Assembly (NCBI RefSeq): GCF_030384885.1
Contig: NZ_CP128613.1
Strand: one strand, 5' to 3'
Origin: Escherichia coli
GTDB lineage: Bacteria; Pseudomonadota; Gammaproteobacteria; Enterobacterales; Enterobacteriaceae
Length of the DNA stretch: 64,000 bases
Part shown: in pieces, positions 1-64,000 of the stretch
Position numbering within the stretch: the first letter of the stretch is position 1
Layout: the number at the start of each line of letters is the position of its first letter
Position numbers and translations under genes: made by a program
The notes under the pieces: generated by a model
What the model was told of the DNA's origin: nothing
Databases searched by the model: none
What the model saw: the letters and a program-made list of their open reading frames with translations, nothing else

Positions 1-2623
1 AAGTAAATGCCCAGTTTTCTTTTGCGGGTGCGCCAGCTTCTGTCCAGGCGGTATACAGATCCCAGCCAAAGTCAGCCAGTGATTCGCGAGTGAAGGTTTC
101 TTTGATGATCTCCAGCCCAGCGTAGGCGGTAATGTCGCGAGGAAAGCTCAGCATAGTGCCCAGGTGGCGCATAGCGTCATCTGGTAGAGGCAGGTTGTTA
201 CTTTTAAGCCGTGGTCTGCGCCATAAGGTGAACTGATAAAAGCCGGGCAGTGGGGCGATTTTTGCGGGATATTCTTCCAGAGGATCGCTATCAAATAATG
301 TTGCCAGCGCAGCTAAAACATCAGGTTGATTATATCCTTGCGCGATTTTCTCAATCGTTTCTCGCTGGTTTAATTTCACTAGCAGGCGGAGCGCCTGGCG
401 GGCATATTCCCGATTTTGGCACGGTTTGCCCAGTGCCAAAGGCAGTAGCCCGGCGGCGGCATGGCGCGGGTTATTTGCCAGCCAATTAACGGCATCCTTG
501 TAAGCCATTTTTTTCTGTAACCGCTGCGCCATTGGTAAGGCTAGTTCACTGGCCCCAATAAAGAGGGTGAATATCCACAGTCGTTGATGATCTCGTTGCA
601 AGCAGGTCATAAACGCAGGAATGGCCGTACTACCAAAAACTGCCAGAATCTCTTTCTCACCTGAATATCGCTCCTCAATGATTATTTGGTTGAGAAATGA
701 AATCGCCTGTTGTCCCGGTAAGTAACAAAGCGCAGATAAATTCCAGCTTTTGTTGGCATTGTTGTGATATTTCGCAAACTCAGCTTTTAGTGCTGGAAAA
801 TCAAAGCGCAACAAGGCATCAACAGCGCTTTGCGGTATGTATTTTTTTTCATGTAAGTCATCTTCGCAATGCAGCCATTCATTAAAACCTAATTGCCAAA
901 GGATTTGTTGTTCTGGTGTAAAAGGAATGAAAGATGTCTCCCAGCTTTCTTTTTCAATTAGTGGTAGGTCGGTAAATAAGGTTTGCTGTGATGCCTGATA
1001 TTTCGCGATTTCACTGAATCTGGATATGTCAGTGTGACTGATTAACTCTGTAATTCCTGGTGTGATATCCGTGACGGCAGGAATGGGAAGCACAGGTAAA
1101 TCAAATACGGGTATTACATTTTTCTTCTTATTTATTATCCACGGTGGAGCGACAAATAGCTGCGGCAACATATCCGCAGTGGCATACTCACATTCTTTAG
1201 CTACTGACTGAGGACGACATTCAGATAAGATGCCTGCCGCTTTAGCATTAACCCAGGGAATGACGTCAGTGACTAACTCTGGCGTGACGGTAATCAGTTT
1301 GACAAGCGCGTTGCGCCACTGTGCATCTTCATGTATTGCCAGCAAAGTAGCATAAGCGGCAATAGCCGCAGCGGGATGTTTTTGGCAGGCTTTGCTTAAG
1401 TATTCCAGGTGCTTTTTCTTGCCATTTACACCGAGGATCAGAATTTGAATCGCATCCGGGTGATTCGTTTTCCATAGCCATTTGACAAGATCTTCAGTCT
1501 CGCTGATGCGCTCGAAGAGATAAGTGGGATTGTCAGAATGCTCTTCCACAAACTCAGTAAGTATCCGGCTTACACCGCGCCCCCCATTATTTGCCAGCAA
1601 CATTGCCAGATAAGCGCGAAAATCACGATACAACGGTGGGAAGTCGTATTTTTCTGCTGTAGTCAGAGCTATATCATCGGTTACTACCAGTCTTAACCAG
1701 GTTATCGCCGGAACGTTTTGGTCTGCATAATGTAGCGCCATAGCATTGGCAATATCCGGGCGTTCAGGGAGCAGTAACGCGGCAAAAGGTTGCCGTGCTG
1801 GGGATAGCGTCGGAATAGCAGTAAGCACTTTATCCACACAGCGTTGCCACTCATCTTCTGAAGCGAGTGAAAGATGATGACATAGACGTTGATGCCAACT
1901 CGGTAGCGATTCTGCTTCGTGATTAGGTGGAATGATGGTGGTTACTGCGCCTTTTACTGGTTTATATTTGAGTTGAAGAGCGAGAAGGGCGATTTCAACG
2001 GCACTTTCCAGACCACAGCGAATGACTAAGTCATCGACCAGTTCATCTTGAGAGTAAGAGTTCCAAAAGCCCCAGAGCAATGCTGCATCAGATTGCGCAC
2101 TCCCTGTCGGTTGATTACCCTGAACTCGCATTTGTAACTCAGCAAAAGCCTGCTGCCAGTTTTCTGGATAAGAGCGGTAATTATTGTCGGGGTCATATGC
2201 CCTGGTGTTATTCGCGATGCGCTTCCATATTTGACCATCTTTGTGCAGATAATTGATATCTCTGGGGCGAGAGCGATGTGGAAAAGCAAATCGGTTAATA
2301 TCGTCGGTTAGCGGAATGACTGCATCATCAGCCAGCCATGGGCGTTTGTTTTTACTCTCGGGTGAAGTTTCAACGTCAGGAGTGACTTTGGTGACGGGGG
2401 GGATATGCACGTTTGCCGAAGCGTCTTCCACATAGCCTTTTTTCGTTTTCTCAGCGATAAGCTTCAGTTCCGCTTTTTCCGCCGCCGCAGCATCCGCAAA
2501 GCTTTTTATCTGGCTTTGCCCTTGGGTGCCAACTTTTCCCCAACTGATATGCAACTCGTTACCTTGCTGCCCCACCGCCCAGAATTTATGCGATTTTTCG
2601 TCCTGGTAGATATAACTCTTCAT
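1..2623 (-). CDS. molR: MolR-like large WGR-domain protein, N-terminal ~874 codons; gene continues past the window edge
   Basis: Manual reverse-complement translation from ATG at 2623 gives MKSYIYQDEKSHKFWAVGQQGNELHISWGKVGTQGQ (WGR-type motif). No complete minus-strand ORF is listed in the track for this frame, consistent with an open frame running to position 1. Position downstream of metG matches K-12 molR. Confidence 0.65.
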   Translation of the reverse strand, partial: MKSYIYQDEKSHKFWAVGQQGNELHISWGKVGTQGQSQIKSFADAAAAEKAELKLIAEKTKKGYVEDASANVHIPPVTKVTPDVETSPESKNKRPWLADDAVIPLTDDINRFAFPHRSRPRDINYLHKDGQIWKRIANNTRAYDPDNNYRSYPENWQQAFAELQMRVQGNQPTGSAQSDAALLWGFWNSYSQDELVDDLVIRCGLESAVEIALLALQLKYKPVKGAVTTIIPPNHEAESLPSWHQRLCHHLSLASEDEWQRCVDKVLTAIPTLSPARQPFAALLLPERPDIANAMALHYADQNVPAITWLRLVVTDDIALTTAEKYDFPPLYRDFRAYLAMLLANNGGRGVSRILTEFVEEHSDNPTYLFERISETEDLVKWLWKTNHPDAIQILILGVNGKKKHLEYLSKACQKHPAAAIAAYATLLAIHEDAQWRNALVKLITVTPELVTDVIPWVNAKAAGILSECRPQSVAKECEYATADMLPQLFVAPPWIINKKKNVIPVFDLPVLPIPAVTDITPGITELISHTDISRFSEIAKYQASQQTLFTDLPLIEKESWETSFIPFTPEQQILWQLGFNEWLHCEDDLHEKKYIPQSAVDALLRFDFPALKAEFAKYHNNANKSWNLSALCYLPGQQAISFLNQIIIEERYSGEKEILAVFGSTAIPAFMTCLQRDHQRLWIFTLFIGASELALPMAQRLQKKMAYKDAVNWLANNPRHAAAGLLPLALGKPCQNREYARQALRLLVKLNQRETIEKIAQGYNQPDVLAALATLFDSDPLEEYPAKIAPLPGFYQFTLWRRPRLKSNNLPLPDDAMRHLGTMLSFPRDITAYAGLEIIKETFTRESLADFGWDLYTAWTEAGAPAKENWAFT

Positions 2624-2763
2624 CCGCGTTCCCTGTATTTATATCCAGTTATAAGCGGATGCTAGCAGTTAATGAAAAAAATTAAGAGCGTTGAACAAAC
2701 AAGAAAACAACTTTAGGAATTCATAAAGAAAAGGCGCTGTCGATGCAGCGCCTTGAAGGGGGA

Positions 2764-4797
2764 TTATTTCACCTGATGGCCCGGTTTAGCACCGGCATCC
2801 GGGCTTAGCAGGAAAATATCTTTCCCGCCAGGACCAGCAGCCATCACCATGCCTTCAGAGATACCGAAGCGCATTTTACGTGGTGCCAGGTTAGCCACCA
2901 TAATGGTGTGACGACCAATCAGTGCCTGCGGATCCGGGTAGGCAGAACGAATGCCGGAGAAGACATTGCGTTTTTCACCGCCGAGATCCAGCGTCAGGCG
3001 CAGCAGTTTGTCAGAACCTTCAACAAACTCTGCGTTTTCAATCAGCGCCACGCGCAGGTCAACTTTAGCGAAGTCGTCAAAGGTGATGGTTTCCTGAATC
3101 GGATCATCTGCCAGCGGGCCAGTCACGGGGGCGGCAGTGGCTTTCACTTCTTCTTTAGACGCTTCCACCAGTGCTTCAACCTGCTTCATGTCAATACGGT
3201 TATACAGCGCCTTGAACGGATTCACTTTGTGGCCCAGCAGCGGTTGCTGGATACCATGCCAGGTCAGTTCCGTATTGAGGAATGCTTCTGCACGCTCGGT
3301 CAGTTTCGGCAGTACCGGCTTCAGGTAAGTCATCAGCACGCGGAACAGGTTTATGCCCATCGAGCAAATTGCCTGCAGGTCGGCATCGCGGCCTTCCTGT
3401 TTCGCCACCACCCACGGAGCCTGTTCATCGACATAGCGGTTAGCCAGATCAGCCAGCGCCATAATTTCGCGCACTGCTTTACCAAATTCGCGGCTTTCCC
3501 ATGCTTCACCAATCACTTCAGCGGCATCCGTGAAGGTTTTGTACAACTGCGGGTCAGCCAGTTCGCTTGCCAACACGCCGTCAAAACGCTTGTTGATAAA
3601 GCCCGCGTTACGGGATGCCAGGTTTACAACCTTATTAACGATATCGGCATTCACGCGCTGGACGAAATCCTCGAGGTTGAGATCGATATCATCAATGCGC
3701 GAAGAGAGTTTCGCAGTGTAGTAGTAACGCAGGCTGTCAGCGTCAAAATGATTCAGCCAGGTGCTGGCTTTAATAAAGGTGCCGCGAGACTTGGACATCT
3801 TCGCGCCGTTCACCGTTACATAGCCGTGAACAAACAGGTTGGTCGGCTTGCGGAAGTTGCTACCTTCCAACATGGCAGGCCAGAACAGGCTGTGGAAGTA
3901 AACGATATCTTTACCGATGAAGTGGTACAGTTCGGCGGTGGAGTCTTTCTTCCAGTATTCATCGAAGCTTACGCTGTCGCCGCGCTTGTCGCACAGATTC
4001 TTGAAGGAACCCATGTAGCCAATCGGCGCGTCCAGCCAGACGTAGAAATATTTGCCCGGCGCGTTCGGAATTTCAAAACCGAAGTACGGTGCATCGCGGG
4101 AGATATCCCACTGTTGCAGACCGGACTCAAACCACTCCTGCATTTTGTTTGCCACCTGCTCCTGCAACGCGCCGCTGCGGGTCCATGCCTGCAACATTTC
4201 GCTGAAAGAAGGCAGATCAAAGAAGAAGTGTTCAGAATCACGCATTACCGGGGTAGCGCCAGAAACCACCGATTTCGGCTCGATCAGTTCAGTCGGGCTG
4301 TAGGTCGCGCCGCAGACTTCGCAGTTATCGCCGTATTGATCCGGGGATTTACATTTCGGGCAGGTGCCTTTTACAAAACGGTCCGGCAGGAACATGCCTT
4401 TTTCCGGATCGTACAGCTGAGAGATGGTGCGGTTTTTAATAAAACCGTTTTCTTTCAGGCGAGAATAGATAAGTTCTGACAACTGGCGGTTCTCTTCGCT
4501 GTGCGTCGAGTGATAGTTGTCATAGCTGATGTTAAAGCCTGCAAAATCAGTCTGATGTTCCTGACTCATTTCGCCAATCATCTGCTCCGGAGTGATACCA
4601 AGCTGCTGAGCTTTCAGCATGATCGGTGTACCGTGGGCATCGTCGGCGCAGATGAAGTTGACCTCGTGGCCGCGCATTCGCTGGTAACGGACCCAGACAT
4701 CAGCCTGGATGTGCTCCAGCATATGGCCGAGGTGGATTGAGCCGTTAGCGTACGGCAGTGCGCACGTCACCAGAATTTTCTTCGCGACTTGAGTCAT
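2764..4797 (-). CDS. metG: methionyl-tRNA synthetase
   Basis: Track ORF 2764..4806; HIGH-type motif (HLGHMLEH) and KMSKS motif present. Start moved to internal Met ([19 protein letters not shown]) to give the 677-aa length I recall. Confidence 0.93.
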
Positions 4798-4928
4798 AGT
4801 AGGCATTACTTCTTAATAGTGAAAAGGGGTTAGATAGTACCAAATGGGAAAATGTTAAGTAAGTACTTCTCTATATTCTTCAGGTAAACTATCAGCTGAT
4901 GGTTTATCTATACAAAAAAGGAGTCGGG

Positions 4929-6038
4929 ATGAACGAACAATCCCAGGCCAAATCACCAGAAGCCTTGCGCGCAATGGTCGCCGGGACACTGGCCAATTTT
5001 CAGCACCCAACCCTGAAGCATAACCTCACCACGCTGAAAGCGTTGCACCATGTCGCCTGGATGGACGACACGTTGCATGTGGAACTGGTTATGCCATTCG
5101 TCTGGCATAGCGCGTTCGAAGAGTTAAAAGAGCAATGTAGCGCTGAACTGCTGCGCATCACCGGGGCGAAAGCTATCGACTGGAAACTGTCGCACAATAT
5201 CGCCACCTTAAAACGCGTGAAGAATCAGCCGGGAATTAACGGCGTGAAGAACATCATTGCGGTCAGCTCCGGTAAAGGCGGCGTGGGTAAATCCTCCACG
5301 GCGGTAAATCTGGCGCTGGCACTGGCGGCGGAAGGGGCGAAAGTCGGCATTCTGGACGCCGATATCTACGGCCCATCAATACCCACCATGCTGGGCGCAG
5401 AAAATCAGCGTCCAACTTCGCCGGACGGTACCCATATGGCACCGATTATGTCTCATGGACTGGCAACCAATTCAATTGGTTATCTGGTCACTGACGACAA
5501 TGCGATGGTGTGGCGTGGTCCGATGGCGAGCAAGGCGTTAATGCAGATGTTGCAGGAAACCTTGTGGCCGGATCTCGACTATCTGGTGCTTGATATGCCG
5601 CCAGGCACCGGTGACATTCAATTGACACTGGCACAAAACATTCCAGTAACTGGCGCGGTAGTGGTCACCACCCCGCAGGACATTGCGTTGATCGATGCGA
5701 AAAAAGGCATTGTGATGTTCGAGAAAGTCGAGGTTCCGGTGCTCGGTATTGTCGAGAACATGAGTGTGCATATTTGCAGTAACTGTGGTCACCATGAACC
5801 GATTTTCGGTACCGGTGGTGCAGAGAAACTGGCCGAGAAATACCACACGCAGTTGCTGGGGCAGATGCCGTTACACATTTCCTTACGTGAAGATCTCGAT
5901 AAAGGCACGCCAACAGTTATCAGCCGTCCGGAGAGCGAATTTACCGCTATCTACCGCCAGCTGGCTGACCGCGTTGCAGCCCAGCTTTATTGGCAGGGAG
6001 AAGTCATTCCTGGCGAGATTTCCTTCCGCGCGGTCTGA
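4929..6038 (+). CDS. apbC: Fe-S cluster carrier ATPase Mrp/ApbC
   Basis: Track ORF 4899..6038; P-loop GKGGVGKSS and CSNCG motif; start moved to MNEQSQAKSPEALRA. Divergent from metG as in K-12. Confidence 0.9.
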   Translation: MNEQSQAKSPEALRAMVAGTLANFQHPTLKHNLTTLKALHHVAWMDDTLHVELVMPFVWHSAFEELKEQCSAELLRITGAKAIDWKLSHNIATLKRVKNQPGINGVKNIIAVSSGKGGVGKSSTAVNLALALAAEGAKVGILDADIYGPSIPTMLGAENQRPTSPDGTHMAPIMSHGLATNSIGYLVTDDNAMVWRGPMASKALMQMLQETLWPDLDYLVLDMPPGTGDIQLTLAQNIPVTGAVVVTTPQDIALIDAKKGIVMFEKVEVPVLGIVENMSVHICSNCGHHEPIFGTGGAEKLAEKYHTQLLGQMPLHISLREDLDKGTPTVISRPESEFTAIYRQLADRVAAQLYWQGEVIPGEISFRAV

Positions 6039-6067
6039 CGCGTATTAACCTTTTTGGTTGTTTTTCA

Positions 6068-6109
6068 TACACCGCAGAGATGTTACATTGATGCGGTGTA
6101 TTTGCTTTT
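6068..6109 (+). terminator. putative rho-independent terminator after apbC
   Basis: Inverted repeat tacaccgca...tgcggtgta followed by tttgctttt. Confidence 0.45.
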
Positions 6110-6300
6110 GCCGCATTAATGAACACTTATTTAATGCTGCGAATATTCTGCGGACCTTCGTCCGAAACTCTATAAAGTCGATTGATCGTACAGGCAATGC
6201 ATCATTATCATCCTTCGTGGCTGTGTAGTGGATGTACAGCTATAGTTTGTTATGCACTCATTCTATCCAGGCATAACCTTTACTACAGGGATAACGTTCA

Positions 6301-6582
6301 ATGAATAAGTACTGGCTATCAGGAATTATTTTTCTTGCCTATGGAATGGCTTCTCCCGCGTTCTCTTCACAGACTGCCACATTAACGATTAATGGCAGGA
6401 TCAGTCCCCCAACATGCAGTATGGCTATGGTTAATGGTCAACCTCAACAGCATTGTGGTCAGTTAACGTATGATGTTGATACCCGTCATCAGGTTTCTTC
6501 GCCAGTCAAAGGTGTGACGACAGAAGTGGTTGTTGCAGGTAGTGATAGCAAACGTCGAATCGTGTTAAATCGCTACGATTAA
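6301..6582 (+). CDS. yehE: small secreted protein YehE
   Basis: 93-aa ORF with N-terminal signal-like sequence; position between mrp and the yeh fimbrial genes. Confidence 0.7.
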   Translation: MNKYWLSGIIFLAYGMASPAFSSQTATLTINGRISPPTCSMAMVNGQPQQHCGQLTYDVDTRHQVSSPVKGVTTEVVVAGSDSKRRIVLNRYD

Positions 6583-6613
6583 TTTGCCACCCTGGTTTTT
6601 TAAGCGGATTTAG

Positions 6614-6653
6614 AAAGCTGAAATCATTCGCGTGAATGATTTCAGCTTTTTTA
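6614..6653 (+). terminator. putative rho-independent terminator after yehE
   Basis: Stem agctgaaatcattc / gaatgatttcagct followed by a T6 run. Confidence 0.6.
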
Positions 6654-6877
6654 TTGATATTAATAATACCATTTAAAAAAATCTGCATTAATTAATAGAT
6701 GTGATAAATATTTAATATGCTTAAGTATTTGTTGTATTTATATTGCAATAGTTAATTTGTTTTAAATCAATAAAACAATATGTTTACATTGCGGCAACTT
6801 TTTTGATGTGAGAAATTTGTTTCCAAGAGATACAGACTCTTAACAACCAAAAAATAAATTTTATTAAGGAACATATT

Positions 6878-7420
6878 ATGAAACGTTCAATTATTGCTGC
6901 CGCTGTCTTTTCTTCTTTTTTTATGAGCGCTGGGGTATTTGCCGCAGACGTTGATACCGGAACATTAACCATTAAAGGGAATATTGCAGAATCTCCGTGT
7001 AAATTCGAAGCAGGTGGCGATTCAGTAAGTATTAATATGCCAACTGTACCAACCACTGTCTTTGAAGGTAAAGCTAAATACTCGACCTATGATGATGCAG
7101 TCGGTGTAACCAGCAGCATGTTAAAAATTAGCTGTCCGAAAGAAGTTGCTGGTGTAAAACTCTCGTTGATTACCAACGATAAAATAACCGGAAACGATAA
7201 GGCGATAGCCAGTAGCAACGATACCGTGGGGTACTATCTCTATTTAGGTGATAACAGTGATGTCCTGGATGTTTCTGCACCTTTTAACATTGAGAGTTAT
7301 AAAACAGCGGAAGGTCAATATGCTATTCCGTTTAAAGCAAAATACCTGAAGCTGACAGATAATTCAGTGCAATCAGATGATGTGTTATCTTCTCTGGTTA
7401 TGCGTGTGGCGCAGGATTAA
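6878..7420 (+). CDS. yehD: fimbrial major subunit-like protein
   Basis: 180 aa with signal peptide; first gene of a subunit-chaperone-usher-adhesin array; AT-rich upstream region. Confidence 0.85.
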   Translation: MKRSIIAAAVFSSFFMSAGVFAADVDTGTLTIKGNIAESPCKFEAGGDSVSINMPTVPTTVFEGKAKYSTYDDAVGVTSSMLKISCPKEVAGVKLSLITNDKITGNDKAIASSNDTVGYYLYLGDNSDVLDVSAPFNIESYKTAEGQYAIPFKAKYLKLTDNSVQSDDVLSSLVMRVAQD

Positions 7421-7500
7421 TAAATAAAATTTCAAATTTCTCCAGGTAATAAACATGGCCGCTATCCCCATGGCGGCCTTTTAATTTAAGAGGCATTAAG

Positions 7501-8175
7501 ATGAAAGGATTATTAGCTTTACTCATTTCTTCTATGGTCCTTCCTGCGCATGCCGGAATTGTTATCTACGGGACGCGCATTATTTACCCGGCAGAAAATA
7601 AAGAAGTGATGGTGCAGTTGATGAACCAGGGAAACCGTTCTTCGCTGCTGCAGGCGTGGATTGATGATGGCGATACGTCGTTACCACCTGAAAAAATTCA
7701 GGTTCCTTTCATGTTAACGCCACCAGTGGCAAAAATAGGGGCAAATTCCGGGCAGCAAGTAAAAATCAAAATTATGTCGAATAAACTGCCCACTAATAAA
7801 GAGAGCATTTTTTATCTGAATGTTCTGGATATTCCACCAAATAGTCCAGAGCAAGAGGGCAAGAATGCACTGAAATTTGCAATGCAAAACAGAATCAAAT
7901 TGTTTTACCGGCCTGCGGGTATTGCACCGGTAAATAAAGCGACATTTAAAAAGTTACTGGTAAATCGCAGTGGCAATGGATTGGTGATAAAAAATGACTC
8001 AGCAAATTGGGTAACGATTTCGGATGTCAAAGCTAATAATGTCAAAGTCAATTATGAAACTATTATGATTGCCCCCTTGGAAAGTCAGAGTATTAATGTC
8101 AAAAGTAATAATGCGAATAACTGGTATCTGACCATTATCGATGACCATGGCAACTATATTAGTGACAAAATTTAA
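7501..8175 (+). CDS. yehC: periplasmic fimbrial chaperone (PapD-like)
   Basis: 224 aa with signal peptide; operon position between subunit and usher. Confidence 0.85.
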   Translation: MKGLLALLISSMVLPAHAGIVIYGTRIIYPAENKEVMVQLMNQGNRSSLLQAWIDDGDTSLPPEKIQVPFMLTPPVAKIGANSGQQVKIKIMSNKLPTNKESIFYLNVLDIPPNSPEQEGKNALKFAMQNRIKLFYRPAGIAPVNKATFKKLLVNRSGNGLVIKNDSANWVTISDVKANNVKVNYETIMIAPLESQSINVKSNNANNWYLTIIDDHGNYISDKI

Positions 8176-8190
8176 TTGCAGGAGCTGCCT

Positions 8191-10671
8191 ATGTTGAGAA
8201 TGACCCCACTTGCATCAGCAATCGTAGCGTTATTGCTCGGCATTGAAGCTTATGCAGCTGAAGAAACCTTTGATACCCATTTTATGATAGGTGGAATGAA
8301 AGACCAGCAGGTTGCAAATATTCGTCTTGATGATAATCAACCCTTGCCGGGGCAGTATGACATCGATATTTATGTCAATAAGCAATGGCGCGGGAAATAT
8401 GAGATTATTGTTAAAGACAACCCGCAAGAAACATGTTTATCCAGGGAAATTATCAAGCGGTTAGGCATTAATACCGATAACTTTGCCAGCGGTAAGCAAT
8501 GTTTAACATTTGAGCAACTTGTTCACGGTGGGAGCTATACCTGGGATATCGGAGTTTTTCGTCTCGATTTCAGTGTACCGCAGGCGTGGGTGGAAGAACT
8601 GGAAAGTGGCTATGTTCCACCGGAAAACTGGGAGCGGGGTATTAATGCGTTTTATACCTCTTATTATGTGAGTCAGTATTACAGCGACTATAAAGCGTCG
8701 GGTAATAGCAAGAGTACATATGTACGTTTTAACAGCGGGTTAAATTTACTGGGGTGGCAACTGCATTCTGATGCCAGTTTCAGTAAAACAAATAGCAATC
8801 CAGGGGTGTGGAAAAGCAATACCCTGTATCTGGAACGTGGATTTGCCCAACTTCTCGGCACGCTTCGCGTGGGTGATATGTACACATCAAGCGATATTTT
8901 TGATTCTGTTCGCTTCAGCGGTGTGCGGTTGTTTCGTGATATGCAGATGTTGCCTAACTCGAAACAAAATTTTACTCCACGGGTGCAGGGGATTGCTCAG
9001 AGTAACGCGCTGGTAACTATTGAACAGAACGGTTTTGTGGTTTATCAGAAAGAGGTTCCTCCTGGCCCGTTTGCGATTACAGATTTGCAGTTGGCCGGTG
9101 GTGGAGCAGATCTTGATGTCAGCGTGAAAGAGGCGGACGGTTCGGTAACCACCTATCTGGTGCCTTATGCAGCAGTGCCGAATATGCTGCAACCCGGCGT
9201 GTCGAAATATGATTTTGCGGCAGGTCGTAGCCATATTGAAGGGGCGAGCAAACAAAGTGATTTTGTTCAGGCGGGTTATCAGTATGGTTTTAATAACTTA
9301 TTGACGCTGTATGGCGGATCGATGGTCGCGAATAATTATTACGCGTTCACTTTGGGGACTGGCTGGAATACACGCATTGGTGCCATTTCCGTCGATGCCA
9401 CGAAGTCGCATAGTAAACAAGACAACGGCGATGTGTTTGACGGGCAAAGTTATCAAATTGCCTACAACAAATTTGTGAGCCAAACGTCGACGCGTTTTGG
9501 TCTGGCGGCCTGGCGTTATTCGTCGCGTGATTACCGGACATTTAACGATCACGTTTGGGCAAACAATAAAGATAATTATCGCCGTGATGAAAACGATATC
9601 TATGACATTGCCGATTATTACCAGAACGATTTTGGCCGTAAAAATAGCTTTTCTGCCAATATGAGCCAGTCATTGCCAGAAGGCTGGGGTTCTGTGTCCT
9701 TAAGTACGTTATGGCGAGATTACTGGGGGCGTAGCGGCAGCAGTAAGGATTATCAGTTGAGTTATTCCAACAACCTGCGACGGATAAGCTATACCCTCGC
9801 AGCAAGCCAGGCTTATGACGAGAATCATCATGAAGAGAAACGTTTTAATATTTTTATATCGATTCCCTTTGATTGGGGTGATGACGTTACGACGCCTCGT
9901 CGGCAAATATATATGTCTAACTCAACGACATTTGATGATCAGGGTTTTGCCTCAAATAATACGGGATTATCGGGAACCGTTGGAAGCCGGGATCAATTTA
10001 ACTATGGGGTCAACCTGAGTCATCAGCATCAGGGAAATGAAACGACAGCTGGAGCGAATTTAACCTGGAACGCGCCGGTGGCAACGGTGAATGGCAGTTA
10101 TAGTCAGTCGAGTACTTATCGACAGGCTGGAGCCAGTCTTTCAGGGGGCATTGTCGCCTGGTCGGGTGGCGTTAATCTGGCGAACCGTCTTTCCGAAACG
10201 TTTGCTGTGATGAATGCGCCAGGAATTAAAGATGCTTATGTCAATGGGCAAAAATATCGCACAACAAACCGTAATGGAGTGGTGGTATACGACGGAATGA
10301 CACCTTATCGGGAAAATCACCTGATGCTGGATGTGTCGCAAAGCGATAGCGAAGCAGAATTACGTGGCAACCGGAACATTGCCGCCCCTTTTCGCGGCGC
10401 GGTTGTACTGGTTAATTTTGATACCGATCAGCGCAAGCCCTGGTTTATAAAAGCGTTAAGAGCGGATGGGCAACCATTAACGTTTGGTTATGAAGTCAAT
10501 GATATCCACGGTCACAATATTGGTGTTGTCGGTCAGGGAAGCCAGTTATTTATTCGCACTAATGATGTACCGCCATCGGTTAATGTGGCAATTGATAAAC
10601 AACAAGGGCTCTCATGCACAATCACCTTCGGTAAAGAGATTGATGAAAATAGGAACTATATTTGCCAGTAA
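8191..10671 (+). CDS. yehB: outer-membrane fimbrial usher
   Basis: Track ORF 8176..10671 (831 aa); start moved to MLRMTPLASAIVALLLG for the ~826-aa length I recall; size and position typical of a usher. Confidence 0.88.
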   Translation: MLRMTPLASAIVALLLGIEAYAAEETFDTHFMIGGMKDQQVANIRLDDNQPLPGQYDIDIYVNKQWRGKYEIIVKDNPQETCLSREIIKRLGINTDNFASGKQCLTFEQLVHGGSYTWDIGVFRLDFSVPQAWVEELESGYVPPENWERGINAFYTSYYVSQYYSDYKASGNSKSTYVRFNSGLNLLGWQLHSDASFSKTNSNPGVWKSNTLYLERGFAQLLGTLRVGDMYTSSDIFDSVRFSGVRLFRDMQMLPNSKQNFTPRVQGIAQSNALVTIEQNGFVVYQKEVPPGPFAITDLQLAGGGADLDVSVKEADGSVTTYLVPYAAVPNMLQPGVSKYDFAAGRSHIEGASKQSDFVQAGYQYGFNNLLTLYGGSMVANNYYAFTLGTGWNTRIGAISVDATKSHSKQDNGDVFDGQSYQIAYNKFVSQTSTRFGLAAWRYSSRDYRTFNDHVWANNKDNYRRDENDIYDIADYYQNDFGRKNSFSANMSQSLPEGWGSVSLSTLWRDYWGRSGSSKDYQLSYSNNLRRISYTLAASQAYDENHHEEKRFNIFISIPFDWGDDVTTPRRQIYMSNSTTFDDQGFASNNTGLSGTVGSRDQFNYGVNLSHQHQGNETTAGANLTWNAPVATVNGSYSQSSTYRQAGASLSGGIVAWSGGVNLANRLSETFAVMNAPGIKDAYVNGQKYRTTNRNGVVVYDGMTPYRENHLMLDVSQSDSEAELRGNRNIAAPFRGAVVLVNFDTDQRKPWFIKALRADGQPLTFGYEVNDIHGHNIGVVGQGSQLFIRTNDVPPSVNVAIDKQQGLSCTITFGKEIDENRNYICQ

Positions 10672-10686
10672 TAATCGGGTGGCTCT

Positions 10687-11721
10687 ATGAAAATTCGCAT
10701 AATGTTATTTATATTAATTATGATGGTAATGCCTGTGAGTTATGCAGCATGTTATGGAGAGTTATCTGCCCAGCATAATTTTGCTGTTCAGGGGGATTTT
10801 GCACTGACTCAAACACAAACGGCAACATATGAGCATAATTTTAATGATTCGTCATGCGTGAGTACAAATACTATCACCCCTATGAGCCCGTCGGATATTA
10901 TTGTTGGACTTTATAACGATACCATTAAATTAAATTTACATTTTGAATGGACCAATAAAAACAACATCACGTTGTCAAATAATCAGACCAGTTTCACCAA
11001 TGGTTATTCGGTAACGGTGACACCTGCGGCCAGTAATGCAAAAGTGAATGTTTCTGCGGGGGGCGGCGGTTCAGTGATGATTAATGGTGTTGCGACATTA
11101 TCCAGTGCTTCATCATCGACACGCGGGAGTGCTGCAGTACAATTTTTACTGTGTTTATTCGGTGGCAAGTCATGGGATGCATGTGTAAATAGCTACAGAA
11201 ATGCATTGGCACAAAATGCAGGTGTCTATTCCTTTAATCTGACATTGTCATACAACCCGATAACCACAACCTGCAAACCGGACGATTTATTAATTACTTT
11301 AGAGAGTATTCCCGTTTCACAATTACCAGCTACAGGTAACAAAGCAACAATAAATAGTAACAAAGGGGATATTGTTCTGCGTTGTAAAAACTTATTAGGT
11401 CAACAAAATCAAACATCACGGAAAATGCAGGTGTATTTATCAAGTTCTGACTTGTTAACCAACAGCAACACAATACTGAAAGGTGCGGAAGATAATGGCG
11501 TAGGATTTATTCTTGAAAGTAATGGTTCTCCAGTCACACTTTTAAATATCACTAACAGCAGTAAAGAATACACAAATTTAAAAGAAATTGCGGCAAAGTC
11601 AAAACTTACAGATACAACGGTTTCAATTCCGATAACTGCCAGTTACTACGTCTACGATACAAATAAAATTAAATCTGGCGCACTGGAGGCAACCGCATTA
11701 ATCAACGTGAAATACGACTAA
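10687..11721 (+). CDS. yehA: fimbrial adhesin-like protein
   Basis: 344 aa with signal peptide; last gene of the chaperone-usher operon. Confidence 0.8.
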   Translation: MKIRIMLFILIMMVMPVSYAACYGELSAQHNFAVQGDFALTQTQTATYEHNFNDSSCVSTNTITPMSPSDIIVGLYNDTIKLNLHFEWTNKNNITLSNNQTSFTNGYSVTVTPAASNAKVNVSAGGGGSVMINGVATLSSASSSTRGSAAVQFLLCLFGGKSWDACVNSYRNALAQNAGVYSFNLTLSYNPITTTCKPDDLLITLESIPVSQLPATGNKATINSNKGDIVLRCKNLLGQQNQTSRKMQVYLSSSDLLTNSNTILKGAEDNGVGFILESNGSPVTLLNITNSSKEYTNLKEIAAKSKLTDTTVSIPITASYYVYDTNKIKSGALEATALINVKYD

Positions 11722-11778
11722 TAACAAGCAAGACGAGCAAGTGGCTAATAATAAAAAATAACAAGGTGTCTGCATTTC

Positions 11779-11805
11779 CACCTCATGATGAGGGGGCTTT
11801 TTTTA
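11779..11805. terminator. putative bidirectional terminator between yehA and rcnB
   Basis: Short palindrome cctca-tga-tgagg followed by gggcttttttt, between convergent genes. Confidence 0.4.
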
Positions 11806-12141
11806 GCGATGATAAAAAATCTCACCATCGTAGGCTTTAATGATTTTACCGTCGGTGTCGCTGATCAACACGTACGCGCCACCCATATAGGTCCAGTGCG
11901 TCCCGGCATCAGGCGCGGGCAGGTTACGTAACTGCCACTGCTTAATGTTGTACTCATCGGTGCGGTACATCTCTGGGACGGTATCGCCTGGTTTGAAATG
12001 CTTAAAGTCAGCAATGAAACTGCTTAACTCATACTTAGAAATTCCCGAGGTATTGGTCGAACCCGCGGTGGCTGGTGCGGCCCAGGCGGCACTGGTAACC
12101 AGCAAAAGCACACCCAGCAACATCTTATTTTTAATGGTCAT
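11803..12141 (-). CDS. rcnB: periplasmic nickel/cobalt homeostasis protein RcnB (YohN)
   Basis: Track ORF 11803..12321; start moved to internal MTIKNKMLLGVLLLVTSAAWA (signal peptide), giving 112 aa. Confidence 0.8.
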   Translation of the reverse strand: MTIKNKMLLGVLLLVTSAAWAAPATAGSTNTSGISKYELSSFIADFKHFKPGDTVPEMYRTDEYNIKQWQLRNLPAPDAGTHWTYMGGAYVLISDTDGKIIKAYDGEIFYHR

Positions 12142-12359
12142 AAACTCTCCACTTTGGGGATCTGTAATATCAGTCGCATATCTTTCCTGCCATACAATAT
12201 AACTGACAAGCGATATTTTGTTAGTGATCCCATGATTTCGTAAAAAGTGTAAATGAAAGGATGCCCTAAAAGCATCCTTAGCGAGCAGAGAGCCAGCGGA
12301 AATAGCTGATTTAAGAATCATCCTGGGCTGAAGATAACATGCAAGCCTAAAGGATTGAG

Positions 12360-13181
12360 TTATCGTATTATGCCCATAAAGCCATGTACGCCCATATACA
12401 CACCAACTAAGCCAATCAACAGACTGGAAAAATAGGGGGCGCGTTTAGCGAGAGTGTTAAATCCGCTCCAGCGTTTTGCGACCTGCTGAACGCTGATTGC
12501 TGCGCCAATGCCTACGGTGACCAGCGTTAACGCAAGGCCAATGCTGAAACTGACGACCAGTGTTGCGCCCAGTGTCAGGGCTTTCAACTGAATGCAAATC
12601 AACAGCACGGTAATTGCTGCCGGGCAGGGGATAAGGCCACCGGTTAAGCCAAATAACAAAATTTGCCAGTTGGTGACCTCTCTACCATCGAAGCGTCGTT
12701 TAATGTCATTGGCATGGGCTCGTGCATGAGCATCCTGATACTCCCCATGTTCGTGATGGTGATGATGTCCATGGTCGTGGTGATCTTCGTGATCGTGATG
12801 ATACTCATGATCATGCCCGTGCATATTCTCCAGCCAGTTGCGTTCGCCGCGCCAGGTACGCCAGAACATCCAGAACGCGGTGCCAATAATGATCACCGCG
12901 GAAATCAACTGGAGCCACGGTTCTGCAGATTGAGCAGTAAAACGTTTGCTGATCACCATCCCGCCAAAGGCAATCAACCAGACCACCGCGGTATGCGAAA
13001 TGGTTGCTGCCAGTCCGAGCATCACCGCCTGTTTAATGGTGCCTTTGATGGCGATGATAAACGCCGCCATCATCGTTTTTGAGTGCCCTGGTTCCAGGCC
13101 ATGAAGCGCACCAAGTAAGATGGCGCTGGGGATGAAGAACCAGGCATTTCCTTGCTGAAGAAGAGTGGTAAATTCGGTCAT
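12360..13181 (-). CDS. rcnA: nickel/cobalt efflux transporter RcnA
   Basis: 273-aa membrane protein with a His-rich loop (HGHDHEYHHDHEDHHDHGHHHHHEHGEY). Confidence 0.9.
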   Translation of the reverse strand: MTEFTTLLQQGNAWFFIPSAILLGALHGLEPGHSKTMMAAFIIAIKGTIKQAVMLGLAATISHTAVVWLIAFGGMVISKRFTAQSAEPWLQLISAVIIIGTAFWMFWRTWRGERNWLENMHGHDHEYHHDHEDHHDHGHHHHHEHGEYQDAHARAHANDIKRRFDGREVTNWQILLFGLTGGLIPCPAAITVLLICIQLKALTLGATLVVSFSIGLALTLVTVGIGAAISVQQVAKRWSGFNTLAKRAPYFSSLLIGLVGVYMGVHGFMGIIR

Positions 13182-13218
13182 GATAATAATTCTTAGTATT
13201 AATTCGGCAATCCGATTC

Positions 13219-13253
13219 TACTCCCCCCCAGTACCTGATACTACCCCCCAGTA
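13219..13253. promoter_or_regulatory. two RcnR operator sites in the rcnR-rcnA divergent promoter
   Basis: Directly seen: TACT-C7-AGTA at 13219..13233 and TACT-A-C6-AGTA at 13239..13253, matching the TACT-G6-N-AGTA operator on the other strand. Confidence 0.8.
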
Positions 13254-13301
13254 GAATAATAGTGCTATGATTTTTCATGTTCTTGTTAACCAGGTGTTGC
13301 C

Positions 13302-13574
13302 ATGTCTCATACAATCCGTGATAAACAGAAACTGAAAGCGCGTGCCAGTAAGATTCAGGGTCAGGTCGTGGCGCTCAAGAAAATGCTCGACGAGCCGCAC
13401 GAATGCGCAGCTGTTCTACAACAGATTGCTGCTATCCGTGGCGCGGTAAACGGCCTGATGCGCGAAGTGATTAAGGGGCATCTGACGGAACACATCGTTC
13501 ACCAGGGGGATGAGCTAAAACGTGAAGAAGATCTGGATGTCGTTCTGAAGGTGTTGGATTCATATATCAAATAA
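13302..13574 (+). CDS. rcnR: Ni/Co-responsive repressor RcnR (CsoR/RcnR family)
   Basis: 90 aa; divergent from rcnA; operator sites in the shared intergenic region. Confidence 0.9.
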
Positions 13575-13664
13575 TTTCACAACGTTATTGTAATCCCGCC
13601 GTTTTTCCTCGTTTACAACGTGTGCGCGGGACATTACCATCCATCTCTGCGATTCATCATCGCA

Positions 13665-13790
13665 ACCAAACGACTCGGGGTGCCCTTCTGCGTGAAGGCT
13701 GAGAAATACCCGTATCACCTGATCTGGATAATGCCAGCGTAGGGAAGTCACAGACCACCAGGTCATTGCTTCTTCACGTTATGGCAGGAG
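13665..13790 (+). ncRNA. TPP (thi-box) riboswitch in the thiM 5' leader
   Basis: Leader contains GGGGUGCCCUUCUGCGUGAAGGCUGAGAAAUACCCGUAUCACCUGAUCUGGAUAAUGCCAGCGUAGGGAAGUC immediately upstream of the thiM RBS/ATG; matches the classic thiM aptamer I recall. Confidence 0.88.
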
Positions 13791-13796
13791 CAAACT

Positions 13797-14585
13797 ATGC
13801 AAGTCGACCTGCTGAGTTCCGCGCAATCAGCGCACGCGTTAAACCTCTTTTACCAACACTCTCCTCTTGTGCATTGCATGACCAATGATGTGGTGCAAAC
13901 CTTTACTGCCAATACTTTACTGGTGCTCGGTGCATCGCCAGCGATGGTTATCGAAGCAGAAGAGGCCAGTCAGTTTGCGGCTATCGCCAGTGCCTTGCTA
14001 ATTAACGTCGGCACGCTGACGCAGCCACGCGCACAGGCAATGCGTGCTGCCGTTGAACAGGCAACACACTCCCAAACGCCCTGGACGCTTGATCCGGTCG
14101 CGGTTGGCGCACTCGATTATCGTCGCCATTTTTGTCATGAACTTTTATCTTTTAAACCGGCAGCGATACGTGGTAATGCTTCGGAAATCATGGCATTAGC
14201 TGGCGTTGCTAATGGTGGACGGGGAGTGGACACCACTGACGCCGCGGCTAACGCGATACCTGCTGCACAAACACTGGCACGGGAAACTGGCGCAATCGTC
14301 GTGGTCACTGGCGAGGTGGATTATATTACCGATGGTCGTCGCACCGTTGGCATTCACGGCGGCGATCCGTTAATGACCAAAGTGGTAGGAACTGGCTGTG
14401 CATTATCGGCGGTTGTCGCTGCCTGTTGTGCGTTACCAGGTGATACGCTGGAAAATGTCGCATCTGCCTGTCACTGGATGAAACAAGCCGGAGAACGCGC
14501 CGTCGCCAGAAGTGAAGGGCCTGGCAGTTTTGTTCCCCATTTTCTTGATGCGCTCTGGCAATTGACGCAGGAGGTGCAGGCATGA
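13797..14585 (+). CDS. thiM: hydroxyethylthiazole kinase
   Basis: 262 aa; preceded by the TPP riboswitch; overlaps thiD start by 4 nt. Confidence 0.92.
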
Positions 14586-15382
14586 AACGAATTAACGCTC
14601 TGACGATTGCCGGTACTGATCCGAGCGGTGGCGCAGGGATTCAGGCCGATCTTAAAACCTTCTCGGCACTTGGCGCTTATGGTTGCTCAGTTATTACTGC
14701 ACTGGTGGCGCAAAATACCCGTGGCGTACAGTCGGTGTATCGCATTGAGCCTGATTTTGTCGCCGCCCAGCTCGATTCGGTGTTCACTGATGTGCGAATC
14801 GACACCACTAAAATCGGTATGTTGGCGGAAACCGATATTGTTGAAGCGGTGGCAGAACGGTTGCAACGTTATCAGATCCAAAACGTGGTACTCGACACCG
14901 TTATGCTGGCAAAAAGCGGCGACCCTCTGCTTTCACCTTCGGCGGTTGCCACGCTGCGCAGTCGATTATTGCCACAGGTTTCATTAATAACGCCAAACTT
15001 GCCCGAAGCTGCCGCCTTGCTCGACGCGCCACACGCGCGCAACGAACAGGAAATGCTGGAACAAGGGCGATCGCTGTTGGCGATGGGTTGTGGCGCAGTG
15101 CTAATGAAAGGTGGTCATCTGGATGATGAGCAAAGCCCGGACTGGCTGTTTACCCGAGAGGGGGAACAACGGTTTACTGCACCGCGCATTATGACCAAAA
15201 ACACCCACGGCACTGGTTGTACGCTCTCTGCGGCGTTGGCTGCACTACGCCCGCGCCATACAAACTGGGCTGACACCGTACAGGAGGCAAAAAGCTGGCT
15301 TTCATCGGCGTTAGCCCAGGCCGACACGCTGGAAGTTGGCGACGGTATTGGTCCGGTTCACCACTTCCACGCCTGGTGGTGA
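14582..15382 (+). CDS. thiD: hydroxymethylpyrimidine / phosphomethylpyrimidine kinase
   Basis: 266 aa, ribokinase-like fold; translationally coupled to thiM. Confidence 0.92.
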
Positions 15383-15437
15383 GCACCGTACTATAGCTGC
15401 TTTGGTTATTGTCAGTCTTTGGCGCTGACATTCAGGG

Positions 15438-16265
15438 ATGAAACCAATGCAACTGAGAATCACCAGTCGAAAAAAATTCACCGCTTTATTATGCGCTCTG
15501 GGGCTCATTTCTATCGTTGCGATTTATCCGCGTCAGACGGTGAATTTTTTCTATTCGACAGCAATTCAGATTAAAGACTACATCCACTTCTACGGTTATC
15601 GCCCGGTCAAATCTTTTTCTATTCGCATTCCTGCCGCTTATACCATTCACGGAATAGATGTTTCGCGCTGGCAGGAGCGGATCGACTGGCAGCGGGTGGC
15701 TAAAATGCGCGATAACGGTATTCGCTTGCAATTTGCCTTTATCAAGGCGACGGAAGGCGAAAAGCTGGTGGATCCGTATTTTTCGCGTAACTGGCAACTA
15801 AGCCGCGAAAATGGCTTGCTGCGCGGGGCGTATCATTATTTCTCCCCGTCGGTATCCGCTTCAGTTCAGGCGCGATTATTTCTGCAAACGGTGGATTTCT
15901 CACAAGGCGATCTCCCTGCCGTGCTGGACGTAGAAGAACGGGGAAAATTATCGGCAAAAGAATTACGCAAGCGGGTAAGTCAGTGGCTAAAAATGGTCGA
16001 AAAACGCACGGGAAAAAAGCCGATTATTTACTCAGGAGCCGTTTTTTATCACACCAATCTGGCGGGCTATTTCAATGAATATCCGTGGTGGGTGGCTCAC
16101 TATTATCAACGTCGTCCGGACAATGACGGCATGGCCTGGCGCTTCTGGCAGCATTCCGACCGTGGACAGGTAGATGGCATTAATGGTCCGGTGGATTTTA
16201 ATGTGTTTAATGGCACGGTGGAGGAGTTGCAGGCATTCGTTGATGGGATTAAAGAAACGCCTTAA
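15438..16265 (+). CDS. yegX: predicted GH25-family lysozyme/muramidase-like exported protein
   Basis: 275-aa ORF with N-terminal hydrophobic segment; the true start may be the Met at 15447. Confidence 0.75.
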   Translation: MKPMQLRITSRKKFTALLCALGLISIVAIYPRQTVNFFYSTAIQIKDYIHFYGYRPVKSFSIRIPAAYTIHGIDVSRWQERIDWQRVAKMRDNGIRLQFAFIKATEGEKLVDPYFSRNWQLSRENGLLRGAYHYFSPSVSASVQARLFLQTVDFSQGDLPAVLDVEERGKLSAKELRKRVSQWLKMVEKRTGKKPIIYSGAVFYHTNLAGYFNEYPWWVAHYYQRRPDNDGMAWRFWQHSDRGQVDGINGPVDFNVFNGTVEELQAFVDGIKETP

Positions 16266-16316
16266 ATAAGAAGCAGTGATATACTCCCACCAGACTCCCT
16301 GGCAGGAAAAAGACAA

Positions 16317-17063
16317 ATGGAACAAGCGCATACCCAGCTGATTGCCCAACTGAACGAACGTATTTTAGCGGCGGATAACACGCCGCTTTATATTAAGTTT
16401 GCCGAAACGGTGAAAAATGCCGTGCGCAGCGGGGTGCTGGAACATGGCAATATTTTACCCGGCGAGCGCGATTTAAGTCAGTTAACTGGCGTTTCGCGCA
16501 TTACGGTGCGCAAGGCGATGCAGGCGCTGGAAGAAGAGGGGGTGGTGACGCGTTCGCGCGGTTATGGCACGCAGATCAACAACATCTTCGAATACTCGTT
16601 GAAAGAAGCGCGAGGTTTTTCTCAGCAGGTGGTATTGCGCGGGAAAAAGCCCGATACGCTATGGGTTAACAAGCGTGTCGTGAAATGTCCCGAAGAAGTC
16701 GCGCAGCAGCTGGCGGTCGAAGCGGGAAGTGATGTCTTTTTGCTTAAGCGTATTCGCTATGTCGATGAAGAAGCGGTATCGATTGAGGAATCGTGGGTTC
16801 CGGCGCATTTAATTCATGATGTTGATGCCATCGGAATTTCTCTTTATGACTACTTCCGCAGCCAGCACATTTACCCACAACGTACCCGTTCCCGCGTTAG
16901 CGCCCGGATGCCGGATGCCGAGTTTCAGTCACATATTCAATTAGATAGTAAAATACCGGTGCTGGTGATCAAGCAAGTGGCGCTTGACCAACAGCAACGG
17001 CCTATTGAGTACAGCATCAGCCACTGTCGCAGTGATCTATACGTTTTTGTGTGCGAGGAGTAG
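16317..17063 (+). CDS. yegW: GntR-family transcriptional regulator (HTH plus UTRA-like C-terminal domain)
   Basis: 248 aa; N-terminal winged-HTH region (GERDLSQLTGVSRITVRKAMQALEEEGVV). Confidence 0.85.
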   Translation: MEQAHTQLIAQLNERILAADNTPLYIKFAETVKNAVRSGVLEHGNILPGERDLSQLTGVSRITVRKAMQALEEEGVVTRSRGYGTQINNIFEYSLKEARGFSQQVVLRGKKPDTLWVNKRVVKCPEEVAQQLAVEAGSDVFLLKRIRYVDEEAVSIEESWVPAHLIHDVDAIGISLYDYFRSQHIYPQRTRSRVSARMPDAEFQSHIQLDSKIPVLVIKQVALDQQQRPIEYSISHCRSDLYVFVCEE

Positions 17064-18002
17064 TTCCTCGCGGGTTGGCGCGCAATCACCGCCGCGATGC
17101 CCGACAACCCACGACGCCACTGCATTGCCCAGCAATACGGCATCCGGCAGTGGCAGACCAGAGGCCAGCCCGGCAAGTACGCCACCGGCATGACTGTCGC
17201 CCGCCCCAATGGTGTCTACAACTTGCGTTGGAAATGCCGGAATGCAGCCAGAAGCGTCGTTGCTGAAATACCATGCGCCTTCTTTATCGAGACGAACGAT
17301 CAACGGCGCGGCAAATTTCTCCTGCCATTGCTTGCCAAGTGTTGTTATCTCTGCGGATAAAGCAAAACGTTCGGCGGCAATCTCAGCCTCCTGACGATTG
17401 AGTGACACTAAAGGTCGACAGGCCATGATCCGCGCCAGTAATGCGTCCGGGATATCGCCAATACGTGGGCCAAAATCGATAAACGGCGTCACGTCTTGCA
17501 GCTTTTCCAGCCATTCCACTAACAATTCGCCGCAGGGCGAGGCCAGTTGATAACCGGAAAAATAGAGCAGGCTGCCAGGCGCAACGGTTAATCGCGCCAA
17601 CCATTGGCGATTCCACTGATTTTCCACACCGCTGAATGACATAAAAGTGCGTTCGCCATCCGGCTCAACCAGCGCCAGACACCAGCCGTTATCACCTTCG
17701 GCGTTATCGATCTGGCTGATTAAGCCCTCTTTTGCCATCCGGTTGCGAATAATCTCCGCCCAAACCCCCTGACCGAGCGGCAAGGCATTACCCGCTTCGA
17801 TGCCGAGGCGCTTTAACGCCACGGCAATATTCAGTGCGCAGCCGCCAACGTTAACGCTCTGCTGTTTCAGTTCGATATCGCACCCACGCCAGGGGAGGGC
17901 ATAAGCGTCGGCGATCACGTCAATGACCGCCGCGCCGACGACCATCACCGGCTGACGCGTGGTTAATTCAGGCAGCAGCGTGTGTAATCGAGCGCCGCTC
18001 AT
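17037..18002 (-). CDS. yegV: PfkB/ribokinase-family sugar or nucleoside kinase
   Basis: 321 aa; GAGD motif near the C-terminus (DTIGAGDSHAGG); 3' end overlaps the yegW 3' end by 27 nt (convergent). Confidence 0.85.
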   Translation of the reverse strand: MSGARLHTLLPELTTRQPVMVVGAAVIDVIADAYALPWRGCDIELKQQSVNVGGCALNIAVALKRLGIEAGNALPLGQGVWAEIIRNRMAKEGLISQIDNAEGDNGWCLALVEPDGERTFMSFSGVENQWNRQWLARLTVAPGSLLYFSGYQLASPCGELLVEWLEKLQDVTPFIDFGPRIGDIPDALLARIMACRPLVSLNRQEAEIAAERFALSAEITTLGKQWQEKFAAPLIVRLDKEGAWYFSNDASGCIPAFPTQVVDTIGAGDSHAGGVLAGLASGLPLPDAVLLGNAVASWVVGHRGGDCAPTREELLLAHKNV

Positions 18003-19003
18003 ACCGCCTCCCGTTGTTGACGATACTTCGCCAGCGCTGTGGCATAGCGGTTGAAATCAAGCTGATTTACCGCATCCAGTTCCGCCTTTAACGCAGGATC
18101 GATAGCGTTAACGCCATGCAACGCGCCGCAAATTGCCGTCGCCATAGCACCGATGGTGTCTGTGTCGCCGCCAAGGTTAGCGCACAGGACGGCGCAACGG
18201 TTCGGGTCGGTTTGTGCCAGTTCAACCAGCGCAATGGCGCACGGAACGGACTCAATAGTGCTGGTACCTGCGCCAATGACCTGGTAAAGCTGTTCGCTGG
18301 CGGATTCGGTGCCGTCGGCATTGCGCACAATTTTCAGCGCAATCTCCAGGCGTGCCGCCAGTGAGGCGCTGAAGGTGGTGATGCGTTTTTGCTGTGCATG
18401 TCGCGCAATCGAGGGTAGAGAATCAACAATCGCTGACCAGCTTTCTCCGTCAATGGCACGGGAAATCGCCCATGCGATGACTACCGCACCTGCAACCGCC
18501 AGATCGGATTTATGGGTCGGGCTGGACGCCAGCGCCACATCATCAATAAAGGAATCAACATCGCGCGCCGGAAGCAAACAACCTAATGGCGAGACGCGCA
18601 TCGCTGCGCCGTTGGTCACGCCATTGTTTTCCAGTTCAGCAACGGGTTTACCGTCGCGAATGGCGTTGAGAGCAATCTTCGAGGTCGGACCTAGTACGTT
18701 TTTGTTAAAGGCGTCGAAACGCAGCGCCCAGTCGAGAATATTACGCCCAATCAGATCCGGATCGATCTCGCCTTCACGTTCCAGTAACGCATCCGCCAGA
18801 CACAGCGCCATTGAGGTATCGTCGGTGAATTCGGCGCGGTTAAAATAACAGGCCGCGTTATTCTCCTTTGGGCCAGGCAAAAAACGGTCAATCCAGCCAA
18901 AGTGTGCTTTAACGCGGCTGCGTGGCCAAAGCTCGGACGGCATCCCCATCGCATCCCCTAACGCCTGCCCGTAAAGAGCACCGAGAATACGTTCTGTTTT
19001 CAT
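17999..19003 (-). CDS. yegU: ADP-ribosylglycohydrolase-family protein
   Basis: 334 aa; 4-nt overlaps with yegV and yegT indicate an operon. Confidence 0.85.
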   Translation of the reverse strand: MKTERILGALYGQALGDAMGMPSELWPRSRVKAHFGWIDRFLPGPKENNAACYFNRAEFTDDTSMALCLADALLEREGEIDPDLIGRNILDWALRFDAFNKNVLGPTSKIALNAIRDGKPVAELENNGVTNGAAMRVSPLGCLLPARDVDSFIDDVALASSPTHKSDLAVAGAVVIAWAISRAIDGESWSAIVDSLPSIARHAQQKRITTFSASLAARLEIALKIVRNADGTESASEQLYQVIGAGTSTIESVPCAIALVELAQTDPNRCAVLCANLGGDTDTIGAMATAICGALHGVNAIDPALKAELDAVNQLDFNRYATALAKYRQQREAV

Positions 19004-20277
19004 TTAACTTCCCCTTGTGTCAACGCAATATCGCGATCATCGACCTTGATAGCCGTAATTTCGTTGTCGGATTCGCGGAAAAAAATCATGAACAGCACGG
19101 CGATAATGGCAATCATCACCGCGCCGAAAGTCCACATCCCGGACCAGTTGAAAGTCAGTCCGTTTACCGGTTCCGGATAAGCGAACATCTTTTCCATCAT
19201 CACACCGCCAAGACGATAGCCGAGCAAACTGCCGAATCCCTGGCAGCAGAGCGTGATCAGCCCCTGCGCAGCGGTACGCATATGCACGGGGGCTTTTTTA
19301 TCGACATAGATGTAAGCGGTAACGTAGTAAAAATCGTAACTTACTCCATGCAGCAAAATGCCGAGGAACAGTAACGCGTAGGTGAAATATTCATCCGCAC
19401 TACCGTAAATAAAGAAGCCATAGCGGATCGCAGCGGTGACCAGACCAAGTAATAATACCTTTTTGATACCAAAGCGTTTGGTAAAAAACGGCAATGCCAG
19501 CATAAAGAAGATTTCAGAGAACTGGCCGAGCGTCATCCAGCCGGTGGCATTTTTCATGCCGACTTCGGTCAGATAACCGTTGGCAAAGATGTAATAGAAC
19601 GCCAACGGCATCGCAAACAGGAATGAACAGAAGAAAAAGACGAGGAAGTTTTTATCGCGCAGCAGGATCAGCGCATCCAGTCCGAGCATGACTTTAATGT
19701 CCATTTTGCCGGTGCTTTTTGGCGGCGTGTCAGGCAGGAAAAACGCAAACACACCGAGCAGAGCAGAACTTCCGGCGGTAATCAGCAGCGGGATGTTAGT
19801 CGGAGAGATATCGGCATAACCCAGCATTTGCGGCAAGAATCCACATGCCAGACCGGAGGCAATCCAGCCGATAGTGCCCATCACACGAATGCGTGGGAAA
19901 TCACGCTCCACATCCGGCACGTTGGCAAAAGCGATACTGTTAGTCAGCGCAATGGTCGGCATATAGGTTAGCGAGTAGGCCAGCAGTAACGGGAAGAAGC
20001 CGGCAAAAGTGGTCTGTTGCGCAGCGAAATACATCAGCGCCGCACCAGCGAACATCAATACCGCCAGCACTTTCTGCGCCGAGAAAAAGCGGTCAGTGAT
20101 GGAGCCAACCAGAATTGGCGACAGGATCGCTGCAATGGCGGTACAGGCATACGACCAACCAATTTCTCCGGCACTAAAACCGCTTTTACTTAACCACAAC
20201 CACAATGGCACAAACCACGCGCCCCAGATAAACCATTCAACAAACATCATGAACGACAGCTTTGCTGTTGTTTTCAT
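19000..20277 (-). CDS. yegT: MFS nucleoside:H+ symporter-family transporter
   Basis: 425-aa polytopic membrane protein; first gene of yegTUV. Confidence 0.85.
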   Translation of the reverse strand: MKTTAKLSFMMFVEWFIWGAWFVPLWLWLSKSGFSAGEIGWSYACTAIAAILSPILVGSITDRFFSAQKVLAVLMFAGAALMYFAAQQTTFAGFFPLLLAYSLTYMPTIALTNSIAFANVPDVERDFPRIRVMGTIGWIASGLACGFLPQMLGYADISPTNIPLLITAGSSALLGVFAFFLPDTPPKSTGKMDIKVMLGLDALILLRDKNFLVFFFCSFLFAMPLAFYYIFANGYLTEVGMKNATGWMTLGQFSEIFFMLALPFFTKRFGIKKVLLLGLVTAAIRYGFFIYGSADEYFTYALLFLGILLHGVSYDFYYVTAYIYVDKKAPVHMRTAAQGLITLCCQGFGSLLGYRLGGVMMEKMFAYPEPVNGLTFNWSGMWTFGAVMIAIIAVLFMIFFRESDNEITAIKVDDRDIALTQGEVK

Positions 20278-20533
20278 CTTTTAATTCCTTCATGACAGGT
20301 AATGTAAGGTACGCGATGACAATACCATTTAATAATACCTTTTAAATACCTTTGTGGTGAAAAATTGACCGCGGTAACATTTTTTCTGATGAATCGAGCC
20401 AACAGAAAACGCTGAAAAAACATCCAAAAGATGGAAAAACTCGCCTGTAACGACCAGGATTATGATTGCCCGCAAAAGGCGGGCCAGGACAATCCATAGC
20501 CGATATCCAATCGGAATTTACGGGAGCATAGTA

Positions 20534-21586
20534 ATGACAGATATTGCGCAGTTGCTTGGCAAAGACGCCGACAACCTTTTACAGCACCGTTGTATGACTA
20601 TTCCTTCTGACCAGCTTTATCTCCCCGGACATGACTACGTAGACCGCGTGATGATTGACAATAATCGCCCGCCAGCGGTGTTACGTAATATGCAGACGTT
20701 GTACAACACTGGGCGTCTGGCTGGCACAGGATATCTTTCTATTCTGCCGGTTGACCAGGGCGTTGAGCACTCTGCCGGAGCTTCATTTGCCGCTAACCCG
20801 CTCTACTTTGACCCGAAAAACATTGTTGAACTGGCGATCGAAGCGGGCTGTAACTGTGTGGCGTCAACCTACGGCGTGCTGGCATCGGTATCGCGGCGTT
20901 ACGCGCATCGCATTCCATTCCTCGTCAAACTTAATCACAACGAGACGCTAAGTTACCCGAATACCTACGATCAAACGCTGTATGCCAGCGTGGAGCAGGC
21001 GTTCAACATGGGCGCGGTGGCGGTTGGGGCGACTATCTATTTTGGCTCGGAAGAGTCACGTCGCCAGATTGAAGAAATTTCTGCGGCCTTTGAACGCGCG
21101 CATGAGCTGGGCATGGTGACCGTGCTGTGGGCCTATTTGCGTAACTCCGCCTTTAAGAAAGATGGCGTTGATTACCATGTTTCCGCCGACCTGACAGGTC
21201 AGGCGAACCATCTGGCGGCAACCATAGGTGCAGATATCGTCAAACAAAAAATGGCGGAAAATAACGGCGGTTATAAAGCGATTAATTACGGTTATACCGA
21301 CGATCGCGTGTACAGCAAGTTGACCAGCGAAAACCCGATTGATCTGGTGCGTTATCAGTTAGCTAACTGCTATATGGGCCGGGCAGGGTTGATAAACTCC
21401 GGCGGTGCTGCAGGCGGTGAAACTGACCTCAGCGATGCAGTGCGTACTGCGGTCATCAACAAACGCGCTGGCGGAATGGGGCTGATTCTTGGACGTAAGG
21501 CGTTCAAGAAATCGATGGCTGACGGCGTGAAACTGATTAACGCCGTGCAGGACGTTTATCTCGATAGCAAAATTACTATCGCCTGA
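20534..21586 (+). CDS. fbaB: class I fructose-bisphosphate aldolase
   Basis: Track ORF 20462..21586; start moved to [16 protein letters not shown], giving 350 aa. Confidence 0.9.
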
Positions 21587-21613
21587 TACGCCTCATACGA
21601 ACAGCACTACCCC

Positions 21614-21647
21614 GTAGGGCGGATAAGGCGTTCGCGCCGCATCTGAC
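21614..21647. repeat. REP (repetitive extragenic palindrome) element
   Basis: gtagggcggataaggcgttcgcgccgcatctgac, typical REP consensus. Confidence 0.6.
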
Positions 21648-21670
21648 ATAAAACAACGTGCACTTTGTTA

Positions 21671-21698
21671 CGGCTTCCCCCGGGAGGCCGTTTTTATT
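21671..21698 (+). terminator. rho-independent terminator after fbaB
   Basis: GC-rich hairpin cggcttccc / gggaggccg followed by TTTTT. Confidence 0.65.
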
Positions 21699-21801
21699 GC
21701 CTGTCATTCTGGATTGATTTTCATATTGTCTTTTTTGTGATCGATATCGCGACATTTGGAAACAAAAAATTTCATTATATTTTGAAATCGAAAATAAATA
21801 A

Positions 21802-23959
<2,158 letters not shown>

Positions 23960-23968
23960 GGACGGTAT

Positions 23969-24418
23969 ATGACTAACCTGTTTGTTCGTAGCGGAATTTC
24001 TTTTGTCGATCGTAGCGAAGTTTTAACCCATATCGGTAATGAGATGATCGCGAAAGGTGTGGTTCATGAAACCTGGCCACAGGCATTAATTGCCAGAGAA
24101 GCAGAATTCCCCACCGGGATAATGCTTGAACAGCACGCCATTGCAATACCGCATTGTGAGGCGATTCATGCTAAGTCGTCAGCCATTTATCTGTTAAGAC
24201 CGGCGAATAAAATAAAGTTTCAGCAAGCTGATGATGATAACGACGTGGCGGTGTCGTTGATTATCGCGCTGATTGTCGAAAATCCGCAGCAGCAACTGAA
24301 GCTTTTGCGGTGCTTATTTGGCAAGTTGCAGCAACCAGATATCGTTGAAACGCTAATCACCATTTCTGAATCGCAATTAAAGGAATATTTCACACAGCAT
24401 ATTTTAGATTCCGAATAA
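23969..24418 (+). CDS. gatA: galactitol PTS enzyme IIA
   Basis: 149 aa; operon position. Confidence 0.9.
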   Translation: MTNLFVRSGISFVDRSEVLTHIGNEMIAKGVVHETWPQALIAREAEFPTGIMLEQHAIAIPHCEAIHAKSSAIYLLRPANKIKFQQADDDNDVAVSLIIALIVENPQQQLKLLRCLFGKLQQPDIVETLITISESQLKEYFTQHILDSE

Positions 24419-24452
24419 CCAAAAACCTCTGTACCAATAAAAAGGATTGATT

Positions 24453-24737
24453 ATGAAACGCAAGATTATTGTCGCTTGCGGAGGCGCGGTTGCGACCTCT
24501 ACGATGGCGGCGGAAGAAATTAAAGAGTTGTGCCATAGCCATAATATCCCCGTTGAAGTAATCCAGTGTCGGGTTAATGAAATAGAAACCTATATGGATG
24601 GTGTACATCTTATTTGTACTACCGCCAGAGTTGACCGCAGTTTTGGCGATATTCCGTTAGTTCACGGCATGCCTTTTGTTTCTGGTGTCGGTATCGAAGC
24701 ATTACAAAATAAAATTCTGACTATCTTACAGGGGTGA
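24453..24737 (+). CDS. gatB: galactitol PTS enzyme IIB
   Basis: Track ORF 24447..24737; start at [16 protein letters not shown] (94 aa), with the Cys of the CGG motif. Confidence 0.9.
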
Positions 24738-24740
24738 CCT

Positions 24741-26096
24741 ATGTTTTCAGAAGTCATGCGTTATATTCTCGACCTCGGCCCTACGGTCATGTTGCCGATT
24801 GTCATCATTATTTTTTCTAAGATATTAGGCATGAAGGCAGGCGATTGCTTTAAAGCGGGTCTGCATATCGGGATTGGCTTTGTTGGCATCGGCCTGGTGA
24901 TTGGCTTAATGCTGGATTCCATTGGCCCGGCGGCGAAAGCGATGGCGGAAAATTTCGACCTGAATCTGCATGTGGTCGATGTCGGCTGGCCGGGCTCTTC
25001 ACCAATGACCTGGGCGTCGCAAATTGCGCTGGTGGCGATTCCGATTGCGATTCTGGTTAACGTGGCGATGCTACTGACCCGTATGACGCGGGTGGTAAAT
25101 GTTGATATATGGAATATCTGGCATATGACCTTCACCGGCGCATTGCTGCATCTGGCAACCGGTTCATGGATGATAGGGATGGCGGGTGTGGTAATTCACG
25201 CGGCGTTTGTTTATAAGCTCGGCGACTGGTTTGCCCGCGATACCCGAAATTTCTTTGAGCTGGAAGGCATTGCTATTCCGCACGGTACGTCGGCGTATCT
25301 GGGGCCAATTGCGGTGCTGGTGGATGCTATCATCGAGAAAATCCCAGGCGTTAACCGTATTAAATTTAGCGCCGACGATATTCAGCGCAAATTTGGCCCA
25401 TTTGGCGAACCTGTCACTGTGGGCTTTGTTATGGGGCTGATTATCGGCATCCTCGCGGGTTACGATGTCAAAGGTGTATTGCAGCTGGCGGTAAAAACGG
25501 CGGCAGTTATGCTGCTGATGCCACGGGTGATTAAACCCATCATGGATGGTTTAACGCCCATCGCTAAGCAGGCCCGTAGTCGTTTACAGGCGAAGTTCGG
25601 CGGTCAGGAGTTCCTGATTGGCCTTGATCCGGCGTTGCTGCTGGGGCATACGGCGGTGGTATCGGCAAGCCTGATTTTTATCCCGCTCACCATTTTAATT
25701 GCTGTTTGTGTTCCGGGTAATCAGGTACTGCCGTTTGGCGACCTTGCCACCATCGGCTTCTTTGTTGCGATGGCAGTTGCCGTGCATCGTGGAAATCTGT
25801 TCCGCACCTTAATCTCGGGTGTCATCATTATGAGCATCACCCTGTGGATCGCGACGCAAACTATTGGTTTGCACACCCAACTGGCGGCTAATGCTGGGGC
25901 GTTAAAAGCCGGGGGCATGGTGGCTTCAATGGATCAGGGCGGTTCTCCCATTACCTGGTTACTGATTCAGGTTTTCTCCCCGCAAAATATTCCCGGTTTC
26001 ATTATTATCGGTGCCATTTATCTTACCGGTATTTTCATGACCTGGCGTAGAGCGCGCGGCTTTATTAAACAAGAGAAAGCCGTTCTCGCAGAATAA
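24741..26096 (+). CDS. gatC: galactitol PTS enzyme IIC
   Basis: 451-aa polytopic membrane protein. Confidence 0.92.
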   Translation: MFSEVMRYILDLGPTVMLPIVIIIFSKILGMKAGDCFKAGLHIGIGFVGIGLVIGLMLDSIGPAAKAMAENFDLNLHVVDVGWPGSSPMTWASQIALVAIPIAILVNVAMLLTRMTRVVNVDIWNIWHMTFTGALLHLATGSWMIGMAGVVIHAAFVYKLGDWFARDTRNFFELEGIAIPHGTSAYLGPIAVLVDAIIEKIPGVNRIKFSADDIQRKFGPFGEPVTVGFVMGLIIGILAGYDVKGVLQLAVKTAAVMLLMPRVIKPIMDGLTPIAKQARSRLQAKFGGQEFLIGLDPALLLGHTAVVSASLIFIPLTILIAVCVPGNQVLPFGDLATIGFFVAMAVAVHRGNLFRTLISGVIIMSITLWIATQTIGLHTQLAANAGALKAGGMVASMDQGGSPITWLLIQVFSPQNIPGFIIIGAIYLTGIFMTWRRARGFIKQEKAVLAE

Positions 26097-26143
26097 TTTT
26101 TACCTGAGGGGGAGTTTATCCCCCTTAATAATCAGGAGTTTTT

Positions 26144-27184
26144 ATGAAATCAGTGGTGAATGATACTGATGGTATCGTACGCGTTGCCCAACGAGTCATT
26201 CCTGAAATTAAACATCAGGATGAGGTGCGGGTAAAAATTGCCAGCTCGGGATTATGTGGTTCCGATTTACCCAGAATTTTTAAAAATGGTGCACATTATT
26301 ATCCAATAACGTTAGGCCATGAATTTAGCGGCTATATTGATGCTGTGGGATCCGGTGTTGATGATTTACATCCTGGCGATGCGGTTGCCTGTGTGCCGTT
26401 ATTACCCTGTTTTACTTGTCCAGAGTGTCTGAAAGGGTTTTATTCCCAGTGCGCAAAATATGATTTTATTGGCTCACGGCGTGATGGTGGGTTTGCCGAA
26501 TATATTGTCGTTAAGCGGAAAAATGTCTTTGCTCTACCTGCGCATATGCCTATTGAGGATGGGGCTTTTATTGAACCGATTACCGTTGGCCTGCATGCTT
26601 TCCATTTAGCGCAAGGTTGTGAGAATAAAAACGTTATTATTATTGGTGCCGGAACCATTGGCCTGCTGGCCATTCAGTGCGCTGTCGCGCTGGGAGCAAA
26701 GAGTGTGACGGCTATCGACATTAGCTCAGAAAAACTGGCACTGGCAAAATCTTTCGGTGCGATGCAAACATTTAACAGCCTTGAAATGAGCGCGCCGCAA
26801 ATGCAGCCCGTTTTACGCGAGCTGCGCTTTAATCAGCTTATCCTCGAGACGGCTGGCGTCCCGCAAACCGTCGAACTGGCGGTAGAGATTGCCGGGCCTC
26901 ATGCCCAGCTGGCGCTGGTGGGCACGTTGCATCAGGATCTGCATTTAACATCGACAACGTTTGGCAAAATATTACGTAAAGAGCTGACGGTTATCGGCAG
27001 TTGGATGAACTACTCCAGCCCTTGGCCGGGGCAGGAGTGGGAAACGGCGAGCCGGTTGCTGACAGAACGTAAGTTAAGCCTGGAGCCATTAATCGCTCAC
27101 CGTGGAAGCTTTGAAAGCTTCGCCCAGGCGGTGCGTGACATCGCTCGTAATGCTATGCCGGGCAAAGTGTTGCTTATTCCCTGA
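26144..27184 (+). CDS. gatD: galactitol-1-phosphate 5-dehydrogenase (Zn-dependent MDR family)
   Basis: 346 aa; GHEFSG zinc-ligand motif and GAGTIG Rossmann motif. Confidence 0.92.
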   Translation: MKSVVNDTDGIVRVAQRVIPEIKHQDEVRVKIASSGLCGSDLPRIFKNGAHYYPITLGHEFSGYIDAVGSGVDDLHPGDAVACVPLLPCFTCPECLKGFYSQCAKYDFIGSRRDGGFAEYIVVKRKNVFALPAHMPIEDGAFIEPITVGLHAFHLAQGCENKNVIIIGAGTIGLLAIQCAVALGAKSVTAIDISSEKLALAKSFGAMQTFNSLEMSAPQMQPVLRELRFNQLILETAGVPQTVELAVEIAGPHAQLALVGTLHQDLHLTSTTFGKILRKELTVIGSWMNYSSPWPGQEWETASRLLTERKLSLEPLIAHRGSFESFAQAVRDIARNAMPGKVLLIP

Positions 27185-27289
27185 AACCGCGGGCCAGCGT
27201 GATGCTGGCCCGGTATTGTGCAAAACAGATCATTCACCAATGGTCCCCCTTCGTTTACACTAGCCACAATTGAATATGGGTAAATGACG

Positions 27290-28063
27290 ATGAATTCATT
27301 CGAGCGAAGGAATAAGATCATCCAATTAGTGAATGAACAGGGAACCGTGCTTGTTCAGGATCTGGCGGGAGTATTTGCTGCCTCGGAAGCGACAATCCGT
27401 GCCGATTTGCGCTTTCTCGAACAAAAAGGCGTGGTTACGCGCTTTCATGGCGGTGCGGCGAAAATAATGTCCGGTAATAGTGAAACCGAGACCCAGGAAG
27501 TCGGGTTTAAAGAGCGATTTCAGCTCGCCAGCGCACCGAAAAACAGAATAGCGCAGGCGGCAGTCAAAATGATCCACGAAGGGATGACCGTTATTCTCGA
27601 CAGCGGAAGTACGACAATGCTTATCGCCGAAGGTTTAATGACCGCCAAAAATATCACGGTGATTACCAACAGTCTCCCGGCGGCGTTTGCCCTTTCCGAA
27701 AATAAAGACATTACTCTGGTCGTCTGTGGTGGCACGGTCCGCCATAAAACGCGCTCGATGCATGGCTCCATTGCCGAGCGTTCATTGCAGGATATTAATG
27801 CCGATTTAATGTTTGTCGGTGCTGATGGTATTGATGCGGTTAATGGTATTACGACCTTTAATGAAGGTTATTCGATTAGCGGTGCGATGGTCACAGCCGC
27901 TAATAAAGTGATTGCCGTTCTCGATTCATCGAAATTTAACCGTCGCGGTTTTAATCAGGTACTACCAATCGAAAAAATTGACATTATTATTACCGATGAT
28001 GCCGTGTCAGAGGTGGATAAACTGGCATTGCAGAAGACACGGGTGAAATTAATTACGGTGTAG
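27290..28063 (+). CDS. gatR: DeoR-family repressor of the gat operon; intact in this window
   Basis: Track ORF 27284..28063; start at MNSFERRNKIIQLVNEQG. One uninterrupted ORF with no IS sequence inside. Confidence 0.85.
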   Translation: MNSFERRNKIIQLVNEQGTVLVQDLAGVFAASEATIRADLRFLEQKGVVTRFHGGAAKIMSGNSETETQEVGFKERFQLASAPKNRIAQAAVKMIHEGMTVILDSGSTTMLIAEGLMTAKNITVITNSLPAAFALSENKDITLVVCGGTVRHKTRSMHGSIAERSLQDINADLMFVGADGIDAVNGITTFNEGYSISGAMVTAANKVIAVLDSSKFNRRGFNQVLPIEKIDIIITDDAVSEVDKLALQKTRVKLITV

Positions 28064-28144
28064 CATTGTTCTTTATGCCGGATAAGGTGTGTACACCGAA
28101 TCCGGCATCACTGATACTCCCTGAATTAAGAAAGAGAAATTTGA

Positions 28145-29044
28145 TTAACGCAATAATGGACAATCCGGTGGTAATCGACAGCGCAATGCTGCCGGAAGTA
28201 TTTCAATATGAAAGTTTTGTCCACTCAACGGTTCGCCATCAAGATTAAAGGTAATTTCGTGTGGCGCTTGTATATCGAACCACGCCGAAGCACCTTCGAT
28301 AATATTCGGGTTATCTTCGTCAGATTTTAAGGTTGATACGAGAGCCGGAAGAATTTCATCGCCGGTGAAAATGCGCAGTTGCAGTAAGCCGTCGTTAATT
28401 AATGCGTTCGGGCACAATTGCTGACCGCCACCTGCCTGACGGCCGTTACCAATACCAATGACTAGTGCGTCACCTTGCCAGTGAAAGTTTTCACCGCGGA
28501 TTTCACAACGGTCCGGTTGCAGTGTATCCATGCGCATTAAGCCGTGAATGATGTAAGAGACGCCACCCAGCGCTGCTTTTAATTTTTCCGGCGTTTCTGT
28601 GGTAATACGTGTCCCAAACCCACCCGTTGCCATATTAATAAAACAGGTTTGTTTGTTGACCTGCGCCATATCAATCGCAATAGCGTCACCAGCAATTGCT
28701 TGTTTCAGCGCCTTATCCAGTGCCTCAGGAATCCCTACACTGGTGGCAAAATCATTGGCGGTTCCTAATGGCAAAATTCCCAGCGCGGGTATGTCATCCC
28801 CCTCACACTGAATCAACGCCGTAGAAACTTCATTAATGGTGCCATCGCCACCACCGGCAATCACCGTTGCGACGCCCAACTTCCGGGCCTCTTCTACAAA
28901 TCGGGCGGCATCGCCTTTCTCCCAGGTGACCCGCACATGGATCGTCATTCCTTCCTCGCGCAACAGCATAATTGCTTCGCGCAAGGGTTGATTGTCAGTA
29001 CTTTTGCCGTTAAGAATCAGTAAGCTGGCGGGAAATTCTGCCAT
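28145..29044 (-). CDS. yegS: lipid kinase YegS (DAGK_cat family)
   Basis: 299 aa; GGDGT motif ([13 protein letters not shown]). Confidence 0.88.
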
Positions 29045-29457
29045 AATCGTATGCCTTTATGATTGGTCTGTAGATAGTGTAGAGCAGAAAAGAAAAGGTG
29101 GAGTCAGAACAGGATGAAAATCGGAGGATAAAAAGTCAGTTCAAGTATGGGGGATTCAGTGGTTACCACCAGGAGCTTGCAATGGGGACAGTGAATGTTA
29201 ACGGTAGCCACCGATAAATTTCAAAAAAGAACATATACCTAATATTCAACTAAACAGTGGCATCTTCAATATCTTATTCTAAATATATTAAAGCCCTCAT
29301 GGGGGTACCTGGGAAGGGCCTTCATGTTTGTAATTCCTACTTATGTAGGAAATGTTGTACAGAACATTTATTATAATCCTATTCAATTATAATAATCATG
29401 CCATTATTATATTTAAACACCATAGCGTGTCGTTGGTATTTAATGGGGGAAGGTGAG

Positions 29458-29775
29458 ATGAAAAAGACAGCTGCTATATCATTAATTAGTGTTTTTCTTA
29501 TGTCTGGTTGTGCTGTGCATAATGATGAGACAAGTATCGGTAAATTCGGTCTTGCCTATAAAAGTAATATCCAGCGTAAACTCGATAACCAATACTACAC
29601 TGAAGCCGAAGCATCTTTAGCCAGGGGAAGAATATCTGGTGCGGAAAATATAGTGAAAAATGATGCAGCTAATTTCTGTGTTACTCAGGGCAAAAAAATG
29701 CAGATAGTTAACCTGAAGACTGAAGGGGCAGGATTACATGGCGTCGCGCGTCTGACATTCAAATGTGGAGAGTGA
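29458..29775 (+). CDS. yegR: small lipoprotein-like protein YegR
   Basis: Track ORF 29398..29775; start at MKKTAAISLISVFLMSGCAV (lipobox-like). Confidence 0.7.
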   Translation: MKKTAAISLISVFLMSGCAVHNDETSIGKFGLAYKSNIQRKLDNQYYTEAEASLARGRISGAENIVKNDAANFCVTQGKKMQIVNLKTEGAGLHGVARLTFKCGE

Positions 29776-29945
29776 GAATATTTTTTTGTAAGCGTCAAAC
29801 ATGCGCGTTCTGGTTGTGCGTAGCCGGAGCCTGTACGAGCACGATGCCGTTAAGTGAAAGGCATCGTGCTATGAAGGGGGATTCTATCGATGTGGTCAAT
29901 GGAAGACGGTCACCTGGGATCAATCCGTCTCTATGGTTTATGCAT

Positions 29946-30032
29946 AAAAAATAAGCCCGTGTAAGGGAGATTACACAGGCTAAGGAGGTGGTTCCTGGTA
30001 CAGCTAGCATTTTATGGGTTATGTTTTTCAGC
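29946..30032 (-). ncRNA. cyaR: CyaR (RyeE) Hfq-dependent sRNA
   Basis: Reverse complement reads GCTGAAAAACATAACCCATAAAATGCTAGCTGTACCAGGAACCACCTCCTTAGCCTGTGTAATCTCCCTTACACGGGCTTATTTTTT, which matches the 87-nt CyaR sequence as I recall it, including the terminator hairpin and U-tail. Confidence 0.9.
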
Positions 30033-30116
30033 GAAACGGATGATAACCTTAATAAATGCAGCTGTATGTGATCGGTTTCTAAGAATTTTCCATCCGGGAA
30101 AAATAATCGAAATTAA

Positions 30117-31478
30117 TCACTTACCGTGGGGGTTACGCGTGGTTTCCCCGGAGAAATTACGCATCAGCAGCGCGTAATTTAGCTCAAGATCCTGCGGGAC
30201 CGGGATCCACACAGTATAACCATCGCCCGGTGCGACCGGCATTGCTTCGCCTTTGGCGTTTTCCATATGCTCAAGGGTAAAGTTAATGTTCCCTTGCGGC
30301 GTCATCAGCTCAAGGCTGTCGCCAACGGAGAATTTATTTTTCACCGCTACCGCCGCGAGGTCGCCCTTGCGCTCACCGGTAAACTCACCAACAAACTGCT
30401 GGCGGTCAGAAACTGAATAACCGTATTCGTAGTTCTGATAATCGTCGTGAGTATGACGACGCAGGAAACCTTCGGTATAGCCACGATGCGCCAGACCTTC
30501 CAGAGTTTCCAGCAGGCTGGTATCGAATGGTTTTCCCGCAGCTGCGTCATCGATAGCTTTACGGTAAACCTGCGCGGTGCGTGCGCAATAGTAGAAAGAT
30601 TTTGTACGACCTTCGATTTTCAGCGAATGCACGCCCATTTTGGTCAGGCGTTCTACGTGGGCAATGGCGCGCAAATCTTTTGAGTTCATGATGTAAGTGC
30701 CGTGCTCATCTTCAAACGCGGTCATATACTCGCCCGGACGCTGGGCTTCTTCGATCATAAACACTTTGTCGGTTGGCGCGCCGATACCCAGCGTCGGCTC
30801 AACATTTTGCACCGGAATTGGCTCGTACTTGTGTACGATGTTGCCAACGTCATCTTCTTTACCTTCCTGGACGTTGTACTCCCAGCGGCAGGCGTTGGTG
30901 CAGGTGCCCTGGTTCGGATCGCGCTTGTTGATATAACCAGAGAGCAGGCAGCGACCAGAGTAGGCCATGCACAGCGCGCCGTGAACGAAGATTTCGAGTT
31001 CCATATCCGGCACCTGATTGCGGATCTCTTCAATCTCTTCCAGCGACAGTTCGCGAGAGAGGATCACGCGGGTCAGGCCCATTTGCTGCCAGAATTTCAC
31101 CGTCGCCCAGTTCACTGCGTTAGCCTGTACCGAGAGATGGATCGGCATTTCAGGGAAGTGCTCACGCACCAGCATAATCAGCCCTGGATCGGACATAATC
31201 AGCGCATCCGGCCCCATTTCCACCACCGGTTTCAGGTCACGGATAAAGGTTTTCAACTTAGCGTTGTGCGGTGCAATGTTGACCACGACATAAAACTTTT
31301 TCCCCAGCGCGTGGGCTTCATTAATGCCGAGCTGAAGATTTTCGTGGTTGAATTCGTTGTTGCGCACACGCAGGGAGTAACGCGGCTGGCCCGCATAAAC
31401 AGCATCTGCGCCATAAGCGAAAGCGTAACGCATATTTTTCAGCGTTCCCGCCGGGGAAAGGAGTTCCGGTTTAAACAT
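30117..31478 (-). CDS. yegQ: peptidase U32-family protein
   Basis: 453 aa; conserved position next to cyaR. Confidence 0.88.
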   Translation of the reverse strand: MFKPELLSPAGTLKNMRYAFAYGADAVYAGQPRYSLRVRNNEFNHENLQLGINEAHALGKKFYVVVNIAPHNAKLKTFIRDLKPVVEMGPDALIMSDPGLIMLVREHFPEMPIHLSVQANAVNWATVKFWQQMGLTRVILSRELSLEEIEEIRNQVPDMELEIFVHGALCMAYSGRCLLSGYINKRDPNQGTCTNACRWEYNVQEGKEDDVGNIVHKYEPIPVQNVEPTLGIGAPTDKVFMIEEAQRPGEYMTAFEDEHGTYIMNSKDLRAIAHVERLTKMGVHSLKIEGRTKSFYYCARTAQVYRKAIDDAAAGKPFDTSLLETLEGLAHRGYTEGFLRRHTHDDYQNYEYGYSVSDRQQFVGEFTGERKGDLAAVAVKNKFSVGDSLELMTPQGNINFTLEHMENAKGEAMPVAPGDGYTVWIPVPQDLELNYALLMRNFSGETTRNPHGK

Positions 31479-31681
31479 AATTCTCTCGTTCTGATGACAG
31501 GTCAGATCCGCTTCACCTGATGAAGCGGTTGGGGGAGTGCCCCCACTTTAAGGGCGGGCATTGTAGCGCAATCGGTGGGGTTGACTCCAGTGACAATGTT
31601 AAGGGAAAGACTGCGCATTTATTTCGTTTTGACTCCGATAGTCGTCAGGTTCAATTGTTATCAGTTGACCTTAATTTGGTG

Positions 31682-33082
31682 TTAAAGAAAGGGAATATAA
31701 CCCCATAACTTGTTGTGAAGTTCCGGATTGCAGGTAAAAAGCGCCTGAAGTTGCTGACGCTGAGGAGCATTTGGTTGAATGCCCGAAAGATTGAAATTGC
31801 GTTGCCATATCGCGAGCTGTTTACCTGCAAATTCTTCAGTTAGCTTGTGTTGCGATTGCAGAAGAAGAATTAAACAGGCCCATTTGTTCAAGTTATGATA
31901 CAGCCGACAATATGCGCAAGCATGTTTAACTGACGGTGCGTTTTCCAGCAACTTACGTATTTCCTCGAACGTAAGCGGAACTCGACACCATACACAGATG
32001 TTAACCATAAATCGAAGCCCGGAGGCGTCCGGGTTAGCCAGTGTGGTCAGAATAATCCCTTTGACACCACCATCAGGATTGGCTTTCGCAAGAATATACA
32101 TAGCGGCTAATCGCATTGGGAATACATCCTGTGATAATCCCCATTCTGCCAGTTTTAAAATATTGGCATCATGAATGGAGTCCAGCCCGTATAAAGCTGC
32201 CCGGCGCTGTGAGGGAGTATATTCAGTCGAGGTGACAACATGACGCCAGAATTGCACAACATCCATGACGTCATTAAGCATGTTTTTAGCGCGTAGACGG
32301 ATCAACATATTGTTATCCAGCAGTAATGCGCTGTACAACGCCGGAGGAATTTCTATAGCTCGGTCAGTAAGGCTAAACAACGTTGCTTGTCGAATACGCG
32401 GCCAGCGGTCTTTTAACAGACGAGTTAATACCGCTTCGCTTAACGGTAATTGTTGACGCAGCCAGTGGGTGACCGCCAGCATTCGTAAACCTTCGTCGGG
32501 CTGCTTGAGTATTAAAAGCAGCGAAGATTCATCATTAAAGTAGCCATATTCAATCAGCGTTTGTAATACTGCGCGGGAGAGTTTTTTATCAGGGCAAGTA
32601 AGCCAACACGTTAATTGTGGACGGCTATTTTCTGTCAATAAAAATCTAAGTATCTCGTCTACAAATGCACGGTGATCGTAACGCTGGCATTGGAGAAGGT
32701 TACGTATCAAGGGAAGATTAACGGCAAATGCCGCTGCATTCTTATCCTTCTTTAAATGACGTAACGCTATGGTTGCAGCAAGGCGAACCTCTTTTACCCA
32801 GTCATTAGCTGCAAGTAATAATTCTTCTATAGCTGCAACATCCTCTTTTTGTCCCAGACATTGCACGGCCTTTTCTCGTATATATCCATTGTGGTGATGG
32901 GTAAGCTGGCAAAGAACCAGAGTATCGTTGAGATCACAATCATGCGCTATATAATTGCCTGGATCGGCTATCATCGACTGGAGTTGTTGCTGGATAAGAA
33001 ATAATTCACAGTCAACAGAATTATTCATTTCGACGTTAAACAAAACCCTGCGTGTAAATAATGTACGCAATCCTTTGAGCAT
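31682..33082 (-). CDS. hypothetical alpha-helical repeat (HEAT/ARM-like) protein, 466 aa; not a gene I recognise at this locus
   Basis: Complete ORF in a visibly AT-richer stretch than its neighbours; recurring hydrophobic/Ala-rich helical repeats (WVKEVRLAATIALRHL, LRMLAVTHWLRQ, PMRLAAMYILAKA); no signal peptide or TM segment evident. Confidence 0.6.
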   Translation of the reverse strand: MLKGLRTLFTRRVLFNVEMNNSVDCELFLIQQQLQSMIADPGNYIAHDCDLNDTLVLCQLTHHHNGYIREKAVQCLGQKEDVAAIEELLLAANDWVKEVRLAATIALRHLKKDKNAAAFAVNLPLIRNLLQCQRYDHRAFVDEILRFLLTENSRPQLTCWLTCPDKKLSRAVLQTLIEYGYFNDESSLLLILKQPDEGLRMLAVTHWLRQQLPLSEAVLTRLLKDRWPRIRQATLFSLTDRAIEIPPALYSALLLDNNMLIRLRAKNMLNDVMDVVQFWRHVVTSTEYTPSQRRAALYGLDSIHDANILKLAEWGLSQDVFPMRLAAMYILAKANPDGGVKGIILTTLANPDASGLRFMVNICVWCRVPLTFEEIRKLLENAPSVKHACAYCRLYHNLNKWACLILLLQSQHKLTEEFAGKQLAIWQRNFNLSGIQPNAPQRQQLQALFTCNPELHNKLWGYIPFL

Positions 33083-33204
33083 AATTTTCCTTATCAGTTA
33101 TGAGGAGAAAACTCATTTCATGATTAATAATTTCCTGAGGGATAGTAACTCTGTGATGAGAGAAAATAAAGCCGGACGCCAACAACCTACGCCCGGCATC
33201 GTAA

Positions 33205-33537
33205 TTACGTATTGTCTTTCACCGTCTGGCTTGTGCCATTGGCTTTAACGGAGGCAATTCCGGTTTCACGAGATTGCGCGGTGGCGTACATCTGGCTGGA
33301 GCCGATAATTTGATGATTGGCGGCTTTCAGATTGAAATAGAATTTGCCGTTGCTTGCTGTTTTTTTCTCATAGCGTTCTTCTTGTGGGCTGTTGCTACGC
33401 ACTGACGCGATGCCCTTTTCCGCAGAGGCTTTTGAGGTATACAGCTCGCTGGTGAGGATAGTCTCACCATTGCCCGCTTTTAGCACAAACCGGAATTGAT
33501 TATCACTGCTCCTACTGAGTTCAAACCAACCAGCCAT
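33205..33537 (-). CDS. yegP: YegP (UPF0339/DUF1508 tandem-repeat protein)
   Basis: Track ORF 33205..33576; start moved to MAGWFELSRSSDNQFRF (110 aa); internal duplication visible (FRFVLKAGNGE / FYFNLKAANHQ). Confidence 0.85.
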   Translation of the reverse strand: MAGWFELSRSSDNQFRFVLKAGNGETILTSELYTSKASAEKGIASVRSNSPQEERYEKKTASNGKFYFNLKAANHQIIGSSQMYATAQSRETGIASVKANGTSQTVKDNT

Positions 33538-33716
33538 AATGACTCCTTGATTGAAATTGCGTATCGAAAACAGCATCTAAAAGGACTGTTTGCCGATTAA
33601 AGTATGAGCGATTTTCAGGTGCTTGCCAGGGCGGAGAGATAATGTCAGATAGCCGACAATGCGCGGGATAATGCTGCCGGATGTGGCGTGAATGCCTTCT
33701 CCGGCAGGTAAAAATG

Positions 33717-34439
33717 TTAAACGATGCGGCAGGCGTCGGCTTCCCAGCGATAACCGACACCGTAGACGGCGCGGATAAAAGACTGCTCTTCGTCCAGAGC
33801 TTCCAGCTTGCGACGCAGGTTTTTAATGTGGCTGTCGATGGTGCGGTCAGTTACTACGCGGTAGTCGTCATAAAGATGATTGAGCAATTGCTCGCGGGAG
33901 AACACTTTTCCTGGTTCATGAGAGAGTGTTTTCAGCAGACGAAATTCCGCAGGCGTCAGGTCAAGCATTTTACCGCGCCATGAAGCCTGAAAACGACCTT
34001 CGTCGATAATCAACGGGCTTTCAGCATCCTGTTGCTGCAACTCACGCTGCGGTTTGCAACGGCGCAAAATGGTTTTGACGCGTGCTACCACTTCCCGTGG
34101 GCTGTACGGCTTGCAGATATAATCATCTGCGCCAATCTCCAGCCCGAGCAGGCGGTCGATCTCTTCGATTTTTGCTGTCACCATCACGATCGGAATGTCA
34201 GAAAAACGACGAATCTCCCGACACAACGTCAGGCCATCGGTGCCGGGGAGCATCAGATCCAACAGGATCAGATCCGGTGGTGTCTGGCGCACATATGGCA
34301 GTACCTGATCGCCGTGGCTGATAAGCGTCGGCGCATAGCTCGCAGCACGCAGATAATCAATAAGCAACTGCCCCAGCTTCGGTTCATCTTCCACGATCAA
34401 AATACGTGGCGTGTTTTCGTCGATTGGTAACTCGGTCAT
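33717..34439 (-). CDS. baeR: OmpR-family response regulator BaeR
   Basis: 240 aa; receiver domain plus winged-helix; overlaps baeS by 4 nt. Confidence 0.93.
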
Positions 34440-35839
34440 ACTTCTCTCTGTAAATCCCGTTCCAGCGGTAACTCTACTGTAATGCTTACCCCGCCAAAAG
34501 GCGAATGAGCGGCAACAATGCGACCATTATGTGCTTCAACAATGTTAAGACAAATCGCCAGCCCCAGGCCGGAACCGCCGCTGGCACGGTTGCGGGAACC
34601 TTCGGTGCGATAAAAACGCTCAAACAATTTTTGCAGTTGATCGTCACTAACGCCCGGTGCACTGTCGGCAAAGGTCAGGCGCACCGTTTTGTCATGTTGC
34701 TCGGCAGAGATATGCAGGCTGCCGCCGCTGTCGGTATAGCGCAGGCTGTTTTCCAGTAAGTTATTGAACAACTGCATTAAACGATCGCGATCGCCAAATA
34801 CGGTAATGCTGTCTGGCAGGGAAAATTTCAGTTTCAGCCCGCGGCTGGCGAAACGCTCACGAAATGCGCCACCCGCGACTTCCAGTAGCGGGATCAGATC
34901 CACCGACGATTTCTGGTAGGCGAGAGCGCCTTCATCAGACATCGACAATTGATGAAGATCATCCACCAGTTTGGTCAGTGTACCGACCTCTGCCTGTAAA
35001 GAAGCCACCGTCTCCGGCGTGAATTTACGCACGCCATCCTGAATAGCTTCCAGTTCGCCGCGCAGTACCGCTAAAGGCGTGCGCAGCTCGTGGGAGATAT
35101 CGGCCATAAAATCGCGGCGCATCTGTTGGTTTTTCTCCAGCGTGCTGGCGAGCTGGTTGAAGTCTTGCGCCAGTTTGCCCAATTCATCTTCACTGGTGGG
35201 CGTCACGCGAGTAGTGAAATCGCCCGCTGCCAGTTTGTGTGTACCGTCCACCAGTCGTTTGACCGGAGCCAGCAAACCGCGCGCCAGTGGGAATGTCGCC
35301 AGCGCCGCTAACAAGGTAGATAAAGCGACAATCAGCCAACTGGTTTGCCTCTGTTGTCTGTCAAAATTGATGTCGGTATTGCGGGTCAGTCGTTCAACAG
35401 GGGAGGCGATCACCGCACCCACTTCCGCCCCATTGACCATAATGGGCCGCCGTGTGCCGTCTGGTGGAATCGGTGCTCGCGGGCCAACCAGCACTTTGTT
35501 GTTTTGATCAACCACCCAGAATTGCGTGCGCCAACCGTGTGGCGGCATACCGGGGCCGGGCTTATCTTCGTTGTTATCATGCTCCAGCGAACGTAGGATC
35601 TGAAATACAAAGCGATCGTTATTACGCAGGAAGCGCCAGTTCCCGTGCTGGGCGTACTGCTCACCAAGCGCATCGCCGAGCATTTGCAGCCGTTGTTCAT
35701 TTCCATGCTTGATGTAATCGATAAAGCCGCGCTCAAAACTGATACGTACCGCCCAGTGCATCGTGATCAATAAGACAATGCAGGTGGCGAAAATCGCCAG
35801 AAACAGTTTGCCGGTAATACCGGGTCGCCAGAATTTCAT
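34436..35839 (-). CDS. baeS: sensor histidine kinase BaeS
   Basis: 467 aa; H-box HELRTP and HATPase motifs. Confidence 0.93.
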
Positions 35840-37251
35840 TGCGCGCTCCTTTTTCGCCGCGAAATAGCGACATTTTGATGCGTATCGTTCGGCACTCTGG
35901 CAAAGATAAACGCCGGAAGGGCGATGATAAACGCCATGCTAAGCCAGGTGTACATAAAGACGGTTTGTGTGGTGCTGCTGTCTACACTGACATGCTGTGA
36001 ACCAAAAAGCCCCAGCAACAGCCCGGCGATGGTGACGCCGATACTCATCGATAATTGCATAATCATCGACAGCAGGCTGTTGCCGCTGCTCGCCAGATTG
36101 TCTGGTAGATCTTTCAGCGTCAGGGTGTTCATGGAGGAGAAACGTGTCGAGTTGACCATTCCTTGTAAAAACAGGACGAACGGCAAAACGTAGTACCAGC
36201 CCAGCAGCGCGGTAGTCATAAACAGCAGGGTGACCAGCGACAGGCCCAGCGTGGTCGCCACCAGTACCCGACGATAACCAAAGCGATTCACTACCTGCAC
36301 TACAACTCGCTTCATTCCCATGCTGCCGAGCACCATCGGGATCATCATCAATCCGGCATGAAACGGCGAGAAACCGAGGCCAATCTGTAAGAAAACCGGT
36401 GTCATAAAGGGCAACATGCCACTGCCGATACGTCCGGCAAAGCTCCCCGCCAGGCCCAGCGAAAAGGTACGAGTGCGGAACAGTTTCAGACTGAACAGGG
36501 CGCGGTTGTTATTTCTGGCGTGCAGCAGATAAAGCACCAGTGCCACCACGCCAATCGCTGCCAGTCCGGCAATCGCCAGCGGCGATAAACCTGTACCTTT
36601 ACTGCCATCCAGCGCCAGCGTTAATACCGCCATGCCGACTGCCAGCAATAAAAAACCGGAGAGATCGAAACGCCGCGTCTGCATGGTGTAGTTTGGCATT
36701 AACATCAGCGTGGCGATCGCACCGATAATCCCTACCGGAATGTTGATCAAAAAGATCCAGTGCCAGGACGCGTATTCCACCAGCAGGCCGCCGAGCGCCG
36801 GACCAAGCAGCGGACCGACTTGCCCGGGCAGCGTAACAAAGGTCATCGCCGCCATATATTGCTCGCGCGGTACAATTTTCATCACCGTCAACCTGCCAAC
36901 CGGCACCATCATCGCGCCGCCAACGCCCTGTAACGCGCGTGCCAGCAACAGTTCGTTTAGCGTGCCGGAAAGCGCGCAAAACAGTGAACCGAGAGTAAAC
37001 AGTACGATGGCGGTAAAGAAAATATTGCGCACGCCGACTTTGTCCGCCAGCCAGCCGCTGGCGGGCAGCATCACCGCCACGGTCAGTACATAAGAGACAA
37101 TGACCATGTGCATATGCAACGGACTTTCCCCAAGGCTTTGCGCCATTGAGGGAAGGGCGGTGTTTACGATGGTGGTGTCCAGCGACTGCATAAAGAAGCC
37201 GAAAGCCACAATCCACAATTGCCAGCGGGTGCTGTCGGGAAGATCTGTCAT
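35836..37251 (-). CDS. mdtD: MFS transporter MdtD
   Basis: 471-aa polytopic membrane protein; operon position. Confidence 0.92.
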
Positions 37252-40200
37252 TTACTCAGTTACCGTTTGTTTAGGTTTACGCGAAAAACGCAGCCGCAGA
37301 CGGTCAAAAAAGAGATACACCACCGGCGTGGTATACAGCGTCAGGAGCTGGCTCATTACCAGACCGCCGACAATGGTGATCCCCAGGGGTTGGCGCAGCT
37401 CCGAGCCGTCACCGCCCGACAATACCAGCGGCAGCGCACCAAACAGCGCCGCCAGGGTAGTCATCATAATCGGGCGAAAACGCAGCAGACAGGCCTGGAA
37501 AATAGCTTCCTGCGGCGTCAGGTTACCGTGCCGTTGGGCTTCGAGCGCAAAATCGACCATCATAATGGCGTTTTTCTTCACGATGCCGATTAATAGCATG
37601 ATCCCTATCAGGGCGATTAGGCTGAACGGGGCATTGAACAGCTCCAGCGCCAACAGCGCTCCAACGCCCGCCGAGGGCAGGGTGGAGAGAATCGTCAGTG
37701 GATGCACGTAACTCTCGTAAAGGATACCCAGCACGATATACACCGTGGCGATGGCTGCGATAATCAGGATCACCTGCGAGTTCATCGTCTCCTGGAATAC
37801 CTGCGCTGTTCCGGCAAAACTGCCGCGCACCGTCGAAGGCACACCTAGCTGGGTCATTGCGCGGTCAATCGCCGCACTGGCGTCCGAGAGCGATTTTCCG
37901 GTCGGCAAGTTGAACGAGATGGTCGAGGCCGCCGATAATCCCTGATGATTCACCGACAGCGGGGCATTCGCCGGTTGCCATTTAGCGAAATATGACAGAG
38001 GGATCGCTTTTCCTTCGTTATTAATGACAAACATTTTTTCCAGTGCACTGATGTCCTGGGTATAGCGCGGATCCACTTCCATCACCACTTTATACTGGTT
38101 CATGGGCTGGTAAATGGTCGAGATTTGCCGCTGACCGAAGGCGTTATTCAACAGGCTGTTGGCGGCCTGCACGTCGATTCCCAGCCGTGCCATGGTATCG
38201 CGGTCGTAAACCAGATTCATCTCCGCGCCGTTATCCTGCTGGTCGGAATTCACGTCCGCCAGTTCCGGCAATGTCGCCAGTTTTTTGCGGATTTTCGGCT
38301 CCCATTCGCGCAGCGCCGCCAGGTCGTCGGAGAGCAACGTATACTGGTAACTGGCGTTCGACTGACGTCCGCCAACGCGAATATCCTGTACCGCCATCAG
38401 GAACAGATTCGCCCCCGGTTCTTTCGCCAGCTTCACCCGCAGACGGTCGATAATTTGCTGCGCCGTTTCGCTGCGCTCGTCGCGCGGTTTGAGAGTGATA
38501 AACATCATCCCACTGTTCACCCGCGAGCCACCGGTAAAGCCGGTGACATTATCCACTGCCGGATCGTCACGGATAATTTTCATAAAATCCTGCAACTTAC
38601 CACGCATCGCCTGAAACGAAATACTCTGATCCGCCTGTATCCCGCCCATCAACACGCCGGTGTCCTGCTCCGGGAAGAAGGTTTTCGGGATCGAGATATA
38701 CAGCCAGATATTCAAAGCAATGGTGCCAAGCAGCACCACGCCCACCAGACGGGTATGATTAAGCACCCATTTCAGTGACTTGCCGTAGCTTTGTTGCAGG
38801 GCTACCAACATGCGACCAAAACCACGCAGACGCTTTTGCTCGCGCGGCTTGCTGGCTTTTAGCATCCAGCCGCACATCATCGGCGTTAACGTCAGGGAAA
38901 CCAGCAACGAAATACCAATGGCGACAGAAAGCGTCACGGCAAATTCGCGTAACAGTCGGCCCGGCAATCCGCCCATCAACAGCAGCGGCAGGAACACCGC
39001 CACCAGTGACAGACTCATCGACAGTACCGTAAAGCCGACTTCGCGAGTACCTTGCAGCGCGGCCTGTAGCGGTTTCATCCCCGCTTCCAGATGACGGGCA
39101 ATGTTTTCCAGCACTACGATGGCGTCATCCACCACGAAACCAGTAGCGATGGTGAGCGCCATTAACGAAAGATTATTGAGACTGAAACCGCACAGGTACA
39201 TCGCCGCAAACGTACCAATCAGCGAAACCGGCACCGCAACGGCGGGAATAATTGTGGCGCGACCCGAGCGCAGGAATAAAAAGACCACCAGAATCACCAG
39301 TGCCACCGAGATAATCAGCGTTTGCTCGACTTCTTCCAGCGAGGCGCAAATGGTGGGGGAGCGATCCTGGGCAATTTGCAGATCAATCGCCGCCGGAATG
39401 GTCTCCTGCAACTCCGGTAATTTTGCCCGGATGCTGTCAACCGTCTGGATAATATTGGCTTCCGGCAGCTTGCGGATCATCAGCAAAATAGCCGGTTTGG
39501 CGTTGGTCATCCCGGCGTTGCGCACATCCTGCACTGAGTCGGTCACCGTCGCTACATCGCCCAGACGAACCGCGCCGCCGTTGTTGTAATGAATAATCAG
39601 CGGCTGATATTCAGCGGCGGTTTTCAGTTCATCGTTAGTCTGGATCTGCCAGCGGTGAGTGCCATCTTCCAGCGCCCCCTGCGGTTTACGCACGTTGGCA
39701 TTGCTGATGGCAGTGCGTACGTCGTCCAGCGACACGCCCTGATTAAATAGCGCCTGCGGGTTCAGCCCAACGCGCACAGCGGGCAACGAGCTGCCGCCGA
39801 CATCGACATCACCGACACCGTCGATTTGCGAAATTGTCGGAGCCAGTTGCGTCGAGGCGAAATCGTACAGTTCACCCTGCGAATAAGTATCGGATGTCAG
39901 CGTCAGGATCATAATTGGCGCATCCGAAGGATTCGCTTTGCGATAGGTCGGACGGCTTGGCATTCCGCTGGGCAGCAAACTTTGCGCGGCGTTGATCGCC
40001 GCCTGCACATCGCGCGCCGCGCCGTTGATATCCCGGTCAAAATCAAACTGCAAAATAATACGCGTGCTGCCAAGCGAACTGCTGGAGGTCATTTCACTGA
40101 CCCCGGCGATGCGCCCAAGTGAGCGCTCCAGCGGCGTGGCGACGGAAGACGCCATTGTCTCCGGCGATGCACCGGGCAGCGAGGCGCTGACCATGATCAC

Positions 40201-40329
40201 CGGAAAATCGACCTGCGGCAGCGGGGCGACCGGCAGCATACGGAAGCCCAGTATGCCGCACAGGGTAATGGCAACCGACAGTAAAATCGTCGCCACCGGG
40301 CGGTAAATGAAGAGGGCAAAAAACTTCAC
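37252..40329 (-). CDS. mdtC: RND multidrug efflux transporter subunit MdtC
   Basis: 1025 aa; AcrB-like. Confidence 0.95.
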
Positions 40330-43300
40330 TTACGCCTCCTCTTCATGACGAGCAAAGCGGCTTTTGGTCCACAATGCCAGGCGGTCGAACAGCAAATAAA
40401 TCACCGGCGTGGTAAACAGCGTCAGCACCTGGCTGACTATCAGACCGCCGACCATGCCGATACCTAACGGACGACGCAGTTCCGCGCCGACCCCGGTACT
40501 TAACATCAGCGGCAACGCGCCAAGCAGAGCCGCCAGAGTGGTCATCAGGATCGGACGAAAACGCAACAGACAGGCCTGGTAAATTGCATCGCGCGGCGAC
40601 ATGCCTTGCTCGCGCTCGGCAGCCAGCGCGAAGTCGATCATCATGATGGCGTTTTTCTTCACAATACCGATCAGCAAAATAATGCCGATGATGGCGATCA
40701 CATCCAGCTCACTTCCGGCAATCATTAGCGCCAGCAGTGCGCCAACACCTGCCGTTGGCAACGTCGAGAGAATGGTGATCGGGTGGATAAAGCTCTCGTA
40801 CAGAATGCCGAGCACGATATACATCGCCACCACCGCTGCGACAATCAGCCAGACAGTGCTGCCCAATGCCGACTGGAAGGCGAGGGTGCTGCCCTGGAAT
40901 TGTGTGGTGATATCCACCGGCAGATTCAGCGTCTTTTCGGTGTCCATAATCGCCTGCACCGCATCACCGAGAGAATAGTTATCCGGCACGTTAAAGGAGA
41001 TGGTCGTTACCGGGAACTGATCCAGATGGTTGATGGAGAGCGGCGCAAAACGCTGCTCAATTTTGGCAATTGAGCTTAGCGGCACCACGCCACCGTCGCT
41101 GCTGGTCAGGCGGATAGTATCCAGCGCCGCGAGGCCTGGGGTATTTTCGGTATTGTGCTCCAGCACCACGCGATACTGGTTAGCCTGAGTATAAATGGTG
41201 GAAATCAGTCGCTGACCAAACGCGTTGTACAGGGCGTTATCGACGTCCGCCATGCTGATCCCCAGACGGCTGGCGCTGTCGCGATCAACGTTGACATACG
41301 CCACCAGCCCTTGGTCCTGCCAGTCGCTGGAGACATCAGAAAGCTGTGGCAGCTGCTGGAGTTTTTCCACGAGTTGCGGCACCCAGGTGCTGAGCGCATC
41401 CAGCGATGTGGCCTGCAAGGTAAACTGGTACTGGGTGCGGCTGACCTGAGTATCGATAGTCAGATCCTGCGTTGGTTGAAGGAAGAGATCGACACCCGGC
41501 ACTTTATCTACTGCCGTTTGCAAACGGGCGATGACTTTTTGCACCCGATCATCACGTTCATCCAACGGTTTGAGGTTGATCTGTAAACGCGCACTGTTCA
41601 GCGACGGGTTAGTACCATCAACGCCAACAAATGAGGTCAGGCTTTGCACCGCCGGGTCCTGCAAAATCACATCAGCGACCTGACGTTGCCGCTGGGCCAT
41701 ATTGGCAAAGGAGCTGGATTGCGGTGCCTGCAAGGTGCCCTGAATAATGCCGTTGTCCTGTACCGGGAAGAAACCTTTCGGAATGAACACCCATAAGAGA
41801 ACGCTAAGCAGCAGCGTGCTGAGCGCTACGCTTAAAGTCAGCCACGGATGATTCAGCACTTTCGCCAGTCCACGACCATAGGCGGCAATTATCCTGTCGA
41901 ACATTTTTTCCGAGGCCCGGGAGAAGCGGTTCTGTTTACGCAGCGACTCCTGGCTGAGCATCCGCGCGCACATCATCGGTGTCAGGGTCAGCGACACCAC
42001 GGCTGAGATCAAAATCGCTACCGCCAGGGTAATGGCAAATTCGCGGAACAGTCGCCCGACGATATCGCCCATAAACAGCAGCGGGATCAGCACTGCAATC
42101 AGAGAGAAAGTCAGTGAGATAATGGTAAAACCGATTTCACCTGCGCCCTTGAGCGCCGCTGCCAGTGGTTTTTCGCCTTTTTCGATATAGCGGGAAATGT
42201 TTTCGATCACCACGATGGCGTCGTCGACAACGAATCCGGTGGCGATGGTTAACGCCATCAGCGTCAGGTTATTGATCGAAAAATCGAGAAACACCATGAC
42301 CGCGAAGGTGCCGATTAACGACAGCGGCACGGCGACGCCAGGAATGATGGTCGCCGGAATATTGCGCAGAAACAGGTAGATAATCATGACTACCAGCGCG
42401 ATAGCCATCATCAGTTCAAACTGGGTATCGTCGACTGATGCGCGGATATTGGTAGTGCGATCGGAAAGTACCGTCACTTTTACCGATTTCGGCAGACTCT
42501 CGGTAAGCTGTGGCAGCATCTGCCGAATGCTGTCGGCGGTAGAGATAATGTTAGCACCGGGCTGGCGCTGAACATTCATCACAATGGCCTGTTCTTTGTT
42601 CGCCCATGCGCCAAGCCAATTGTTTTCTGCGCCTTGTTCAACGGTTGCGACATCACCAAGACGAATCGGCGCGCCGTTCTGGTAGGCGATAATCAACTGG
42701 CGATATTCATCCGCAGATTGCATCTGGTCGTTCGCGGAAAGCGTGACCGCGCGGGAAGGGCCGTCGAGGCTACCTTTAGCCGAGTTAACGTTAGCGCCGG
42801 TAATGGCGGTGCGCACGGTTTCGCTGGTCAGGCCGAGGGCGGCAATCGCCTGGGCGTTAAGTTTGACGCGAACAGCCGGACGCTGACCGCCGGAAAGCGT
42901 CACCAGCCCGACGCCGGAAATCTGCGAGATCTTCTGCGCGACGCGGGTTTCCACCATATCTTCCACTTGGGTCATCGGCATGGCGGTTGAGGTGACGGCA
43001 AGCGTCATGATTGGCGGATCTGCCGGGTTCACTTTGCTGTAAACCGGCGGGTTAGGCAGATCGCTCGGCAACAAGTTGGTCGCAGCGTTAATCGCGGCCT
43101 GCACTTCCTGCTCGGCGACATCCAGCGGTAATGTTAGCTGGAACTGCAAAGTGATAACTGACGCGCCGCCGGAACTTTGCGACGACATCTGTTTCAGGCC
43201 GGACATCTGCCCGAACTGGCGTTCGAGCGGTGCGGTAACGGCAGAGGTCATGACATCCGGGCTGGCACCTGGGTAGAGGGTGACCACCTGAATGGTTGGA

Positions 43301-43452
43301 TAGTCCACTTCCGGCAGCGCCGAAACGGGCAGGGCACGATAACCGATAATCCCGGCGAGTAAGATCGCCACCATCAGCAGCGTAGTGGCGACAGGACGCA
43401 TAATAAACAGGCGCGACGGGCCGCCTGTGCTGCTCGGGGGTAACACCTGCAT
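40330..43452 (-). CDS. mdtB: RND multidrug efflux transporter subunit MdtB
   Basis: 1040 aa; AcrB-like; directly abuts mdtC. Confidence 0.95.
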
Positions 43453-44699
43453 CAGGAGCGTGCTCCTTTTTTCGCGTATTCGCGGCTGGTGGCTTTCTCT
43501 TCCGAAGTGGTGGCGCTTTGAGCTTCAACCACTTCCACTTTCGCCCCTTCGGTCAGACGATCAATGCCATCCGTCACTACGCGGTCGCCTGCAGAAATAC
43601 CTGCGCGGATCACCACTTTCTGACTGTCCTGAATGCCCGGCGTCACCAGATGTTTGCTGACCTTGTTTTCGCTATTCAGCACCCAGACAAAATGGCCTTC
43701 GTTGCCCATTTGCAGGGCGGCGGTGGGGATCACCACGGCGTTTTGTTCGGTGTCGACTAACATGCGCGCGTTAACAAACTGATTGGGAAACAGCGCATCA
43801 TCCTGATTATTAAAGCGTGCTTTCACTTTAATCGTACCGGTAGTGGCATCGATTTGGTTATCGAGACTTAACAGCGTGCCTTCACTTAATTTCTTCGAGT
43901 TGGTGCGATCCCAGGCTTCAACAACCAGCGGTTTTCCGGCTTTTTGCGCCTGTACTACGGTAGCGATATCGCTTTCCGGCAGGGTAAAGAGCAAATCGAT
44001 AGGATGCGTCTGGGTGATCACCACAATCCCGGTGGTATCACCACTGGAGATTTGGTTACCAACATCAACCTGCTTGAGACCAACGCGACCATCGACTGGT
44101 GCGGTGATGCGGCTCCAGTCGAGTTGCAGCTGTGCGCTGGCGACGCTCGCTTCATCAGCCTTAATGGTACCTTCGGTTTCACTGACCAGCGCCTGTTGGG
44201 CATCCAATTCCTGACGGGAGACGAGATTGGTTTTTGCCAGTTGCTGATAACGCGCTAAATCACGGCGGGCGTTGGCTAGTGTGGCTTTATCTTTTGCCAG
44301 TTGCCCCTGAGCTTGTGCTAATGCAACTTTGAACTGGCTGGGGTCAATTTCTGCCAGTAAATCGCCTGCTTTGACCTGCTGACCCTCCTGGAAATGTAAT
44401 GCCATCAGTTGACCATCTACGCGACTGCGCACCGTAACGGTGTTAGCAGCGGTAATCGTACCAAGCCCGGTGAGGTAACGCGGAACCGCCTGTTCCACGG
44501 CAGTTGCTGCCTGAACCGGGGCCAATGGGCCGGAACGCATACCACGGCGGCCACCGGCTGGCGACTGCTGTGCTTGCTTCGTCGCACCTGGCGCTGCGCT
44601 CTGGGATTCATTGCGGCCTTGCCAGAACCAGAAAGCGGCGATGGCGGCGATAACCACCACGATTACGATTACCCAACGGGATTTATAACTGCCTTTCAT
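43452..44699 (-). CDS. mdtA: membrane fusion protein (periplasmic adaptor) MdtA
   Basis: Track ORF 43452..44846; start moved to [16 protein letters not shown] (415 aa). Confidence 0.9.
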
Positions 44700-44744
44700 C
44701 GTTAAGAGTTTCTCTTCCTGAAACGTTTCGCGGAATGATACTAG

Positions 44745-44763
44745 TGTAGCCAGCCAATAAGGG
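44745..44763 (-). promoter_or_regulatory. putative BaeR box upstream of mdtA
   Basis: Minus strand reads TTTTTCTCCCTTATTGGCT, close to the BaeR consensus as I recall it (TTTTTCTCCATGATTGGCT). Confidence 0.5.
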
Positions 44764-44932
44764 AGAAAAATGGAGGAATTATGAAACACTGTCGGGAATC
44801 GTCTGAATGACGGGCACTTTTGCGAGCACGCATCCAGTAATAACACAGGAAACTATTTTATCTACGCGTTAGCGATAGACTGCATTCAGGGCAAAAGGAG
44901 GTAGGCCGACGATTTCAGCGGGACGCTGAAAC

Positions 44933-45073
44933 GGGAAAGCCCCTCCCGAGGAAGGGGCCTTAAATAAGGAAAGGGTCATGATGAAGATACTCATCATCGT
45001 GGTGCTCTTAGTCGTTAGCTACCCAGCTTACTAAGACTACCAGGGCGGGGAAAACCCCGCTCTACCCTCACTC
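44933..45073 (-). ncRNA. sibA: Sib antisense antitoxin RNA, unit 1 (approximate ends)
   Basis: Ends placed by analogy to the K-12 sibA/ibsA geometry (sib fully overlaps ibs on the opposite strand); not mapped from sequence. Confidence 0.45.
44978..45034 (+). CDS. ibsA: type I toxin Ibs, 18-aa hydrophobic peptide (MMKILIIVVLLVVSYPAY)
   Basis: ATGATGAAG... ORF preceded by an AGGAAAGGG RBS; matches the Ibs family. Confidence 0.75.
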   Translation: MMKILIIVVLLVVSYPAY

Positions 45074-45260
45074 CTGAAAATATGCCTTCACGGTCAGAAT
45101 GTCAATCCGCAGGCTTTGCAGTCTGCGATCCTGCCAGCAAATATTCTTTGCGAGTCGTTACGCAATAATCACAGATGAAACTATTTTATCTACGCGTTAG
45201 CGATAGACTGCATTCAGGGCGAAAGGAGGTAAGCCGATGATTTCAGCGGGACGCTGAAAC

Positions 45261-45401
45261 GGGAAAGCCCCTCCCGAGGAAGGGGCCTTAAATAAGGAAA
45301 GGGTCATGATGAAGTGGATCATCATCGTGGTGCTCTTAGTCATTAGCTTACCGGCTTACTAAGACTACCAGGGCGGGGGAAACCCCGCTCAACCCTCACT
45401 C
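45261..45401 (-). ncRNA. sibB: Sib antisense antitoxin RNA, unit 2 (approximate ends)
   Basis: As unit 1. Confidence 0.45.
45306..45362 (+). CDS. ibsB: type I toxin Ibs copy 2 (MMKWIIIVVLLVISLPAY)
   Basis: Second repeat unit; same architecture. Confidence 0.75.
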   Translation: MMKWIIIVVLLVISLPAY

Positions 45402-45588
45402 CTGAAAGTATGCCTTCACAATCAGATTGTCAATCCGCAGGCTTTGTAGTCTGCGATCCTGCCAGCAAATATTCTTTGCGAGACGTTACGCAATAATCAC
45501 ATGTGAAACTATTTTATCTGCAAGTTAGCGATAGACTGCTTGCATGGCGAAAGGAGGTAGGCCGCCGATTTCAGCGGGACGCTGAAAC

Positions 45589-45729
45589 GGGAAAGCCCCT
45601 TCCGAGGAAGGGGCCTTAAATAAGGAAAGGGTCATGATGAAGCTACTCATCATCGTGGTGCTCTTAGTTATTAGCTGGCCAGCTTACTAAGACTACCAGG
45701 GCGGGGGAAACCCCGCTCTACCCTCACTC
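45589..45729 (-). ncRNA. Sib antisense antitoxin RNA, unit 3 (approximate ends)
   Basis: As unit 1. Confidence 0.4.
45634..45690 (+). CDS. type I toxin Ibs copy 3 (MMKLLIIVVLLVISWPAY)
   Basis: Third repeat unit; same architecture. Confidence 0.7.
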   Translation: MMKLLIIVVLLVISWPAY

Positions 45730-45907
45730 CTGAAGTTATGTTACTCCACCCTTATTGTCAATCTGTAAGTCCACGTTCTTGCGGGGCGAATAGCAAAACC
45801 CTCTGCGCTTATGGGCCGAATTCTGAAAGTTGCTTTGCCTGCTCTTATTTCATTATTGCAGTCGGTATGATACCGGACCTCAATAATTCTCTAAGAAAGG
45901 ATTTCTT

Positions 45908-46567
45908 ATGAGCGAACAAATCACGTTTGCCACCAGCGATTTTGCCAGTAACCCGGAACCACGTTGCCCCTGCATTTTGCTGTTGGATGTTTCTGGTTCG
46001 ATGAGTGGTAGACCTATTAATGAACTTAACGCCGGATTGGTTACCTTTCGCGATGAGCTGCTTGCCGATTCGCTGGCCTTAAAAAGAGTGGAACTCGGTA
46101 TTGTGACGTTCGGCCCGGTGCATGTGGAACAACCATTTACCAGCGCCGCTAATTTTTTCCCGCCCATCCTGTTTGCCCAGGGAGATACACCAATGGGGGC
46201 CGCCATTACCAAAGCCCTGAATATGGTTGAGGAGCGCAAACGTGAGTATCGCGCCAATGGTATTTCCTATTATCGTCCGTGGATTTTCATGATCACTGAT
46301 GGTGCACCAACCGATGAGTGGCAGGCTGCTGCCAACAAGGTGTTTCAGGGGGAAGAAGATAAGAAGTTTGCCTTCTTTTCCATCGGTGTTCAGGGGGCGG
46401 ATATGAAGACGCTGGCCCAAATCAGCGTTCGTCAGCCTTTGCCTCTTCAAGGATTACAATTCCGCGAACTGTTTAGCTGGTTATCCAGTTCGCTGCGTTC
46501 GGTTTCCCGCTCCACGCCGGGAACGGAAGTTGTACTGGAAGCGCCAAAAGGCTGGACGTCAGTGTGA
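45908..46567 (+). CDS. yegL: von Willebrand factor A (vWA) domain protein
   Basis: 219 aa; MIDAS-type DxSxS motif ([11 protein letters not shown]); 4-nt overlap with yegK. Confidence 0.88.
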
Positions 46568-47325
46568 GCTGGCGTCTGGTCTATGCATCAGCCGTTGGAA
46601 CGTCGCACATCAGCGCTGACTTGTCTTGCCAGGATGCCTGCCAGATGCAGGTTGCCTGGCTAGAAGACCAGCAGCCATTATTGTCGGTATTTGTCGCTGA
46701 TGGCGCAGGCAGCGTCTCGCAGGGAGGCGAAGGTGCGAAGCTTGCCGTCAATGAAGCGATGGCTTATATATCGCAAAAAGTGCAGGGTGGGGAATTGGAG
46801 CTTAATGATGTCCTCGCCACGGATATTGTACTGACTATTCGTCAGCGACTTTTTGCCGAGGCAGAGGCCAAAGAATTAGCGGTTCGCGATTTTGCCTGCA
46901 CATTTCTGGGACTGATTTCATCGCCTAACGGCACATTGATTATGCAGATTGGCGATGGTGGCGTGGTCGTAGATTTGGGGCACGGTTTGCAATTGCCGCT
47001 CACGCCGATGGTGGGTGAATATGCCAACATGACGCATTTCATTACCGATGAAGATGCCGTTTCCAGACTGGAAATTTTCACCAGCACTGAGCGTGCGCAT
47101 AGAGTTGCAGCATTTACGGATGGTATTCAGAGACTGGCGTTAAATATGCTGGATAATTCTCCGCATGTGCCTTTCTTTACCCCGTTTTTCAATGGACTGG
47201 CGTCAGCAACGCAGGAACAACTCGATTTATTACCTGAATTGTTAAAGCAGTTTTTGTCCAGCCCAGCGGTAAACGAGCGTACCGATGATGATAAAACGTT
47301 AGCACTGGCTATGTGGACAGAATAA
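46564..47325 (+). CDS. yegK: PP2C-family Ser/Thr protein phosphatase
   Basis: 253 aa; Asp-rich metal-binding patches ([16 protein letters not shown]); coupled to yegL. Confidence 0.85.
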
Positions 47326-47389
47326 ACATCGCATGGCGGTTGAAGACAACGGTTCAACCGCCAGTTTAAGCAATCAATATAATGGCTGG

Positions 47390-47851
47390 CTAGCGAACTA
47401 ATTTTGCTCTTAGCTCGTCGGCTTCTTCTTTTGGATAGGTGACCAATAAAGGATCAATGGTATAACCACCGTAAATTTTATCCCCGCGCGTATACATCCA
47501 GTCTGAAATATCTTCTTTCTTGATTTTCCACTCCTGGCCATATTCTACGTTTGTAACAATACCAGGGTCATTGCTTATTATACCAATAAACATGCCGTTA
47601 GAATAAGTGACATCCGTGAGCCAGAAATGCTCGGTTTCTCCGCGATCGGTTATCGGGGCTTTGACTGCGAAAGTATCAGCATCTTTTTTATTCATAACTT
47701 CGATGAATTGATCGGTTTCTTTCCGCGCATGTTGAATGGCGTCAGACATCGCCTTTTTATCATAACCTCCTGTCACTAACGTATCCGAAATCTCACAATA
47801 GCTTGCGGTAGTAAAAAATAGCAGACACAACATAAGTAATATCTTTTTCAT
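47390..47851 (-). CDS. yegJ: small exported protein YegJ
   Basis: 153 aa with signal peptide (MKKILLMLCLLFFTTASYC). Confidence 0.8.
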   Translation of the reverse strand: MKKILLMLCLLFFTTASYCEISDTLVTGGYDKKAMSDAIQHARKETDQFIEVMNKKDADTFAVKAPITDRGETEHFWLTDVTYSNGMFIGIISNDPGIVTNVEYGQEWKIKKEDISDWMYTRGDKIYGGYTIDPLLVTYPKEEADELRAKLVR

Positions 47852-48051
47852 TTTTTCTCCAGAATCCCTGTGTAGTAAAAGTTAGCAAAAAACCTGTGGA
47901 AGTGAATCATTATCAGGTTGGAATTGAATTGTATCCTGATGAAATTGCATTATCATTTTTATTCTTGAGTGGGACTCTTCCAATATAGAAATAATTATAA
48001 TGGGCAGTGTTATTATTCATTGAAATATAATATGACTGCCCTTGAAACATT

Positions 48052-49998
48052 ATGAAGACAAATATAAAAGTATTTACATCGACAGGTGAATTGACCACTC
48101 TCGGGCGTGAACTGGGCAAAGGCGGCGAAGGCGCGGTTTATGATATCGAGGAGTTTGTCGATAGCGTTGCCAAGATTTATCACACGCCGCCACCCGCCTT
48201 AAAACAGGACAAACTTGCCTTTATGGCTGCGACAGCTGACGCGCAGTTGCTGAATTATGTCGCCTGGCCGCAAGCAACGCTTCATAGTGGACGAGGTGGG
48301 AAGGTTATCGGTTTTATGATGCCAAAAGTTTCTGGTAAAGAACCGATTCATATGATCTATAGCCCGGCACATCGTCGCCAGAGTTACCCTCATTGTGCGT
48401 GGGATTTTCTCCTCTATGTTGCGCGCAATATTGCTTCATCTTTTGCTACGGTTCATGAGCACGGGCATGTCGTGGGTGACGTAAACCAGAACAGCTTTAT
48501 GGTAGGCCGTGACAGCAAAGTGGCGTTGATTGATAGCGACTCCTTTCAGATTAACGCCAATGGCACACTGCATTTATGCGAAGTCGGCGTGTCGCATTTT
48601 ACGCCGCCAGAGCTGCAAACCTTGTCGTCATTTGTTGGCTTTGAACGCACAGAAAATCACGATAATTTTGGCCTTGCGTTGCTGATATTTCACGTCTTGT
48701 TTGGTGGGCGGCATCCTTATTCTGGTGTGCCGCTTATCTCTGATGCGGGTAATGCGCTGGAGACGGATATTGCCCATTTTCGTTATGCCTACGCGTCAGA
48801 CAATCAGAGACGTGGCTTAAAACCGCCGCCACGATCGATTCCGCTATCGATGTTACCGGGTGATGTTGCAGCCATGTTTCAGCAGGCATTCACGGAAAGT
48901 GGCGTGGCAACCGGGCGTCCGACGGCAAAAGCGTGGGTTGCGGCACTTGATTTACTACGCCAACAATTAAAGAAATGTACCGTTTCAGCAATGCATGTTT
49001 ACCCTTGTCATTTAACCGACTGCCCGTGGTGTGCGCTGGATAATCAAGGCGTTATCTATTTTATTGATCTCGGCGAAGAGGTGATTACCACCGTCGGTGA
49101 TTTTGTGCTGGCGAAAGTCTGGGCGATGGTGATGGCGTCAGTAGCACCACCAGCATTACAGTTACCATTACCCGATCATTTCCAACCAGCTGGCAGGCCG
49201 CTTCCTTTAGGCCTGTTACGGCGTGAATACATTATTCTGATTGAGATCACACTGTCAGCGTTATCGCTGTTGCTTTGCGGTCTTCAGGCAGAACCGCGTT
49301 ATATTATTTTGGTGCCTGTGCTGGCGGCTATCTGGATTATTGGCAGTCTGACAAGCAAAGCTTACAAAGCAGAAGTCCAGCACCGTCGTGAGGTATTTAA
49401 TCGTGCGAAAATGGACTATGACCATTTAGTCAGCCAGATCCAACAGTTGGGCGGGTTGGAAGGTTTTATCGCCAAACGGACGATGCTTGAAAAAATGAAG
49501 GACGAAATTCTTGGGTTACCGGAAGAAGAAAAGCGCGATCTGGCAGCACTTCAGGACAACGCAAGGGAACGGCAGAAGCAGAAGTTTCTGGAGGGATTTT
49601 TTATTGATGCTGCCTCTATTCCCGGCGTTGGCCCTGCGCGTAAAGCGGCGTTACGGTCTTTTGGTATTGAAACAGCAGCAGATGTTACCCGTCGTGGTGT
49701 TAAGCAAGTGAAAGGGTTTGGTGATCATCTGACCCAGGCGGTTATCGACTGGAAAGCGAGTTGCGAACGCCGTTTTGTGTTCAGGCCGAATGAAGCGGTA
49801 ACGCCAGCAGACAGACAAGCGGTAATGGCGAAAATGACCGCCAAACGACATCGGCTGGAATCGGCACTGATTGTCGGCGCGACAGAGTTGCAGCGATTCC
49901 GCCTTCATGCTCCTGCACGGACCATGCCGTTGATGGAACCATTACGTCAGGCAGCGGAGAAACTGGCTCAGGCGCAGGCTGATTTAAGCCGCTGCTGA
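48052..49998 (+). CDS. yegI: eukaryotic-like Ser/Thr protein kinase with central TM region and C-terminal domain
   Basis: 648 aa; glycine-rich GRELGKGGEGAVY, VAKIY lysine, catalytic-loop-like HVVGDVNQNSFMV, DFG-like IDSDSF; hydrophobic segment around residues ~400-440. Confidence 0.88.
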   Translation: MKTNIKVFTSTGELTTLGRELGKGGEGAVYDIEEFVDSVAKIYHTPPPALKQDKLAFMAATADAQLLNYVAWPQATLHSGRGGKVIGFMMPKVSGKEPIHMIYSPAHRRQSYPHCAWDFLLYVARNIASSFATVHEHGHVVGDVNQNSFMVGRDSKVALIDSDSFQINANGTLHLCEVGVSHFTPPELQTLSSFVGFERTENHDNFGLALLIFHVLFGGRHPYSGVPLISDAGNALETDIAHFRYAYASDNQRRGLKPPPRSIPLSMLPGDVAAMFQQAFTESGVATGRPTAKAWVAALDLLRQQLKKCTVSAMHVYPCHLTDCPWCALDNQGVIYFIDLGEEVITTVGDFVLAKVWAMVMASVAPPALQLPLPDHFQPAGRPLPLGLLRREYIILIEITLSALSLLLCGLQAEPRYIILVPVLAAIWIIGSLTSKAYKAEVQHRREVFNRAKMDYDHLVSQIQQLGGLEGFIAKRTMLEKMKDEILGLPEEEKRDLAALQDNARERQKQKFLEGFFIDAASIPGVGPARKAALRSFGIETAADVTRRGVKQVKGFGDHLTQAVIDWKASCERRFVFRPNEAVTPADRQAVMAKMTAKRHRLESALIVGATELQRFRLHAPARTMPLMEPLRQAAEKLAQAQADLSRC

Positions 49999-50010
49999 GC
50001 CATTTTTCAA

Positions 50011-51363
50011 TTAACGAAACACCACTTCTGCCCAACGTGCCAGCCCGGCGGTGACGGAGCCAAAGTCATCGCCGCCTGCAATCGGAATGCCCGGCAACTG
50101 TTCTGCCAGCGCTTTTTTAATCAGCGGCGATCGGGCGCTACCACCAGTCAGATAGATGACATCCGGTTTTTCCTGGGCGTTATCCAGCGCCAGTTGCACC
50201 TGTTCCAGAATTCGCGCCAGCGGCTGACTGAGGGCGTTTTCCAGTCCTTGTTGGCTAATCAGTGTTGCCAGTTCATCGCTGATAAACGGCAGCGATGCAC
50301 GAGTTTCTGCTGCGCTGGAAAGGGCGATTTTGCTCTCTTCCGCGCTGCGTACCAGCCGATAACTTAAACGCTGACGCCAGACTTTCTGTAACAGGGCCAC
50401 TTTCTCCGGTTCGCGGGCGTCGCGTACCAGGTCGTTAAGCAGACGACCGTTAGCACTACTGTAGAAATCACTCTGCGCTGGTACATCGTTGATGGCAACC
50501 GCATTCCACCACGGCAGGATCGGCAGGGCGATGCCTTTTTCAGTTTCGCCACCCATGCCCAGTAATGGCATCAGATTTTTAAACGCCAGTGCGATATCCA
50601 GATCGTTACCGCCAATACGGCAACCACTGTGACCCAGCAGGCTGGCTTCACGATCGAGGCGCGAACGCCACTGTGGCCCCATTAGCAGTAAAGAACAGTC
50701 AGTCGTACCACCGCCGATATCCACCACCAGTACGCGTTTTTCTTCCTGCAAGGTGGCTTCGTAATCCAGCCCAGCCGCCACCGGCTCGTACTGGAATACC
50801 ACGTCCTTAAACCCGGCACGCTTCGCTGCGCGCTCCAGAATCCCTTGTGCCTGGGCGTTTGCCTCATCGCCGCCCAGCCCCTGGAAGTTGATCGGGCGAC
50901 CAATCACCGCCTGGGTAATCGCTTCTGGCAGCTGTGTCTGGGCCTGCTTGCGAATGTGCAACATCATTGCGCAGACCAGATCCTCAAACAGTGCTACCTG
51001 CTGCGGTTTTAAGCCGCTGGCACCGAGGAACGATTTTGGTGATTTCACAAACCACACTTCTTCTGGATCATCAATGTACTGTGCCAATGAGGAAAGACCG
51101 AACTGCACGCTTTTCGCCGTAACATCAATATCTTCTTCGCGGTTATAACGAATCGCCCGACGCAGCAGCGCCTGCGTTTCATCGTCGTCTGCCGGAACAT
51201 CATGATGGCGGTACAGCCATTCGCTTACGGCTTCACGCGTTGGCGCGCAAAGCATTGAAGGCAGCAGCGTGCTGTCGTTTTCCATTTTCAGTAATTGCGG
51301 TTTACCGTCACGCATGACCGCGACTGAACAGTTTGCTGTACCGTAATCAAAACCAATAAACAC
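50011..51363 (-). CDS. yegD: Hsp70/actin-fold ATPase homolog YegD
   Basis: Track ORF 50011..51426; likely GTG start at VFIGFDYGTANCSVAV (450 aa); phosphate-1 and VLVVDIGGGTTDCSLL motifs. Confidence 0.85.
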   Translation of the reverse strand: MFIGFDYGTANCSVAVMRDGKPQLLKMENDSTLLPSMLCAPTREAVSEWLYRHHDVPADDDETQALLRRAIRYNREEDIDVTAKSVQFGLSSLAQYIDDPEEVWFVKSPKSFLGASGLKPQQVALFEDLVCAMMLHIRKQAQTQLPEAITQAVIGRPINFQGLGGDEANAQAQGILERAAKRAGFKDVVFQYEPVAAGLDYEATLQEEKRVLVVDIGGGTTDCSLLLMGPQWRSRLDREASLLGHSGCRIGGNDLDIALAFKNLMPLLGMGGETEKGIALPILPWWNAVAINDVPAQSDFYSSANGRLLNDLVRDAREPEKVALLQKVWRQRLSYRLVRSAEESKIALSSAAETRASLPFISDELATLISQQGLENALSQPLARILEQVQLALDNAQEKPDVIYLTGGSARSPLIKKALAEQLPGIPIAGGDDFGSVTAGLARWAEVVFR

Positions 51364-51436
51364 GAAATAATCCCCATGCCGGTGAAGAAGGGGCGTGACT
51401 TTAGCGAAATGTTGCCGTCGCGACAACCGGAATATG

Positions 51437-51449
51437 AAAGCAAAGCGCA
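51437..51449 (+). promoter_or_regulatory. putative Ada box in the alkA promoter
   Basis: AAAGCAAAGCGCA located ~50-60 bp upstream of the alkA ATG. Confidence 0.5.
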
Positions 51450-51496
51450 GCGTCTGAATAACGTTTATGCTGAAAGCGGATTAACAAGGAGATGCG

Positions 51497-52345
51497 ATGT
51501 ATACCCTGAACTGGCAGCCGCCATATGACTGGTCGTGGATGTTGGGATTTCTCGCCGCCCGTGCGGTGAGCGGTGTTGAAACGGTTGCGGACGATTATTA
51601 TGCCCGTAGTCTGGCGGTGGGTGAACATCGTGGCGTGGTGACTGCTATTCCGGATATAGCCAGCCATACTCTGCACATAAATTTAAGTGCAGGTTTAGAA
51701 CCTGTTGCCGCTGAGTGTCTGGCGAAAATGAGCCGCCTGTTTGATCTGCAATGTCACCCGCAGATTGTTAACGGTGCGTTGGGCAAGTTAGGCGCGGCGC
51801 GGCCCGGATTGCGTTTACCTGGTTGTGTTGATGCTTTTGAGCAGGGCGTGCGGGCGATTTTAGGCCAACTGGTGAGCGTGGCGATGGCAGCAAAATTGAC
51901 CGCCAGAGTGGCACTGCTTTATGGCGAACGGCTGGATGATTTTCCGGATTATGTCTGCTTCCCCACGCCTCAGCGGCTGGCTGCAGCCGACCCGCAGTCA
52001 TTAAAAGCGTTAGGTATGCCGTTGAAACGGGCAGAGGCACTGATTCATCTGGCAAATGCGGCGCTGGAGGGCACCTTACCAATGACAATACCGGGCGACG
52101 TAGAACAAGCGATGAAAACGCTGCAAACTTTTCCGGGTATCGGGCGCTGGACGGCGAATTATTTCGCCTTACGTGGTTGGCAGGCGAAAGATGTTTTCCT
52201 GCCGGATGATTATCTGATTAAACAGCGATTTCCGGGAATGACACCGGCACAAATCCGCCGTTATGCCGAACGCTGGAAGCCCTGGCGTTCTTATGCGCTG
52301 TTGCATATCTGGTATACGGAAGGCTGGCAACCAGACGAAGCATGA
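51497..52345 (+). CDS. alkA: 3-methyladenine DNA glycosylase II
   Basis: 282 aa; N-terminal MYTLNWQPPYDWSWMLGF. Confidence 0.92.
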   Translation: MYTLNWQPPYDWSWMLGFLAARAVSGVETVADDYYARSLAVGEHRGVVTAIPDIASHTLHINLSAGLEPVAAECLAKMSRLFDLQCHPQIVNGALGKLGAARPGLRLPGCVDAFEQGVRAILGQLVSVAMAAKLTARVALLYGERLDDFPDYVCFPTPQRLAAADPQSLKALGMPLKRAEALIHLANAALEGTLPMTIPGDVEQAMKTLQTFPGIGRWTANYFALRGWQAKDVFLPDDYLIKQRFPGMTPAQIRRYAERWKPWRSYALLHIWYTEGWQPDEA

Positions 52346-52353
52346 CGTTGGTC

Positions 52354-52437
52354 GCCGGATGTGGTGCGAGCGCCTTATCCGGCCTGGGGAATGAGCGATT
52401 TGTAGGCATGATAAGACGCGTTAGCGTCGCATCAGGC
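52354..52437. repeat. BIME-like pair of REP elements between alkA and dgcE
   Basis: gccggatgtggtgcgagcgccttatccggcc and gtaggcatgataagacgcgttagcgtcgcatcaggc. Confidence 0.7.
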
Positions 52438-52454
52438 AATGGGCAAACGCTCCC

Positions 52455-55400
52455 TCAGTTAATCGCGAAATAACTGTTATTCACCAGCAAATCCAACGGT
52501 TGGGCATCGGCAATCACATCACCATAAATCAGATCAACGCCGATGCCAGAAAGCGTATCCATCACTAAGGGTAAAACAACTGGCCCGGCGATAGTCTTCA
52601 CCCCGAGTCGCTGAGCGTGCCCCTGAATAATCGTAATCAGCATCTCATCCATCAAATTACCCTGCACGCTGGCGCATAGCTCACCGTCAAGTAGCAGGTA
52701 ATCTGCCATATTCGCTTTCAGCGTGTTGAAAATTTGCAGATCGCGACCCACCTGGCTGAGCACTATCCGACATCCCGCCAGCCGCAGTTTTTGCACGCTT
52801 TCTGCGTGATCGAAAACCGCTTCTGCCGGAATAATCAGATGTAATAACCGTGGTGGTAGAGGGTTATTTTCCAGTTGCTCAAGCAGTTCATTCACCAGCG
52901 AGGCGCTACTCAAACCGGCAACAGAAAGGGGGAGGGCGATGCTTAAGCCTTTACTGGCAATCGCTTTTGCGGTCTGCTGGAAAAATTCATGGAGTACCCG
53001 GCGGTCAAGAGCATGGTTAAGCGCCGGATCACCGAAGCTACGACGAAATGTTTGTTCATCAACAATCTCGCCTTCGCAACCCCAGAGTTTTAGTGATATC
53101 AACCACAAATTACGCGCTTCCGGGATCCGTGGCGAAGCGACGCCGTGGGCGATCATCATCAACTGATTCTCTTTAATCATCCGCCACTGTTCATCAATCG
53201 ACATCGCCGCCCGTTCGATATGTGCGTCAGCTTGCTGCGGTTCGTAAACTGTCACCCGGCCGCGGCCACCATTTTTGGAGGCATAACAGGCGATGTCAGC
53301 CTGCGACATCACTTCAACCGCCTGATGATTGTTGTCATCAATCAAGGTAATCCCGGCACTGGCACCTACCCGATGTACACGTCCTTCCCATATAAAGTGA
53401 TAGTCATTCACGGCGCTGATAATGCGTGTAGCGATAAAACGCGCACTTTCGACATTACAATCTGGCAGCAGCAGACCAAATTCATCGCCACCGAGTCGCG
53501 CCAGCACGTCGCTGGAGCGCAGCATACTCAGCATCAATGACGCCAGTTCGCGCAACAAAGCGTCGCCAGCGGCGTGTCCGGCGCTGTCATTCACCGCTTT
53601 AAAGCGATCAAGATCGATAAACACCAGGGCATGTCGCTGATGTGTACTGTTTACCGTTTGCAGCAGGATGCGTAGTTGCTTCTCAAAACTGGCGCGATTG
53701 GCGAGATGCGTCAGTGCATCATGGGAGGCGCTGTAGCTCAGCTGCCGTAACATTTTGCGTGATTCGGTGACGTCCTGAATCACCAGAACCGAACCAATAT
53801 TGCTGCCATCCAGAGTACTTAGCGGTGTAATACTGTAATGCACGTCGTAGCTGCCGCCGCTCCGGCAGTGCAACACCACATCTTGTTCAATCGCAGAACG
53901 TGAGGTGTCGGCACTGTAAATGTTCTCCATTAATGGCCCGTTGTCGCCAAAAGTAATATGCAACACCGTCAGGAGCGGAACACCTAACGCTTCTTCCTGC
54001 GTCCAGCCGCTCATCTTCTCCGCCACCGGATTCATAAAGGTAATTTTCATTGCCATATCAATACAGACCACGGCTTCGCCGATGGAATCCAGCGTAATGT
54101 GCAGGCGCTCTTTTTCCTGAAACAATGCCTCGTTAAGCTGTTTCACTTCGGTCATATCCATATTAATGCCGAGCAGGCGTTCGACTTCGCCTTCTTTATT
54201 CAGTACCCGGTTGGCGAGGGCGCGGATATGGCGAATACCGTCTTTCACGGTAATGCGAAATTCCAGTTTAAAGGGCGAGCGTGATTGCAACGAATCGCGA
54301 ATCACTTTTTCGGCGTGTGCGCGATCTTCCGGCAATACACACTCGTACCACACCTGCCAGTTCGGTTTGATATGCGGAGGAATTTCATACAACTCAAACA
54401 TCCGCTTATCCCAACTAAAAATATTCGGCTTCAGCTCCCACTCCCAGATGCCAATCCCGCCAGCTTCGTTAGCCAGCGTGATGCGCTCCATCAGTTGCTG
54501 GTTCACCTGTTCGGTGCGTTTTAGCTCGTTAATGTCTTCAATCTGAGCGATAAAATAGAGCGGCGTACCATCGGTGTGGTGCACCAGTGAGACGGCAAGC
54601 AACGCCCAGACAACATCGCCATTGCGGTTGTAGTAGCGTTTTTCCATTGAATAGGTGTTTATTTCACCGCTGATCAGCTTTTCAACCTGTTGGAGATCTT
54701 TATTGAGATCCTCCGGCCAGGTCAGTTGCTGAAAGGTAAGTCCGCGCAGTTCTTCCTGACTGTAACCGAGAAACTGGCAGAGCGCTTTGTTGGATTGCAG
54801 CCATTGCCCCTCGGTGCCCACTAATGCCATGCCGATGGCGGAATATTCCATCGCGTTCCGAAAGCGGGTTTCGCTTTCGGAAATGTGTTTGCGTTCCGCA
54901 CGAAAGGCATACATCACCATCGTCATGATGTTGGCGGGCAGCAGGATCAGCAAAAACGGTAGCCACGGCATATGGCTCATCAGGTATGTACGCGGCGTAG
55001 CAAGCAGGGAGGGATCAGCGGCCATCATCAGTGACACCATCATCACCGTGGTAAGGAAGATCAAAAAGGCTTCCATTCGTGGCAGGCGCACGGCGCTCCA
55101 CATCAACAGCACAATAATGAAAGTAAAAGGCCACGGCAGATACAGCATCGAAAGCCAGCTTAACGTCAGTGTGATGGCTAACGTGAGCAGCGACTCAAAA
55201 AGCAACCTTGGGTTGCGATGGCGCAGCAGATAGTGTGGTTTAAATAACAATCCCAGCGGCACCAGTGCCAGGGCGCCGATGGATTCTGACAGTACCCATA
55301 TCAAAAATGCCCTGAGAGGATCGTCTCCGGGCGTCAGCAGGATAACCAGAACACCCCCTAACAGAGGTGGAACAATGGCGCTGCCGAGTGCCAGACGCAG

Positions 55401-55772
55401 CCAGTCAGCCAGATTTTGCAAGGGGTTATACCACGGCAGCAATTTACGCAGTAGCACTGCCCCGACCACGGCTTCAACAATATTGATGGTTGTCCAGGTC
55501 ATGTTCAGCGAGCTGGTGGAAAAAAGCAGGATGGATGCGGCGATATTTCCCAGCGAGCAGCTCAGCGCAATCCCCGGCCACATGCGCCCGGCATGGCGAT
55601 AAAACGCCACCATCATGATGGACGTCGGGAACCACAATGGGGCGAGTTGGGTGCCAAACTGCGAAAGCTCAAGCGAGAAAAGGGTAAAGATAAACGAGAC
55701 TAAACCTAAACTGACCAGGTGAAACAGCGGGTGGGGCAGGGCAATTAATACATGCTGTGATTGTTTGCTCAT
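52455..55772 (-). CDS. dgcE: multidomain diguanylate cyclase DgcE (YegE): N-terminal membrane sensor, PAS, GGDEF, EAL-like
   Basis: 1105 aa; N-terminal polytopic region; GGDEF motif (RLGGDEFG); C-terminal EAL-like region. Confidence 0.9.
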   Translation of the reverse strand: MSKQSQHVLIALPHPLFHLVSLGLVSFIFTLFSLELSQFGTQLAPLWFPTSIMMVAFYRHAGRMWPGIALSCSLGNIAASILLFSTSSLNMTWTTINIVEAVVGAVLLRKLLPWYNPLQNLADWLRLALGSAIVPPLLGGVLVILLTPGDDPLRAFLIWVLSESIGALALVPLGLLFKPHYLLRHRNPRLLFESLLTLAITLTLSWLSMLYLPWPFTFIIVLLMWSAVRLPRMEAFLIFLTTVMMVSLMMAADPSLLATPRTYLMSHMPWLPFLLILLPANIMTMVMYAFRAERKHISESETRFRNAMEYSAIGMALVGTEGQWLQSNKALCQFLGYSQEELRGLTFQQLTWPEDLNKDLQQVEKLISGEINTYSMEKRYYNRNGDVVWALLAVSLVHHTDGTPLYFIAQIEDINELKRTEQVNQQLMERITLANEAGGIGIWEWELKPNIFSWDKRMFELYEIPPHIKPNWQVWYECVLPEDRAHAEKVIRDSLQSRSPFKLEFRITVKDGIRHIRALANRVLNKEGEVERLLGINMDMTEVKQLNEALFQEKERLHITLDSIGEAVVCIDMAMKITFMNPVAEKMSGWTQEEALGVPLLTVLHITFGDNGPLMENIYSADTSRSAIEQDVVLHCRSGGSYDVHYSITPLSTLDGSNIGSVLVIQDVTESRKMLRQLSYSASHDALTHLANRASFEKQLRILLQTVNSTHQRHALVFIDLDRFKAVNDSAGHAAGDALLRELASLMLSMLRSSDVLARLGGDEFGLLLPDCNVESARFIATRIISAVNDYHFIWEGRVHRVGASAGITLIDDNNHQAVEVMSQADIACYASKNGGRGRVTVYEPQQADAHIERAAMSIDEQWRMIKENQLMMIAHGVASPRIPEARNLWLISLKLWGCEGEIVDEQTFRRSFGDPALNHALDRRVLHEFFQQTAKAIASKGLSIALPLSVAGLSSASLVNELLEQLENNPLPPRLLHLIIPAEAVFDHAESVQKLRLAGCRIVLSQVGRDLQIFNTLKANMADYLLLDGELCASVQGNLMDEMLITIIQGHAQRLGVKTIAGPVVLPLVMDTLSGIGVDLIYGDVIADAQPLDLLVNNSYFAIN

Positions 55773-56088
55773 TACCGCTTTATCCGCAAGACCAGGTCGC
55801 CAGTATTCGTTTCTGTGTTTATGCTAGTACAAAAGTTTTACATTTTATATGCGAATTGCTCATAAAGTGACGTAAAGGCGGATAATTTGCGCAACTGCGT
55901 ATAACATTTTTTACCTTACATAAAACTGAACAACGTAATTTGCCACCGGGAATTCTTCGTCAACAATTACTCTGAGCGCGCGGCAACGCTATTCGACTGG
56001 TATCAGGCGGATGAAATCCCTATAATTGCCGCGTTTGGCGCTTCGTCGCCCCCTTCCTAACATCCAGGTTAATCAGGTCGCTAAATAT

Positions 56089-56730
56089 ATGACTGATCAG
56101 TCTCATCAGTGCGTCATTATCGGTATCGCTGGCGCATCGGCTTCCGGCAAGAGTCTTATTGCCAGTACCCTTTATCGTGAATTACGTGAGCAAGTCGGTG
56201 ATGAACACATCGGCGTAATTCCCGAAGACTGCTATTACAAAGATCAAAGCCATCTGTCGATGGAAGAACGCGTTAAGACCAACTACGACCATCCCAGCGC
56301 GATGGATCACAGCCTGCTGCTTGAGCATTTACAAGCATTGAAACGCGGCTCGGCAATTGACCTGCCGGTTTACAGCTATGTTGAACATACGCGAATGAAA
56401 GAAACGGTGACGGTTGAGCCGAAGAAAGTCATCATTCTCGAAGGCATTTTGCTGCTGACGGATGCGCGTTTGCGTGACGAACTTAACTTCTCAATTTTCG
56501 TTGATACCCCGCTGGATATCTGCTTGATGCGCCGCATCAAGCGTGATGTTAACGAGCGTGGGCGTTCAATGGATTCAGTGATGGCGCAATATCAAAAAAC
56601 TGTGCGCCCGATGTTCCTGCAATTCATTGAGCCATCTAAACAATATGCGGACATTATCGTGCCGCGCGGCGGGAAAAACCGCATCGCCATCGATATATTG
56701 AAAGCGAAAATAAGTCAGTTCTTTGAATAA
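56089..56730 (+). CDS. udk: uridine/cytidine kinase
   Basis: Track ORF 56026..56730; start at [22 protein letters not shown] (P-loop), giving 213 aa. Confidence 0.92.
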
Positions 56731-56821
56731 GCTTGATAAATTGTGTACCGTTCAGTGATAACCTGGTATGCCCTTGACGTAATTGGCGTTAAGGGAGTGA
56801 TGCGCGAAAGGAGAAAATGCC

Positions 56822-57403
56822 ATGCGTCTGTGTGACCGAGATATTGAAGCCTGGCTTGATGAAGGCCGTTTGTCGATCAACCCACGTCCGCCAGTGGAGC
56901 GTATTAATGGCGCGACGGTGGATGTGCGCCTGGGCAATAAATTTCGTACCTTCCGTGGTCACACGGCAGCGTTTATCGATCTGAGCGGTCCCAAAGATGA
57001 AGTGAGCGCCGCGCTCGATCGAGTGATGAGCGATGAAATCGTGCTCGACGAGGGCGAGGCGTTTTATCTCCATCCGGGAGAGCTGGCGCTGGCGGTGACG
57101 CTGGAGTCGGTGACGCTGCCAGCCGATCTGGTGGGATGGCTGGACGGTCGTTCCTCACTGGCGCGTCTGGGGCTTATGGTGCACGTCACCGCGCACCGTA
57201 TCGATCCGGGCTGGTCTGGCTGCATTGTGCTGGAGTTCTACAACTCCGGTAAGCTGCCGCTGGCGCTGCGTCCGGGCATGTTAATTGGTGCGCTGAGCTT
57301 TGAGCCGCTTTCCGGCCCGGCGGCGCGACCTTACAACCGCCGTGAAGATGCGAAATATCGCAACCAGCAGGGCGCGGTAGCCAGCCGAATCGATAAAGAC
57401 TAA
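56822..57403 (+). CDS. dcd: dCTP deaminase
   Basis: 193 aa; [17 protein letters not shown]. Confidence 0.93.
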
Positions 57404-57424
57404 TTCAGGCCCATTGAGGATACC

Positions 57425-59278
57425 ATGAGACGATTTCTGACGACGCTGATGATACTCCTGGTCGTGCTGGTGGCCGGGTTATCTGCGTTAGTGTTGCTGG
57501 TGAATCCGAATGATTTCCGCGACTATATGGTCAAGCAAGTTGCTGCACGTAGCGGTTATCAATTGCAGCTCGACGGGCCACTGCGTTGGCACGTCTGGCC
57601 GCAACTTAGTATCCTCTCCGGGCGAATGTCTCTCACTGCCCAGGGCGCGAGCCAGCCACTGGTTCGCGCAGACAACATGCGTCTGGACGTGGCGCTTTTA
57701 CCACTGCTGAGTCATCAACTGAGCGTTAAGCAGGTGATGCTAAAAGGGGCAGTGATCCAACTGACGCCGCAGACGGAAGCGGTACGCAGCGAAGATGCCC
57801 CGGTTGCACCGCGCGACAATACCTTGCCGGATCTGTCAGACGATCGCGGATGGTCGTTTGATATATCCAGTCTTAAGGTGGCGGACAGCGTGCTGGTGTT
57901 CCAGCATGAAGATGACGAGCAGGTGACAATCCGTAATATCCGCCTGCAAATGGAACAAGATCCCCAACATCGTGGTTCATTTGAGTTCTCCGGGCGGGTT
58001 AATCGCGATCAGCGCGATCTCACGATATCCCTTAACGGTACGGTAGATGCTTCTGATTATCCGCATGATTTAACGGCGGCTATTGAACAAATTAACTGGC
58101 AGTTGCAGGGTGCCGATTTACCAAAACAAGGTATTCAGGGGCAGGGGAGTTTCCAGGCCCAGTGGCAGGAGTCACATAAACGCCTTTCATTTAACCAAAT
58201 TAGTTTGACCGCCAATGACAGTACGCTGAGCGGGCAAGCACAGGTCACGCTGACAGAGAAACCGGAATGGCAGCTGAGACTGCAATTCCCGCAACTGAAT
58301 CTTGACAACCTCATCCCGCTTAAAGAAACAGCGAACGGTGAAAACGGTGCCGCGCAGCAGGGGCAGAGCCAATCAACATTGCCGCGCCCGGTCATTTCTT
58401 CGCGTATTGATGAACCCGCGTATCAGGGGCTGAAAGGCTTTGCGGCAGATATTTTGTTGCAGGCCAGTAACGTGCGCTGGCGCGGAATGAATTTTACAGA
58501 TGTTGCCACGCAAATGACCAACAAGTCGGGTTTGCTGGAAATTACTCAACTGCAGGGCAAGCTTAACGGTGGACAGGTTTCGCTGCCGGGCACGCTGGAC
58601 GCGACATCAATAAATCCGCGGATAATCTTCCAGCCACGGTTGGAAAACGTTGAGATTGGCACCATTCTGAAGGCGTTTAACTATCCGATTTCGTTGACCG
58701 GAAAGATGTCACTTGCGGGTGATTTCTCCGGTGCTGACATAGATGCCGACGCATTCCGCCACAACTGGCAAGGACAGGCGCATGTCGAAATGACGGACAC
58801 ACGTATGGAAGGGATGAACTTCCAGCAGATGATTCAGCAAGCGGTAGAGCGTAATGGTGGTGATGTGAAGGCCGCTGAAAACTTCGATAACGTGACGCGT
58901 CTTGACCGCTTTACCACCGATTTGACGTTGAAGGATGGCGTCGTGACGTTAAACGATATGCAAGGTCAATCGCCTGTGCTGGCGCTGACAGGGGAAGGCA
59001 TGTTGAATTTGGCAGATCAAACCTGCGACACCCAGTTTGATATTCGGGTCGTGGGTGGCTGGAACGGGGAAAGCAAACTGATTGATTTCCTCAAAGAAAC
59101 GCCAGTACCGCTGCGGGTTTATGGCAACTGGCAGCAACTTAATTACAGCCTGCAAGTGGACCAGCTGCTACGCAAACATCTCCAGGACGAAGCGAAACGT
59201 CGCCTGAATGACTGGGCAGAGCGGAATAAAGATTCCCGCAATGGCAAAGATGTGAAGAAGTTGCTGGAGAAGATGTAA
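57425..59278 (+). CDS. asmA: outer-membrane assembly protein AsmA
   Basis: 617 aa with N-terminal TM anchor. Confidence 0.9.
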   Translation: MRRFLTTLMILLVVLVAGLSALVLLVNPNDFRDYMVKQVAARSGYQLQLDGPLRWHVWPQLSILSGRMSLTAQGASQPLVRADNMRLDVALLPLLSHQLSVKQVMLKGAVIQLTPQTEAVRSEDAPVAPRDNTLPDLSDDRGWSFDISSLKVADSVLVFQHEDDEQVTIRNIRLQMEQDPQHRGSFEFSGRVNRDQRDLTISLNGTVDASDYPHDLTAAIEQINWQLQGADLPKQGIQGQGSFQAQWQESHKRLSFNQISLTANDSTLSGQAQVTLTEKPEWQLRLQFPQLNLDNLIPLKETANGENGAAQQGQSQSTLPRPVISSRIDEPAYQGLKGFAADILLQASNVRWRGMNFTDVATQMTNKSGLLEITQLQGKLNGGQVSLPGTLDATSINPRIIFQPRLENVEIGTILKAFNYPISLTGKMSLAGDFSGADIDADAFRHNWQGQAHVEMTDTRMEGMNFQQMIQQAVERNGGDVKAAENFDNVTRLDRFTTDLTLKDGVVTLNDMQGQSPVLALTGEGMLNLADQTCDTQFDIRVVGGWNGESKLIDFLKETPVPLRVYGNWQQLNYSLQVDQLLRKHLQDEAKRRLNDWAERNKDSRNGKDVKKLLEKM

Positions 59279-59296
59279 GTCATCCAGATGACATAT

Positions 59297-59336
59297 GCTG
59301 TAGGCCTGATAAGACGCGTAAGCGTCGCATCAGGCA
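59297..59336. repeat. REP element
   Basis: gctgtaggcctgataagacgcgtaagcgtcgcatcaggca. Confidence 0.75.
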
Positions 59337-59694
59337 ATCACGTAGATTACTTTCAGCAAATATGAATCATCTGTATAAGTAAGATACTTCAGCGAGGGTG
59401 TTGGTCCGGCTGTAAATCGCCGAATCGTTTCCTGTAGGCCGGGGCAGCCCACATGGATGTGGGCTGAGGGCGCGTTTTACAGGGATGTTACCTCGCGCCC
59501 GTACCCGATAGCCGAAAGGAATAAGATGAGGGGACCGCGCTAGCGGCGATTTACCGCCGGGAGCCCGGGTTGCCAGGGTGGTGGCGATTGAGCCACCCTG
59601 GCACGTTCACCGGCTTGAGCGTTCCAAAGTAGCGAGGAACATAAAGTGAACGGAACAGCCTCTAATGTCACATACTCTCCCGGTTGAATGAAAC

Positions 59695-59733
59695 GCCTGA
59701 TGCGACGCTTACGCGTCTTATCAGGCCTACATG
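59695..59733. repeat. REP element, inverted relative to the copy at 59297
   Basis: gcctgatgcgacgcttacgcgtcttatcaggcctacatg is the reverse complement of the 59297 copy. Confidence 0.75.
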
Positions 59734-59736
59734 CCA

Positions 59737-61320
59737 TCACACCTCGTACTCCATCTCGCCATCCTTACGCAGCGGAATAATCTGCACCTTCTGCACGCGA
59801 TGGCTTTCCACCTGCAACGTTTTAAGCAAATAATCCCCCACCTGAACTTCTTCGCCAGGTTTTGGAATACGCTGCAAATATTCCATCAACAGCCCGGCAA
59901 TGGTGTGATATTCACGTTTTTCATCCAGCGGCAGCGGCACATATTGCACCAGATCTTCCAGCGGCATATGACCATTCGCTGTCCATGAACCGTCGGCATT
60001 TTTCTGAATATCATGACGGGCATCGATCTCTTCCACTTCGTTTGGCAAGTTACCTGCAATGGTTTCAGTGACGTCACTTAATGTCACAATCCCTTCCACC
60101 GAGCCAAACTCATCCACCACAAAAGCAAAGTGTGTGCGGGCATTACGGAACTGCTCCAGGGCAGGTAACAACGGTAAAGTTTCCGGGAACACCAGCGGCT
60201 GGCGAATCAACACCCGCAGGTTGAGCGGTTCGCCGCGCAGTGACTGTTGTAACAGGTCGATAACGTGAACAACACCGAGCAAATCTTCTGCATCATCGCC
60301 GTCGGTAACGACCAGACGCGTGTGCTGATTTCGCTCCAGCAGCTGGCGGATCTCCTCTTCCGGCGCGTTGAGATCGATATGCTCAATATCGTGGCGCGAC
60401 GTCATAATGCTGCTGACAGTACGCTGGTTAAGATTAAGTACCCGCTCAATCATCCGCCGTTCCTGCGGATTAAAGATCTGCTGGTTACCATGATCCACCA
60501 GCATGGACGCGGTTTCGGCATCCAGTTCCGCATCTTCTTTTTGCCCGCTTAACAAGCGCATTACCGCTTCGGTAGTCCGCTGGCGCAGCGTCTGGTTAGC
60601 GGAAAGAAAACGTCGCCGGTTAAAGATAGCCAGTTGATTGAGCGCCTCGATCATCACCGAGAAACCAATGGCAGCGTACAGGTAGCCTTTCGGAATGACG
60701 AAGCCGAAACCTTCCGCCACCAGGCTAAAGCCAATCATCAACAGGAAGCTTAGGCAGAGAATAACGATGGTCGGGTGGCTATTAACGAACTGGGTTAACG
60801 GCTTGCTTGCCATCAGCATCAGGCTGATCGCGATAACCACGGCGGCCATCATGACCAGTAAATGGTCGACCATCCCGACGGCGGTAATCACCGAGTCAAG
60901 TGAGAAGATGGCGTCCAGCACCACAATTTGCGTCACCACGCCCCAGAACTTCGCACCTTTGCGTTGTGTGGGGTTATTGCTGTCTTTCCCCTCCAGCCGT
61001 TCGTTCAACTCCATCGTGGCTTTGAACAGCAGGAAGAAACCACCAAACAGCATGATTAAGTCGCGGGCACTAAAGGTAAACGAGCGGAAGCTGAACAGCG
61101 GTTGAGTCAGGGTGACCAGCCAGGAGATTGACGCCAGCAGTAACAGGCGCATTAACATCGCCAGCAGCAGCCCGGTAACCCGTGCGCGGTCGCGCTGCTT
61201 CGGCGGTAGTTTTTCGGCGAGGATGGCAATAAAGACCAGGTTATCAATGCCGAGGACCAGTTCGATCACAATCAGCGTGATTAACCCGGCCCAGATAGAC
61301 GGATCGGCAATCCATTCCAT
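59737..61320 (-). CDS. yegH: TerC-family membrane protein with CBS and CorC/HlyC domains
   Basis: Track ORF 59737..61386; start moved to [20 protein letters not shown] (527 aa). Confidence 0.88.
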
Positions 61321-61788
61321 AGTAAGTACAAAACCTATTCGTTGTATGACAAATGTCACAATTCGATCATGGATAAATCGGGGCAAAAATGCAATGTTGC
61401 AGCACTATTTATCTCATATAATTTGAGGGTTATAACCTCACATTATCCCTGAATTAAAAGTGGCAATAATAAAACATTATTTAAGAAATATCGCATATGG
61501 AGACACTATATTAATTATTGTCAACCTAAAGAAAGTCCTAAAAAACATATTGATTGACACTTAATATAATTCTTAAAAATAGCCAATTGCCGAATTGTTA
61601 CCTTGCCTGCTATTCCGTTAGCTGTAACACTTCCTCCTGCATTATTGGAAGCCAATATTCAATTACCATAATGCCACCTTATATCTGGAAAATTAATTCA
61701 CGGAATAACGCTTTTTCATAATCGACTGCATGATGAAAGAGTTAGAAAATCTAAACTAAATCAGTGTATTGGTAGCTAAAAAGCCAGG

Positions 61789-61796
61789 GGCGGTAG
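61789..61796 (+). promoter_or_regulatory. ops element (GGCGGTAG) of the JUMPstart sequence in the wza leader; RfaH-dependent antitermination site
   Basis: GGCGGTAGCGTG present ~190 nt upstream of the wza ATG in a long untranslated leader. Confidence 0.75.
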
Positions 61797-61978
61797 CGTG
61801 TCTGGATGCCTGAAAGACCAGTCTGAATTATTCTGTCAATAGCCTGCGGATGAAATCAATTTTTTTAGGACTGATGCCAGTTAAATTTTTGTTCAATTAA
61901 CTGCAAGGTAAATGTGCATGGCGACATTGCTATTAATAGTGCACAGGATAATTACTCTGCCAAAGTGATAAATAAACA

Positions 61979-63118
61979 ATGATGAAATCCAAAATGAAAT
62001 TGATGCCATTATTGGTGTCAGTAACCTTGATAAGCGGTTGCACAGTACTTCCGGGCAGCAATATGTCGACGATGGGTAAAGACGTCATCAAACAGCAGGA
62101 TGCTGATTTCGATCTCGACAAAATGGTGAATGTTTATCCGCTGACCCCGCGCCTGATTGATCAATTACGCCCACGCCCGAACGTCGCGCGCCCCAATATG
62201 ACGCTGGAAAGCGAGATTGCCAATTATCAATATCGTGTCGGGCCGGGCGACGTTCTTAATGTCACCGTCTGGGATCACCCGGAACTCACCACGCCAGCTG
62301 GTCAGTACCGCAGCTCCAGCGACACCGGCAACTGGGTACAGCCTGACGGCACCATGTTCTACCCGTATATCGGCAAGGTTCACGTAGTGGGGAAAACGCT
62401 CGCTGAAATCCGCAGTGATATTACCGGGCGCTTAGCGACGTACATCGCTGACCCGCAGGTGGACGTTAATATCGCCGCCTTCCGCTCGCAAAAAGCGTAT
62501 ATCTCAGGTCAGGTGAATAAATCCGGTCAACAGGCGATCACCAACGTACCATTGACCATTCTCGACGCCATTAACGCCGCAGGTGGCCTGACCGATACCG
62601 CTGACTGGCGCAACGTGGTGCTAACACACAATGGTCGTGAAGAACGCATTTCTTTGCAGGCGCTGATGCAAAACGGCGACCTCAATCAGAACCGACTGCT
62701 TTATCCTGGCGATATTCTCTACGTGCCGCGTAATGATGATCTGAAAGTATTTGTGATGGGTGAAGTGAAAAAACAGAGCACCCTGAAAATGGACTTTAGC
62801 GGTATGACCCTGACTGAAGCCCTGGGCAATGCTGAAGGCATCGACATGACCACCTCCAACGCCAGCGGCATCTTTGTCATTCGTCCGCTGAAAGGCGAGG
62901 GTGGGCGTAACGGCAAGATCGCCAATATCTACCAACTGGATATGTCCGATGCCACGTCGCTGGTGATGGCGACAGAATTCCGCCTGCAGCCTTATGACGT
63001 GGTGTATGTCACCACCGCCCCGGTTTCCCGCTGGAACCGTCTGATCAATCAGTTGCTGCCAACTATTAGCGGTGTCCGTTACATGACGGATACAGCCAGC
63101 GACATTCATAACTGGTAA
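61979..63118 (+). CDS. wza: outer-membrane polysaccharide export lipoprotein Wza (colanic acid)
   Basis: 379 aa; lipobox signal (LISGC). Confidence 0.93.
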
Positions 63119-63123
63119 TCGTC

Positions 63124-63567
63124 ATGTTTAACAACATCTTAGTTGTCTGTGTCGGCAATATTTGCCGTTCCCCGACGGCGGAACGCTTACTGCAACGTTA
63201 TCACCCGGAGCTGAAAGTGGAGTCCGCTGGACTCGGCGCGCTGGTTGGTAAGGGCGCTGATCCTACCGCTATCAGCGTCGCCGCAGAACATCAACTGTCT
63301 CTGGAAGGTCACTGTGCCCGTCAAATCAGCCGCAGCCTGTGTCGCAACTACGACCTGATTTTGACCATGGAAAAGCGCCATATCGAACGCTTATGCGAGA
63401 TGGCACCTGAGATGCGCGGCAAAGTGATGCTGTTTGGTCACTGGGATAACGAATGTGAAATCCCCGATCCGTATCGCAAAAGCCGGGAAACGTTTGCAGC
63501 GGTGTACACATTACTTGAACGGTCTGCCCGCCAGTGGGCGCAGGCATTGAACGCAGAGCAGGTATAA
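63124..63567 (+). CDS. wzb: low-molecular-weight protein-tyrosine phosphatase Wzb
   Basis: 147 aa; CVGNICRSP active-site motif. Confidence 0.93.
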   Translation: MFNNILVVCVGNICRSPTAERLLQRYHPELKVESAGLGALVGKGADPTAISVAAEHQLSLEGHCARQISRSLCRNYDLILTMEKRHIERLCEMAPEMRGKVMLFGHWDNECEIPDPYRKSRETFAAVYTLLERSARQWAQALNAEQV

Positions 63568-63569
63568 CA

Positions 63570-64000
63570 ATGACAGAAAAAGTAAAACAACATGCCGCTC
63601 CGGTAACGGGCAGTGATGAAATCGATATTGGTCGCCTGGTCGGCACCGTCATTGAAGCGCGCTGGTGGGTAATTGGCATCACCGCCGTATTCGCCCTCTG
63701 TGCCGTGATTTACACCTTCTTCGCTACGCCGATATACAGCGCCGACGCACTGGTACAAATTGAGCAAAGCAGCGGCAATTCGTTAGTGCAGGATATCGGC
63801 TCTGCGTTAGCCAACAAGCCGCCAGCATCGGACGCTGAGATCCAGTTGATTCGCTCGCGTCTGGTGCTCGGTAAAACGGTGGACGATCTTGACCTCGATA
63901 TTGCGGTGAGCAAAAACACGTTCCCGATTTTCGGTGCGGGCTGGGATCGCCTGATGGGACGTCAGAACGAGACAGTAAAAGTGACCACCTTTAACCGTCC
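63570..64000 (+). CDS. wzc: tyrosine autokinase / polysaccharide co-polymerase Wzc, N-terminal part; continues beyond the window
   Basis: ATG at 63570 followed by MTEKVKQHAAPVTGSDEIDIGRLVGTVIEARWWVIGIT; open to the window end. Confidence 0.85.
   Translation, partial: MTEKVKQHAAPVTGSDEIDIGRLVGTVIEARWWVIGITAVFALCAVIYTFFATPIYSADALVQIEQSSGNSLVQDIGSALANKPPASDAEIQLIRSRLVLGKTVDDLDLDIAVSKNTFPIFGAGWDRLMGRQNETVKVTTFNR

Follow-up and report, generated by a model that had tools for sequence, protein, structure and literature searches.

An intact WGR–DUF4132 gene next to metG in Escherichia coli is a paralog of K-12 molR and part of a conserved operon with MoxR-like ATPase and VWA genes

The WGR domains of PARP1, PARP2 and PARP3 bind DNA 5′-phosphate ends, and the bacterial protein Q64V53_BACFR (PDB 2ra8) also has a WGR domain. 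MoxR-type AAA+ ATPases are paired with VWA proteins in the remodelling pairs CbbQ-CbbO, NorQ-NorD, CoxD-CoxE and RavA-ViaA, with midasin/Rea1 as a comparable eukaryotic system, and a large number of MoxR-VWA pairs serve in the insertion or maturation of metal centres. Class I chelatases (BchH/BchI/BchD and CobN/CobS/CobT) follow a three-part scheme in which an AAA+ and a VWA subunit accompany a large subunit of about 140 kDa. The MolR protein of E. coli K-12 (UniProt P33345 conceptual protein), about 1,264 residues long, contains a WGR domain, a helical region and DUF4132, and is encoded downstream of metG. Its gene is broken, as the original prediction stated, and is now annotated as the yehF coding sequence (b2115) and the yehH pseudogene (b4499); the lesions are a TTA>TGA change at codon 275 and an additional G (+1) at codon 949. 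The K-12 molR promoter was mapped experimentally and is activated by BglJ-RcsB, whose box has the central motif wwTTCykA and is centred 65–68 bp from the transcription start (PMC3950696). The metG/DUF4132/yeh locus is a known insertion site of a blaCTX-M-15 transposon in ST131 (PMC9334617). Our literature searches on DUF4132, DUF5682, yehL/M/P/Q, and WGR combined with polymorphic toxins returned these two papers and the zor-orz paper, but no functional study.

The window, which is the whole stretch of 64,000 nucleotides of E. coli DNA analysed here, is 100% identical to the chromosome of E. coli 2020CK-00188 (NZ_ABACVG020000001.1), the source record. On the minus strand, positions 1–2623 carry the first two-thirds of a protein-coding gene that is intact and of the expressed type, here called gene A. 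The computed translation, starting MKSYIYQDEKSHKFW, is open from 2623 to 2 with 874 sense codons and 0 stops, in agreement with what had been predicted. The chance of 874 stop-free codons in random sequence is (61/64)^874 = 6e-19. The ATG at 2623–2621 is preceded by AGGGAA at 2634–2629. No complete minus-strand open reading frame was listed for gene A, because the frame runs past the window edge. In the source record, it continues for 391 codons, whose translation contains no stop or frameshift, to give a coding sequence of 1,265 residues (IUB69_RS03330 / WP_074500745.1), annotated as “DUF4132 domain-containing protein” and free of a pseudogene flag. Of this intact gene, the 5′ 69% thus falls within the window. 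The gene is already known, as the exact protein sits in RefSeq. An apparent insertion of about 1.4 kb in gene A of the closest relatives, H2–H6 (two matching pieces, span of 5,384 nt), was rejected; in the annotation of H2, gene A is intact at 3,798 nt, and the second piece is a joined match to the neighbouring paralog B. The parts of gene A within the window are as follows.

1..2623, minus strand: gene A, first 874 of 1,265 codons, from the translation and the source record; WGR, helical-repeat and DUF4132 protein.
2414..2623, minus strand: WGR domain, residues 1–70, four β-strands followed by a helix, with the motif SWGKVGTQGQ.
2360..2410, minus strand: linker joining the WGR domain to the helical body, residues 72–88, pLDDT <50, probably flexible.
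2..2359, minus strand: nearly all-helical scaffold of HEAT/ARM-like repeats, residues 89–874.

The product of gene A is a soluble 143-kDa protein with a pI of 5.6 and no transmembrane segment found. It begins with a PARP-type WGR domain, continues as a long helical scaffold of the HEAT/ARM type and ends in the DUF4132 α/β module. The predicted WGR identity of the N-terminus is borne out by Pfam PF05406, which matches residues 8–69 with an E-value of 5.5e-18 and 65.3 bits against a gathering cut-off of 22. The DUF4132 match (Pfam PF13569, 175 bits against a cut-off of 27) spans residues 999–1182 of the full-length protein in the source record, outside the window. No other Pfam domains were found in gene A. 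The AF2 models of the protein are confident, with pLDDT of 86.9 and 94.1. The WGR fold superposes on the WGR domains of PARP1 and PARP3; however, the arginine of the W-G-R motif is replaced by lysine in gene A, and binding of DNA ends may be suggested by analogy with the PARPs. The WGR domain of gene A is not followed by the catalytic or helical regulatory domain of PARPs, and gene A is therefore not an ADP-ribosyltransferase. The remainder of the protein has structural matches to helical-repeat proteins. Structure searches identified no informative relative of the α/β DUF4132 module. With regard to SUKH/YugN-like immunity or adaptor domains, Foldseek gave a local match of this module to YugN (2r5x_B) with a probability of 1.00 and a target TM-score of 0.55, at an E-value of 0.057. 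Seven C-terminal segments had no Pfam match even at E = 10, a PDB sequence search with gene A returned WGR matches only, and the sole NCBIfam match lay in the WGR region, to a Leptospira family and far below the cut-off of that family. Residues ~100–650 of gene A correspond to the variable part of the family, and the conserved family core starts at about residue 650. A C-terminal S-E is nearly invariant among D proteins, the name used below for the family. A Pfam scan of 12 unusually long family members revealed one informative fusion, to a HAMP-HisKA-HATPase_c kinase.

In the source strain, metG is followed by three tandem paralogs, gene A, gene B and gene C (yehI), separated by gaps of 12 and 9 nt, and then by yehK-yehL-yehM-yehP-yehQ. 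Gene A is the promoter-proximal member of the A-B-C array. Gene B separates it from the yehI ortholog, so that gene A is not directly upstream of yehI. The original prediction took gene A for an intact copy of K-12 molR; however, K-12 yehF/yehH aligns best to gene B, with 93.5% nucleotide identity over 3,796 nt and 92.5–93.3% amino acid identity, whereas its amino acid identity to gene A is only 38% (N-terminal 962 residues) to 57% (C-terminal 305 residues). Genes flanking the array are 95–97% identical in nucleotide sequence between the source strain and K-12. Gene A is 43.5% identical to gene B and only 32% identical to YehI (b2118), which shares with it DUF4132 and the conserved C-terminal core, but lacks a WGR domain. 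Judged from these alignments, gene B is the true ortholog of molR/yehF-yehH. It lies wholly outside the window:

Locus L001, 10019–13813: paralog B, intact, 1,264 residues, the intact version of molR.

Gene A resembles K-12 MolR in its domains and position, but is a paralog, is intact, and has no counterpart in K-12, which carries no copy of it. A search for an A/B hybrid junction, by which unequal recombination could have produced the K-12-type arrangement, revealed no distinct breakpoint within the initial 400 nt.

The region between metG and gene A is homologous to the K-12 metG-yehF (“molR”) promoter region. The first 64 nucleotides after the metG stop are identical at 63 positions, and the remainder is diverged but alignable. 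The following elements were assigned in this region.

2624..2763, minus strand: metG–gene A intergenic region, probable promoter of the A-B-C array.
2731..2754, minus strand: intrinsic terminator of metG, 9-bp stem with 6 GC pairs and a T-rich tail, bounding the transcription unit of gene A.
2714..2721, minus strand: putative BglJ-RcsB box, AATTCCTA, matching the published motif; the octamer is also present in K-12.
2659..2664, minus strand: putative −10-like hexamer TAGCAT, about 55 nt downstream of the box, also present in K-12.

A consensus promoter scan did not pick up TAGCAT. The spacing between the hexamer and the box would agree with the published distance from the box centre to the transcription start. 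Gene A is probably transcribed from a BglJ-RcsB-activated promoter, as mapped in K-12 upstream of molR.

The original prediction placed a yeh cluster with MoxR-like AAA+ and VWA genes beyond the window, and in the source record yehL and yehP lie just past its edge. Gene A is on the same strand as yehL, yehM, yehP and yehQ. The co-location had also been predicted for the family in general, and we found it in 46 of the 54 long loci surveyed, which span several phyla. The survey covered loci of at least 15 kb from Beta-, Gamma- and Deltaproteobacteria/Myxococcota, Actinomycetota and Acidobacteriota, with partners scored within 10 kb. YehL and YehM homologs were present in 46 of the 54 loci, YehP homologs in 43 and YehQ homologs in 41. 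The dominant order, on one strand, is D-L-M-P-Q, where D is the DUF4132 protein, L the MoxR/midasin-like AAA+ ATPase (YehL), M the DUF5682 protein (YehM), P the VWA/MIDAS protein (YehP) and Q the SWIM zinc-finger protein (YehQ). The D gene is sometimes embedded, as in L-D-M-P-Q and L-M-D-D-P-Q. The array A-B-C with yehK-yehL-yehM-yehP-yehQ is the E. coli version of this widely conserved operon, to which gene A adds an accessory D copy. The D protein family comprises 8,864 representative clusters. Some D genes stand alone, for example one in a T6SS/Rhs island (locus L006) and one that adjoins genes for a ParA-like protein and a DinG-like helicase (locus L009).

YehL belongs to AAA_5, contains the Walker A motif GEPGTAKS, and has midasin AAA domains as its nearest solved relatives; its NCBIfam matches, to GvpN, MadB and McrB, are weak. 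YehP is a VWA_CoxE protein with the MIDAS motif DQSGS. A PDB sequence search returned no match for YehM or YehQ. YehL and YehP form a MoxR-AAA+/VWA pair within the operon. Gene A encodes neither of these two subunits, and the operon has three further conserved components, the D, DUF5682 and SWIM proteins, which the characterised pairs lack.

Gene A is the accessory paralog described above, and on balance we favour the explanation that D proteins would serve as a scaffold, client or adaptor of the YehL-YehP motor. The D proteins would be interchangeable subunits of this ATPase-MIDAS remodelling motor, with the division of labour between motor and D protein taken from established knowledge of MoxR-VWA systems, by analogy with the remodelling pairs and class I chelatases named above and with eukaryotic midasin. 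The conserved C-terminal core of the D protein, or something that the D protein holds, would present an acidic ligand to the MIDAS of YehP, which would grip it, and YehL would drive its remodelling or release with ATP. Each paralog could owe its own specificity to the N-terminal half of the solenoid, which is variable, and the WGR domain, by analogy with PARPs, might tether or gate the D subunit through a nucleic-acid ligand. In strain NMBU-W10C18, genes A and B are intact and the segment from yehI to yehM is deleted; D proteins may therefore act independently, or the deletion may simply be recent.

A possible but doubtful alternative to the scaffold, client or adaptor role is that D-L-M-P-Q is an anti-phage, anti-plasmid or inter-bacterial conflict system, with tandem, diverging D paralogs as sensors or decoys whose WGR domains detect foreign or damaged nucleic acid. 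Loci hold between one D gene and, in Massilia arrays, at least 7; this variation is consistent with such a role, as are the presence/absence polymorphism of gene A, its allelic diversity of 84–95% amino acid identity within Escherichia, and a mosaic segment with saturated dS at residues 500–700. Decay at the locus is frequent and includes stops, frameshifts, deletions, IS elements and one transposon. One homolog lies in an Rhs/VgrG/PAAR island, where it adjoins SUFU and SMI1_KNR4 immunity-family genes, and the E. coli cluster itself contains a type I toxin-antitoxin locus. However, A, B, C, YehK, YehL, YehM and YehP matched 0 families of PADLOC-DB v2 at E <= 0.01, and D proteins and the long family members revealed no effector domain, whether nuclease, protease, TIR or other. 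The chromosomal position of the cluster, between metG and yehR/btsSR, is fixed in Escherichia and, with the same synteny, in a relative (locus L007), and essentially all E. coli keep at least part of it. Gene-wide positive selection on gene A is not supported either, as its dN/dS is about 0.2.

A role of D proteins and YehLMPQ in the handling of metal cofactors, for example of molybdate or in the maturation of molybdoenzymes, is improbable. It would make the legacy annotation right in spirit, since the historical name molR, “molybdate metabolism regulator”, persists in annotations. MoxR-VWA pairs often act on metal centres (CoxD-CoxE, NorQ-NorD, and Mg and Co chelatases), YehP weakly matches a cobaltochelatase subunit model, and a 140-kDa subunit combined with AAA+ and VWA proteins mirrors CobN/S/T and BchH/I/D. 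The neighbouring apbC/mrp (Fe-S carrier) and rcnAB (Ni/Co), and a ParA/Mrp-like gene directly upstream of the D gene in L009, are anecdotal support. The resemblance to chelatases is, however, an analogy: no sequence or fold relationship was detected between D proteins and BchH/CobN, and Pfam found no HTH, Mop or CobN/BchH-type domains in D proteins. As for a ModE-type molybdate regulator, neither the DNA-binding HTH nor the molybdate-binding Mop domain was found in gene A with Pfam and NCBIfam. There is no conserved linkage to any metalloenzyme gene in the surveyed loci. Molybdoenzyme biology is normal in K-12, which has no gene A and a broken gene B.

It is very unlikely that gene A is a decaying or selfish duplicate without a function of its own, open here by chance of recent history. 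The gene is present in 1,629 of 5,426 complete E. coli genomes (~30%) and thus missing from about 70%; an O157-like strain has a stop codon within it, and in other strains IS5 or IS1203 disrupts it. Against this, four allele comparisons gave dN/dS of 0.18–0.23 at dS of 0.17–0.39, which indicates long-term purifying selection, and the predicted fold is confident. Four other sampled strains carry gene A intact, and intact alleles encoding 1,265–1,275 residues occur in E. coli, E. fergusonii, E. marmotae and the cryptic clades. There are thousands of them across Escherichia, so that an intact gene A is not special.

Finally, the proposal that gene A is the intact, functional ortholog of the fragmented K-12 molR and marks a working system broken in K-12 is refuted by the much closer match of yehF/yehH to the intact gene B outside the window, even though gene A shares the family and the WGR and DUF4132 architecture of MolR, occupies the same position right after metG behind a homologous promoter region, and has alleles labelled “molybdate metabolism regulator” in some databases. 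Breakage of the whole system in K-12 is not supported, as yehI, yehK, yehL, yehM, yehP and yehQ are intact there.

The result is mainly a correction of a label. Naming gene A “molR” by K-12 nomenclature mis-assigns orthology, as K-12 has lost paralog A and the counterpart of its molR pseudogene is the adjacent gene, B. Since the locus varies strongly among E. coli strains and serves as a transposon site in ST131, the correct naming of the paralogs matters for comparative and epidemiological genomics. A broader interpretation, which we regard as speculative and rather unlikely, is that D-L-M-P-Q is a very widespread five-component midasin-like machine whose tandem, fast-diverging WGR-solenoid-DUF4132 paralogs are specificity subunits that can be exchanged for one another and link the recognition of a signal, either nucleic acid or protein, to remodelling driven by ATP. 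Such a machine might represent a new class of conflict or stress system that senses nucleic acids, depends on BglJ-RcsB and, in K-12, is partly decayed and silent under laboratory conditions. Gene A is one member of a large module of five tightly linked genes, of wide phylogenetic range, that includes a midasin-like motor of ATPase and MIDAS proteins. Strains 2020CK-00188 and 2013C-4282, in which no sampled component of the cluster carries a pseudogene flag, would be better starting points for the study of this module than K-12.

Gene A, the window gene whose protein begins MKSYIYQDEKSHKFW, is read on the minus strand from position 2623 to the window edge as 874 sense codons with no stop, a run with a chance probability of (61/64)^874 = 6e-19. 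Translation thus confirms the original prediction of a molR-like frame open for at least 874 codons, and reveals neither an in-frame stop nor a frameshift within 1-2623. The frame extends past the window edge, which is the sole reason for its absence from the list of open reading frames. AGGGAA lies upstream of its ATG (2623-2621). E. coli 2020CK-00188, isolated in the USA from a human rectal swab, carries the window at 100% identity in its chromosome, and there 391 further codons complete a coding sequence of 3,798 nt and 1,265 aa (IUB69_RS03330 / WP_074500745.1, "DUF4132 domain-containing protein", without a pseudogene flag). Independent translation of the record gives a single, terminal stop. 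In this record, gene A heads a tandem paralog array, followed by the yeh cluster with AAA+ and VWA genes that had been expected beyond the window edge:

Gene A, minus strand, from 2623: window gene, first of the array, 1,265 aa
Gene B, same strand, 12-nt gap after A: 1,264 aa, WGR and DUF4132
Gene C, same strand, 9-nt gap after B: 1,214 aa, yehI ortholog
After C, same strand: yehK, yehL (AAA+), yehM (DUF5682), yehP (VWA), yehQ (SWIM)

The equation of the window gene with molR does not hold. In K-12 MG1655, just two slots separate metG from yehK; the first contains yehF (274 aa, WGR) and the yehH pseudogene, jointly the old "molR", and the second yehI. The K-12 molR region is 93.5% identical to B over 3,796 nt (92.5-93.3% in amino acids), whereas its amino acid identity to A is 38% over the first 962 residues and 57% over the last 305. 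Since flanking genes of the source strain and K-12 are 95-97% identical in nucleotides (metG 97.1%), 93.5% represents ortholog-level divergence for a somewhat faster-evolving cluster. K-12 molR is therefore the ortholog of B, and A is altogether absent from K-12. Tests of orthology to molR are negative for gene A, which shares 43.5% amino acid identity with B and 32% with C, and by these comparisons is paralogous to MolR and YehI. K-12 molR is indeed split: relative to B, a TTA to TGA change at codon 275 forms the end of "yehF", and a +1 G insertion lies at codon 949 (K-12 coordinate 2,199,319). We regard these identity statements on gene A and its locus as practically certain.

The region between metG and gene A contains the following elements:

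2731-2754, minus strand: strong intrinsic terminator immediately following metG, with a 9-bp stem (6 GC pairs) and a T-rich tail
2714-2721, minus strand: AATTCCTA, putative BglJ-RcsB central box, matching wwTTCykA
2659-2664, minus strand: TAGCAT, -10-like hexamer common to K-12 by sequence comparison

The terminator separates metG from the DUF4132 array. The first 64 nt after the metG stop are identical to K-12 at 63 of 64 positions, and the remainder is homologous but diverged. The K-12 counterpart is the experimentally mapped "molR" promoter, activated by BglJ-RcsB, and wwTTCykA is the motif of the central BglJ-RcsB box (PMC3950696). Given the box match and the common hexamer, the K-12 "molR" promoter appears conserved upstream of A, and we infer that it drives A-B-C in the source strain. 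Elsewhere in the window, a TPP riboswitch is annotated 5' of thiMD (~13666-13762, plus strand; 28666-28762 in the source-strain locus record L001); it is ordinary and unrelated to gene A.

The protein encoded by gene A has a computed mass of 143 kDa and pI of 5.6, and lacks a hydrophobic segment. Pfam matches place it in both the WGR (aa 8-69, in agreement with the predicted WGR-type N-terminus) and DUF4132 (aa 999-1182) families. AF2 models were built with family alignments for aa 1-874 (pLDDT 86.9) and aa 640-1265 (pLDDT 94.1). The former consists of a WGR domain of four strands plus a helix, a linker predicted as disordered at aa 72-88, and a nearly all-helical body; the latter of helical repeats to about aa 960 and an α/β module whose last elements are a four-strand meander and a helix. 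The family comprises 8,864 representatives of 50%-identity clusters (E <= 1e-3), with a conserved core corresponding to aa 650-1265 of A and a variable part at aa 100-650. The WGR domain is present in 113 of the best 150 representatives, and the extra length of longer members is additional helical sequence. In one member (L011 6883-12213, metagenome contig ERZ25070695), a HAMP-HisKA-HATPase_c sensor kinase is fused N-terminally, with an OmpR-type response regulator gene before and a MoxR gene after it, an arrangement that hints at signalling functions in some lineages.

Gene A is under purifying selection, with dN/dS of 0.18-0.23 (dS 0.17-0.39) against four other alleles and no gene-wide positive selection in these comparisons. 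The corresponding values are 0.19-0.31 for B and C, 0.01-0.03 for metG, and about 0 for apbC, so A is a constrained coding gene, yet a relaxed one. Against the most divergent allele, that of AVS0528, dS is saturated (2.35 and 1.18) at codons ~500-700 of A (window ~520-1120, minus strand) and 0.1-0.5 elsewhere, indicating mosaic or recombinant ancestry. Among 115 Escherichia alleles, amino acid diversity peaks at about aa 300-400, 500-750, and 1200-1250, and aa 750-1150 are conserved.

At a coverage of at least 80%, A is present in 1,629 and B in 4,010 of 5,426 complete E. coli genomes. The A alleles in these genomes are 88-94% identical to the window allele in nucleotides, reaching at least 99% in only two genomes. 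The best 120 protein clusters for A all belong to Escherichia (E. coli, E. fergusonii, E. marmotae, cryptic clades) and are nearly all full length (1,260-1,276 aa, 84-100% identity); several contain hundreds to about 1,800 sequences. The closest non-identical clusters (95% in amino acids; P0002) are labelled E. fergusonii, most E. coli alleles being at 84-93%; the two species may have exchanged alleles. Decay of the gene cluster recurs across strains:

Strain 147 (O157-like): A with internal stop, B frameshifted, yehM with internal stop
NMBU-W10C18: A and B intact, deletion from yehI into yehM
SW070912: B split
TB06053: B shortened
AVS0528: yehK frameshifted

The NMBU-W10C18 deletion (L083 16104-19796), which fuses truncated yehI to truncated yehM and removes yehK and yehL, is one case of mosaic decay. 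IS5, IS1203, and IS903B have also inserted in the cluster, and ST131 sublineage L1a carries a blaCTX-M-15 transposon inside this "DUF4132 region" (PMC9334617). None of the sampled cluster genes in the source strain and 2013C-4282 is flagged as a pseudogene.

Across a broad phylogenetic range, genes for DUF4132 proteins (D) are tightly linked to those for an AAA+ ATPase resembling MoxR and midasin, a VWA protein with a MIDAS motif, and DUF5682 and SWIM proteins. One genome per species was scanned with conserved C-terminal motifs, yielding 71 loci from Beta-, Gamma-, and Deltaproteobacteria/Myxococcota, Actinomycetota, and Acidobacteriota. Phmmer searches of E. coli proteins against six-frame open reading frames identified YehL and YehM homologs in 46, YehP in 43, and YehQ in 41 of the 54 loci of at least 15 kb, bearing out the proposed co-location with MoxR-like AAA+ and VWA genes; YehK was not found outside Escherichia in the surveyed loci. 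The commonest order, D-L-M-P-Q (D, YehL, YehM, YehP, YehQ), is tightly packed on one strand in 26 loci; variants are L-M-P-Q-D, D-D(-D)-L-M-P-Q, L-D-M-P-Q, and L-M-D-D-P-Q. Tandem arrays in Massilia aquatica, M. frigida, and M. rubra (L033, L035, L041) contain at least seven DUF4132 genes, compared to three in E. coli. One exceptional D gene is flanked by a ParA/Mrp-like gene and a gene for a DinG-like helicase. Another WGR-DUF4132 homolog (L006 10001-13753, JGI 3300060289) is part of a VgrG/PAAR/DcrB island, where it stands directly after an Rhs/YD-repeat gene and before SUFU and SMI1_KNR4 (immunity-type) genes; neither MoxR nor VWA genes lie within 10 kb of it.

YehL is an AAA_5 MoxR-type ATPase (Walker A GEPGTAKS); among solved structures, midasin AAA domains (E about 1e-9) and a MoxR protein are closest to it in sequence. 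YehP, a VWA protein of the CoxE type, has its MIDAS motif (DQSGS) intact. A PDB sequence search found no solved relatives of YehM and YehQ. The source-strain yehK-yehL gap, outside the window, contains a 29-aa hydrophobic open reading frame, MDTLTQKLTVLIAVLELLVALLRLIDLLK (L001 5504-5593, plus strand). Fozo et al. (PMC2887945) described the zor-orz type I toxin-antitoxin, which most E. coli but not MG1655 carry in the yehI-yehL interval, and the frame is compatible with one copy of that locus.

D proteins probably function together with YehLMPQ. By analogy with CbbQ-CbbO, NorQ-NorD, CoxD-CoxE, RavA-ViaA, Mg/Co chelatases, and midasin, the YehL-YehP ATPase-MIDAS pair would act as a mechanical remodeller, of which the large helical D proteins may be scaffold, client, or adaptor subunits. 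Their conserved C-terminal core would be common to the machine, the variable N-terminal solenoid could provide paralog-specific recognition, and the WGR domain might serve as a nucleic-acid tether or switch. We propose this adaptor or client mechanism tentatively, at somewhat less than even confidence. A conflict or defence role is unlikely; none of seven proteins (A, B, C, YehK, YehL, YehM, YehP) matched in PADLOC. Less likely still is maturation of a metal cofactor or complex, along the lines of the old "molybdate" name; the cluster might also have some other role.

The gene, the exact protein, which is already in NCBI, and the three-gene "DUF4132 region" are publicly annotated and noticed in the literature; what is corrected is the orthology that had been assumed for gene A. 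The real interest that remains lies in the D-L-M-P-Q module as a whole, which appears to be experimentally uncharacterised.

Follow-up and report, generated by a model that had tools for sequence, protein, structure and literature searches.

Organization of the yeh locus

We analyzed a 64,000-nucleotide stretch of Escherichia coli DNA (the window), in which positions 6654–11721 comprise an AT-rich intergenic stretch (6654–6877) followed by four genes on the + strand, the strand of all features described here. These are yehD (6878–7420), encoding the 180-aa major pilus subunit, yehC (7501–8175), the 224-aa periplasmic chaperone, yehB (8191–10671), the 826-aa outer-membrane usher, and yehA (10687–11721), a two-domain tip adhesin of 344 aa. 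A fifth gene, yehE (6301–6582), lies upstream and encodes a secreted 93-aa DUF2574 protein (Pfam, E 1.4e-51). The gene coordinates are those on which a mechanical ORF list and the RefSeq annotation of a 99.9%-identical genome agree. The locus is flanked by apbC (mrp) and rcnB; K-12, Salmonella (Stc) and Citrobacter have it at the same site, a placement also supported by PMC3559732. We identify the region as an intact, K-12/UTI89-type allele of the chromosomal yeh operon of E. coli, which encodes a chaperone-usher pilus in the gene order yehD–yehC–yehB–yehA. It is an ordinary copy of a well-studied operon, core-associated in E. coli, annotated in K-12 and the subject of genetics since 2010, and its discovery value is accordingly low.

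None of the four genes contains an internal stop, and their lengths equal those of K-12 b2111–b2108. K-12 yehDCBA and UTI89 yehABCD (γ4) share with the window the same locus, gene order and lengths. The names are inverted between the two strains: yehD of K-12, whose nomenclature we follow, is yehA in the UTI89 papers, while the K-12 adhesin YehA is the "YehD" of UTI89, the name also carried by PDB entry 9N4G. Compared with K-12, the four genes show 95–99% amino-acid identity and dN/dS values of 0.04–0.19, indicating purifying selection on all of them, and the operon diverges by about 3–4% at the nucleotide level. Identity of at least 99% over 6.4 kb was found in only 3 of 5,425 complete genomes.

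YehD matches the Pfam Fimbrial model at 27.0 bits (cut-off 25.6) and is 98.9% identical to its K-12 counterpart (dN/dS 0.04); signal peptides are visible in both pilin sequences, YehD and YehA. Both Ig-like domains of the chaperone are present in YehC (PapD_N, E 1.4e-41; PapD_C, E 2.8e-08; 97.8% identity to K-12), together with the motifs GTR(I)IY and RIKLFYRP, whose arginine and lysine we take to be the equivalents of PapD R8 and K112, the basic residues to which the C-terminus of a subunit is anchored. The 239-aa start used for yehC in K-12 falls within the hairpin between yehD and yehC and is out of frame here. The open frame of yehB begins at a TTG at 8176, and its product matches PapC_N, Usher (E 1.6e-195, model positions 1–549 of 549) and PapC_C, with 97.8% identity to K-12 (dN/dS 0.08). 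This identity would place the usher in the γ4 clade, to which Yeh has been assigned (PMC12778044). The ORFs, the Pfam matches and the K-12 lengths confirm the preliminary description, which had named four intact yehDCBA ORFs with subunit, chaperone, usher and adhesin roles. Frameshifts in the usher, which would have refuted it, are absent: yehB is a K-12-length gene of 826 codons that lacks an internal stop and matches the complete Usher model.

The locus thus has the components of a classical chaperone-usher system: a two-domain chaperone, an uninterrupted usher, secreted pilins and a two-domain tip adhesin. By analogy with the family, YehD and YehA would be exported to the periplasm and held there by the PapD-like chaperone YehC via donor-strand complementation. 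The usher YehB would then polymerize the subunits by donor-strand exchange, yielding a YehD fiber with YehA at its tip.

The tip adhesin YehA and its ligand

YehA consists of a signal peptide (10687–10746), a receptor-binding domain (10747–11265) and a pilin domain (11266–11718). Residues 184–344 match Pfam Fimbrial at 80.6 bits, and residues 21–193 are identical at 166 of 173 positions (96%, E 3e-105) to 9N4G, one of the crystal structures of the adhesin receptor-binding domain (PDB 9N4G, 9N4H and 9N4I; PMC12778044). All residues discussed in Tamadonfar 2026 are kept, and C2, C37, S49, I51, V102, I112, N113, W143, Y150, R151, S162 and N164 are conserved. With cysteines at positions 2, 37, 136 and 146, the domain has by sequence the Yeh-type features: the flap, the cysteines for two disulfides, W143 and the pocket of S49 and Y150. 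Five of its seven substitutions relative to UTI89 (7/173) lie within the first 25 residues; the others are S85N and L138F. As L138F is located in the flap, between C136 and W143, the pectin affinity of this allele could differ from that of the crystallized domain.

The UTI89 domain binds pectin, or pectic galactan (PMC12778044); it carries a dynamic α-helical flap and aids gut colonization (Tamadonfar 2026; PMC12778044). The earlier view of an adhesin of unknown specificity is therefore outdated, since a 96%-identical domain has a solved structure and demonstrated pectin binding. Extrapolating from the UTI89 protein, the N-terminal domain of the window's YehA would form a β jelly-roll with a hinged two-helix flap and bind pectin (pectic galactan). 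Through this binding, the pilus would tether cells to plant fiber in the gut lumen, conferring a modest colonization advantage. Since January 2026 the Yeh adhesin has had a crystal structure, a pectin ligand and an in vivo phenotype, so that the useful outcome here is a corrected record: the known specificity, the inverted K-12/UTI89 names and the presence of a different adhesin, Yhl, at the O157:H7 site.

That different adhesin belongs to a sister operon, Yhl (Yeh-like; phylogroup E/O157:H7), which occupies exactly the same apbC–rcnB site in O157:H7, with the same four-gene layout, a yehE homolog ahead of it, a promoter core 97% identical to that of Yeh and an adhesin alike in fold and flap. 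Because the site is shared, the apbC–rcnB position alone cannot separate the two pili, and the window could on this ground have carried Yhl, with an adhesin for colonic mucosa, instead of the pectin-binding Yeh. The adhesins rule this out: the O157:H7 domain is 100% identical to PDB 8V9V, whereas the window's YehA matches 9N4G at 96%, does not match 8V9V and shares only 33% identity with the O157:H7 protein. We also considered decay, in which case the operon would be a relic that merely happens to be intact here, out of use and heading toward a pseudogene. It has been termed cryptic in K-12, IS1 insertions occur at the locus in some genomes (H12, H21), the usher at the same locus of O157:H7 has an internal stop, and in Citrobacter CFNIH2 the usher lacks a gene call, its match spanning only 624 of 826 residues. 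Against decay stand the low dN/dS of all four genes, the occurrence of the Yeh-type adhesin domain (at least 90% identity) in about 85% of 5,426 complete genomes, the retention of the locus across genera, the functional fimbriae made when yeh is constitutively expressed in K-12 and the reduced gut colonization of UTI89 upon yeh deletion, which together make a relic very improbable.

The AT-rich upstream region and its conserved core

The strongly AT-rich stretch of about 220 bp noted earlier upstream of yehD is real and exceptional. The yehE–yehD stretch 6654–6877 (224 bp), the regulatory region of the operon, has 21.0% G+C compared with 50.3% for the window, the lowest value in the 64 kb; only 0.034% of 224-bp segments reach so low a value, and no other region is at or below 27% G+C. 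The entire yehE–yehD intergenic region (6583–6877) is 89.8% identical to its K-12 counterpart. Position 6654 comes directly after the terminator hairpin of yehE.

Within this stretch, a 66-bp core (6753–6818) is 77–91% identical in Salmonella, Citrobacter and Superficieibacter, in contrast to 49–59% for the intergenic flanks and mostly 30–39% amino-acid identity for the major subunit in the same genera. The preliminary description had left out both this core and yehE. A 101-bp query spanning the core (6745–6845) matched with at least 95% identity in 5,313 of 5,325 matching records, was single-copy in nearly all genomes (maximum two copies) and was 97% identical to the Yhl-type O157:H7 locus. 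RNAalifold predicted zero consensus pairs across 26 aligned upstream sequences, which argues that the core is not a structured RNA. Its invariant bases fit a σ70 promoter with an extended −10 (predicted for yehD at 6789–6817): −35 TTGCGG (6789–6794), a 17-bp spacer, the extended −10 TG (6809–6810) and the hexamer GAAATT (6812–6817). The assignment follows from the invariant or near-invariant columns of the 26-sequence alignment, TTG 6789–6791, TG 6809–6810, A6813 and T6816–6817, which are the bases most important in an extended −10 promoter. A consensus promoter scan did not report this candidate, whose hexamers are weak; it returned fewer sites than in shuffled sequences and, within 6654–6877, only a poor site at 6654–6682. 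The element GTTTACATTGCGG(C/T)AAC presumably bears a loose likeness to OmpR or PhoP half-sites; its spacing is unfit, and we do not claim it as such.

Downstream of the predicted promoter, a possible, weak 5-bp hairpin (6825–6841) would lie at the mRNA 5′ end; 80% of alignment cells were paired, compared with 76% after shuffling and about 50% for slid controls, and RNAalifold did not predict it. The Shine-Dalgarno sequence AAGGAAC (6866–6872) contains a GGA motif, and its AAGGAA hardly varies among the aligned sequences. Together with the homology to EHEC, this makes it a probable CsrA site.

The upstream neighbor yehE

Although outside 6654–11721, yehE is co-inherited with the yeh operon. Nearly all apbC-flanked loci have a homolog directly upstream of the yehD-like gene, as do three loci (L012, L015 and L017) that have neither apbC nor rcnB in their 6-kb flanks. 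The gene has a dN/dS of 0.24 relative to K-12. The N-terminal 42 residues of YehE are homologous to the N-terminus of the YehD family (hhalign probability 97%, E 9e-11), and neither an Ig-like pilin fold nor a Pfam Fimbrial domain was found in the protein. Its secreted part is about 70 residues long, with an N-terminus homologous to the pilin donor-strand region and a pilin-like C-terminus ending in RYD. A literature search on yehE and DUF2574 returned unrelated papers only.

An intrinsic terminator with an 18-bp stem and a T-run follows yehE at 6612–6651 (−24 kcal/mol, z −5.7; 0 of 200 shuffles equally stable). Its consensus over 17 loci in four genera has 13 pairs, six with compensatory double changes. 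The sole result of an Rfam search of 6000–12400 at the E-value threshold was a miRNA match on this hairpin, which we rejected as spurious.

Hairpins after yehD and yehA

Between yehD and yehC, a GC-rich 9-bp hairpin (7457–7478, −15.7 kcal/mol) is followed by UUUUAAUUU. All 12 family loci that were folded have a GC-rich hairpin of 9–13 bp after the subunit gene, in sequences that are unrelated to one another. It is likely an attenuator or mRNA stabilizer and probably keeps the major-subunit mRNA in excess over those of the chaperone, usher and adhesin. A short hairpin with a T-run, found by pattern match between the convergent yehA and rcnB (11781–11802), folds no better than shuffled sequences (z −0.4 on the + strand and −1.9 on the − strand); it is possibly a weak terminator.

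Expression of the operon

Silencing by H-NS and the cryptic status of the operon find partial support, all of it from the K-12 literature. There, yehDCBA is H-NS-bound in two ChIP datasets, is described as cryptic and rises 3.6-fold upon SlyA over-production (PMC5797941). It also lies within a silenced protein-occupancy domain, and loss of occupancy alone does not induce it (bioRxiv 10.1101/2024.06.20.599902), so H-NS removal by itself may not suffice for expression. In EHEC, the yeh locus yields one transcript from its native promoter, CsrA binds its 5′ UTR in a GG-dependent manner, and both CsrA and ethanolamine increase its expression (PMC11287998); the EHEC locus in which CsrA was studied is of the divergent Yhl type. 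Given the native-promoter transcription, the CsrA effect and the lack of induction on occupancy loss, more must be involved than AT-richness and H-NS. The 10-bp high-affinity H-NS motif TCGATAAATT (up to two mismatches) occurred 89 times in the whole window against 69 expected, and only once inside 6654–6877, where it is not enriched, so that the motif says little about H-NS binding there.

In our preferred account, transcription would most likely start within the 21%-G+C region, from the weak promoter with the extended −10. H-NS occupancy of this region, as seen in K-12, would leave the operon nearly silent in laboratory culture. SlyA could counteract this silencing; the probable target of CsrA is the ribosome-binding site of yehD with its GGA. 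Expression and H-NS occupancy in the window's strain are here carried over from other strains. We assign a probability of roughly 0.88 to the whole account taken jointly, namely the identity of the operon, the mode of assembly, the pectin ligand and this expression scheme.

Other readings of how the operon is expressed carry less weight. Expression might be limited mainly by a specific activator, by post-transcriptional control via conserved sequence or by both, rather than by H-NS coating. Both between genera and between Yeh and Yhl, the 66-bp core is much better conserved than the sequence around it, and the lack of induction on occupancy loss, the effects of CsrA and ethanolamine in EHEC and the induction by SlyA all point this way. 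The core promoter with an A/T-rich upstream element nevertheless explains the invariant bases well enough, no transcription-factor site was identified, and H-NS represses yeh according to Korea et al. 2010, as cited in PMC5797941; we hold this reading as tentative, at distinctly less than even odds. The two types of control are mutually compatible. A different transcript structure, in which yehE would head an operon of five genes, yehEDCBA, draws on its shared orientation 295 bp upstream of yehD, on its inheritance with the operon, including at the three loci lacking apbC and rcnB in their flanks, and on the use of that name in one preprint (bioRxiv 10.1101/2024.06.20.599902). We regard it as unlikely; yehE has a terminator of its own, supported by covariation.

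Three findings may help to guide work on how the Yeh pilus is switched on: the conserved promoter core, the hairpin that follows yehD, and yehE, which is inherited with the operon and has a separate terminator. More speculatively, Yeh, Yhl and Stc may form a cassette in which YehE modulates or caps fiber assembly and, at the same time, the core at about 6753–6788, upstream of the −35, binds a dedicated activator, a combination that we consider doubtful. If true, YehE could enter the donor-strand exchange pathway, and the activator would account for the operon staying off when nucleoid proteins are removed.

Comparison with other chaperone-usher pili

Yeh has in common with the type 1 (Fim) and P (Pap) pili, the models for chaperone-usher assembly, a PapD-like chaperone, a PapC-like usher, donor-strand assembly, a two-domain tip adhesin and a stem-loop after the major subunit gene. 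Unlike them, it is a minimal four-gene operon that lacks adaptor and terminator subunits, neither an invertible switch nor a dedicated regulator gene is annotated within or adjoining it, and its adhesin has an α-helical flap that FimH and PapG lack. The positional ortholog in Salmonella, between apbC and rcnB, is Stc (stcABCD), which differs in its major subunit (only 33–35% identity); tblastn of two Salmonella loci found no YehA-like adhesin. The Stc chaperone and usher are 58–71% and 67–81% identical to those of Yeh, respectively, and Stc also shares the yehE homolog, the yehE terminator and the promoter core.

Identity and conservation of the yehDCBA operon

Features were placed using the ORF list together with the RefSeq annotation of E. 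coli 2020CK-00188, a 99.9%-identical genome. On the plus strand, apbC (4929–6038) is followed by yehE (6301–6582, 93 aa), yehD (6878–7420, 180 aa), yehC (7501–8175, 224 aa), yehB (8191–10671, 826 aa) and yehA (10687–11721, 344 aa), with rcnB (11803–12141) and rcnA (12360–13181) on the minus strand. None of yehD, yehC, yehB and yehA contains an internal stop, and, given the 224-aa start of yehC, all four have exactly their K-12 lengths. Pfam analysis assigned YehD to Fimbrial, YehC to PapD_N and PapD_C, YehB to PapC_N, the full-length Usher model and PapC_C, and residues 184–344 of YehA to Fimbrial. The preliminary description had proposed an intact subunit–chaperone–usher–adhesin operon, and the ORFs, annotation, Pfam roles and K-12 lengths bear this out at 6654–11721; the usher frameshift that it had raised as a possible objection is absent from yehB, and the objection therefore falls. 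The AT-rich stretch that it placed upstream is also present: segment 6654–6877 has 21.0% G+C, compared to a window average of 50.3%, and is the sole site in the 64 kb with a 224-bp window at or below 27% G+C. The identification is correct; the operon is known and common and has recently been characterised in depth.

The gene content of the window, from metG via yeh, rcn, thiMD, gat and mdtABCD-baeSR to wza, is that of ordinary E. coli core chromosome. A 6.4-kb query matched 5,425 of 5,426 complete genomes, at a median of one place per genome and a maximum of three. The yeh genes share 96–97% DNA identity with K-12, corresponding to protein identities of 98.9% (YehD), 97.8% (YehC), 97.8% (YehB) and 95.4% (YehA). 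The dN/dS values (Nei–Gojobori) of 0.04 for yehD, 0.07 for yehC, 0.08 for yehB and 0.19 for yehA argue that the operon is under purifying selection and not decaying. Wurpel et al (2013; PMC3559732) class Yeh as a core-associated system that is intact in 92% of strains and is the positional orthologue of Salmonella Stc.

Segment 6000–12400 is at least 99% identical in only 3 of the 5,425 complete genomes, and 4.3% of apbC bases differ from K-12, all synonymously; together, these figures point to a sparsely sampled E. coli lineage as the origin of the window. The length of rcnA varies by strain: the window has 822 bp, K-12 has 825 bp and O157:H7 has 852 bp. The RcnA protein contains a His-rich segment.

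The YehA adhesin and its ligand

A PDB sequence search matched residues 21–193 of YehA to entries 9N4G, 9N4H and 9N4I ("YehD protein") with an E-value of 3e-105. These structures were reported by Tamadonfar et al (Sci Adv 2026; PMC12778044) under the UTI89 nomenclature; there, yehA denotes the major subunit and yehD denotes the adhesin, the inverse of the K-12 naming used here. The UTI89 receptor-binding domain is a beta jelly-roll with a hinged two-helix flap, kept closed by the packing of W143 on I51, V102 and I112; its ligands are pectic galactan and pectin, in mouse colon it stains the fibrous material of the lumen, and mutants with an opened flap bind more strongly (PMC12778044). In UTI89 lacking the fim operon, yeh deletion reduced gut colonisation by ~1.6- to 3.9-fold (PMC12778044).

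The receptor-binding domain in the window is identical to the UTI89 structure (PDB 9N4G) at 166 of 173 residues (96%), the substitutions from UTI89 to the window being S4G, V8A, L12F, V13A, M25T, S85N and L138F. L138F falls between C136 and W143 of the flap and might alter affinity. All residues named in PMC12778044 are conserved (C2, C37, S49, I51, V102, I112, N113, W143, Y150, R151, S162 and N164), and further cysteines are found at positions 136 and 146. The statement in the preliminary description that the adhesin specificity is unknown therefore does not hold, given this 96% identity to a published pectin binder; judged by sequence, the adhesin of the window is the pectin-binding Yeh adhesin. 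Around 4,600 of the 5,426 complete RefSeq E. coli genomes (~85%) carry a Yeh-type domain at a DNA identity of at least 90%. This frequency exceeds the 'just under one-half' of ~88,000 genomes reported for the Yeh adhesin domain (PMC12778044), a gap likely due to a different dataset or threshold.

Regulation and the conserved upstream core

In K-12, both the Kahramanoglou and the Oshima datasets list yehDCBA as bound by H-NS; the operon is termed cryptic and is up 3.6-fold on SlyA over-production (PMC5797941). As cited in that paper, Korea et al (2010) found that yeh is repressed by H-NS and that its constitutive expression yields functional fimbriae and more biofilm on abiotic surfaces. The yehEDCBA genes lie within a static extended protein-occupancy domain, and yehDCBA is not induced by loss of protein occupancy (bioRxiv 10.1101/2024.06.20.599902). 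In EHEC, the native promoter drives the locus as a single transcription unit, binding of CsrA to the yehD 5' UTR is GG-dependent, and YehD is raised by ethanolamine (PMC11287998).

From a set of 80 retrieved loci with genes for YehC relatives, 26 were used to align the 212 bp surrounding the yehD start. A 66-bp core (6753–6818) of the AT-rich region is 77–91% identical in Salmonella, Citrobacter and Superficieibacter; across the same genera, the intergenic DNA flanking it is 49–59% identical, and the adjoining major subunit mostly shows 30–39% amino-acid identity. A 101-bp query (6745–6845) reached an identity of 95% or more in 5,313 of 5,325 matching E. coli records, and the Yhl-type locus of O157:H7, which encodes the Yeh-like sister pilus, retains 97% identity over the core. 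The invariant or near-invariant columns of the 26-sequence alignment are TTG at 6789–6791, TG at 6809–6810, A6813 and T6816–6817. From these we infer a yehD promoter consisting of a −35 element TTGCGG, a 17-bp spacer, an extended −10 TG and the hexamer GAAATT, of which the second and last positions are conserved. Transcription would start near 6825, leaving a predicted 5' UTR of ~53 nt, and the conserved A/T-rich segment upstream of the −35 element (6753–6788) would be an upstream element or factor site. A consensus promoter scan did not include this promoter among its listed sites, and RNAalifold returned no consensus RNA structure for the aligned upstream regions. The ribosome-binding site AAGGAA (6866–6871) is nearly invariant and includes the GGA needed by CsrA.

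The core is also conserved in Klebsiella spallanzanii, far above the neighbouring subunit gene. The 101-bp query additionally matched at 11 plasmid places, and 10 records of this search reached only 60–80% identity; this hints at plasmid-borne Yeh-like operons.

Hairpins and the yehC start

Immediately upstream of the feature start at 6654, and 3' of yehE, an 18-bp hairpin followed by a T-run occupies 6612–6651 (−24 kcal/mol, z −5.7). Of the 13 pairs kept in a consensus over 17 loci, 6 show compensatory double changes, which indicates that yehE has its own terminator. Between yehD and yehC, a 9-bp GC-rich hairpin at 7457–7478 is followed by UUUUAAUUU. GC-rich hairpins of 9–13 bp, unrelated in sequence, occur at this position in all 12 family loci folded. 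With pap and fim as the model, this hairpin may cause partial termination or 3' stabilisation, keeping the major subunit in excess. The 239-aa yehC start annotated in K-12 falls inside the hairpin and is out of frame in the window owing to one extra C in the hairpin loop; thus, translation probably begins at the 224-aa start.

The yehE gene

YehE is a DUF2574 protein (Pfam) of a very small family, with 31 representative clusters among 1.8 billion proteins. In nearly all apbC-flanked loci, its gene is the immediate upstream neighbour of the subunit gene, its divergence between Yeh and Yhl types parallels that of the operon, and its dN/dS of 0.24 argues that it is maintained. In profile–profile comparison, the first 42 residues, comprising the signal peptide, a TATLTINGR... 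segment and the first cysteine, aligned with the YehD family (probability 97%, E 9e-11), indicating that the N-terminus is pilin-derived; beyond residue 42 there was no alignment to that family. The AlphaFold model (pLDDT 70, five strands) had no significant structural neighbours, and none of the tests run identified YehE as a pilin. That YehE modulates pilus assembly is speculation, which we consider unlikely.

The yehE gene (6301–6651 with its terminator) is co-inherited with the Yeh/Yhl/Stc operon. Three loci whose 6-kb flanks contain neither apbC nor rcnB (L015, L017 and L012, the last with yehE inverted) likewise have it next to the subunit gene, on the upstream side, and yehE is absent from the more distant paralogous loci L025, L027, L030, L033 and L034 as well as from C. 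sedlakii (L026).

Alternative occupants of the locus

Among the genomes inspected, the site between apbC and rcnB is one locus with alternative occupants, Yeh or Yhl. Compared to the window, the O157:H7 Yhl locus shows DNA identities of 75% in yehE, 80% in yehD, 84% in yehC and 87% in yehB, whereas yehA falls to 54% (33% at the amino-acid level) and the flanking apbC and rcnB reach 97%. The adhesin domain of O157:H7 matches the Yhl adhesin of PDB 8V9V at 100% identity, and that adhesin targets colonic mucosa and not pectin (PMC12778044); the O157:H7 usher is annotated with an internal stop. Mosaics occur: in locus L032, a Yhl-type adhesin accompanies yehE and usher genes that are Yeh-like, and those of E. 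whittamii (L007) and E. albertii (L009) combine an O157-like backbone with a Yeh-type adhesin.

In Citrobacter CFNIH2 (L004), the usher position (10868–13370) has no called gene and the tblastn match extends over just 624 of 826 residues; the usher of that strain has probably been disrupted. A contig of 1,980 bp (QFQM01000522.1, L018), assigned to a Flavobacterium psychrophilum MAG, carries a Citrobacter-like yehE-yehD-yehC segment and is almost certainly a mis-binned enterobacterial contig.

Follow-up and report, generated by a model that had tools for sequence, protein, structure and literature searches.

An intact rcnR/rcnA-rcnB nickel-cobalt efflux module in Escherichia coli with a rare RcnA loop allele, and length variation of its operator tracts and RcnA loop among strains

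The 64-kb stretch of Escherichia coli DNA analyzed here (64,000 nucleotides, referred to as the window) contains a divergently transcribed pair of genes, rcnA and rcnR, together with rcnB. The leftwards-transcribed rcnA (12360–13181, minus strand) is an open reading frame of 822 bp encoding a putative Ni(II)/Co(II) efflux protein of 273 residues, an activity taken from the literature, and downstream of it is rcnB (11803–12141, minus strand), which encodes a 112-residue periplasmic accessory protein of the efflux system (PF11776, 67.8 bits). The control region between rcnA and rcnR is exactly 120 bp long (13182–13301), and on its other side rcnR (13302–13574, plus strand) is transcribed divergently from rcnA and encodes the 90-residue Ni(II)/Co(II)-responsive repressor. 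The family assignments of RcnA, RcnR and RcnB are unambiguous; RcnA scores 553.4 bits against NF007454 (cut-off 195) and 235.1 bits against the Pfam NicO family PF03824 (cut-off 27.7), and RcnR scores 197.3 bits against the RcnR equivalog NF011613 (cut-off 138) and 75.8 bits against PF02583 (CsoR/RcnR, DUF156). The gene order is that of K-12 (yehA, rcnB, rcnA, rcnR, thiM), and rcnA is annotated in strain 2013C-4282, which is 100% identical to this part of the window and in which rcnB, rcnA and rcnR carry the same gene names. The first-pass annotation, with a range (12360–13301) that takes in rcnA and the spacer but not rcnR, had recognized a divergent rcnR-rcnA control region of 120 bp, and the spacer coordinates, the profile matches and the synteny all agree with it. 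No evidence contradicting the rcnR-rcnA-rcnB identification was found in this analysis, and the locus is almost certainly the nickel-cobalt efflux module rcnR / rcnA-rcnB in its canonical E. coli form, intact and already known as a system.

Beyond rcnR there is a TPP riboswitch (RF00059, 71.5 bits; 13666–13762, plus strand) ahead of thiM (13797–14585) and thiD (14582–15382); it is ordinary, and the same as in K-12. The junction between rcnR and thiM is strain-variable and looks like an insertion hot spot. For example, in O157 strains and strain 100117 rcnR is followed directly by a gene for an 'outer membrane protein' (WP_000735648.1) and by a hypothetical gene, and in strain A10 a tyrosine recombinase follows the TPP riboswitch.

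The K-12 counterpart (rcnR-rcnA-rcnB, b2105–b2107) has the same genes in the same order and orientation, and has been studied extensively enough to be covered by several reports (Rodrigue 2005; Iwig 2006/2009; Blaha 2011; Bleriot 2011, all cited by PMC7055735). Approximately 3% of the nucleotides differ overall between the window and K-12. RcnR is nonetheless 100% identical despite nine nucleotide differences in its gene, every one of which is silent, RcnB differs by one residue, and RcnA is 98% identical, with one His codon fewer, the substitutions H127Y and H133D, and three conservative changes outside the loop described below. The region encompassing rcnA and rcnR (12360–13574) is at least 99% identical in only 3 of 5,369 E. 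coli genomes and 96–97% identical in most, and the RcnR protein (WP_000019944.1) is common to nearly every genome inspected, reflecting high silent divergence and a strong constraint on the repressor. The locus is thus a textbook metal-efflux switch in intact form, in which the window carries a rare but ordinary allele of the RcnA loop.

The 120 bp spacer contains two exact matches to the RcnR operator in tandem. The rcnA-proximal site (TACT-G7-AGTA; 13219–13233, minus strand) has its G7 tract at 13223–13229, and the rcnR-proximal site (TACT-G6-T-AGTA; 13239–13253, minus strand) has its G6 tract at 13244–13249; the two are 20 bp apart, start to start. On the rcnA-sense strand the order is TACTGGGGGGTAGTA, then TCAGG, then TACTGGGGGGGAGTA, and the corresponding plus-strand letters are TACTCCCCCCCAGTA at 13219–13233 and TACTACCCCCCAGTA at 13239–13253. 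When the 64-kb window is scanned with the pattern TACTGGGGGGNAGTA, allowing at most one mismatch, these are the only two matches, and there are none in shuffled controls (n=100; chance expectation 0). The published RcnR site is TACT-G6-N-AGTA, with two copies in the rcnA-rcnR spacer (PMC7055735 and PMC3902906, citing Iwig & Chivers 2009). An earlier description of the pair as two TACT-(C6/7)-AGTA operators holds in that both sites are present, but the shorthand is slightly loose, as TACT and C6 are separated by an A in the second site; this additional plus-strand A is the N of the published consensus. The K-12 spacer is of equal length and differs at three positions, none of which is inside the 41-nt operator core, and the core is therefore identical in the two. 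An Rfam scan of the spacer gave no RNA family. Type 1 operators of the CsoR/RcnR (DUF156) family, such as that of FrmR, have a C6 tract flanked by a T/A-rich inverted repeat, and the G/C tract is thought to give an A-form-like shape read-out (PMC3902906, PMC5016687). The rcnA-rcnR spacer differs in having two such sites in tandem at the 20 bp spacing, with the particular TACT/AGTA half-sites of RcnR.

A scan of one genome per species identified the tandem operator in 91 species of the Enterobacterales, Vibrio, Shewanella and Chromobacterium. The arrangement is exactly G6T, a 5–6 nt spacer and G7 at 76 of the 91 loci, and the G6T form is kept at 84. The other site is G7 in most species, always on the rcnA side, with G6 at four loci and G8 at two, and across species there is strong conservation of the canonical 7 nt separating TACT from AGTA. 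Ninety of the loci could be oriented, and both genes were found at 77 of these; in every one of the 77 the G7 site has an RcnA homologue downstream and the G6T site has an RcnR homologue divergently upstream. At the other 13, this arrangement was seen for just one gene of the pair. We note that the locus of one species (L097) has three tandem sites.

A perfect 8-nt inverted repeat, ATTCTACT at 13215–13222 and AGTAGAAT at 13250–13257, brackets the tandem operator, such that the outer AGTA half-sites each run into an outward-pointing TAGAAT that is a good match to a -10 element. These hexamers, each overlapping an outer AGTA, are the candidate -10 elements of the rcnA promoter (13215–13220, minus strand) and the rcnR promoter (13252–13257, plus strand). 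The rcnR-side hexamer is TAGATT in K-12, and it is the spacer SNP changing this to TAGAAT that completes the inverted repeat in the window; the change could slightly strengthen the putative rcnR promoter. The TAGAAT elements have poor -35 hexamers and for this reason were not called in a sigma-70 scan, and a literature search gave nothing usable on where transcription of rcnA and rcnR starts. A promoter called by the prediction tool (TTGCCG-16-TATTAT; 13210–13183, minus strand) was rejected, as it ends 2 nt before the rcnA ATG and cannot serve the annotated start. Across the species' loci, the rcnA-side hexamer (counted from the TA of the outer AGTA) fits TAnnnT at 88 of 90, and the G7 site ends within a tight range 34–37 nt ahead of the rcnA start codon; the rcnR-side hexamer is less conserved than the rcnA-side one. 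These cross-species data support our inference that a -10 element overlaps the operator on the rcnA side.

All of the RcnR residues that act as Ni/Co ligands (Ser2, His3, Cys35, His60 and His64) are present at these positions in the window protein. The N-terminal ligands (Ser2/N-terminus and His3) were reportedly described by Iwig in 2008 and Higgins in 2012. The Cys35/His60/His64 motif of RcnR is named in PMC5016687. Because both the repressor and the operator core are identical to those of K-12, the published mechanism should apply unchanged, and from this identity we infer that RcnR would bind the spacer and be released by metal. As the literature describes it, an apo-RcnR tetramer (of the CsoR/RcnR family) would occupy each of the two TACT-G6-N-AGTA sites, which lie between, and overlap, the putative outward-facing -10 elements (AGTAGAAT in both directions), and this occupancy would block transcription of both rcnA-rcnB and rcnR. 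Binding of Ni(II) or Co(II) to RcnR through the N-terminal amine, His3, Cys35, His60 and His64 would release the DNA, again according to the literature, after which RcnA (a NicO membrane protein with a central His-rich loop) and RcnB would be made and would lower cellular Ni and Co.

The lengths of the operator tracts are variable among E. coli genomes. The exact canonical 41-nt core (G6T + G7) is present in 4836 of 5357 records (90%). The rcnA-side tract is G8 in about 100 genomes and G6 in about 125, and the rcnR-side tract is G7 in about 29 and G5 in about 21; a one-base tract change is thus present in ~5% of genomes and is four to five times commoner at the longer, rcnA-side tract. The remaining non-canonical cores have substitutions or small deletions, examples being AGTA to AGCA in an O157:H7 strain, SNPs in the spacer, and a 3-bp deletion in L3Cip3. 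Several genomes labelled O121:H19 from different submitters have the rcnA-side G8, several labelled O111 (including strain 11128), also from different submitters, have the rcnA-side G6, and G8 is on at least two flanking haplotypes, as A10 and 200177 differ at a nearby SNP. This clonal sharing and the multiple haplotypes indicate that many of the tract variants are real. The G6 form is also in DTU-1, which has a K-12-like RcnA loop, and in ER2683, which we take to be a laboratory derivative of K-12, and its presence in such K-12-like assemblies suggests that sequencing error at the homopolymer may account for some of the tract variants. Errors classically arise in homopolymers and low-complexity repeats, and it could be argued that the operator variants, as well as the 273-residue length of RcnA, are artefacts of assembly or sequencing that carry no biological information. 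We regard this as very improbable, as different groups sequencing the same clone have found the tract variants in many of its members, and the RcnA loop provides further evidence against it (see below).

A second possibility is that the G tracts, and especially the G7 tract beside rcnA, are a mutational tuning knob or weak contingency locus, in which gain or loss of a single G shifts the half-site spacing, and presumably also the promoter spacer length, giving lineages with heritably different basal or induced rcnA expression. Several of the observations are in keeping with this. About 225 genomes have G6 or G8 at the rcnA-side site and about 50 have a changed G6 tract on the rcnR side, and slippage is expected to be more frequent in longer tracts; the O111 and O121:H19 clonal groups have fixed variants, G8 has different flanking haplotypes in A10 and 200177, and the same one-base variants are sporadic elsewhere (four with G6 and two with G8 among the 91 species' loci). 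However, classical phase-variable promoters have tracts much longer than G7, the exact canonical form in 90% of E. coli and ~84% of other species looks like purifying selection against the variants and not like use of them, and sequencing error may contribute to the signal, and a tuning role therefore seems unlikely to us. It is similarly doubtful that G7 is a recurrent one-base slippage site at which the G6 and G8 forms (of O111 and O121:H19) measurably change RcnR repression or promoter strength. If tract variants did alter repression, basal nickel/cobalt efflux would not be the same in serogroups such as O111 and O121:H19, and with the variable His-rich loop this would mean that Ni/Co efflux is tuned by simple-sequence mutation between E. 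coli lineages. The tract pattern across species appears to fit better with recurrent mutation opposed by selection than with a switch that is in use.

Phase-variable promoters with homopolymeric tracts in the spacer are found in Neisseria and Haemophilus. The rcnA-rcnR spacer is like these in having a G/C homopolymer between promoter elements and one-base length changes in natural isolates, but unlike them its tracts are only 6–7 bases long, and the variants are rare (~5%) and look clonally fixed rather than switching. To our knowledge, there is no ON/OFF behaviour associated with the rcnA-rcnR operator tract. One by-product of the analysis is thus that ~5% of complete genomes have a one-base change in an operator G tract, with such changes being rare from Escherichia to Vibrio, Shewanella and Chromobacterium, and the clonal G6/G8 polymorphism of the rcnA-proximal tract is the only lead of some value, albeit a minor one.

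Two other observations concern the tract and the core. The only other G7 tract in the window (2396–2402) is inside a gene with a DUF4132 domain, and its 42-nt haplotype is in just six complete genomes, most of them strains that also have the rcnA allele of the window. Plasmid records account for eight of the operator-core matches, and copies of the rcnR-rcnA control region are thus also present on plasmids.

The length-variable part of rcnA is a His/Asp/Glu-rich loop core at codons 121–147 (12741–12821, minus strand). Residues 121–147 are HGHDHEYHHDHEDHHDHGHHHHHEHGE, with 15 His, 4 Asp and 4 Glu among the 27 residues, and this count bears out the long His/Asp/Glu-rich loop in RcnA reported in the first-pass annotation. 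The core is within a hydrophilic stretch (residues ~108–172, 17 His) that has hydrophobic segments on both sides and is thus a central loop. A positive-inside argument (8 Lys/Arg in the loop) predicts that it is on the cytoplasmic side, as does a published DeepTMHMM prediction quoted in PMC11247825.

The first-pass annotation had RcnA as one residue shorter than in K-12, and it is: the gene and product are 822 bp and 273 aa in the window and 825 bp and 274 aa in MG1655. DNA alignment places the missing codon at the junction GAG|TAT (codons 126/127; 12801–12806, minus strand), where K-12 has GAG CAT CAT CAT CAC and the window has GAG TAT CAT CAC. One CAT of the CAT-CAT-CAT run is absent, the H127Y substitution directly follows the gap, and H133D is further on in the loop. 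Replication slippage within this short run could account for the lost CAT. The exact 63-nt sequence spanning the junction is present in 27 of about 5,400 complete genomes (~0.5%), derived from cattle, poultry, dog, monkey, pig and human sources on several continents, and the variety of hosts and places indicates that this is a real, inherited and rare allele rather than an assembly error. Although the K-12-like G6 assemblies and a likely artefactual A5 to A4 frameshift in the rcnA of one genome lend the artefact explanation some substance, it is largely refuted by the available sequences as far as the loop is concerned: the 27 genomes are independent, coming from different hosts, countries and laboratories, the codon change is in frame, and so is every loop variant sampled.

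Loop length among strains was surveyed by searching the loop and its 100-bp flanks against 5,426 complete E. coli genomes, from which a systematic sample of 59 full-length rows was taken. RcnA has the K-12 length of 274 aa in 51 of these (~86%). Two rows have 283 aa, and two have a +18-nt span corresponding to 279 or 278 aa (the two that were fetched are one of each); lengths of 282, 269 and 267 aa are represented by one row apiece, as is the 273 aa form, for which the row is the window's own source strain. About 12.5% of all the genomes are in identity bands indicating indels of at least four residues. The fetched examples add an RcnA of 291 aa, and have loop cores of 21–45 residues with 12–24 His. 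The in-frame lengths are therefore 267, 269, 273, 274, 278, 279, 282, 283 and 291 aa, and this population table of RcnA loop lengths, with an overall range of at least 267–291 aa, is another by-product of the analysis.

In several lineages the loop includes perfect hexanucleotide arrays. There are (GACCAC)4, (GACCAC)6 and (GACCAC)10 arrays, coding for Asp-His, in O157 and O157:H7 strains, and (CACGAG)4 and (CACGAG)5 arrays, coding for His-Glu, in STLIN_13 and DSM 101139. These (GACCAC)n and (CACGAG)n repeats drive much of the loop length variation, and the RcnA loop is in effect a microsatellite/minisatellite within coding sequence, with expansion and contraction in frame. The window's loop is different in this respect, and Tandem Repeats Finder (TRF) reports an imperfect 18-bp periodicity at 12747–12812 (73% matches) and no perfect array. 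The loop and operator tract lengths are not identical in all strains, as both vary, and the first-pass suggestion that these tracts are prone to slippage is upheld to the extent that loop and G-tract lengths differ between strains; it fares less well for the window itself, where the loop has no long perfect repeat. As it has none, the window's own loop allele is probably stable compared with the O157:H7 arrays, and slippage would seem to be a better explanation of the population pattern than a predictor of instability in this allele.

Variation in the length of the RcnA loop is already known, as a typing marker in Salmonella and Klebsiella. [quoted passage not shown] In Klebsiella pneumoniae, a CATGGT repeat in rcnA is MLVA locus 27 (PMC3948817), and expansion of the loop has been described in cable bacteria (PMC11247825). 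STTR5 and locus 27 are in the same protein loop, and both are in-frame hexanucleotides coding for His-Asp or His-Gly pairs. The (GACCAC)4–10 repeats of E. coli O157:H7 are the same kind of array as STTR5, but most E. coli, including the window, are unlike STTR5 in having no long perfect array, and a single length (274 aa) dominates. The window's loop is not an STTR5-type locus, as it has no perfect hexanucleotide array with a copy number that varies between isolates, and its difference from the 274 aa form is one trinucleotide, not a hexanucleotide unit. With regard to a possible E. coli MLVA locus in rcnA, a literature search combining yohM, MLVA and O157 returned only Salmonella work, and the paper describing CVN014 gives no gene location. 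A match to 'rcnA' in a DNA-repair review was discarded as an unrelated abbreviation.

There are also a few genomes in which rcnA is disrupted or lost. In MS20675, an IS1-associated deletion extends from yehB into rcnR, with loss of rcnA and part of rcnR, and in 81EVA, rcnA is interrupted by an IS3 element. In 1506D011, rcnA is annotated as frameshifted by a change from A5 to A4 in a run near codon 34, which is possibly an assembly error.

Follow-up and report, generated by a model that had tools for sequence, protein, structure and literature searches.

The thiM TPP riboswitch in the thiMD leader of an Escherichia coli genome, with a proposed OFF-switch mechanism

Results

The leader of the thiMD mRNA is a known TPP riboswitch

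The window, the whole 64,000-nt stretch of E. coli DNA that was analyzed, contains the thiM TPP riboswitch of E. coli within the 150-nt thiMD mRNA leader, and we are highly confident that it is an OFF switch working by the mechanism proposed below. Four elements of this assignment come from the present analysis: the match to the aptamer model, the neighboring genes, the conservation of the leader and the existence of two mutually exclusive helices. That the RNA binds TPP, represses translation and leads to Rho termination would carry over from publications on K-12, which has the identical aptamer core. The decisive evidence for the mechanism is the set of published experiments on K-12 RNA; the comparative data are compatible with the mechanism but not decisive, and nothing was found that contradicts the explanation. 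The element has been known for a long time and is already marked in public genomes, and biologically it is nothing new. The thiM riboswitch is among the founding and best-studied members of its kind, with crystal structures, probing, kinetics and Rho coupling all published, and annotation pipelines report it routinely. The coordinates of its parts and of the adjoining genes are collected in Table 1.

Table 1. Features of the thiM riboswitch and its operon in the window
Feature	Position	Strand	Basis or detail
rcnR	13302-13574		NF011613, 197 bits; upstream of aptamer
Promoter-like site, candidate thiM promoter	13612-13640	+	TTTACA, 17-nt spacer, TACCAT; 9/12 consensus matches
Probable transcription start (+1) of the thiMD mRNA	13647	+	Numbering of Bastet 2017
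TPP riboswitch aptamer	13666-13762	+	RF00059; P1-closed structured core, 13672-13749
J3-2 UGAGAA, TPP pyrimidine pocket	13700-13705	+	Sequence read; U39-A44 in thiM numbering
P4/P5 helix, pyrophosphate-sensing arm	13718-13743	+	8 standard pairs (Rfam alignment)
Switching strand (anti-anti-SD)	13732-13750	+	3′ strands of P5, P4 and P1
Anti-SD UUGCUUCU	13766-13773	+	Pairs with 13786-13793 when the aptamer is enforced
Shine-Dalgarno (SD) region AGGAGCAA	13786-13793	+	SD core GGAG, 13787-13790
thiM, hydroxyethylthiazole kinase	13797-14585	+	TIGR00694, 331.5 bits (cut-off 256.4); start codon 13797-13799
Candidate rut / Rho loading region	13847-13856	+	nt 201-210 of PMC5499598, converted with +1 = 13647
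Candidate Rho termination sites in early thiM	13877, 13883, 13908	+	nt 231, 237 and 262, converted
thiD, HMP/HMP-P kinase	14582-15382	+	TIGR00097, 360.1 bits (cut-off 204.95); second gene of the operon

The aptamer matches the TPP family over its full length

The Rfam covariance model for the TPP riboswitch (RF00059) is matched over all of its positions (1-105 of 105) with a score of 71.5 bits, which clears the gathering score of 54.3. All 4227 Rfam families were scanned, and the run over the 64-kb window used the curated thresholds. The match has E = 2.6e-13 in the 4 kb between 12000 and 16000, where it is the sole Rfam match, and E = 4.2e-12 in the whole window, where it is the single TPP match. 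The sequence-only reading had placed a thi-box, or TPP, aptamer in the thiM leader and had proposed a TPP covariance-model search of the surroundings (~13600-13800) as its check; that search is clearly positive. A structured regulatory RNA was therefore recognizable from the raw sequence, and its 5′ end had been set within one base of the curated annotation.

The three-way junction is present, with P1 closing the arms P2/P3 and P4/P5, and 20 of the 22 model pairs present in the sequence are standard. P1 ends in one of the non-standard pairs, C13671/A13750, and P3 contains the other, C13685/A13696; the P3 mismatch is attributed to a one-base register problem near the bulged C of that helix. The optional P3a insert is absent here, as it is from the published thiM RNA. 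The nucleotides that contact the ligand are conserved, both the UGAGAA of J3-2 and ACCUGAUCUGGAUAAUGCCAGCGUAGGGAA at 13717-13746 in the P4/P5 region. Within the 5′-U(39)GAGAA sequence described by Lang 2007, G40 hydrogen-bonds to the pyrimidine of TPP and G42 and A43 stack on it (PMC2018614); the same source summarizes crystal structures that assign the P4/P5 arm to the pyrophosphate of TPP. Every feature of the RF00059 family that can be assessed computationally is found in this aptamer. TPP binding and the response of expression come from experiments on K-12 RNA with the identical aptamer core (PMC1920254, PMC2018614, PMC5499598), and the window allele, which carries A13752, would by extension bind TPP and be regulated in the same way.

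The minus strand opposite the riboswitch contains an ATG-initiated ORF of 68 aa (13560-13766) that overlaps the aptamer, and one could read this strand as the real coding sequence and the RNA match as incidental. It matches no NCBIfam family and is absent from the RefSeq annotation, so it is almost certainly spurious. Set against a covariance-model E-value of 1e-12 to 1e-13 and an RNA function that is experimentally established, a protein-coding explanation is vanishingly improbable.

The aptamer precedes thiM and thiD in a conserved gene order

The 3′ end of the aptamer lies 34 nt from the thiM start codon on the same strand, with thiD next, and rcnA is located beyond rcnR on the opposite strand. 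The ends of thiM and thiD overlap by 4 nt (ATGA at the thiM stop; junction GCATGAAAC). The thiMD genes that the sequence-only reading expected downstream are thus identified by family matches to TIGR00694 and TIGR00097 on one strand, and RefSeq agrees. The closest solved structure to ThiM is PDB 6jyy (E = 5e-110). In the RefSeq record NZ_CP027579.1 a "TPP riboswitch" is annotated at bases that correspond exactly to 13666-13762 of the window, followed by thiM and thiD, and its leader is 100% identical to the window over the 226 nt compared. The same 226-nt intergenic stretch is 100% identical in several E. coli chromosomes.

The thiM product differs from that of K-12 at 13 amino acids and the adjoining ThiD at only 3. 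Nucleotide identity to K-12 over 13640-15400 is 95.6%, and for a core gene of the species thiM has diverged unusually far, perhaps through recombination or because constraint on it is relaxed. On the 3′ side of thiD, a 275-aa ORF (15438-16265, + strand) has no NCBIfam match at E <= 0.001. Its RefSeq counterpart is slightly shorter (corresponding to 15447-16265) and is annotated as yegX, a glycoside hydrolase family 25 protein.

Numbering, promoter and relation to the K-12 allele

The window aligns with K-12 MG1655 without gaps over 13569-13839. The K-12 thiM TPP riboswitch lies at the same locus (rcnR-thiM-thiD) and agrees with the window in aptamer sequence, anti-SD, SD and spacing, and we take it to be the RNA of Winkler 2002, with the crystal structures of Serganov 2006 and of Edwards & Ferre-D'Amare 2006. 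Nucleotide n in the numbering used by Winkler, Rentmeister and Lang is position 13661+n of the window. This mapping fits all of the residues checked in the aptamer and beyond it: G18, G19, U39-A44, U46, A53, U62, A69, G72, U79, A85, G100, G101 and the SD residues G126-G129.

Bastet 2017 numbers from the transcription start, with G142C as the ribosome-binding-site mutant and U152A as the start-codon mutant (PMC5499598). Because the AUG of the window is at 13797-13799, these two mutants place +1 at 13647, and G142 then becomes G13788, one G of the SD. The promoter-like site ends 7 nt upstream of this probable +1, and both of its hexamers are the same in K-12; the consensus scan alone is weak, with 2 sites found and 1.4 expected.

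Between the transcription start and the AUG the window differs from K-12 at two positions, C13655 and A13752, where K-12 has T and G, respectively; both are outside the P1-closed aptamer core. A13752 is nt 91 (G91 in K-12), just 3′ of P1 and within the platform. K-12 and E. albertii share G, so A13752 looks derived, and it also occurs in other E. coli. In a plain thermodynamic model the SD is unpaired in 56% of the ensemble for the A13752 allele and in 16% for the K-12 allele. One reading of this model result, which we consider unlikely, is that the G-to-A change at 13752 moves the switch in this lineage toward a different ON/OFF balance; if it were true, the strain would have higher basal thiMD expression or a different TPP set-point.

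Two mutually exclusive helices connect the aptamer to the SD

The whole leader (13660-13830) is no more stable than its shuffled versions (z = -0.22), which is unsurprising in an RNA that has two alternative folds in competition and makes tertiary contacts. Overall stability is uninformative here, and constrained two-state folding was therefore used. Two folds of the segment 13666-13815 were computed, one free of constraints and one in which the base pairs of the Rfam aptamer were imposed to imitate the TPP-bound state. In the free minimum-free-energy structure, 13732-13750 is paired with 13767-13786 and the SD is open. Enforcing the aptamer pairs UUGCUUCU with AGGAGCAA. In the free ensemble the probability of being unpaired is 0.83 for G13787, 0.83 for G13788 and 0.78 for A13789, and it is 0.00 for all three with the aptamer enforced; G13790 is mostly paired either way (0.07 free, 0.00 enforced). 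The anti-SD is in one of two mutually exclusive helices, with the SD or with the 3′ strand of the aptamer.

These computed helices are the two helices derived from published probing. The TPP-free model of Rentmeister 2007, based on enzymatic and chemical probing, pairs nt 71-86 with nt 108-125 and has a reactive SD, and the modification of nt 126-129 that is seen in the absence of TPP decreases when TPP is present (PMC1920254).

The proposed mechanism has two states. At low TPP, positions 13732-13750, the aptamer's 3′ half, would pair with the pyrimidine-rich anti-SD region (13767-13786), and the SD core and the AUG at 13797 would be free, allowing synthesis of ThiM and ThiD, the salvage kinases for thiazole and HMP. 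When TPP is abundant, it would clamp both arms, with the UGAGAA of J3-2 on the pyrimidine ring and P4/P5 on the pyrophosphate via Mg2+. P1 would then close and release the anti-SD, which would pair with the SD region and block ribosome binding. The untranslated early thiM RNA would expose a C-rich rut site (~13847-13856), Rho would terminate at ~13877-13908, and thiM and thiD mRNA would both drop.

The interval that the sequence-only reading assigned to the riboswitch, 13665-13790, encloses the aptamer and the larger part of the platform but is too short at its 3′ end, which coincides with that of the SD core. The functional unit reaches the start codon (13797-13799) or further; published work counts the first ~35 thiM codons, with the Rho loading site, as part of it.

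Translational control coupled to Rho is favored over other outputs

Many Firmicutes TPP riboswitches act by intrinsic termination. Premature termination at an intrinsic terminator would likewise explain why thiM mRNA falls with TPP (PMC5499598), and it could in principle be the main output of this leader in place of hiding the ribosome-binding site. A scan of the + strand from 13400 to 15600 found no terminator-like hairpin with a U-run behind it, and no U tract comes after the platform helix, whose end is in the SD/AUG region. The published drop in mRNA is Rho-dependent and secondary to blocked translation (PMC5499598). Intrinsic termination as the main output is thus very improbable, and the lack of such a terminator fits translational control plus Rho. 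Bacillus-type TPP riboswitches, such as the tenA and thiC leaders, share the aptamer fold and the ligand with the thiM RNA but use intrinsic terminator/antiterminator platforms of a kind that is absent from the thiM leader.

Bastet 2017 found that TPP addition lowers thiM and thiD mRNA together (PMC5499598), which upholds the claim of the sequence-only reading that the riboswitch controls the whole thiMD operon. Rho loads at ~nt 201-210 of the thiM transcript and terminates transcription at nt 231, 237 and 262 (PMC5499598). The C-rich, G-poor character of this tract is kept in the window (over 25 nt from 13837 and from 13847, C makes up 36% and G 4-8%), and the rut decamer is CTTTTACCAA here and TTTTCACCAA in K-12, a difference of 2 bases. 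Rho loading and termination at the converted positions are candidates in the window, carried over from the K-12 work.

The conserved tract, together with a loading site at nt 201-210 and termination within thiM codons 20-34 (PMC5499598), is also what one would look for if the fold of the RNA set Rho termination directly, independently of translation and as the primary output. The rut site is, however, inside the coding region and would be covered by translating ribosomes, and the authors of PMC5499598 attribute the early termination in thiM to repression of translation, as its consequence. Direct control of Rho by the fold is accordingly quite improbable, and translational repression followed by Rho termination is preferred.

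The other E. coli TPP riboswitches, in thiC and thiB (tbpA), have the same aptamer class and lie outside the window in other operons with different expression platforms. PMC5234074 and PMC11487190 describe both as OFF switches on translation initiation with effects at the mRNA level, and PMC5234074 places a regulatory pause of the thiC riboswitch at the start site.

The aptamer is more conserved than the expression platform

The leader is present in 5424 of the 5426 complete E. coli genomes. A scan with a degenerate thi-box pattern, using one genome per species, returned at least 120 loci from many phyla; the 8 thiM-linked Enterobacterales leaders among the matches listed are too few and too alike for a real covariation test. 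The aptamer, including its P4/P5 pairs, is invariant in 7 aligned Enterobacteriaceae thiM leaders and thus gives no covariation signal.

Both platform helices keep ~90% of their pairing in the 7 leaders, compared with 30-59% when the partner strand is slid. The pairing potential of the anti-anti-SD helix is retained in 89.7% of the cells of this alignment (7 genera/strains), compared with 40-57% for slid partners. A compensatory change from U-A to C-G at 13767:13792, in the helix that sequesters the SD, is found in two Enterobacter sequences; it is a single case, and the count of compensatory pairs is not significant (54/500 in the shuffle control). Eight of nine Enterobacterales thiM leaders have CUUCU and the ninth has UUUCUUC, and in all nine this pyrimidine run is complementary both to the aptamer GGGAAG and to the SD.

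The two-state thermodynamic test gave clear or full sequestration of the SD in 6 of 9 orthologous leaders; its outcome was ambiguous for Citrobacter werkmanii, Enterobacter sp. Bisph1 and Yersinia aldovae. The Superficieibacter leader pairs its SD with another anti-SD, CUCCUG, located directly 3′ of P1. Conservation is thus lower in the expression platform than in the aptamer, and outside Escherichia the simple two-state model does not decide the matter.

The search with 13575-13800 as query returned 5730 matching places in the 5424 genomes, with up to 3 per genome and one on a plasmid. The extra places could be duplicated aptamer halves at the junctions of the island described below, or the thi-box of other TPP riboswitches.

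An integrase-borne island is inserted at the thiM aptamer in other genomes

In some E. coli genomes a mobile element is located inside the thiM TPP aptamer, at the equivalent of 13664-13742, with 13730-13742 as the core of the insertion site; the window is without this insert. An intact island of ~10.4 kb lies between rcnR and thiM in NZ_CP062811.1 (locus L125, 19839-30561), and its cargo comprises a tyrosine integrase, TIR-domain, NACHT-domain and recombinase-family proteins and a DEAD/DEAH helicase. On the rcnR side the native promoter and the aptamer are kept up to the equivalent of 13742, and on the thiM side an aptamer copy borne by the island begins at the equivalent of 13664, giving a direct repeat of 79 nt. 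Because the island carries this 79-nt copy of the 5′ part of the aptamer, a complete, annotated riboswitch stands before thiM, and the native promoter is displaced. The apparent attachment site of the integrase-borne island is the thiM TPP aptamer, which is inserted into and then rebuilt. In this the element resembles islands that target and restore tRNA genes.

A decayed form of the island, cut by IS3, is found in NZ_CM172609.1 (locus L124, 44143-49494). Here the aptamer is broken, scores 50 bits, which is below the gathering score, and is flanked by a 13-bp repeat, AATGCCAGCGTAG. The island integrase occurs in 29 of the 5426 complete E. coli genomes. A shallow literature search found no published account of integration at thiM, and an integrase island that targets an aptamer may deserve attention beyond the riboswitch itself.

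Other RNA elements in the window

Three tandem genes for Sib antitoxin sRNAs (RF00113, 137-139 bits each) are located on the minus strand at 44963-45105, 45291-45433 and 45619-45761, with a spacing of ~328 nt. K-12 presumably has two Sib genes at the corresponding locus (sibA and sibB), and in another strain two Ibs toxin genes are annotated between yegL and mdtA. The Sib copy number may vary between strains. A CyaR (RyeE) sRNA gene (RF00112, 100.7 bits) is on the minus strand at 29949-30034. The + strand carries at 61762-61800 a JUMPstart element (RF01707, 57.3 bits), a type of leader that contains ops and is typical of polysaccharide operons; its location compared with K-12 makes it the probable leader of the colanic-acid operon (wza).

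Follow-up and report, generated by a model that had tools for sequence, protein, structure and literature searches.

Which compound do the products of yegT, yegU and yegV of Escherichia coli act upon, and what do they do to it? The layout and regulation of these genes have already been published, and the gene set is known and still unexplained. We analysed it in a window of 64,000 nucleotides (the whole stretch of DNA; GCF_030384885.1, NZ_CP128613.1). Here yegT (19000–20277, reverse strand) is the first gene of the operon and encodes a 425-aa NHS-family (NupG-like) proton symporter, followed on the same strand by yegU (17999–19003), coding for a putative ARH-fold two-metal ribosyl glycohydrolase of 334 aa, and yegV (17037–18002), coding for a PfkB-family kinase of 321 aa. 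On the forward strand, yegW or ggaR (16317–17063; 248 aa), which encodes a GntR/HutC-type repressor of yegTUV, converges on the operon and is preceded by yegX (15438–16265; an ORF of 275 aa). The stretch belongs to the E. coli core genome: of 5426 complete genomes, 5424 carry it, annotated with the same gene names. The gene order is kept in 66 of 80 species loci, besides truncated ones.

A preliminary description of this DNA had placed all five ORFs exactly where we find them, and its assignment of a permease, a hydrolase, a kinase, a regulator and a GH25 protein agrees with five Pfam matches far beyond chance. The three-gene operon that it proposed is also sound: yegT/yegU and yegU/yegV overlap by 4 nt each, both as ATGA, and one yegTUV mRNA has been published (PMC10819704), so that a lack of co-transcription, which had been named as a ground for abandoning the reading, does not apply. 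The convergence with the GntR-family regulator, whose coding end overlaps that of yegV by 27 nt, can be read directly from the sequence at 17037–17063; of 78 species loci, 73 share an overlap of exactly this length, and the yegV–yegW pair is listed among the 165 convergent excludons of MG1655.

YegW combines an N-terminal GntR winged helix (PF00392, 3e-16, 59 bits) with a C-terminal UTRA domain (PF07702, 2e-36, 125 bits) which, together with its published single-target repression of the adjacent operon, place it in the GntR/HutC subfamily. Saito et al. (2024) renamed it GgaR and reported, by Northern blot, a single 3.3-kb yegTUV mRNA about 30-fold derepressed in a yegW deletion and, by ChIP, one peak, making it a single-target repressor of yegTUV. 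They mapped its binding to the fbaB/yegT spacer, where a 190-bp probe was shifted, and to a second, weakly bound probe covering yegT ORF positions 571–869; a role in ADP-glucose/glycogen metabolism was proposed and the operator sequence was not given (PMC10819704). Our account shares with that regulon the genes, the operon structure, the single-target repression and the two binding regions, but replaces the glycogen/ADP-glucose role by an argument for riboside breakdown and adds a conserved GGTAT tandem box. Thus, the open framing of the preliminary description was built on a sound layout of yegTUV, but one largely published already, and it missed the rival ADP-glucose/glycogen proposal. What is new here is a conserved and often fused hydrolase-kinase pair, the swapping of its transporters, the restriction of yegX to Escherichia, an operator footprint, and a predicted catalytic set in YegU that is intact and lacks the adenine clamp of ARH3.

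One of the five genes can be set apart. YegX matches Glyco_hydro_25 (4e-55), has an N-terminal hydrophobic anchor and is GH25 muramidase-like; its RefSeq start lies 9 nt downstream of the ORF start (window 15447 vs 15438). It was present in three of the 80 species loci, every one from Escherichia, and in 65 other species fewer than 200 bp separate thiD from the start of yegW downstream of it. This gene is an Escherichia-only insertion outside the yegTUV module, an unrelated neighbour. It does adjoin yegW here, as had been noticed, but this proximity is not conserved among species, and yegX was wrongly included in the title and span of the cluster.

The transporter points to a ribose-containing compound other than the standard nucleosides. 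YegT matches Nuc_H_symport (6e-183) and scores 651.8 bits against the NHS family profile TIGR00889 (cut-off 446.1). XapB and NupG are members of this family too, and the triad with which NupG binds ribose, R136/T140/E264, is identical in YegT; YegT retains the NupG ribose contacts, with changed base-contact residues (PMC8042404). However, it is 27% identical to NupG and, in contrast to the xapABR/NupG uptake systems, shows neither binding nor transport of standard nucleosides or xanthosine: the purified protein gave no ITC signal with uridine, adenosine, cytidine or guanosine, and in published assays uridine, cytidine, xanthosine and gemcitabine were not transported.

YegU covers positions 1–285 of the 287 of the Pfam model ADP_ribosyl_GH (PF03747, 8e-67; 226.3 bits against a cut-off of 26.2), and its AF2 model (pLDDT 97.7) has the all-alpha ARH fold. 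The best Foldseek matches were MJ1187 (TM 0.81), Thermus 2cwc, ARH3 and DraG, with TM 0.71–0.81 to MJ1187, ARH3 and DraG. The nearest solved structures, MJ1187 (PDB 1t5j; TM 0.81, phmmer 1e-29) and the Thermus thermophilus 'ADP-ribosylglycohydrolase-related protein' (2cwc; TM 0.71), are structural-genomics proteins without assigned substrate and, therefore, no function can be transferred from them. The binuclear metal ligands of ARH3 (T76/D77/D78 and D314/D316/T317) and its Glu-flap Glu41 all have matches in YegU, where T60, D61, D62, D280, D282 and T283 are invariant or nearly so (73–80 of 80 relatives) and position E24 is occupied by E in 50 and by Q in 17 of the 80. Judging from this alignment, the two-metal catalytic set is intact. 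The F143/Y149 pair that stacks adenine in ARH3 was not found, the aligned residues (by alignment only) being N126 and V129; across the family these positions are non-aromatic, mostly R or K at 126 and T, D or V at 129. YegU thus has in common with ARH1, ARH3, DraG and Tri1 the PF03747 domain, the all-alpha fold, the TDD and DxDT metal motifs and the Glu-flap glutamate, but is about 20–25% identical to them, and its partners are a kinase and a permease instead of a transferase. The substrates of those enzymes are alpha-linked ADP-ribosyl groups carried by proteins, PAR or O-acetyl-ADP-ribose. The ARH enzymes characterised so far cleave alpha-1'' linkages only; their metal site binds a ribofuranose through its cis 2'',3''-diol, and every known substrate carries a phosphoester on the ribose 5''. 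YegU-type proteins form about 7000 clusters at E ≤ 1e-3 and 236 at E ≤ 1e-30.

YegV matches PfkB (PF00294, 8e-56, 190 bits) and has the catalytic motifs of the PfkB/ribokinase superfamily (GG at 52–53, NRQE at 202 and DTIGAGD at 263), keeping D28, GG, N, NxxE and DTxGAGD. It falls under every NCBIfam equivalog cut-off. Its best named match is ribokinase, for which it scores 81.8 bits against 299.65 (TIGR02152), and the best solved ribokinase is reached at E 1e-15 only. In RbsK, N14, K43 and E143 contact ribose; N14 is replaced by V and K43 by C throughout the YegV clade, and the equivalent of E143 is ambiguous in the alignment. With the cut-off missed and these residues replaced or ambiguous, we rejected the identification of YegV as a ribokinase proper; its sequence places it in a dedicated clade of PfkB kinases that travels with YegU and is distinct from ribokinase.

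The association of the two enzymes extends far beyond E. coli. Among 53 divergent locus groups, at least 40 have a YegU-type hydrolase and a YegV-type kinase either side by side or, in both orders, fused. PfkB genes stood beside or were fused to YegU homologs in all ten contexts looked up, nine out of ten long YegU homologs are ARH+PfkB fusions, again in both orders, and the kinases partnering distant YegU homologs are 31–43% identical to YegV. The pair is conserved, co-evolving and repeatedly fused. A GntR/UTRA gene adjoins it in 22 of the 53 groups and its transporter varies among the NHS, NCS1, PnuC and ECF families, every one of which includes riboside or heterocycle carriers. The 53 contexts contained no ADP-ribosyltransferase, toxin or nitrogenase partner, and glg genes were seen in no context; the clusters of the E. 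coli clade encode no aglycone-processing enzyme, and neither riboswitches nor genes for NAD, B12 or thiamine were found with the operons of that clade. An anti-phage defence or toxin-immunity role for the ARH protein was also considered and rejected: PADLOC gave no match for any of the five proteins and the 53 contexts had no transferase.

A known pathway offers a parallel. Pseudouridine catabolism by PsuT, PsuK and PsuG (YeiM, YeiC and YeiN of E. coli) relies on a dedicated nucleoside permease, a PfkB kinase and a glycosidase. Phosphorylation comes first, and the resulting 5'-phosphate is then split by the glycosidase into ribose 5-phosphate and base. In some organisms both enzymes are fused. 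In yegTUV, a nucleoside-type permease, a PfkB kinase and a glycosidase are likewise co-transcribed (ATGA overlaps; published single mRNA, PMC10819704), but PsuG/YeiN has its own fold and cleaves a C–C bond, in contrast to an ARH-fold two-metal hydrolase here, and the permease is of CNT type there and of NHS type here. Since YegU has an ARH fold, as indicated by both Pfam and Foldseek, and is not a PsuG/YeiN-family glycosidase, yegTUV may work like the psuKG type but is not a member of it. The likeness to pseudouridine salvage noted in the preliminary description extends to the co-transcribed combination and not to the family of the glycosidase.

On balance, yegTUV, one transcription unit repressed by YegW/GgaR, probably imports and dismantles a non-canonical riboside. 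The compound would enter through the NupG-like permease YegT, YegV would phosphorylate its ribosyl 5-OH, and YegU would then cut the aglycone off ribose C1, yielding ribose 5-phosphate and the free aglycone. YegW would sit on a tandem GGTAT-N6-GGTAT box over the -10 element until the substrate or an intermediate of the pathway frees it, ADP-glucose being probably an in vitro look-alike, and induced transcription of yegTUV would run through the 27-nt overlap into yegW. A nucleoside-like or ribosylated substrate, as had been suggested for this transporter-hydrolase-kinase operon, agrees with all the evidence, whereas its catabolic function is what we infer, along with the substrate class, the operator identity and, by analogy with the pseudouridine pathway and with the 5''-phosphoester of known ARH substrates, the action of the kinase before the hydrolase. 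Few natural free alpha-ribosides are known, which, with ARH enzymes that cleave alpha linkages only, weighs against a riboside; the E. coli clade clusters, devoid of an aglycone-processing enzyme and of any riboswitch clue, and the ambiguous counterpart of ribokinase E143 count on the same side. Tentatively, and as a possibility that falls short of probable, YegU-type proteins might be a widespread ARH-fold branch acting on small molecules instead of macromolecules, as phosphoriboside hydrolases, and forming, with their dedicated YegV-type kinases, a new route of riboside degradation. If so, bacteria would have plugged this route into four transporter families. Because known ARH enzymes all require alpha linkages, the compound may itself be alpha-linked or a riboside unusual in some other way, untouchable by ordinary nucleoside hydrolases and phosphorylases; candidates may include poly-ADP-ribose debris, ribosides of cobamide lower ligands, a pyridine riboside or nucleotide, or a modified nucleoside from RNA. 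The glycogen change in yegW mutants would in that case be a by-product of what the derepressed pair does to nucleotide pools.

Saito et al. (2024) explain the operon differently: GgaR would sense ADP-glucose, YegT, YegU and YegV would act on this compound or supply it, and derepression would lead to more glycogen. Indeed, 10–100 µM ADP-glucose frees GgaR from the spacer probe, which ADP and glucose do not, deletion of yegW raises glycogen 2–3-fold and slows growth on glucose minimal medium, and a yegV deletion appeared 'glycogen-deficient' in a screen on ADP-glucose medium. That ADP-glucose is the only effector shown to release YegW, and that the only phenotypes are glycogen-related, also count against a riboside. 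However, the panel comprised only three ligands, without ADP-ribose, NAD, NMN or nucleosides, and ADP-glucose is at best a weak inducer because ~30-fold repression persists in the wild type on 1% glucose, where the glucose effect is only 3-fold. Furthermore, the NCS1, PnuC-type and ECF transporters with which the pair travels elsewhere include no nucleotide-sugar carrier, glg genes are absent from all contexts, and what the ARH metal site binds is the cis 2'',3''-diol of ribofuranose. Glucopyranose has no such ribofuranose-type diol. We consider a dedicated ADP-glucose/glycogen module decidedly unlikely; the glycogen effect of the yegW deletion is probably indirect and, speculatively, could pass through AMP or ribose-5-P pools. 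Reversal of ADP-ribosylation, with YegU acting like DraG, Tri1 or ARH3 to take ADP-ribose off a protein, a nucleic acid or a small signal and the kinase and transporter being accessory or unrelated, would fit its family, fold and intact catalytic centre, but appears highly improbable given the missing adenine clamp, scores far under the NCBIfam DraG and Tri1 equivalog cut-offs (79.4 vs 337 and 68.5 vs 490), contexts devoid of transferase, toxin or nitrogenase partners, defence-system models without match, and its tight linkage and fusion with a kinase of sugar type and a permease for small molecules.

Two further readings keep a riboside as substrate and change the order or the purpose of the reactions. 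YegU might free ribose before YegV phosphorylates it as a ribokinase, a rather unlikely sequence of events; the fusions and adjacency suit this order and the opposite one alike, and ribokinase is the best named match of YegV. RbsK is already present in E. coli, which counts against such scavenging, as do the ribokinase score of YegV, far under the cut-off, the replacement of N14 and K43 in its whole clade and the 5'' phosphoester of all ARH substrates known so far. A similar proposal exists for the ribose-utilisation systems (Rus loci) of Bacteroides (Glowacki et al.), where ribokinase-type kinases and a permease occur with a varying set of hydrolases that release ribose and sometimes belong to the ARH family; however, Rus is a ribose-induced PUL with SusC/D, the role of its ARH proteins beside ribokinases is a prediction only, and its kinase clade and regulator type are unlike those of yegTUV. 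Alternatively, the wanted product might be the phosphorylated riboside itself (for instance NMN made from nicotinamide riboside, or a nucleotide of alpha-ribazole type), with YegU as an overflow or editing hydrolase. PnuC-family, NCS1 (CytX-like) and ECF proteins are typical carriers of vitamins and precursors, and in a sister subgroup without PfkB the neighbours are TonB receptors and a BtuF-like protein, with a cobalamin riboswitch alongside. Nevertheless, fusing the hydrolase to the kinase would mean the loss of the very product to be salvaged, an isochorismatase partner is not PncA-like and comes from another clade, and the E. coli clade operons are free of riboswitches and cofactor genes, so that we give this salvage very little credence.

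Returning to the repressed riboside operon that we favour, its regulatory region contains a candidate primary GgaR operator, a tandem GGTAT-N6-GGTATTATTA on the reverse strand (20330–20350) that overlaps the predicted -10. The pattern is found upstream of yegT in all 79 species loci, with a footprint at least 97% conserved over 79 distinct sequences, occurs only twice in the window (0 expected), and falls here within the 190-bp probe shifted by GgaR (PMC10819704), making this sequence a plausible GgaR operator. Next to it on the same strand, the phylogenetic footprint revealed a third TGGTA repeat with an inverted GTACC partner (GGTA-N11-TACC, 20308–20327), both invariant around a variable spacer. 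The second exact copy of the pattern, GGTATCAAAAAGGTATTATTA (19450–19470, reverse strand; yegT ORF nt 808–828), is a candidate auxiliary box lying within the weak-binding probe (PMC10819704); it is retained in just 27 of 79 species, with no excess synonymous conservation at that site in yegT. A consensus scan alone predicted a sigma-70 promoter of yegT at 20332–20361 on the reverse strand (TTCACC-18 nt-TATTAT, 9/12 matches). Finally, an inverted repeat in the fbaB/yegT spacer (20364–20379) forms a weak CRP-like palindrome, TGTTA-N6-TCAAT, in which the footprint over 79 species shows the TG, A and TCA positions to be conserved, and a CRP SELEX site has been published within this spacer.

Open reading frames and Pfam matches (E-values of 1e-16 to 1e-183 across the five proteins) define yegX (15438-16265, plus strand, Glyco_hydro_25) and the repressor gene yegW (16317-17063, plus strand, GntR and UTRA), followed on the opposite strand by yegV (17037-18002, PfkB), yegU (17999-19003, ADP_ribosyl_GH) and yegT (19000-20277, Nuc_H_symport), all three on the minus strand. 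These are exactly the positions that the preliminary description had claimed, and reading the junctions bore out its 4-nt overlaps, which are ATGA overlaps at both yegT/yegU and yegU/yegV, and the 27 nt (17037-17063) shared by the coding ends of yegW and yegV. This convergent overlap is retained in 73 of 78 species loci, and yegV-yegW is one of the 165 convergent 'excludons' listed for MG1655; once induced, yegTUV transcription might reduce yegW expression, creating a positive feedback. The locus is part of the E. coli core genome, being present in 5424 of 5426 complete genomes and annotated with the same five gene names. The window has the same sequence as strain 2013C-4282 and represents a divergent E. 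coli lineage, since only 2 of the 5425 matching E. coli records reach at least 99% identity over 15438-20461 and nearly all others show 95-99%. The longest fbaB ORF (20462-21586) begins at 20462, the RefSeq start being at 20534, and gatY comes directly after it, at 21808. An Rfam scan of the window detected no known RNA families within the yegX-yegT span, the nearest one being the TPP riboswitch upstream of thiM (13666-13762, plus strand; RF00059, 71.5 bits).

The co-transcription of yegTUV agrees with a published single 3.3-kb mRNA, detected with both yegT and yegV probes and visible only in a yegW mutant (PMC10819704). In this mutant, yegTUV mRNA increased ~30-fold by qPCR, and fbaB expression was unchanged by yegW loss (PMC10819704). 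The single genomic YegW peak in ChIP-chip mapped to fbaB/yegT, and gel shifts showed binding to a probe spanning the 190 bp before yegT and weaker binding to one that covers nt 571-869 of the yegT ORF; the study reports no binding motif for this protein, also called GgaR (PMC10819704). Upstream of yegT we found three (A/T)GGTATT direct repeats, with 11- and 13-nt spacing, lying across the predicted -10, and a GTACC after the third repeat (20321-20327) that pairs with it. We recovered 80 species loci from Enterobacteriaceae and Pectobacterium (YegU 77-99% identical), and this contig scan, which gave close relatives only, serves the operator footprint rather than context diversity. When 79 distinct upstream regions were aligned, CAAAGGTATTTAAAAGGTATTATT, TGGTA and GTACC were at least 97% invariant amid variable flanks. 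The 64-kb window contains exactly two copies of the GGTATNNAAAAGGTATTATTA pattern (0 expected), with no further match at up to 2 mismatches: in the upstream tandem (20330-20350) and inside yegT (19450-19470), which are the two regions mapped by the published gel shifts. The upstream GGTAT tandem, found in 79 of 79 species, is proposed as the candidate GgaR operator. As to the intragenic copy, it was present in 27 of 79 species with no excess of synonymous conservation; on these grounds we dropped it as a conserved operator and propose it as a candidate auxiliary GgaR site. Immediately 5' of the predicted yegT -35 lies a partly conserved CRP-like palindrome, TGTTAccgcggTCAAT (20364-20379), with conserved TG/A/TCA positions, and a CRP SELEX site has been reported in the fbaB/yegT spacer.

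The order fbaB / yegT-yegU-yegV / yegW / thiD was observed in 66 of the 80 species loci, the remainder being mostly truncated contigs. Among 1.84 billion representative proteins searched, 6976 were retrieved as YegU relatives at E<=1e-3, and 236 at E<=1e-30. Among the best 150, 12 were proteins of 600-760 aa, and nine of the ten long relatives scanned were fusions of ADP-ribosylglycohydrolase (ARH) and PfkB domains, in the order PfkB-ARH in five cases and ARH-PfkB in four. The tenth (P0161, 692 aa), close to YegU, is a tandem ARH-ARH protein; a second ARH gene, encoding 464 aa and divergent from a GntR-PfkB-ARH operon, was seen at another locus (L097). In all ten contexts looked up, which were at 32-56% identity, a YegV-like kinase was beside or fused to the hydrolase; unfused partner kinases aligned with YegV along their whole length at 31-43% identity, and the best solved ribokinase matched it with an E-value of only 1e-15. 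A metagenome scan added 80 loci, and we distinguished 53 locus groups with hydrolases less than 75% identical between groups. Neighbors were labeled from seeds; plain clustering fused ARH with PfkB via the fusion proteins and took in antisense shadow ORFs from high-GC contigs. A PfkB gene was adjacent or fused in at least 40 of the 53 groups and a GntR/UTRA regulator adjacent in 22, with NCS1 (22), ECF/CbiQ (7), NHS (4) or PnuC-family (3) transporters nearby, the PnuC-family partner being confirmed by PF04973 and TIGR01528. In a rough neighbor-joining tree, all members of the E. coli YegU clade had the kinase together with an NHS, NCS1 or PnuC transporter, and two of them also a DeoD- or PunA-type purine nucleoside phosphorylase; the other clade comprised ECF-linked fusions, a high-GC isochorismatase group and a subgroup without PfkB. 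In Rfam scans covering the window and 19 homologous loci, no riboswitch stood ahead of any ARH-kinase operon, the TPP, guanidine-I and cobalamin elements detected belonging to neighboring genes, and we saw no NAD genes around the PnuC-type operon. Thus, the module is self-contained, made of transporter, kinase, hydrolase and regulator.

The YegU structural model (pLDDT 97.7) was closest to MJ1187 and a Thermus 'ARH-related protein', neither of which has an assigned substrate, and then to ARH3 and DraG. Of 80 relatives, 73-80 share each of its two-metal ligands (T60, D61, D62, D280, D282 and T283), and E24 is the Glu-flap residue. In ARH3, F143 and Y149 form an aromatic clamp on the adenine of ADP-ribose; they align with YegU N126 and V129, positions that are non-aromatic family-wide. 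YegU scores far under the DraG and Tri1 equivalog cut-offs, and a role in defense was rejected, as PADLOC gave no match for YegU or the other proteins at the locus. In YegV, the PfkB catalytic motifs and the diol-binding Asp are all present; its score is far under the ribokinase cut-off, and ribokinase residues N14 and K43 are replaced throughout its clade. The replacement of ribokinase E143 was dropped as a sign of a riboside substrate because two alignments disagreed. YegT keeps the ribose-contact residues of NupG, whereas its base-contact residues are different. In ITC, reported in a 2025 crystal-structure paper, YegT bound none of uridine, adenosine, cytidine and guanosine, and a transport study found that it did not take up uridine, cytidine, xanthosine or gemcitabine.

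The best-supported reading of yegTUV is riboside import, 5-phosphorylation and hydrolysis by YegT, YegV and YegU. YegT would import a non-canonical riboside, YegV would phosphorylate its 5-OH, YegU would hydrolyze the ribose-aglycone bond to yield ribose 5-phosphate and the aglycone, and the substrate or a pathway intermediate would release YegW. This is the design of permease-kinase-glycosidase salvage systems, but with an ARH-fold enzyme as the glycosidase. To our knowledge, the known ARH substrates all have a phosphoester at ribose position 5'', and in the pseudouridine pathway the kinase acts before the glycosidase, from which we infer the kinase-first order; hydrolase first and ribokinase second is a live alternative. 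The alpha-specificity of known ARH enzymes is a genuine problem for every riboside model: the riboside would have to be alpha- or O-linked, or the YegU clade would differ in this respect.

The sole published function, glycogen control via ADP-glucose (Saito et al. 2024), builds on the release of YegW in gel shifts by 10-100 uM ADP-glucose and not by ADP or glucose, the only three ligands tried, and on a yegW mutant with 2-3 times higher glycogen and poorer growth on glucose minimal medium (PMC10819704); a screen on ADP-glucose medium also scored the yegV deletion as 'glycogen-deficient'. This model fits less well than riboside salvage and matches the enzymology poorly: wild-type cells on 1% glucose still show ~30-fold repression of the operon, the metal site of ARH enzymes binds the cis-diol of a ribofuranose, and elsewhere the hydrolase-kinase pair is accompanied by transporters of the NCS1, PnuC or ECF type. 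The glycogen phenotype may, speculatively, be a side effect of derepressed YegU and YegV on nucleotide or pentose-phosphate pools. We found no substrate assignment for YegU or YegV in the literature, including work on ARH with ribosides, PnuC, ribazole and NMN nucleosidase, and a 2025 review of E. coli unknowns lists YegV as an 'uncharacterized sugar kinase'; papers on promiscuous-kinase evolution and on Prc protease that mention yegW have no bearing on the question. Neither the operon nor its regulator nor the 'unknown nucleoside' idea is new. The core of the preliminary interpretation is sound, but largely already in the literature.

Nicotinamide riboside, suggested by the PnuC-family and isochorismatase partners, was retained only as a low-probability candidate: the isochorismatase-family protein is not PncA-like (25.6 bits against a cut-off of 174) and belongs to the other tree clade, and the PnuC-type operon has no NAD genes by it. 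Cobamide or alpha-ribazole was rejected because corrinoid-type neighbors occur only in the sister subgroup without PfkB. The locus itself is already known and its orphan function widespread: yegTUV is conserved across Enterobacteriaceae, and the hydrolase-kinase pair, often fused, occurs in gut and soil bacteria of several lineages. Identifying the substrate would explain what three E. coli y-genes and thousands of their homologs do, provide the ARH fold with its first small-molecule catabolic role, account for the disturbed carbon storage and growth upon repressor loss, and possibly expose a gut-exchanged nutrient or signal.

Within the other clade, high-GC loci (L094, L166, L168, L170, L171, L173, L175, L178 and L180) combine NCS1, an isochorismatase-family hydrolase and an ARH-PfkB fusion; in L094, the sole locus with junctions read, stop and start codons overlap. 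The score of this partner is not nicotinamidase-like, hinting at an amide- or ureide-bearing aglycone in this clade. The subgroup without PfkB (L154, L147, L155, L156, L158, L160 and L163) has a 269-aa AIRS-like protein in place of the kinase, together with ECF/ABC parts, a PHP-like lipoprotein, TonB-dependent receptors and a BtuF-like binding protein. A cobalamin riboswitch (4625-4805, minus strand) lies ahead of a neighboring, paralogous TonB receptor gene in L154. This subgroup may be a corrinoid-related variant.

The inclusion of yegX in the cluster, also part of the preliminary description, proved wrong. It encodes a GH25 protein with an N-terminal hydrophobic segment, FTALLCALGLISIVAIY, and its RefSeq start is 9 nt further in than that of the longest ORF. 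It was present in just 3 of the 80 species loci, every one Escherichia, and in 65 non-Escherichia species the start of yegW lies less than 200 bp beyond thiD, the two genes sharing a strand; yegX therefore looks like a lineage-specific insertion between yegW and thiD and does not belong to the module. A phage endolysin-like origin is one possibility. The proximity and shared strand of thiD and yegW may allow read-through from the TPP-riboswitch-controlled thiMD into the repressor gene. In E. coli, yegX is interposed between the two (14582-16317; compared with loci L006-L080).

Follow-up and report, generated by a model that had tools for sequence, protein, structure and literature searches.

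Intact gatR and an unoccupied P2 attachment site at cyaR distinguish a rare Escherichia coli lineage from K-12

In Escherichia coli K-12 strain MG1655, gatR, the repressor gene of the galactitol (gat) operon, is broken by IS3E, and in strains LF82 and CFT073 gatR acts as a repressor (bioRxiv 10.64898/2026.01.05.697630; PMC4072538). Exchange of the MG1655 pseudogene for the gatR sequence of strain HS produces a regulated gat operon, whereas the MG1655 parent is constitutive (Sousa et al., PMC5850726). Since the regulated and the constitutive state differ in their fitness consequences in gut colonization (PMC5850726; bioRxiv 10.64898/2026.01.05.697630), an intact gatR represents the physiologically relevant state, which is also the common one. 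The RefSeq annotation of MG1655 (NC_000913.3) lists gatR as a two-piece pseudogene with IS3E between the fragments; gatC is a pseudogene in this annotation as well.

A second K-12 peculiarity lies a few genes away. Between cyaR and yegR, the MG1655 annotation contains ogrK and the pseudogene yegZ, designated ‘cryptic prophage PR-X’. The attachment site of phage P2 at the 3′ end of the small-RNA gene cyaR (ryeE) is presumably the P2 site ‘locI’, which Barreiro and Haggard-Ljungquist in 1992 reportedly described as empty in E. coli C and as holding a P2 remnant in K-12. For the first accounts of this P2 site and of the K-12 remnant, a literature search gave indirect citations only. Published work cites ryeE, i.e. 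cyaR, as a known phage target (PMC3603311). The phage P2 record itself annotates an Int P-arm site, an IHF site and a 27-bp attP core.

Here, we compared these systems with a stretch of 64,000 nucleotides of an E. coli chromosome (RefSeq assembly GCF_030384885.1, contig NZ_CP128613.1), referred to below as the window. The initial annotation had described gatR as a single intact 257-codon reading frame of the DeoR family that is IS-disrupted in K-12, had placed only about 170 bp between the yegR stop and the CyaR 3′ end, had noted the absence of the P2-like ogrK/yegZ remnant from this interval, and had proposed an alignment with K-12. In that alignment, made by BLAST against a 20-kb K-12 stretch, the two sequences form collinear blocks with three breaks (at window positions 27586–27588, 29887–29920 and 31570–33170), and the K-12 arrangement differs both at gatR and in the yegR–cyaR interval; reading frames, domains and annotations are likewise in line with all of these statements. 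The local gene order is gatYZABCD, gatR, yegS, yegR, cyaR and yegQ/trhP, with the following features.

27290–28063, plus strand: gatR, intact 257-codon repressor gene of the DeoR/GlpR family, galactitol (gat) operon (reading frame, annotated coding sequence, domains)
27586–27588, no strand: GAC triplet, insertion site of the 1,258-bp IS3E in K-12, single and uninterrupted in the window (BLAST breakpoint, IS3E annotation)
28145–29044, minus strand: yegS, lipid kinase gene, convergent with gatR (reading frame, DAGK_cat and YegS_C domains, annotation)
29458–29775, plus strand: yegR, 105 amino acids, with a lipoprotein-type signal at the start of the product (MKKTAAISLISVFLMSGC) (annotated coding sequence)
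29776–29945, no strand: yegR–cyaR spacer, 170 bp (788 bp in K-12) (annotation, BLAST)
29887–29926, no strand: relic similar to the ‘P arm’ Int site of phage P2 (TCGATGTGGTCAATG...) (alignments, P2 site annotation)
29946–29972, no strand: 27-bp phage P2 att core (AAAAAATAAGCCCGTGTAAGGGAGATT), an unoccupied attB overlapping the CyaR terminator (exact match)
29946–30034, minus strand: cyaR (ryeE), small-RNA gene (Rfam RF00112, K-12 identity, terminator)
30117–31478, minus strand: yegQ/trhP, right-hand boundary of the locus (reading frame, annotation)

The gatR reading frame as such extends over 27284–28063, and the RefSeq genome that is identical to the window has its start annotated at the ATG at 27290, which gives 774 nt and 257 aa. 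The gene adjoins gatYZABCD, directly after gatD, and its product combines an N-terminal HTH_DeoR domain (PF08220, residues 6–58, E 1.3e-16, 60.5 bits, cut-off 21) with a C-terminal DeoRC sensor, i.e. effector-binding, domain (PF00455, residues 83–236, E 2.5e-51, 174 bits, cut-off 31.8). Among the NCBIfam equivalog models, none reaches its cut-off (the best is AgaR with 232.6 against 260), and therefore the assignment as GatR rests on orthology. E. coli HS likewise has gatR after gatD, encoding 257 amino acids, and its GatR carries the same accession as the product in the source genome, WP_001295426.1.

The comparison with K-12 is equally close once the insertion is set aside. Taking out IS3E together with one copy of the triplet reconstructs a 774-nt K-12 gatR, which is identical to the window gene at 763 positions, with all 11 differences being synonymous, so that the proteins agree at 257 of 257 residues. 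The BLAST break coincides exactly with 27586–27588 and shows a 3-bp overlap, and K-12 IS3E has GTC at both ends, i.e. a 3-bp target-site duplication (GTC/GAC). The window keeps this target triplet, but as a single copy within a continuous reading frame that contains no IS, whereas the interrupted K-12 frame has a predicted product of 110 residues. Transposition of IS3E into gatR at about codon 100, with duplication of the GAC triplet, would have left the K-12 lineage with this truncated product; published work describes the resulting gat expression as constitutive.

Because the gene in the window is whole and specifies the same protein as the allele that restores regulation, GatR most likely represses gatYZABCD here until galactitol is available. 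Repressibility of the gat operon in the source strain, which had already been suggested along with the intact gatR, can thus be strongly inferred: the annotation of the source genome gives the full set of six gat structural genes in intact form, and the sequence upstream of gatY is conserved. It is quite unlikely that gatR is intact while the operon has become non-repressible by alterations of its operators or of the response to the inducer. Some divergence that could accommodate such alterations does exist, as BLAST gives 94.9% identity between the gat region and that of K-12, and the fbaB–gatY spacer differs from that of K-12 by a 78-bp block and several substitutions. However, the 78-bp difference consists of a REP-like block that lies beside the fbaB end, at a good distance upstream of gatY, there is little change in the approximately 110 bp that precede the gatY start, with their TTTCA...TGAAA repeats, the gatD–gatR spacer is identical to that of K-12, and the GatR protein does not differ from the functional HS allele. 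A search for candidate GatR operators, based on motifs common to the regions upstream of gatY and gatR, found no shared 8-mer or longer.

At the other end of the locus, cyaR is defined by a match to the Rfam model RF00112 at 29949–30034 on the minus strand (100.7 bits, gathering score 47, model positions 1–85 of 85) and by complete identity to the 87-nt K-12 cyaR sequence, the transferred coordinates of which run from 30032 to 29946. Its rho-independent terminator, an 11-pair stem between 29981 and 29954 followed by a T run, is also recovered as a hairpin by folding and is the sole terminator-like site within 27100–30200. The descending half of this stem together with the T tail is formed by a sequence that matches the annotated P2 attP core at 27 of 27 positions and occurs once in the window. 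No phage genes adjoin this core, neither among the reading frames of the window nor in the annotation of the source genome; it is flanked by yegR and, in the opposite direction, by cyaR/yegQ. Judged by this exact match, the 3′ end of cyaR in the window is an unoccupied P2 attachment site, which resembles the presumed locI in having an exact 27-bp core that overlaps the CyaR terminator. The core in the 3′ half of the terminator is the target used by P2-type integrases. As the site is unoccupied, cyaR abuts host DNA, and integration of P2-like phages would be possible.

From the yegR stop at 29775 to the CyaR 3′ end at 29946 the spacer comprises 170 bp, or 173 bp if the Rfam end is taken. The K-12 spacer has 788 bp because it harbours the PR-X remnant, which consists of the 3′ fragment of P2 gene D (yegZ), ogrK and the P arm. 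PR-X occupies the same chromosomal site, between yegR and cyaR, and the approximately 580–620 bp of K-12 extra DNA, which correspond to the BLAST break at 29887–29920, are 96.7% identical to phage P2 over the segment gene D 3′ end–ogr–attP; this D′–ogr–P arm DNA is missing from the window, where the PR-X block finds no BLAST match in the yegR–cyaR interval. K-12 has one exact core, beside cyaR, and on the yegR side a truncated copy (AAAAAAATAAGCCCGTGTA) that is fused directly to the gene D fragment. The simplest history suggested by this configuration is that a P2-like prophage integrated at the core beside cyaR and that a later deletion, with one endpoint within the left core copy and the other at gene D, left D′–ogrK–P arm–core, i.e. 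PR-X.

In contrast to a plain P2 attachment site, the host flank in the window also holds a P2 P-arm Int site in degenerate form. This relic consists of 15 exact bases (TCGATGTGGTCAATG) followed by degenerate similarity to the P-arm site; of the two Int arm-type repeats it retains one (TGTGGTCA), plus part of the adjoining sequence, at a phage-like distance from the core (60 nt in the window compared with 63 nt in P2). Its local alignment score is 33, against a mean of 15.8 (sd 2.2) for shuffled sequences, and none of 1000 dinucleotide shuffles reached 33. The same relic is present on the yegR side in K-12 and also in EC958. A scan of species-representative genomes recovered it in one E. coli-like contig only, which is binned as Citrobacter; in this MAG contig (L011), similarity to the window ends exactly at 29972, i.e. 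at the att core. With a degenerate P2-type arm site in the spacer, the attB is not pristine, and an older P2-like integration probably preceded the current ‘empty’ state. The site that is ‘empty’ across the species thus looks like what is left of a still older P2-like attR. A further proposal, in which a host-borne arm site of such an origin, common to E. coli lineages, biases P2-type integrases towards this site and helps to make cyaR an integration hotspot, we consider unlikely. The relic beside the att core is only a mildly new element, and any functional role for it is speculative.

How common the two states are was estimated in a set of 5,426 complete E. coli genomes, for which the counts are approximate. 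A contiguous gatR, i.e. a match of at least 80% in one place, was obtained for 4,756 of them, a figure that includes some IS1-split genes with joined pieces (as in BL21) and is blind to point mutations; 317 genomes gave no gatR match, and the K-12 gatR::IS3E junction was found in 344. With a 601-bp spanning query, the yegR end and cyaR/yegQ lay within 800 bp of each other in 4,559 genomes; a remnant-specific query detected the left junction of K-12 PR-X in 358, which are among these 4,559 short-interval genomes. These two queries took the place of a 140-bp query across the empty site, which was dropped because similarity between the host flank and the P arm of P2 made empty and occupied sites inseparable. 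In about 864 genomes (approx. 16%) the yegR–cyaR site is split into two separate places; the examples read contain P2-family prophages, with that of KK05-19 abutting cyaR/trhP, and the yegR–yegS–gatR flank is where the P2-like prophage record ON470606.1 terminates. The contig whose similarity to the window stops at 29972 is a further example of such a split site. B2 strains such as EC958 have approximately 170 bp of extra AT-rich DNA right after yegR, away from the core. Despite the imprecision of the counts, it is the arrangement of the window that most genomes share, and that of K-12 that is exceptional. The counts also agree with the earlier suggestion that the region is in its native state, although ‘native’ is a relative term at the att site, where the spacer carries the older arm relic.

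Overall, we are highly confident that the uninterrupted layout gatD–gatR–yegS–yegR–cyaR–yegQ of the window is the one usual in E. coli and that K-12 is a derived exception at two independent points. A secondary restoration of this layout, by precise excision of an IS from gatR and by excision or deletion of a cyaR prophage in the source lineage, is very improbable. Precise excision would leave no scar at 27586–27588 and thus no trace in the sequence, the P2-type arm relic does point to a P2-like element once residing beside cyaR, and the site is split in approximately 16% of the genomes, by prophages in the examples read. Most genomes, however, are uninterrupted, and the IS3E and PR-X junctions, found in 344 and 358 of 5,426 genomes, belong mostly to named K-12 and laboratory strains among the matches listed. 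Moreover, the arm relic is common to K-12, EC958 and the divergent source lineage and thus predates all three rather than recording a recent local event. An artefact of assembly or annotation, such as a collapsed IS or prophage, has a negligible probability, since two independent complete genomes are approximately 100% identical to the window over 27000–30400 and the layout recurs in thousands of complete genomes, among them that of E. coli HS.

The reading of the gatR–cyaR region as the usual E. coli layout is correct but ordinary and already known, as the annotation of the reference genome records the two peculiarities of K-12 and published work discusses them. Its significance rather lies in the reminder that K-12, with its constitutive gat expression and a P2 remnant beside cyaR, is atypical at this locus, and that inferences on galactitol use or on the genomic context of CyaR should be transferred from K-12 to wild strains with caution.

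The source genome had also been assigned to a non-K-12 lineage, and this is supported well beyond the locus itself. Both K-12 lineage markers, i.e. the gatR::IS3E and the PR-X junction, are absent from the window; the flanking genes (19098–38714) are 93.6–97.1% identical to MG1655 by BLAST, and a distant 27-kb core sample of the source genome is 96.6% identical to K-12. Over 27000–30400, the two genomes with approximately 100% identity, 2013C-4282 and 2020CK-00188, are the only ones of 5,426 to match at 99% or more, with the next best at 96–97%. The mdtA–baeS stretch (34000–44000) is only 90–95% identical to 5,177 of 5,422 genomes, and a 9.4-kb part of the core sample (argH–eptC) is at least 99% identical to only 15 genomes. 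Such low identities together with so few close relatives indicate that the source is a rare, deeply branching lineage.

Among the neighbouring genes, yegR encodes a protein identical to K-12 YegR at 98 of 105 residues, and YegR homologues carry the Pfam domain PF27694 (YegR). The idea that yegR was cargo of the old P2-like prophage was rejected for want of support. YegR does match PHROG 21109, but this match is due to prophage records that include host flank: a tblastn search of 50,697 phage records retrieved only a K-12 fragment (‘Phage TP’) and the prophage record ON470606.1, which extends into host flank (yegR–yegS–gatR), and YegR homologues at 48–52% identity reside in unrelated, non-phage contexts. 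Elsewhere in the window, a 466-aa HEAT-repeat reading frame gives generic repeat matches only, and the segment 31570–33170, beyond the gatR–cyaR locus, constitutes extra DNA relative to K-12.

Upstream of the 27-bp phage P2 att core at 29946-29972, the host DNA that follows yegR includes a stretch, 29887-29926, that resembles the P-arm binding site of P2 Int, with a z of 7.7 against shuffled sequences and at a phage-like distance from the core. The same P-arm-like stretch is also found in K-12 (MG1655), which carries the P2 remnant PR-X between yegR and cyaR, and in EC958. An older P2-like attR probably left this scar.

A contig from a metagenome-assembled genome labelled Citrobacter sp. (DXKH01000116.1) shares 95.9% identity with the window over 25808-29972, its similarity ending exactly where the att core ends (29972); judged by its sequence, this looks like an E. 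coli-type contig inside a Citrobacter bin, and an element is probably integrated at its cyaR. As separate observations, in ST131/B2 strains the yegR stop is followed directly by about 170 bp of additional AT-rich DNA (433-600 in the EC958 sequence, equivalent to a position just after 29775 in the window), and the EC958 att core has a C->T change (AAAAAATAAGCCTGTG...).

YegR itself (PF27694; window yegR at 29458-29775) belongs to a family almost restricted to Escherichia and Shigella, with homologues of 48-52% identity located on an Enterobacter island flanked by IS elements and, in a different enterobacterium, in a mug-fdo region. The PHROG family that includes YegR probably originates from prophage records that take in host flank.

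At the scale of the lineage, the mdtA-baeS region (34000-44000) is unusually divergent, being 90-95% identical to its counterpart in 5,177 of 5,422 genomes. Far from the window, 27 kb of core sequence sampled from the source genome show 96.6% identity to K-12; within this sample, a 9.4-kb segment is matched at 99% identity or more by only 15 genomes. In terms of sequence identity, the source lineage is thus both rare and deep.

Between yegQ and yegP lies a 1.6-kb insert (31570-33170) that is absent from K-12. Of 5,426 complete E. coli genomes, only 39 contain at least 80% of its length; in other strains the position is taken by IS1 or by a gene for a ParD antitoxin. The insert contains the following feature:

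31682-33082, minus strand, HEAT-repeat ORF of 466 aa

Matches of this ORF were to generic HEAT/alphaRep repeats, and nothing more specific was found. Conversely, the K-12 fbaB-gatY spacer contains a 78-bp REP-like block, close to the fbaB end and far upstream of gatY, which the window lacks at about 21636-21637. Copy number also varies among strains at the Sib locus, which in the window reads:

44963-45761, minus strand, three Sib antitoxin RNA genes in tandem, each scoring 137-139 bits with Rfam RF00113

Annotated ibs genes at this locus number two in strain HS and four in KK05-19.
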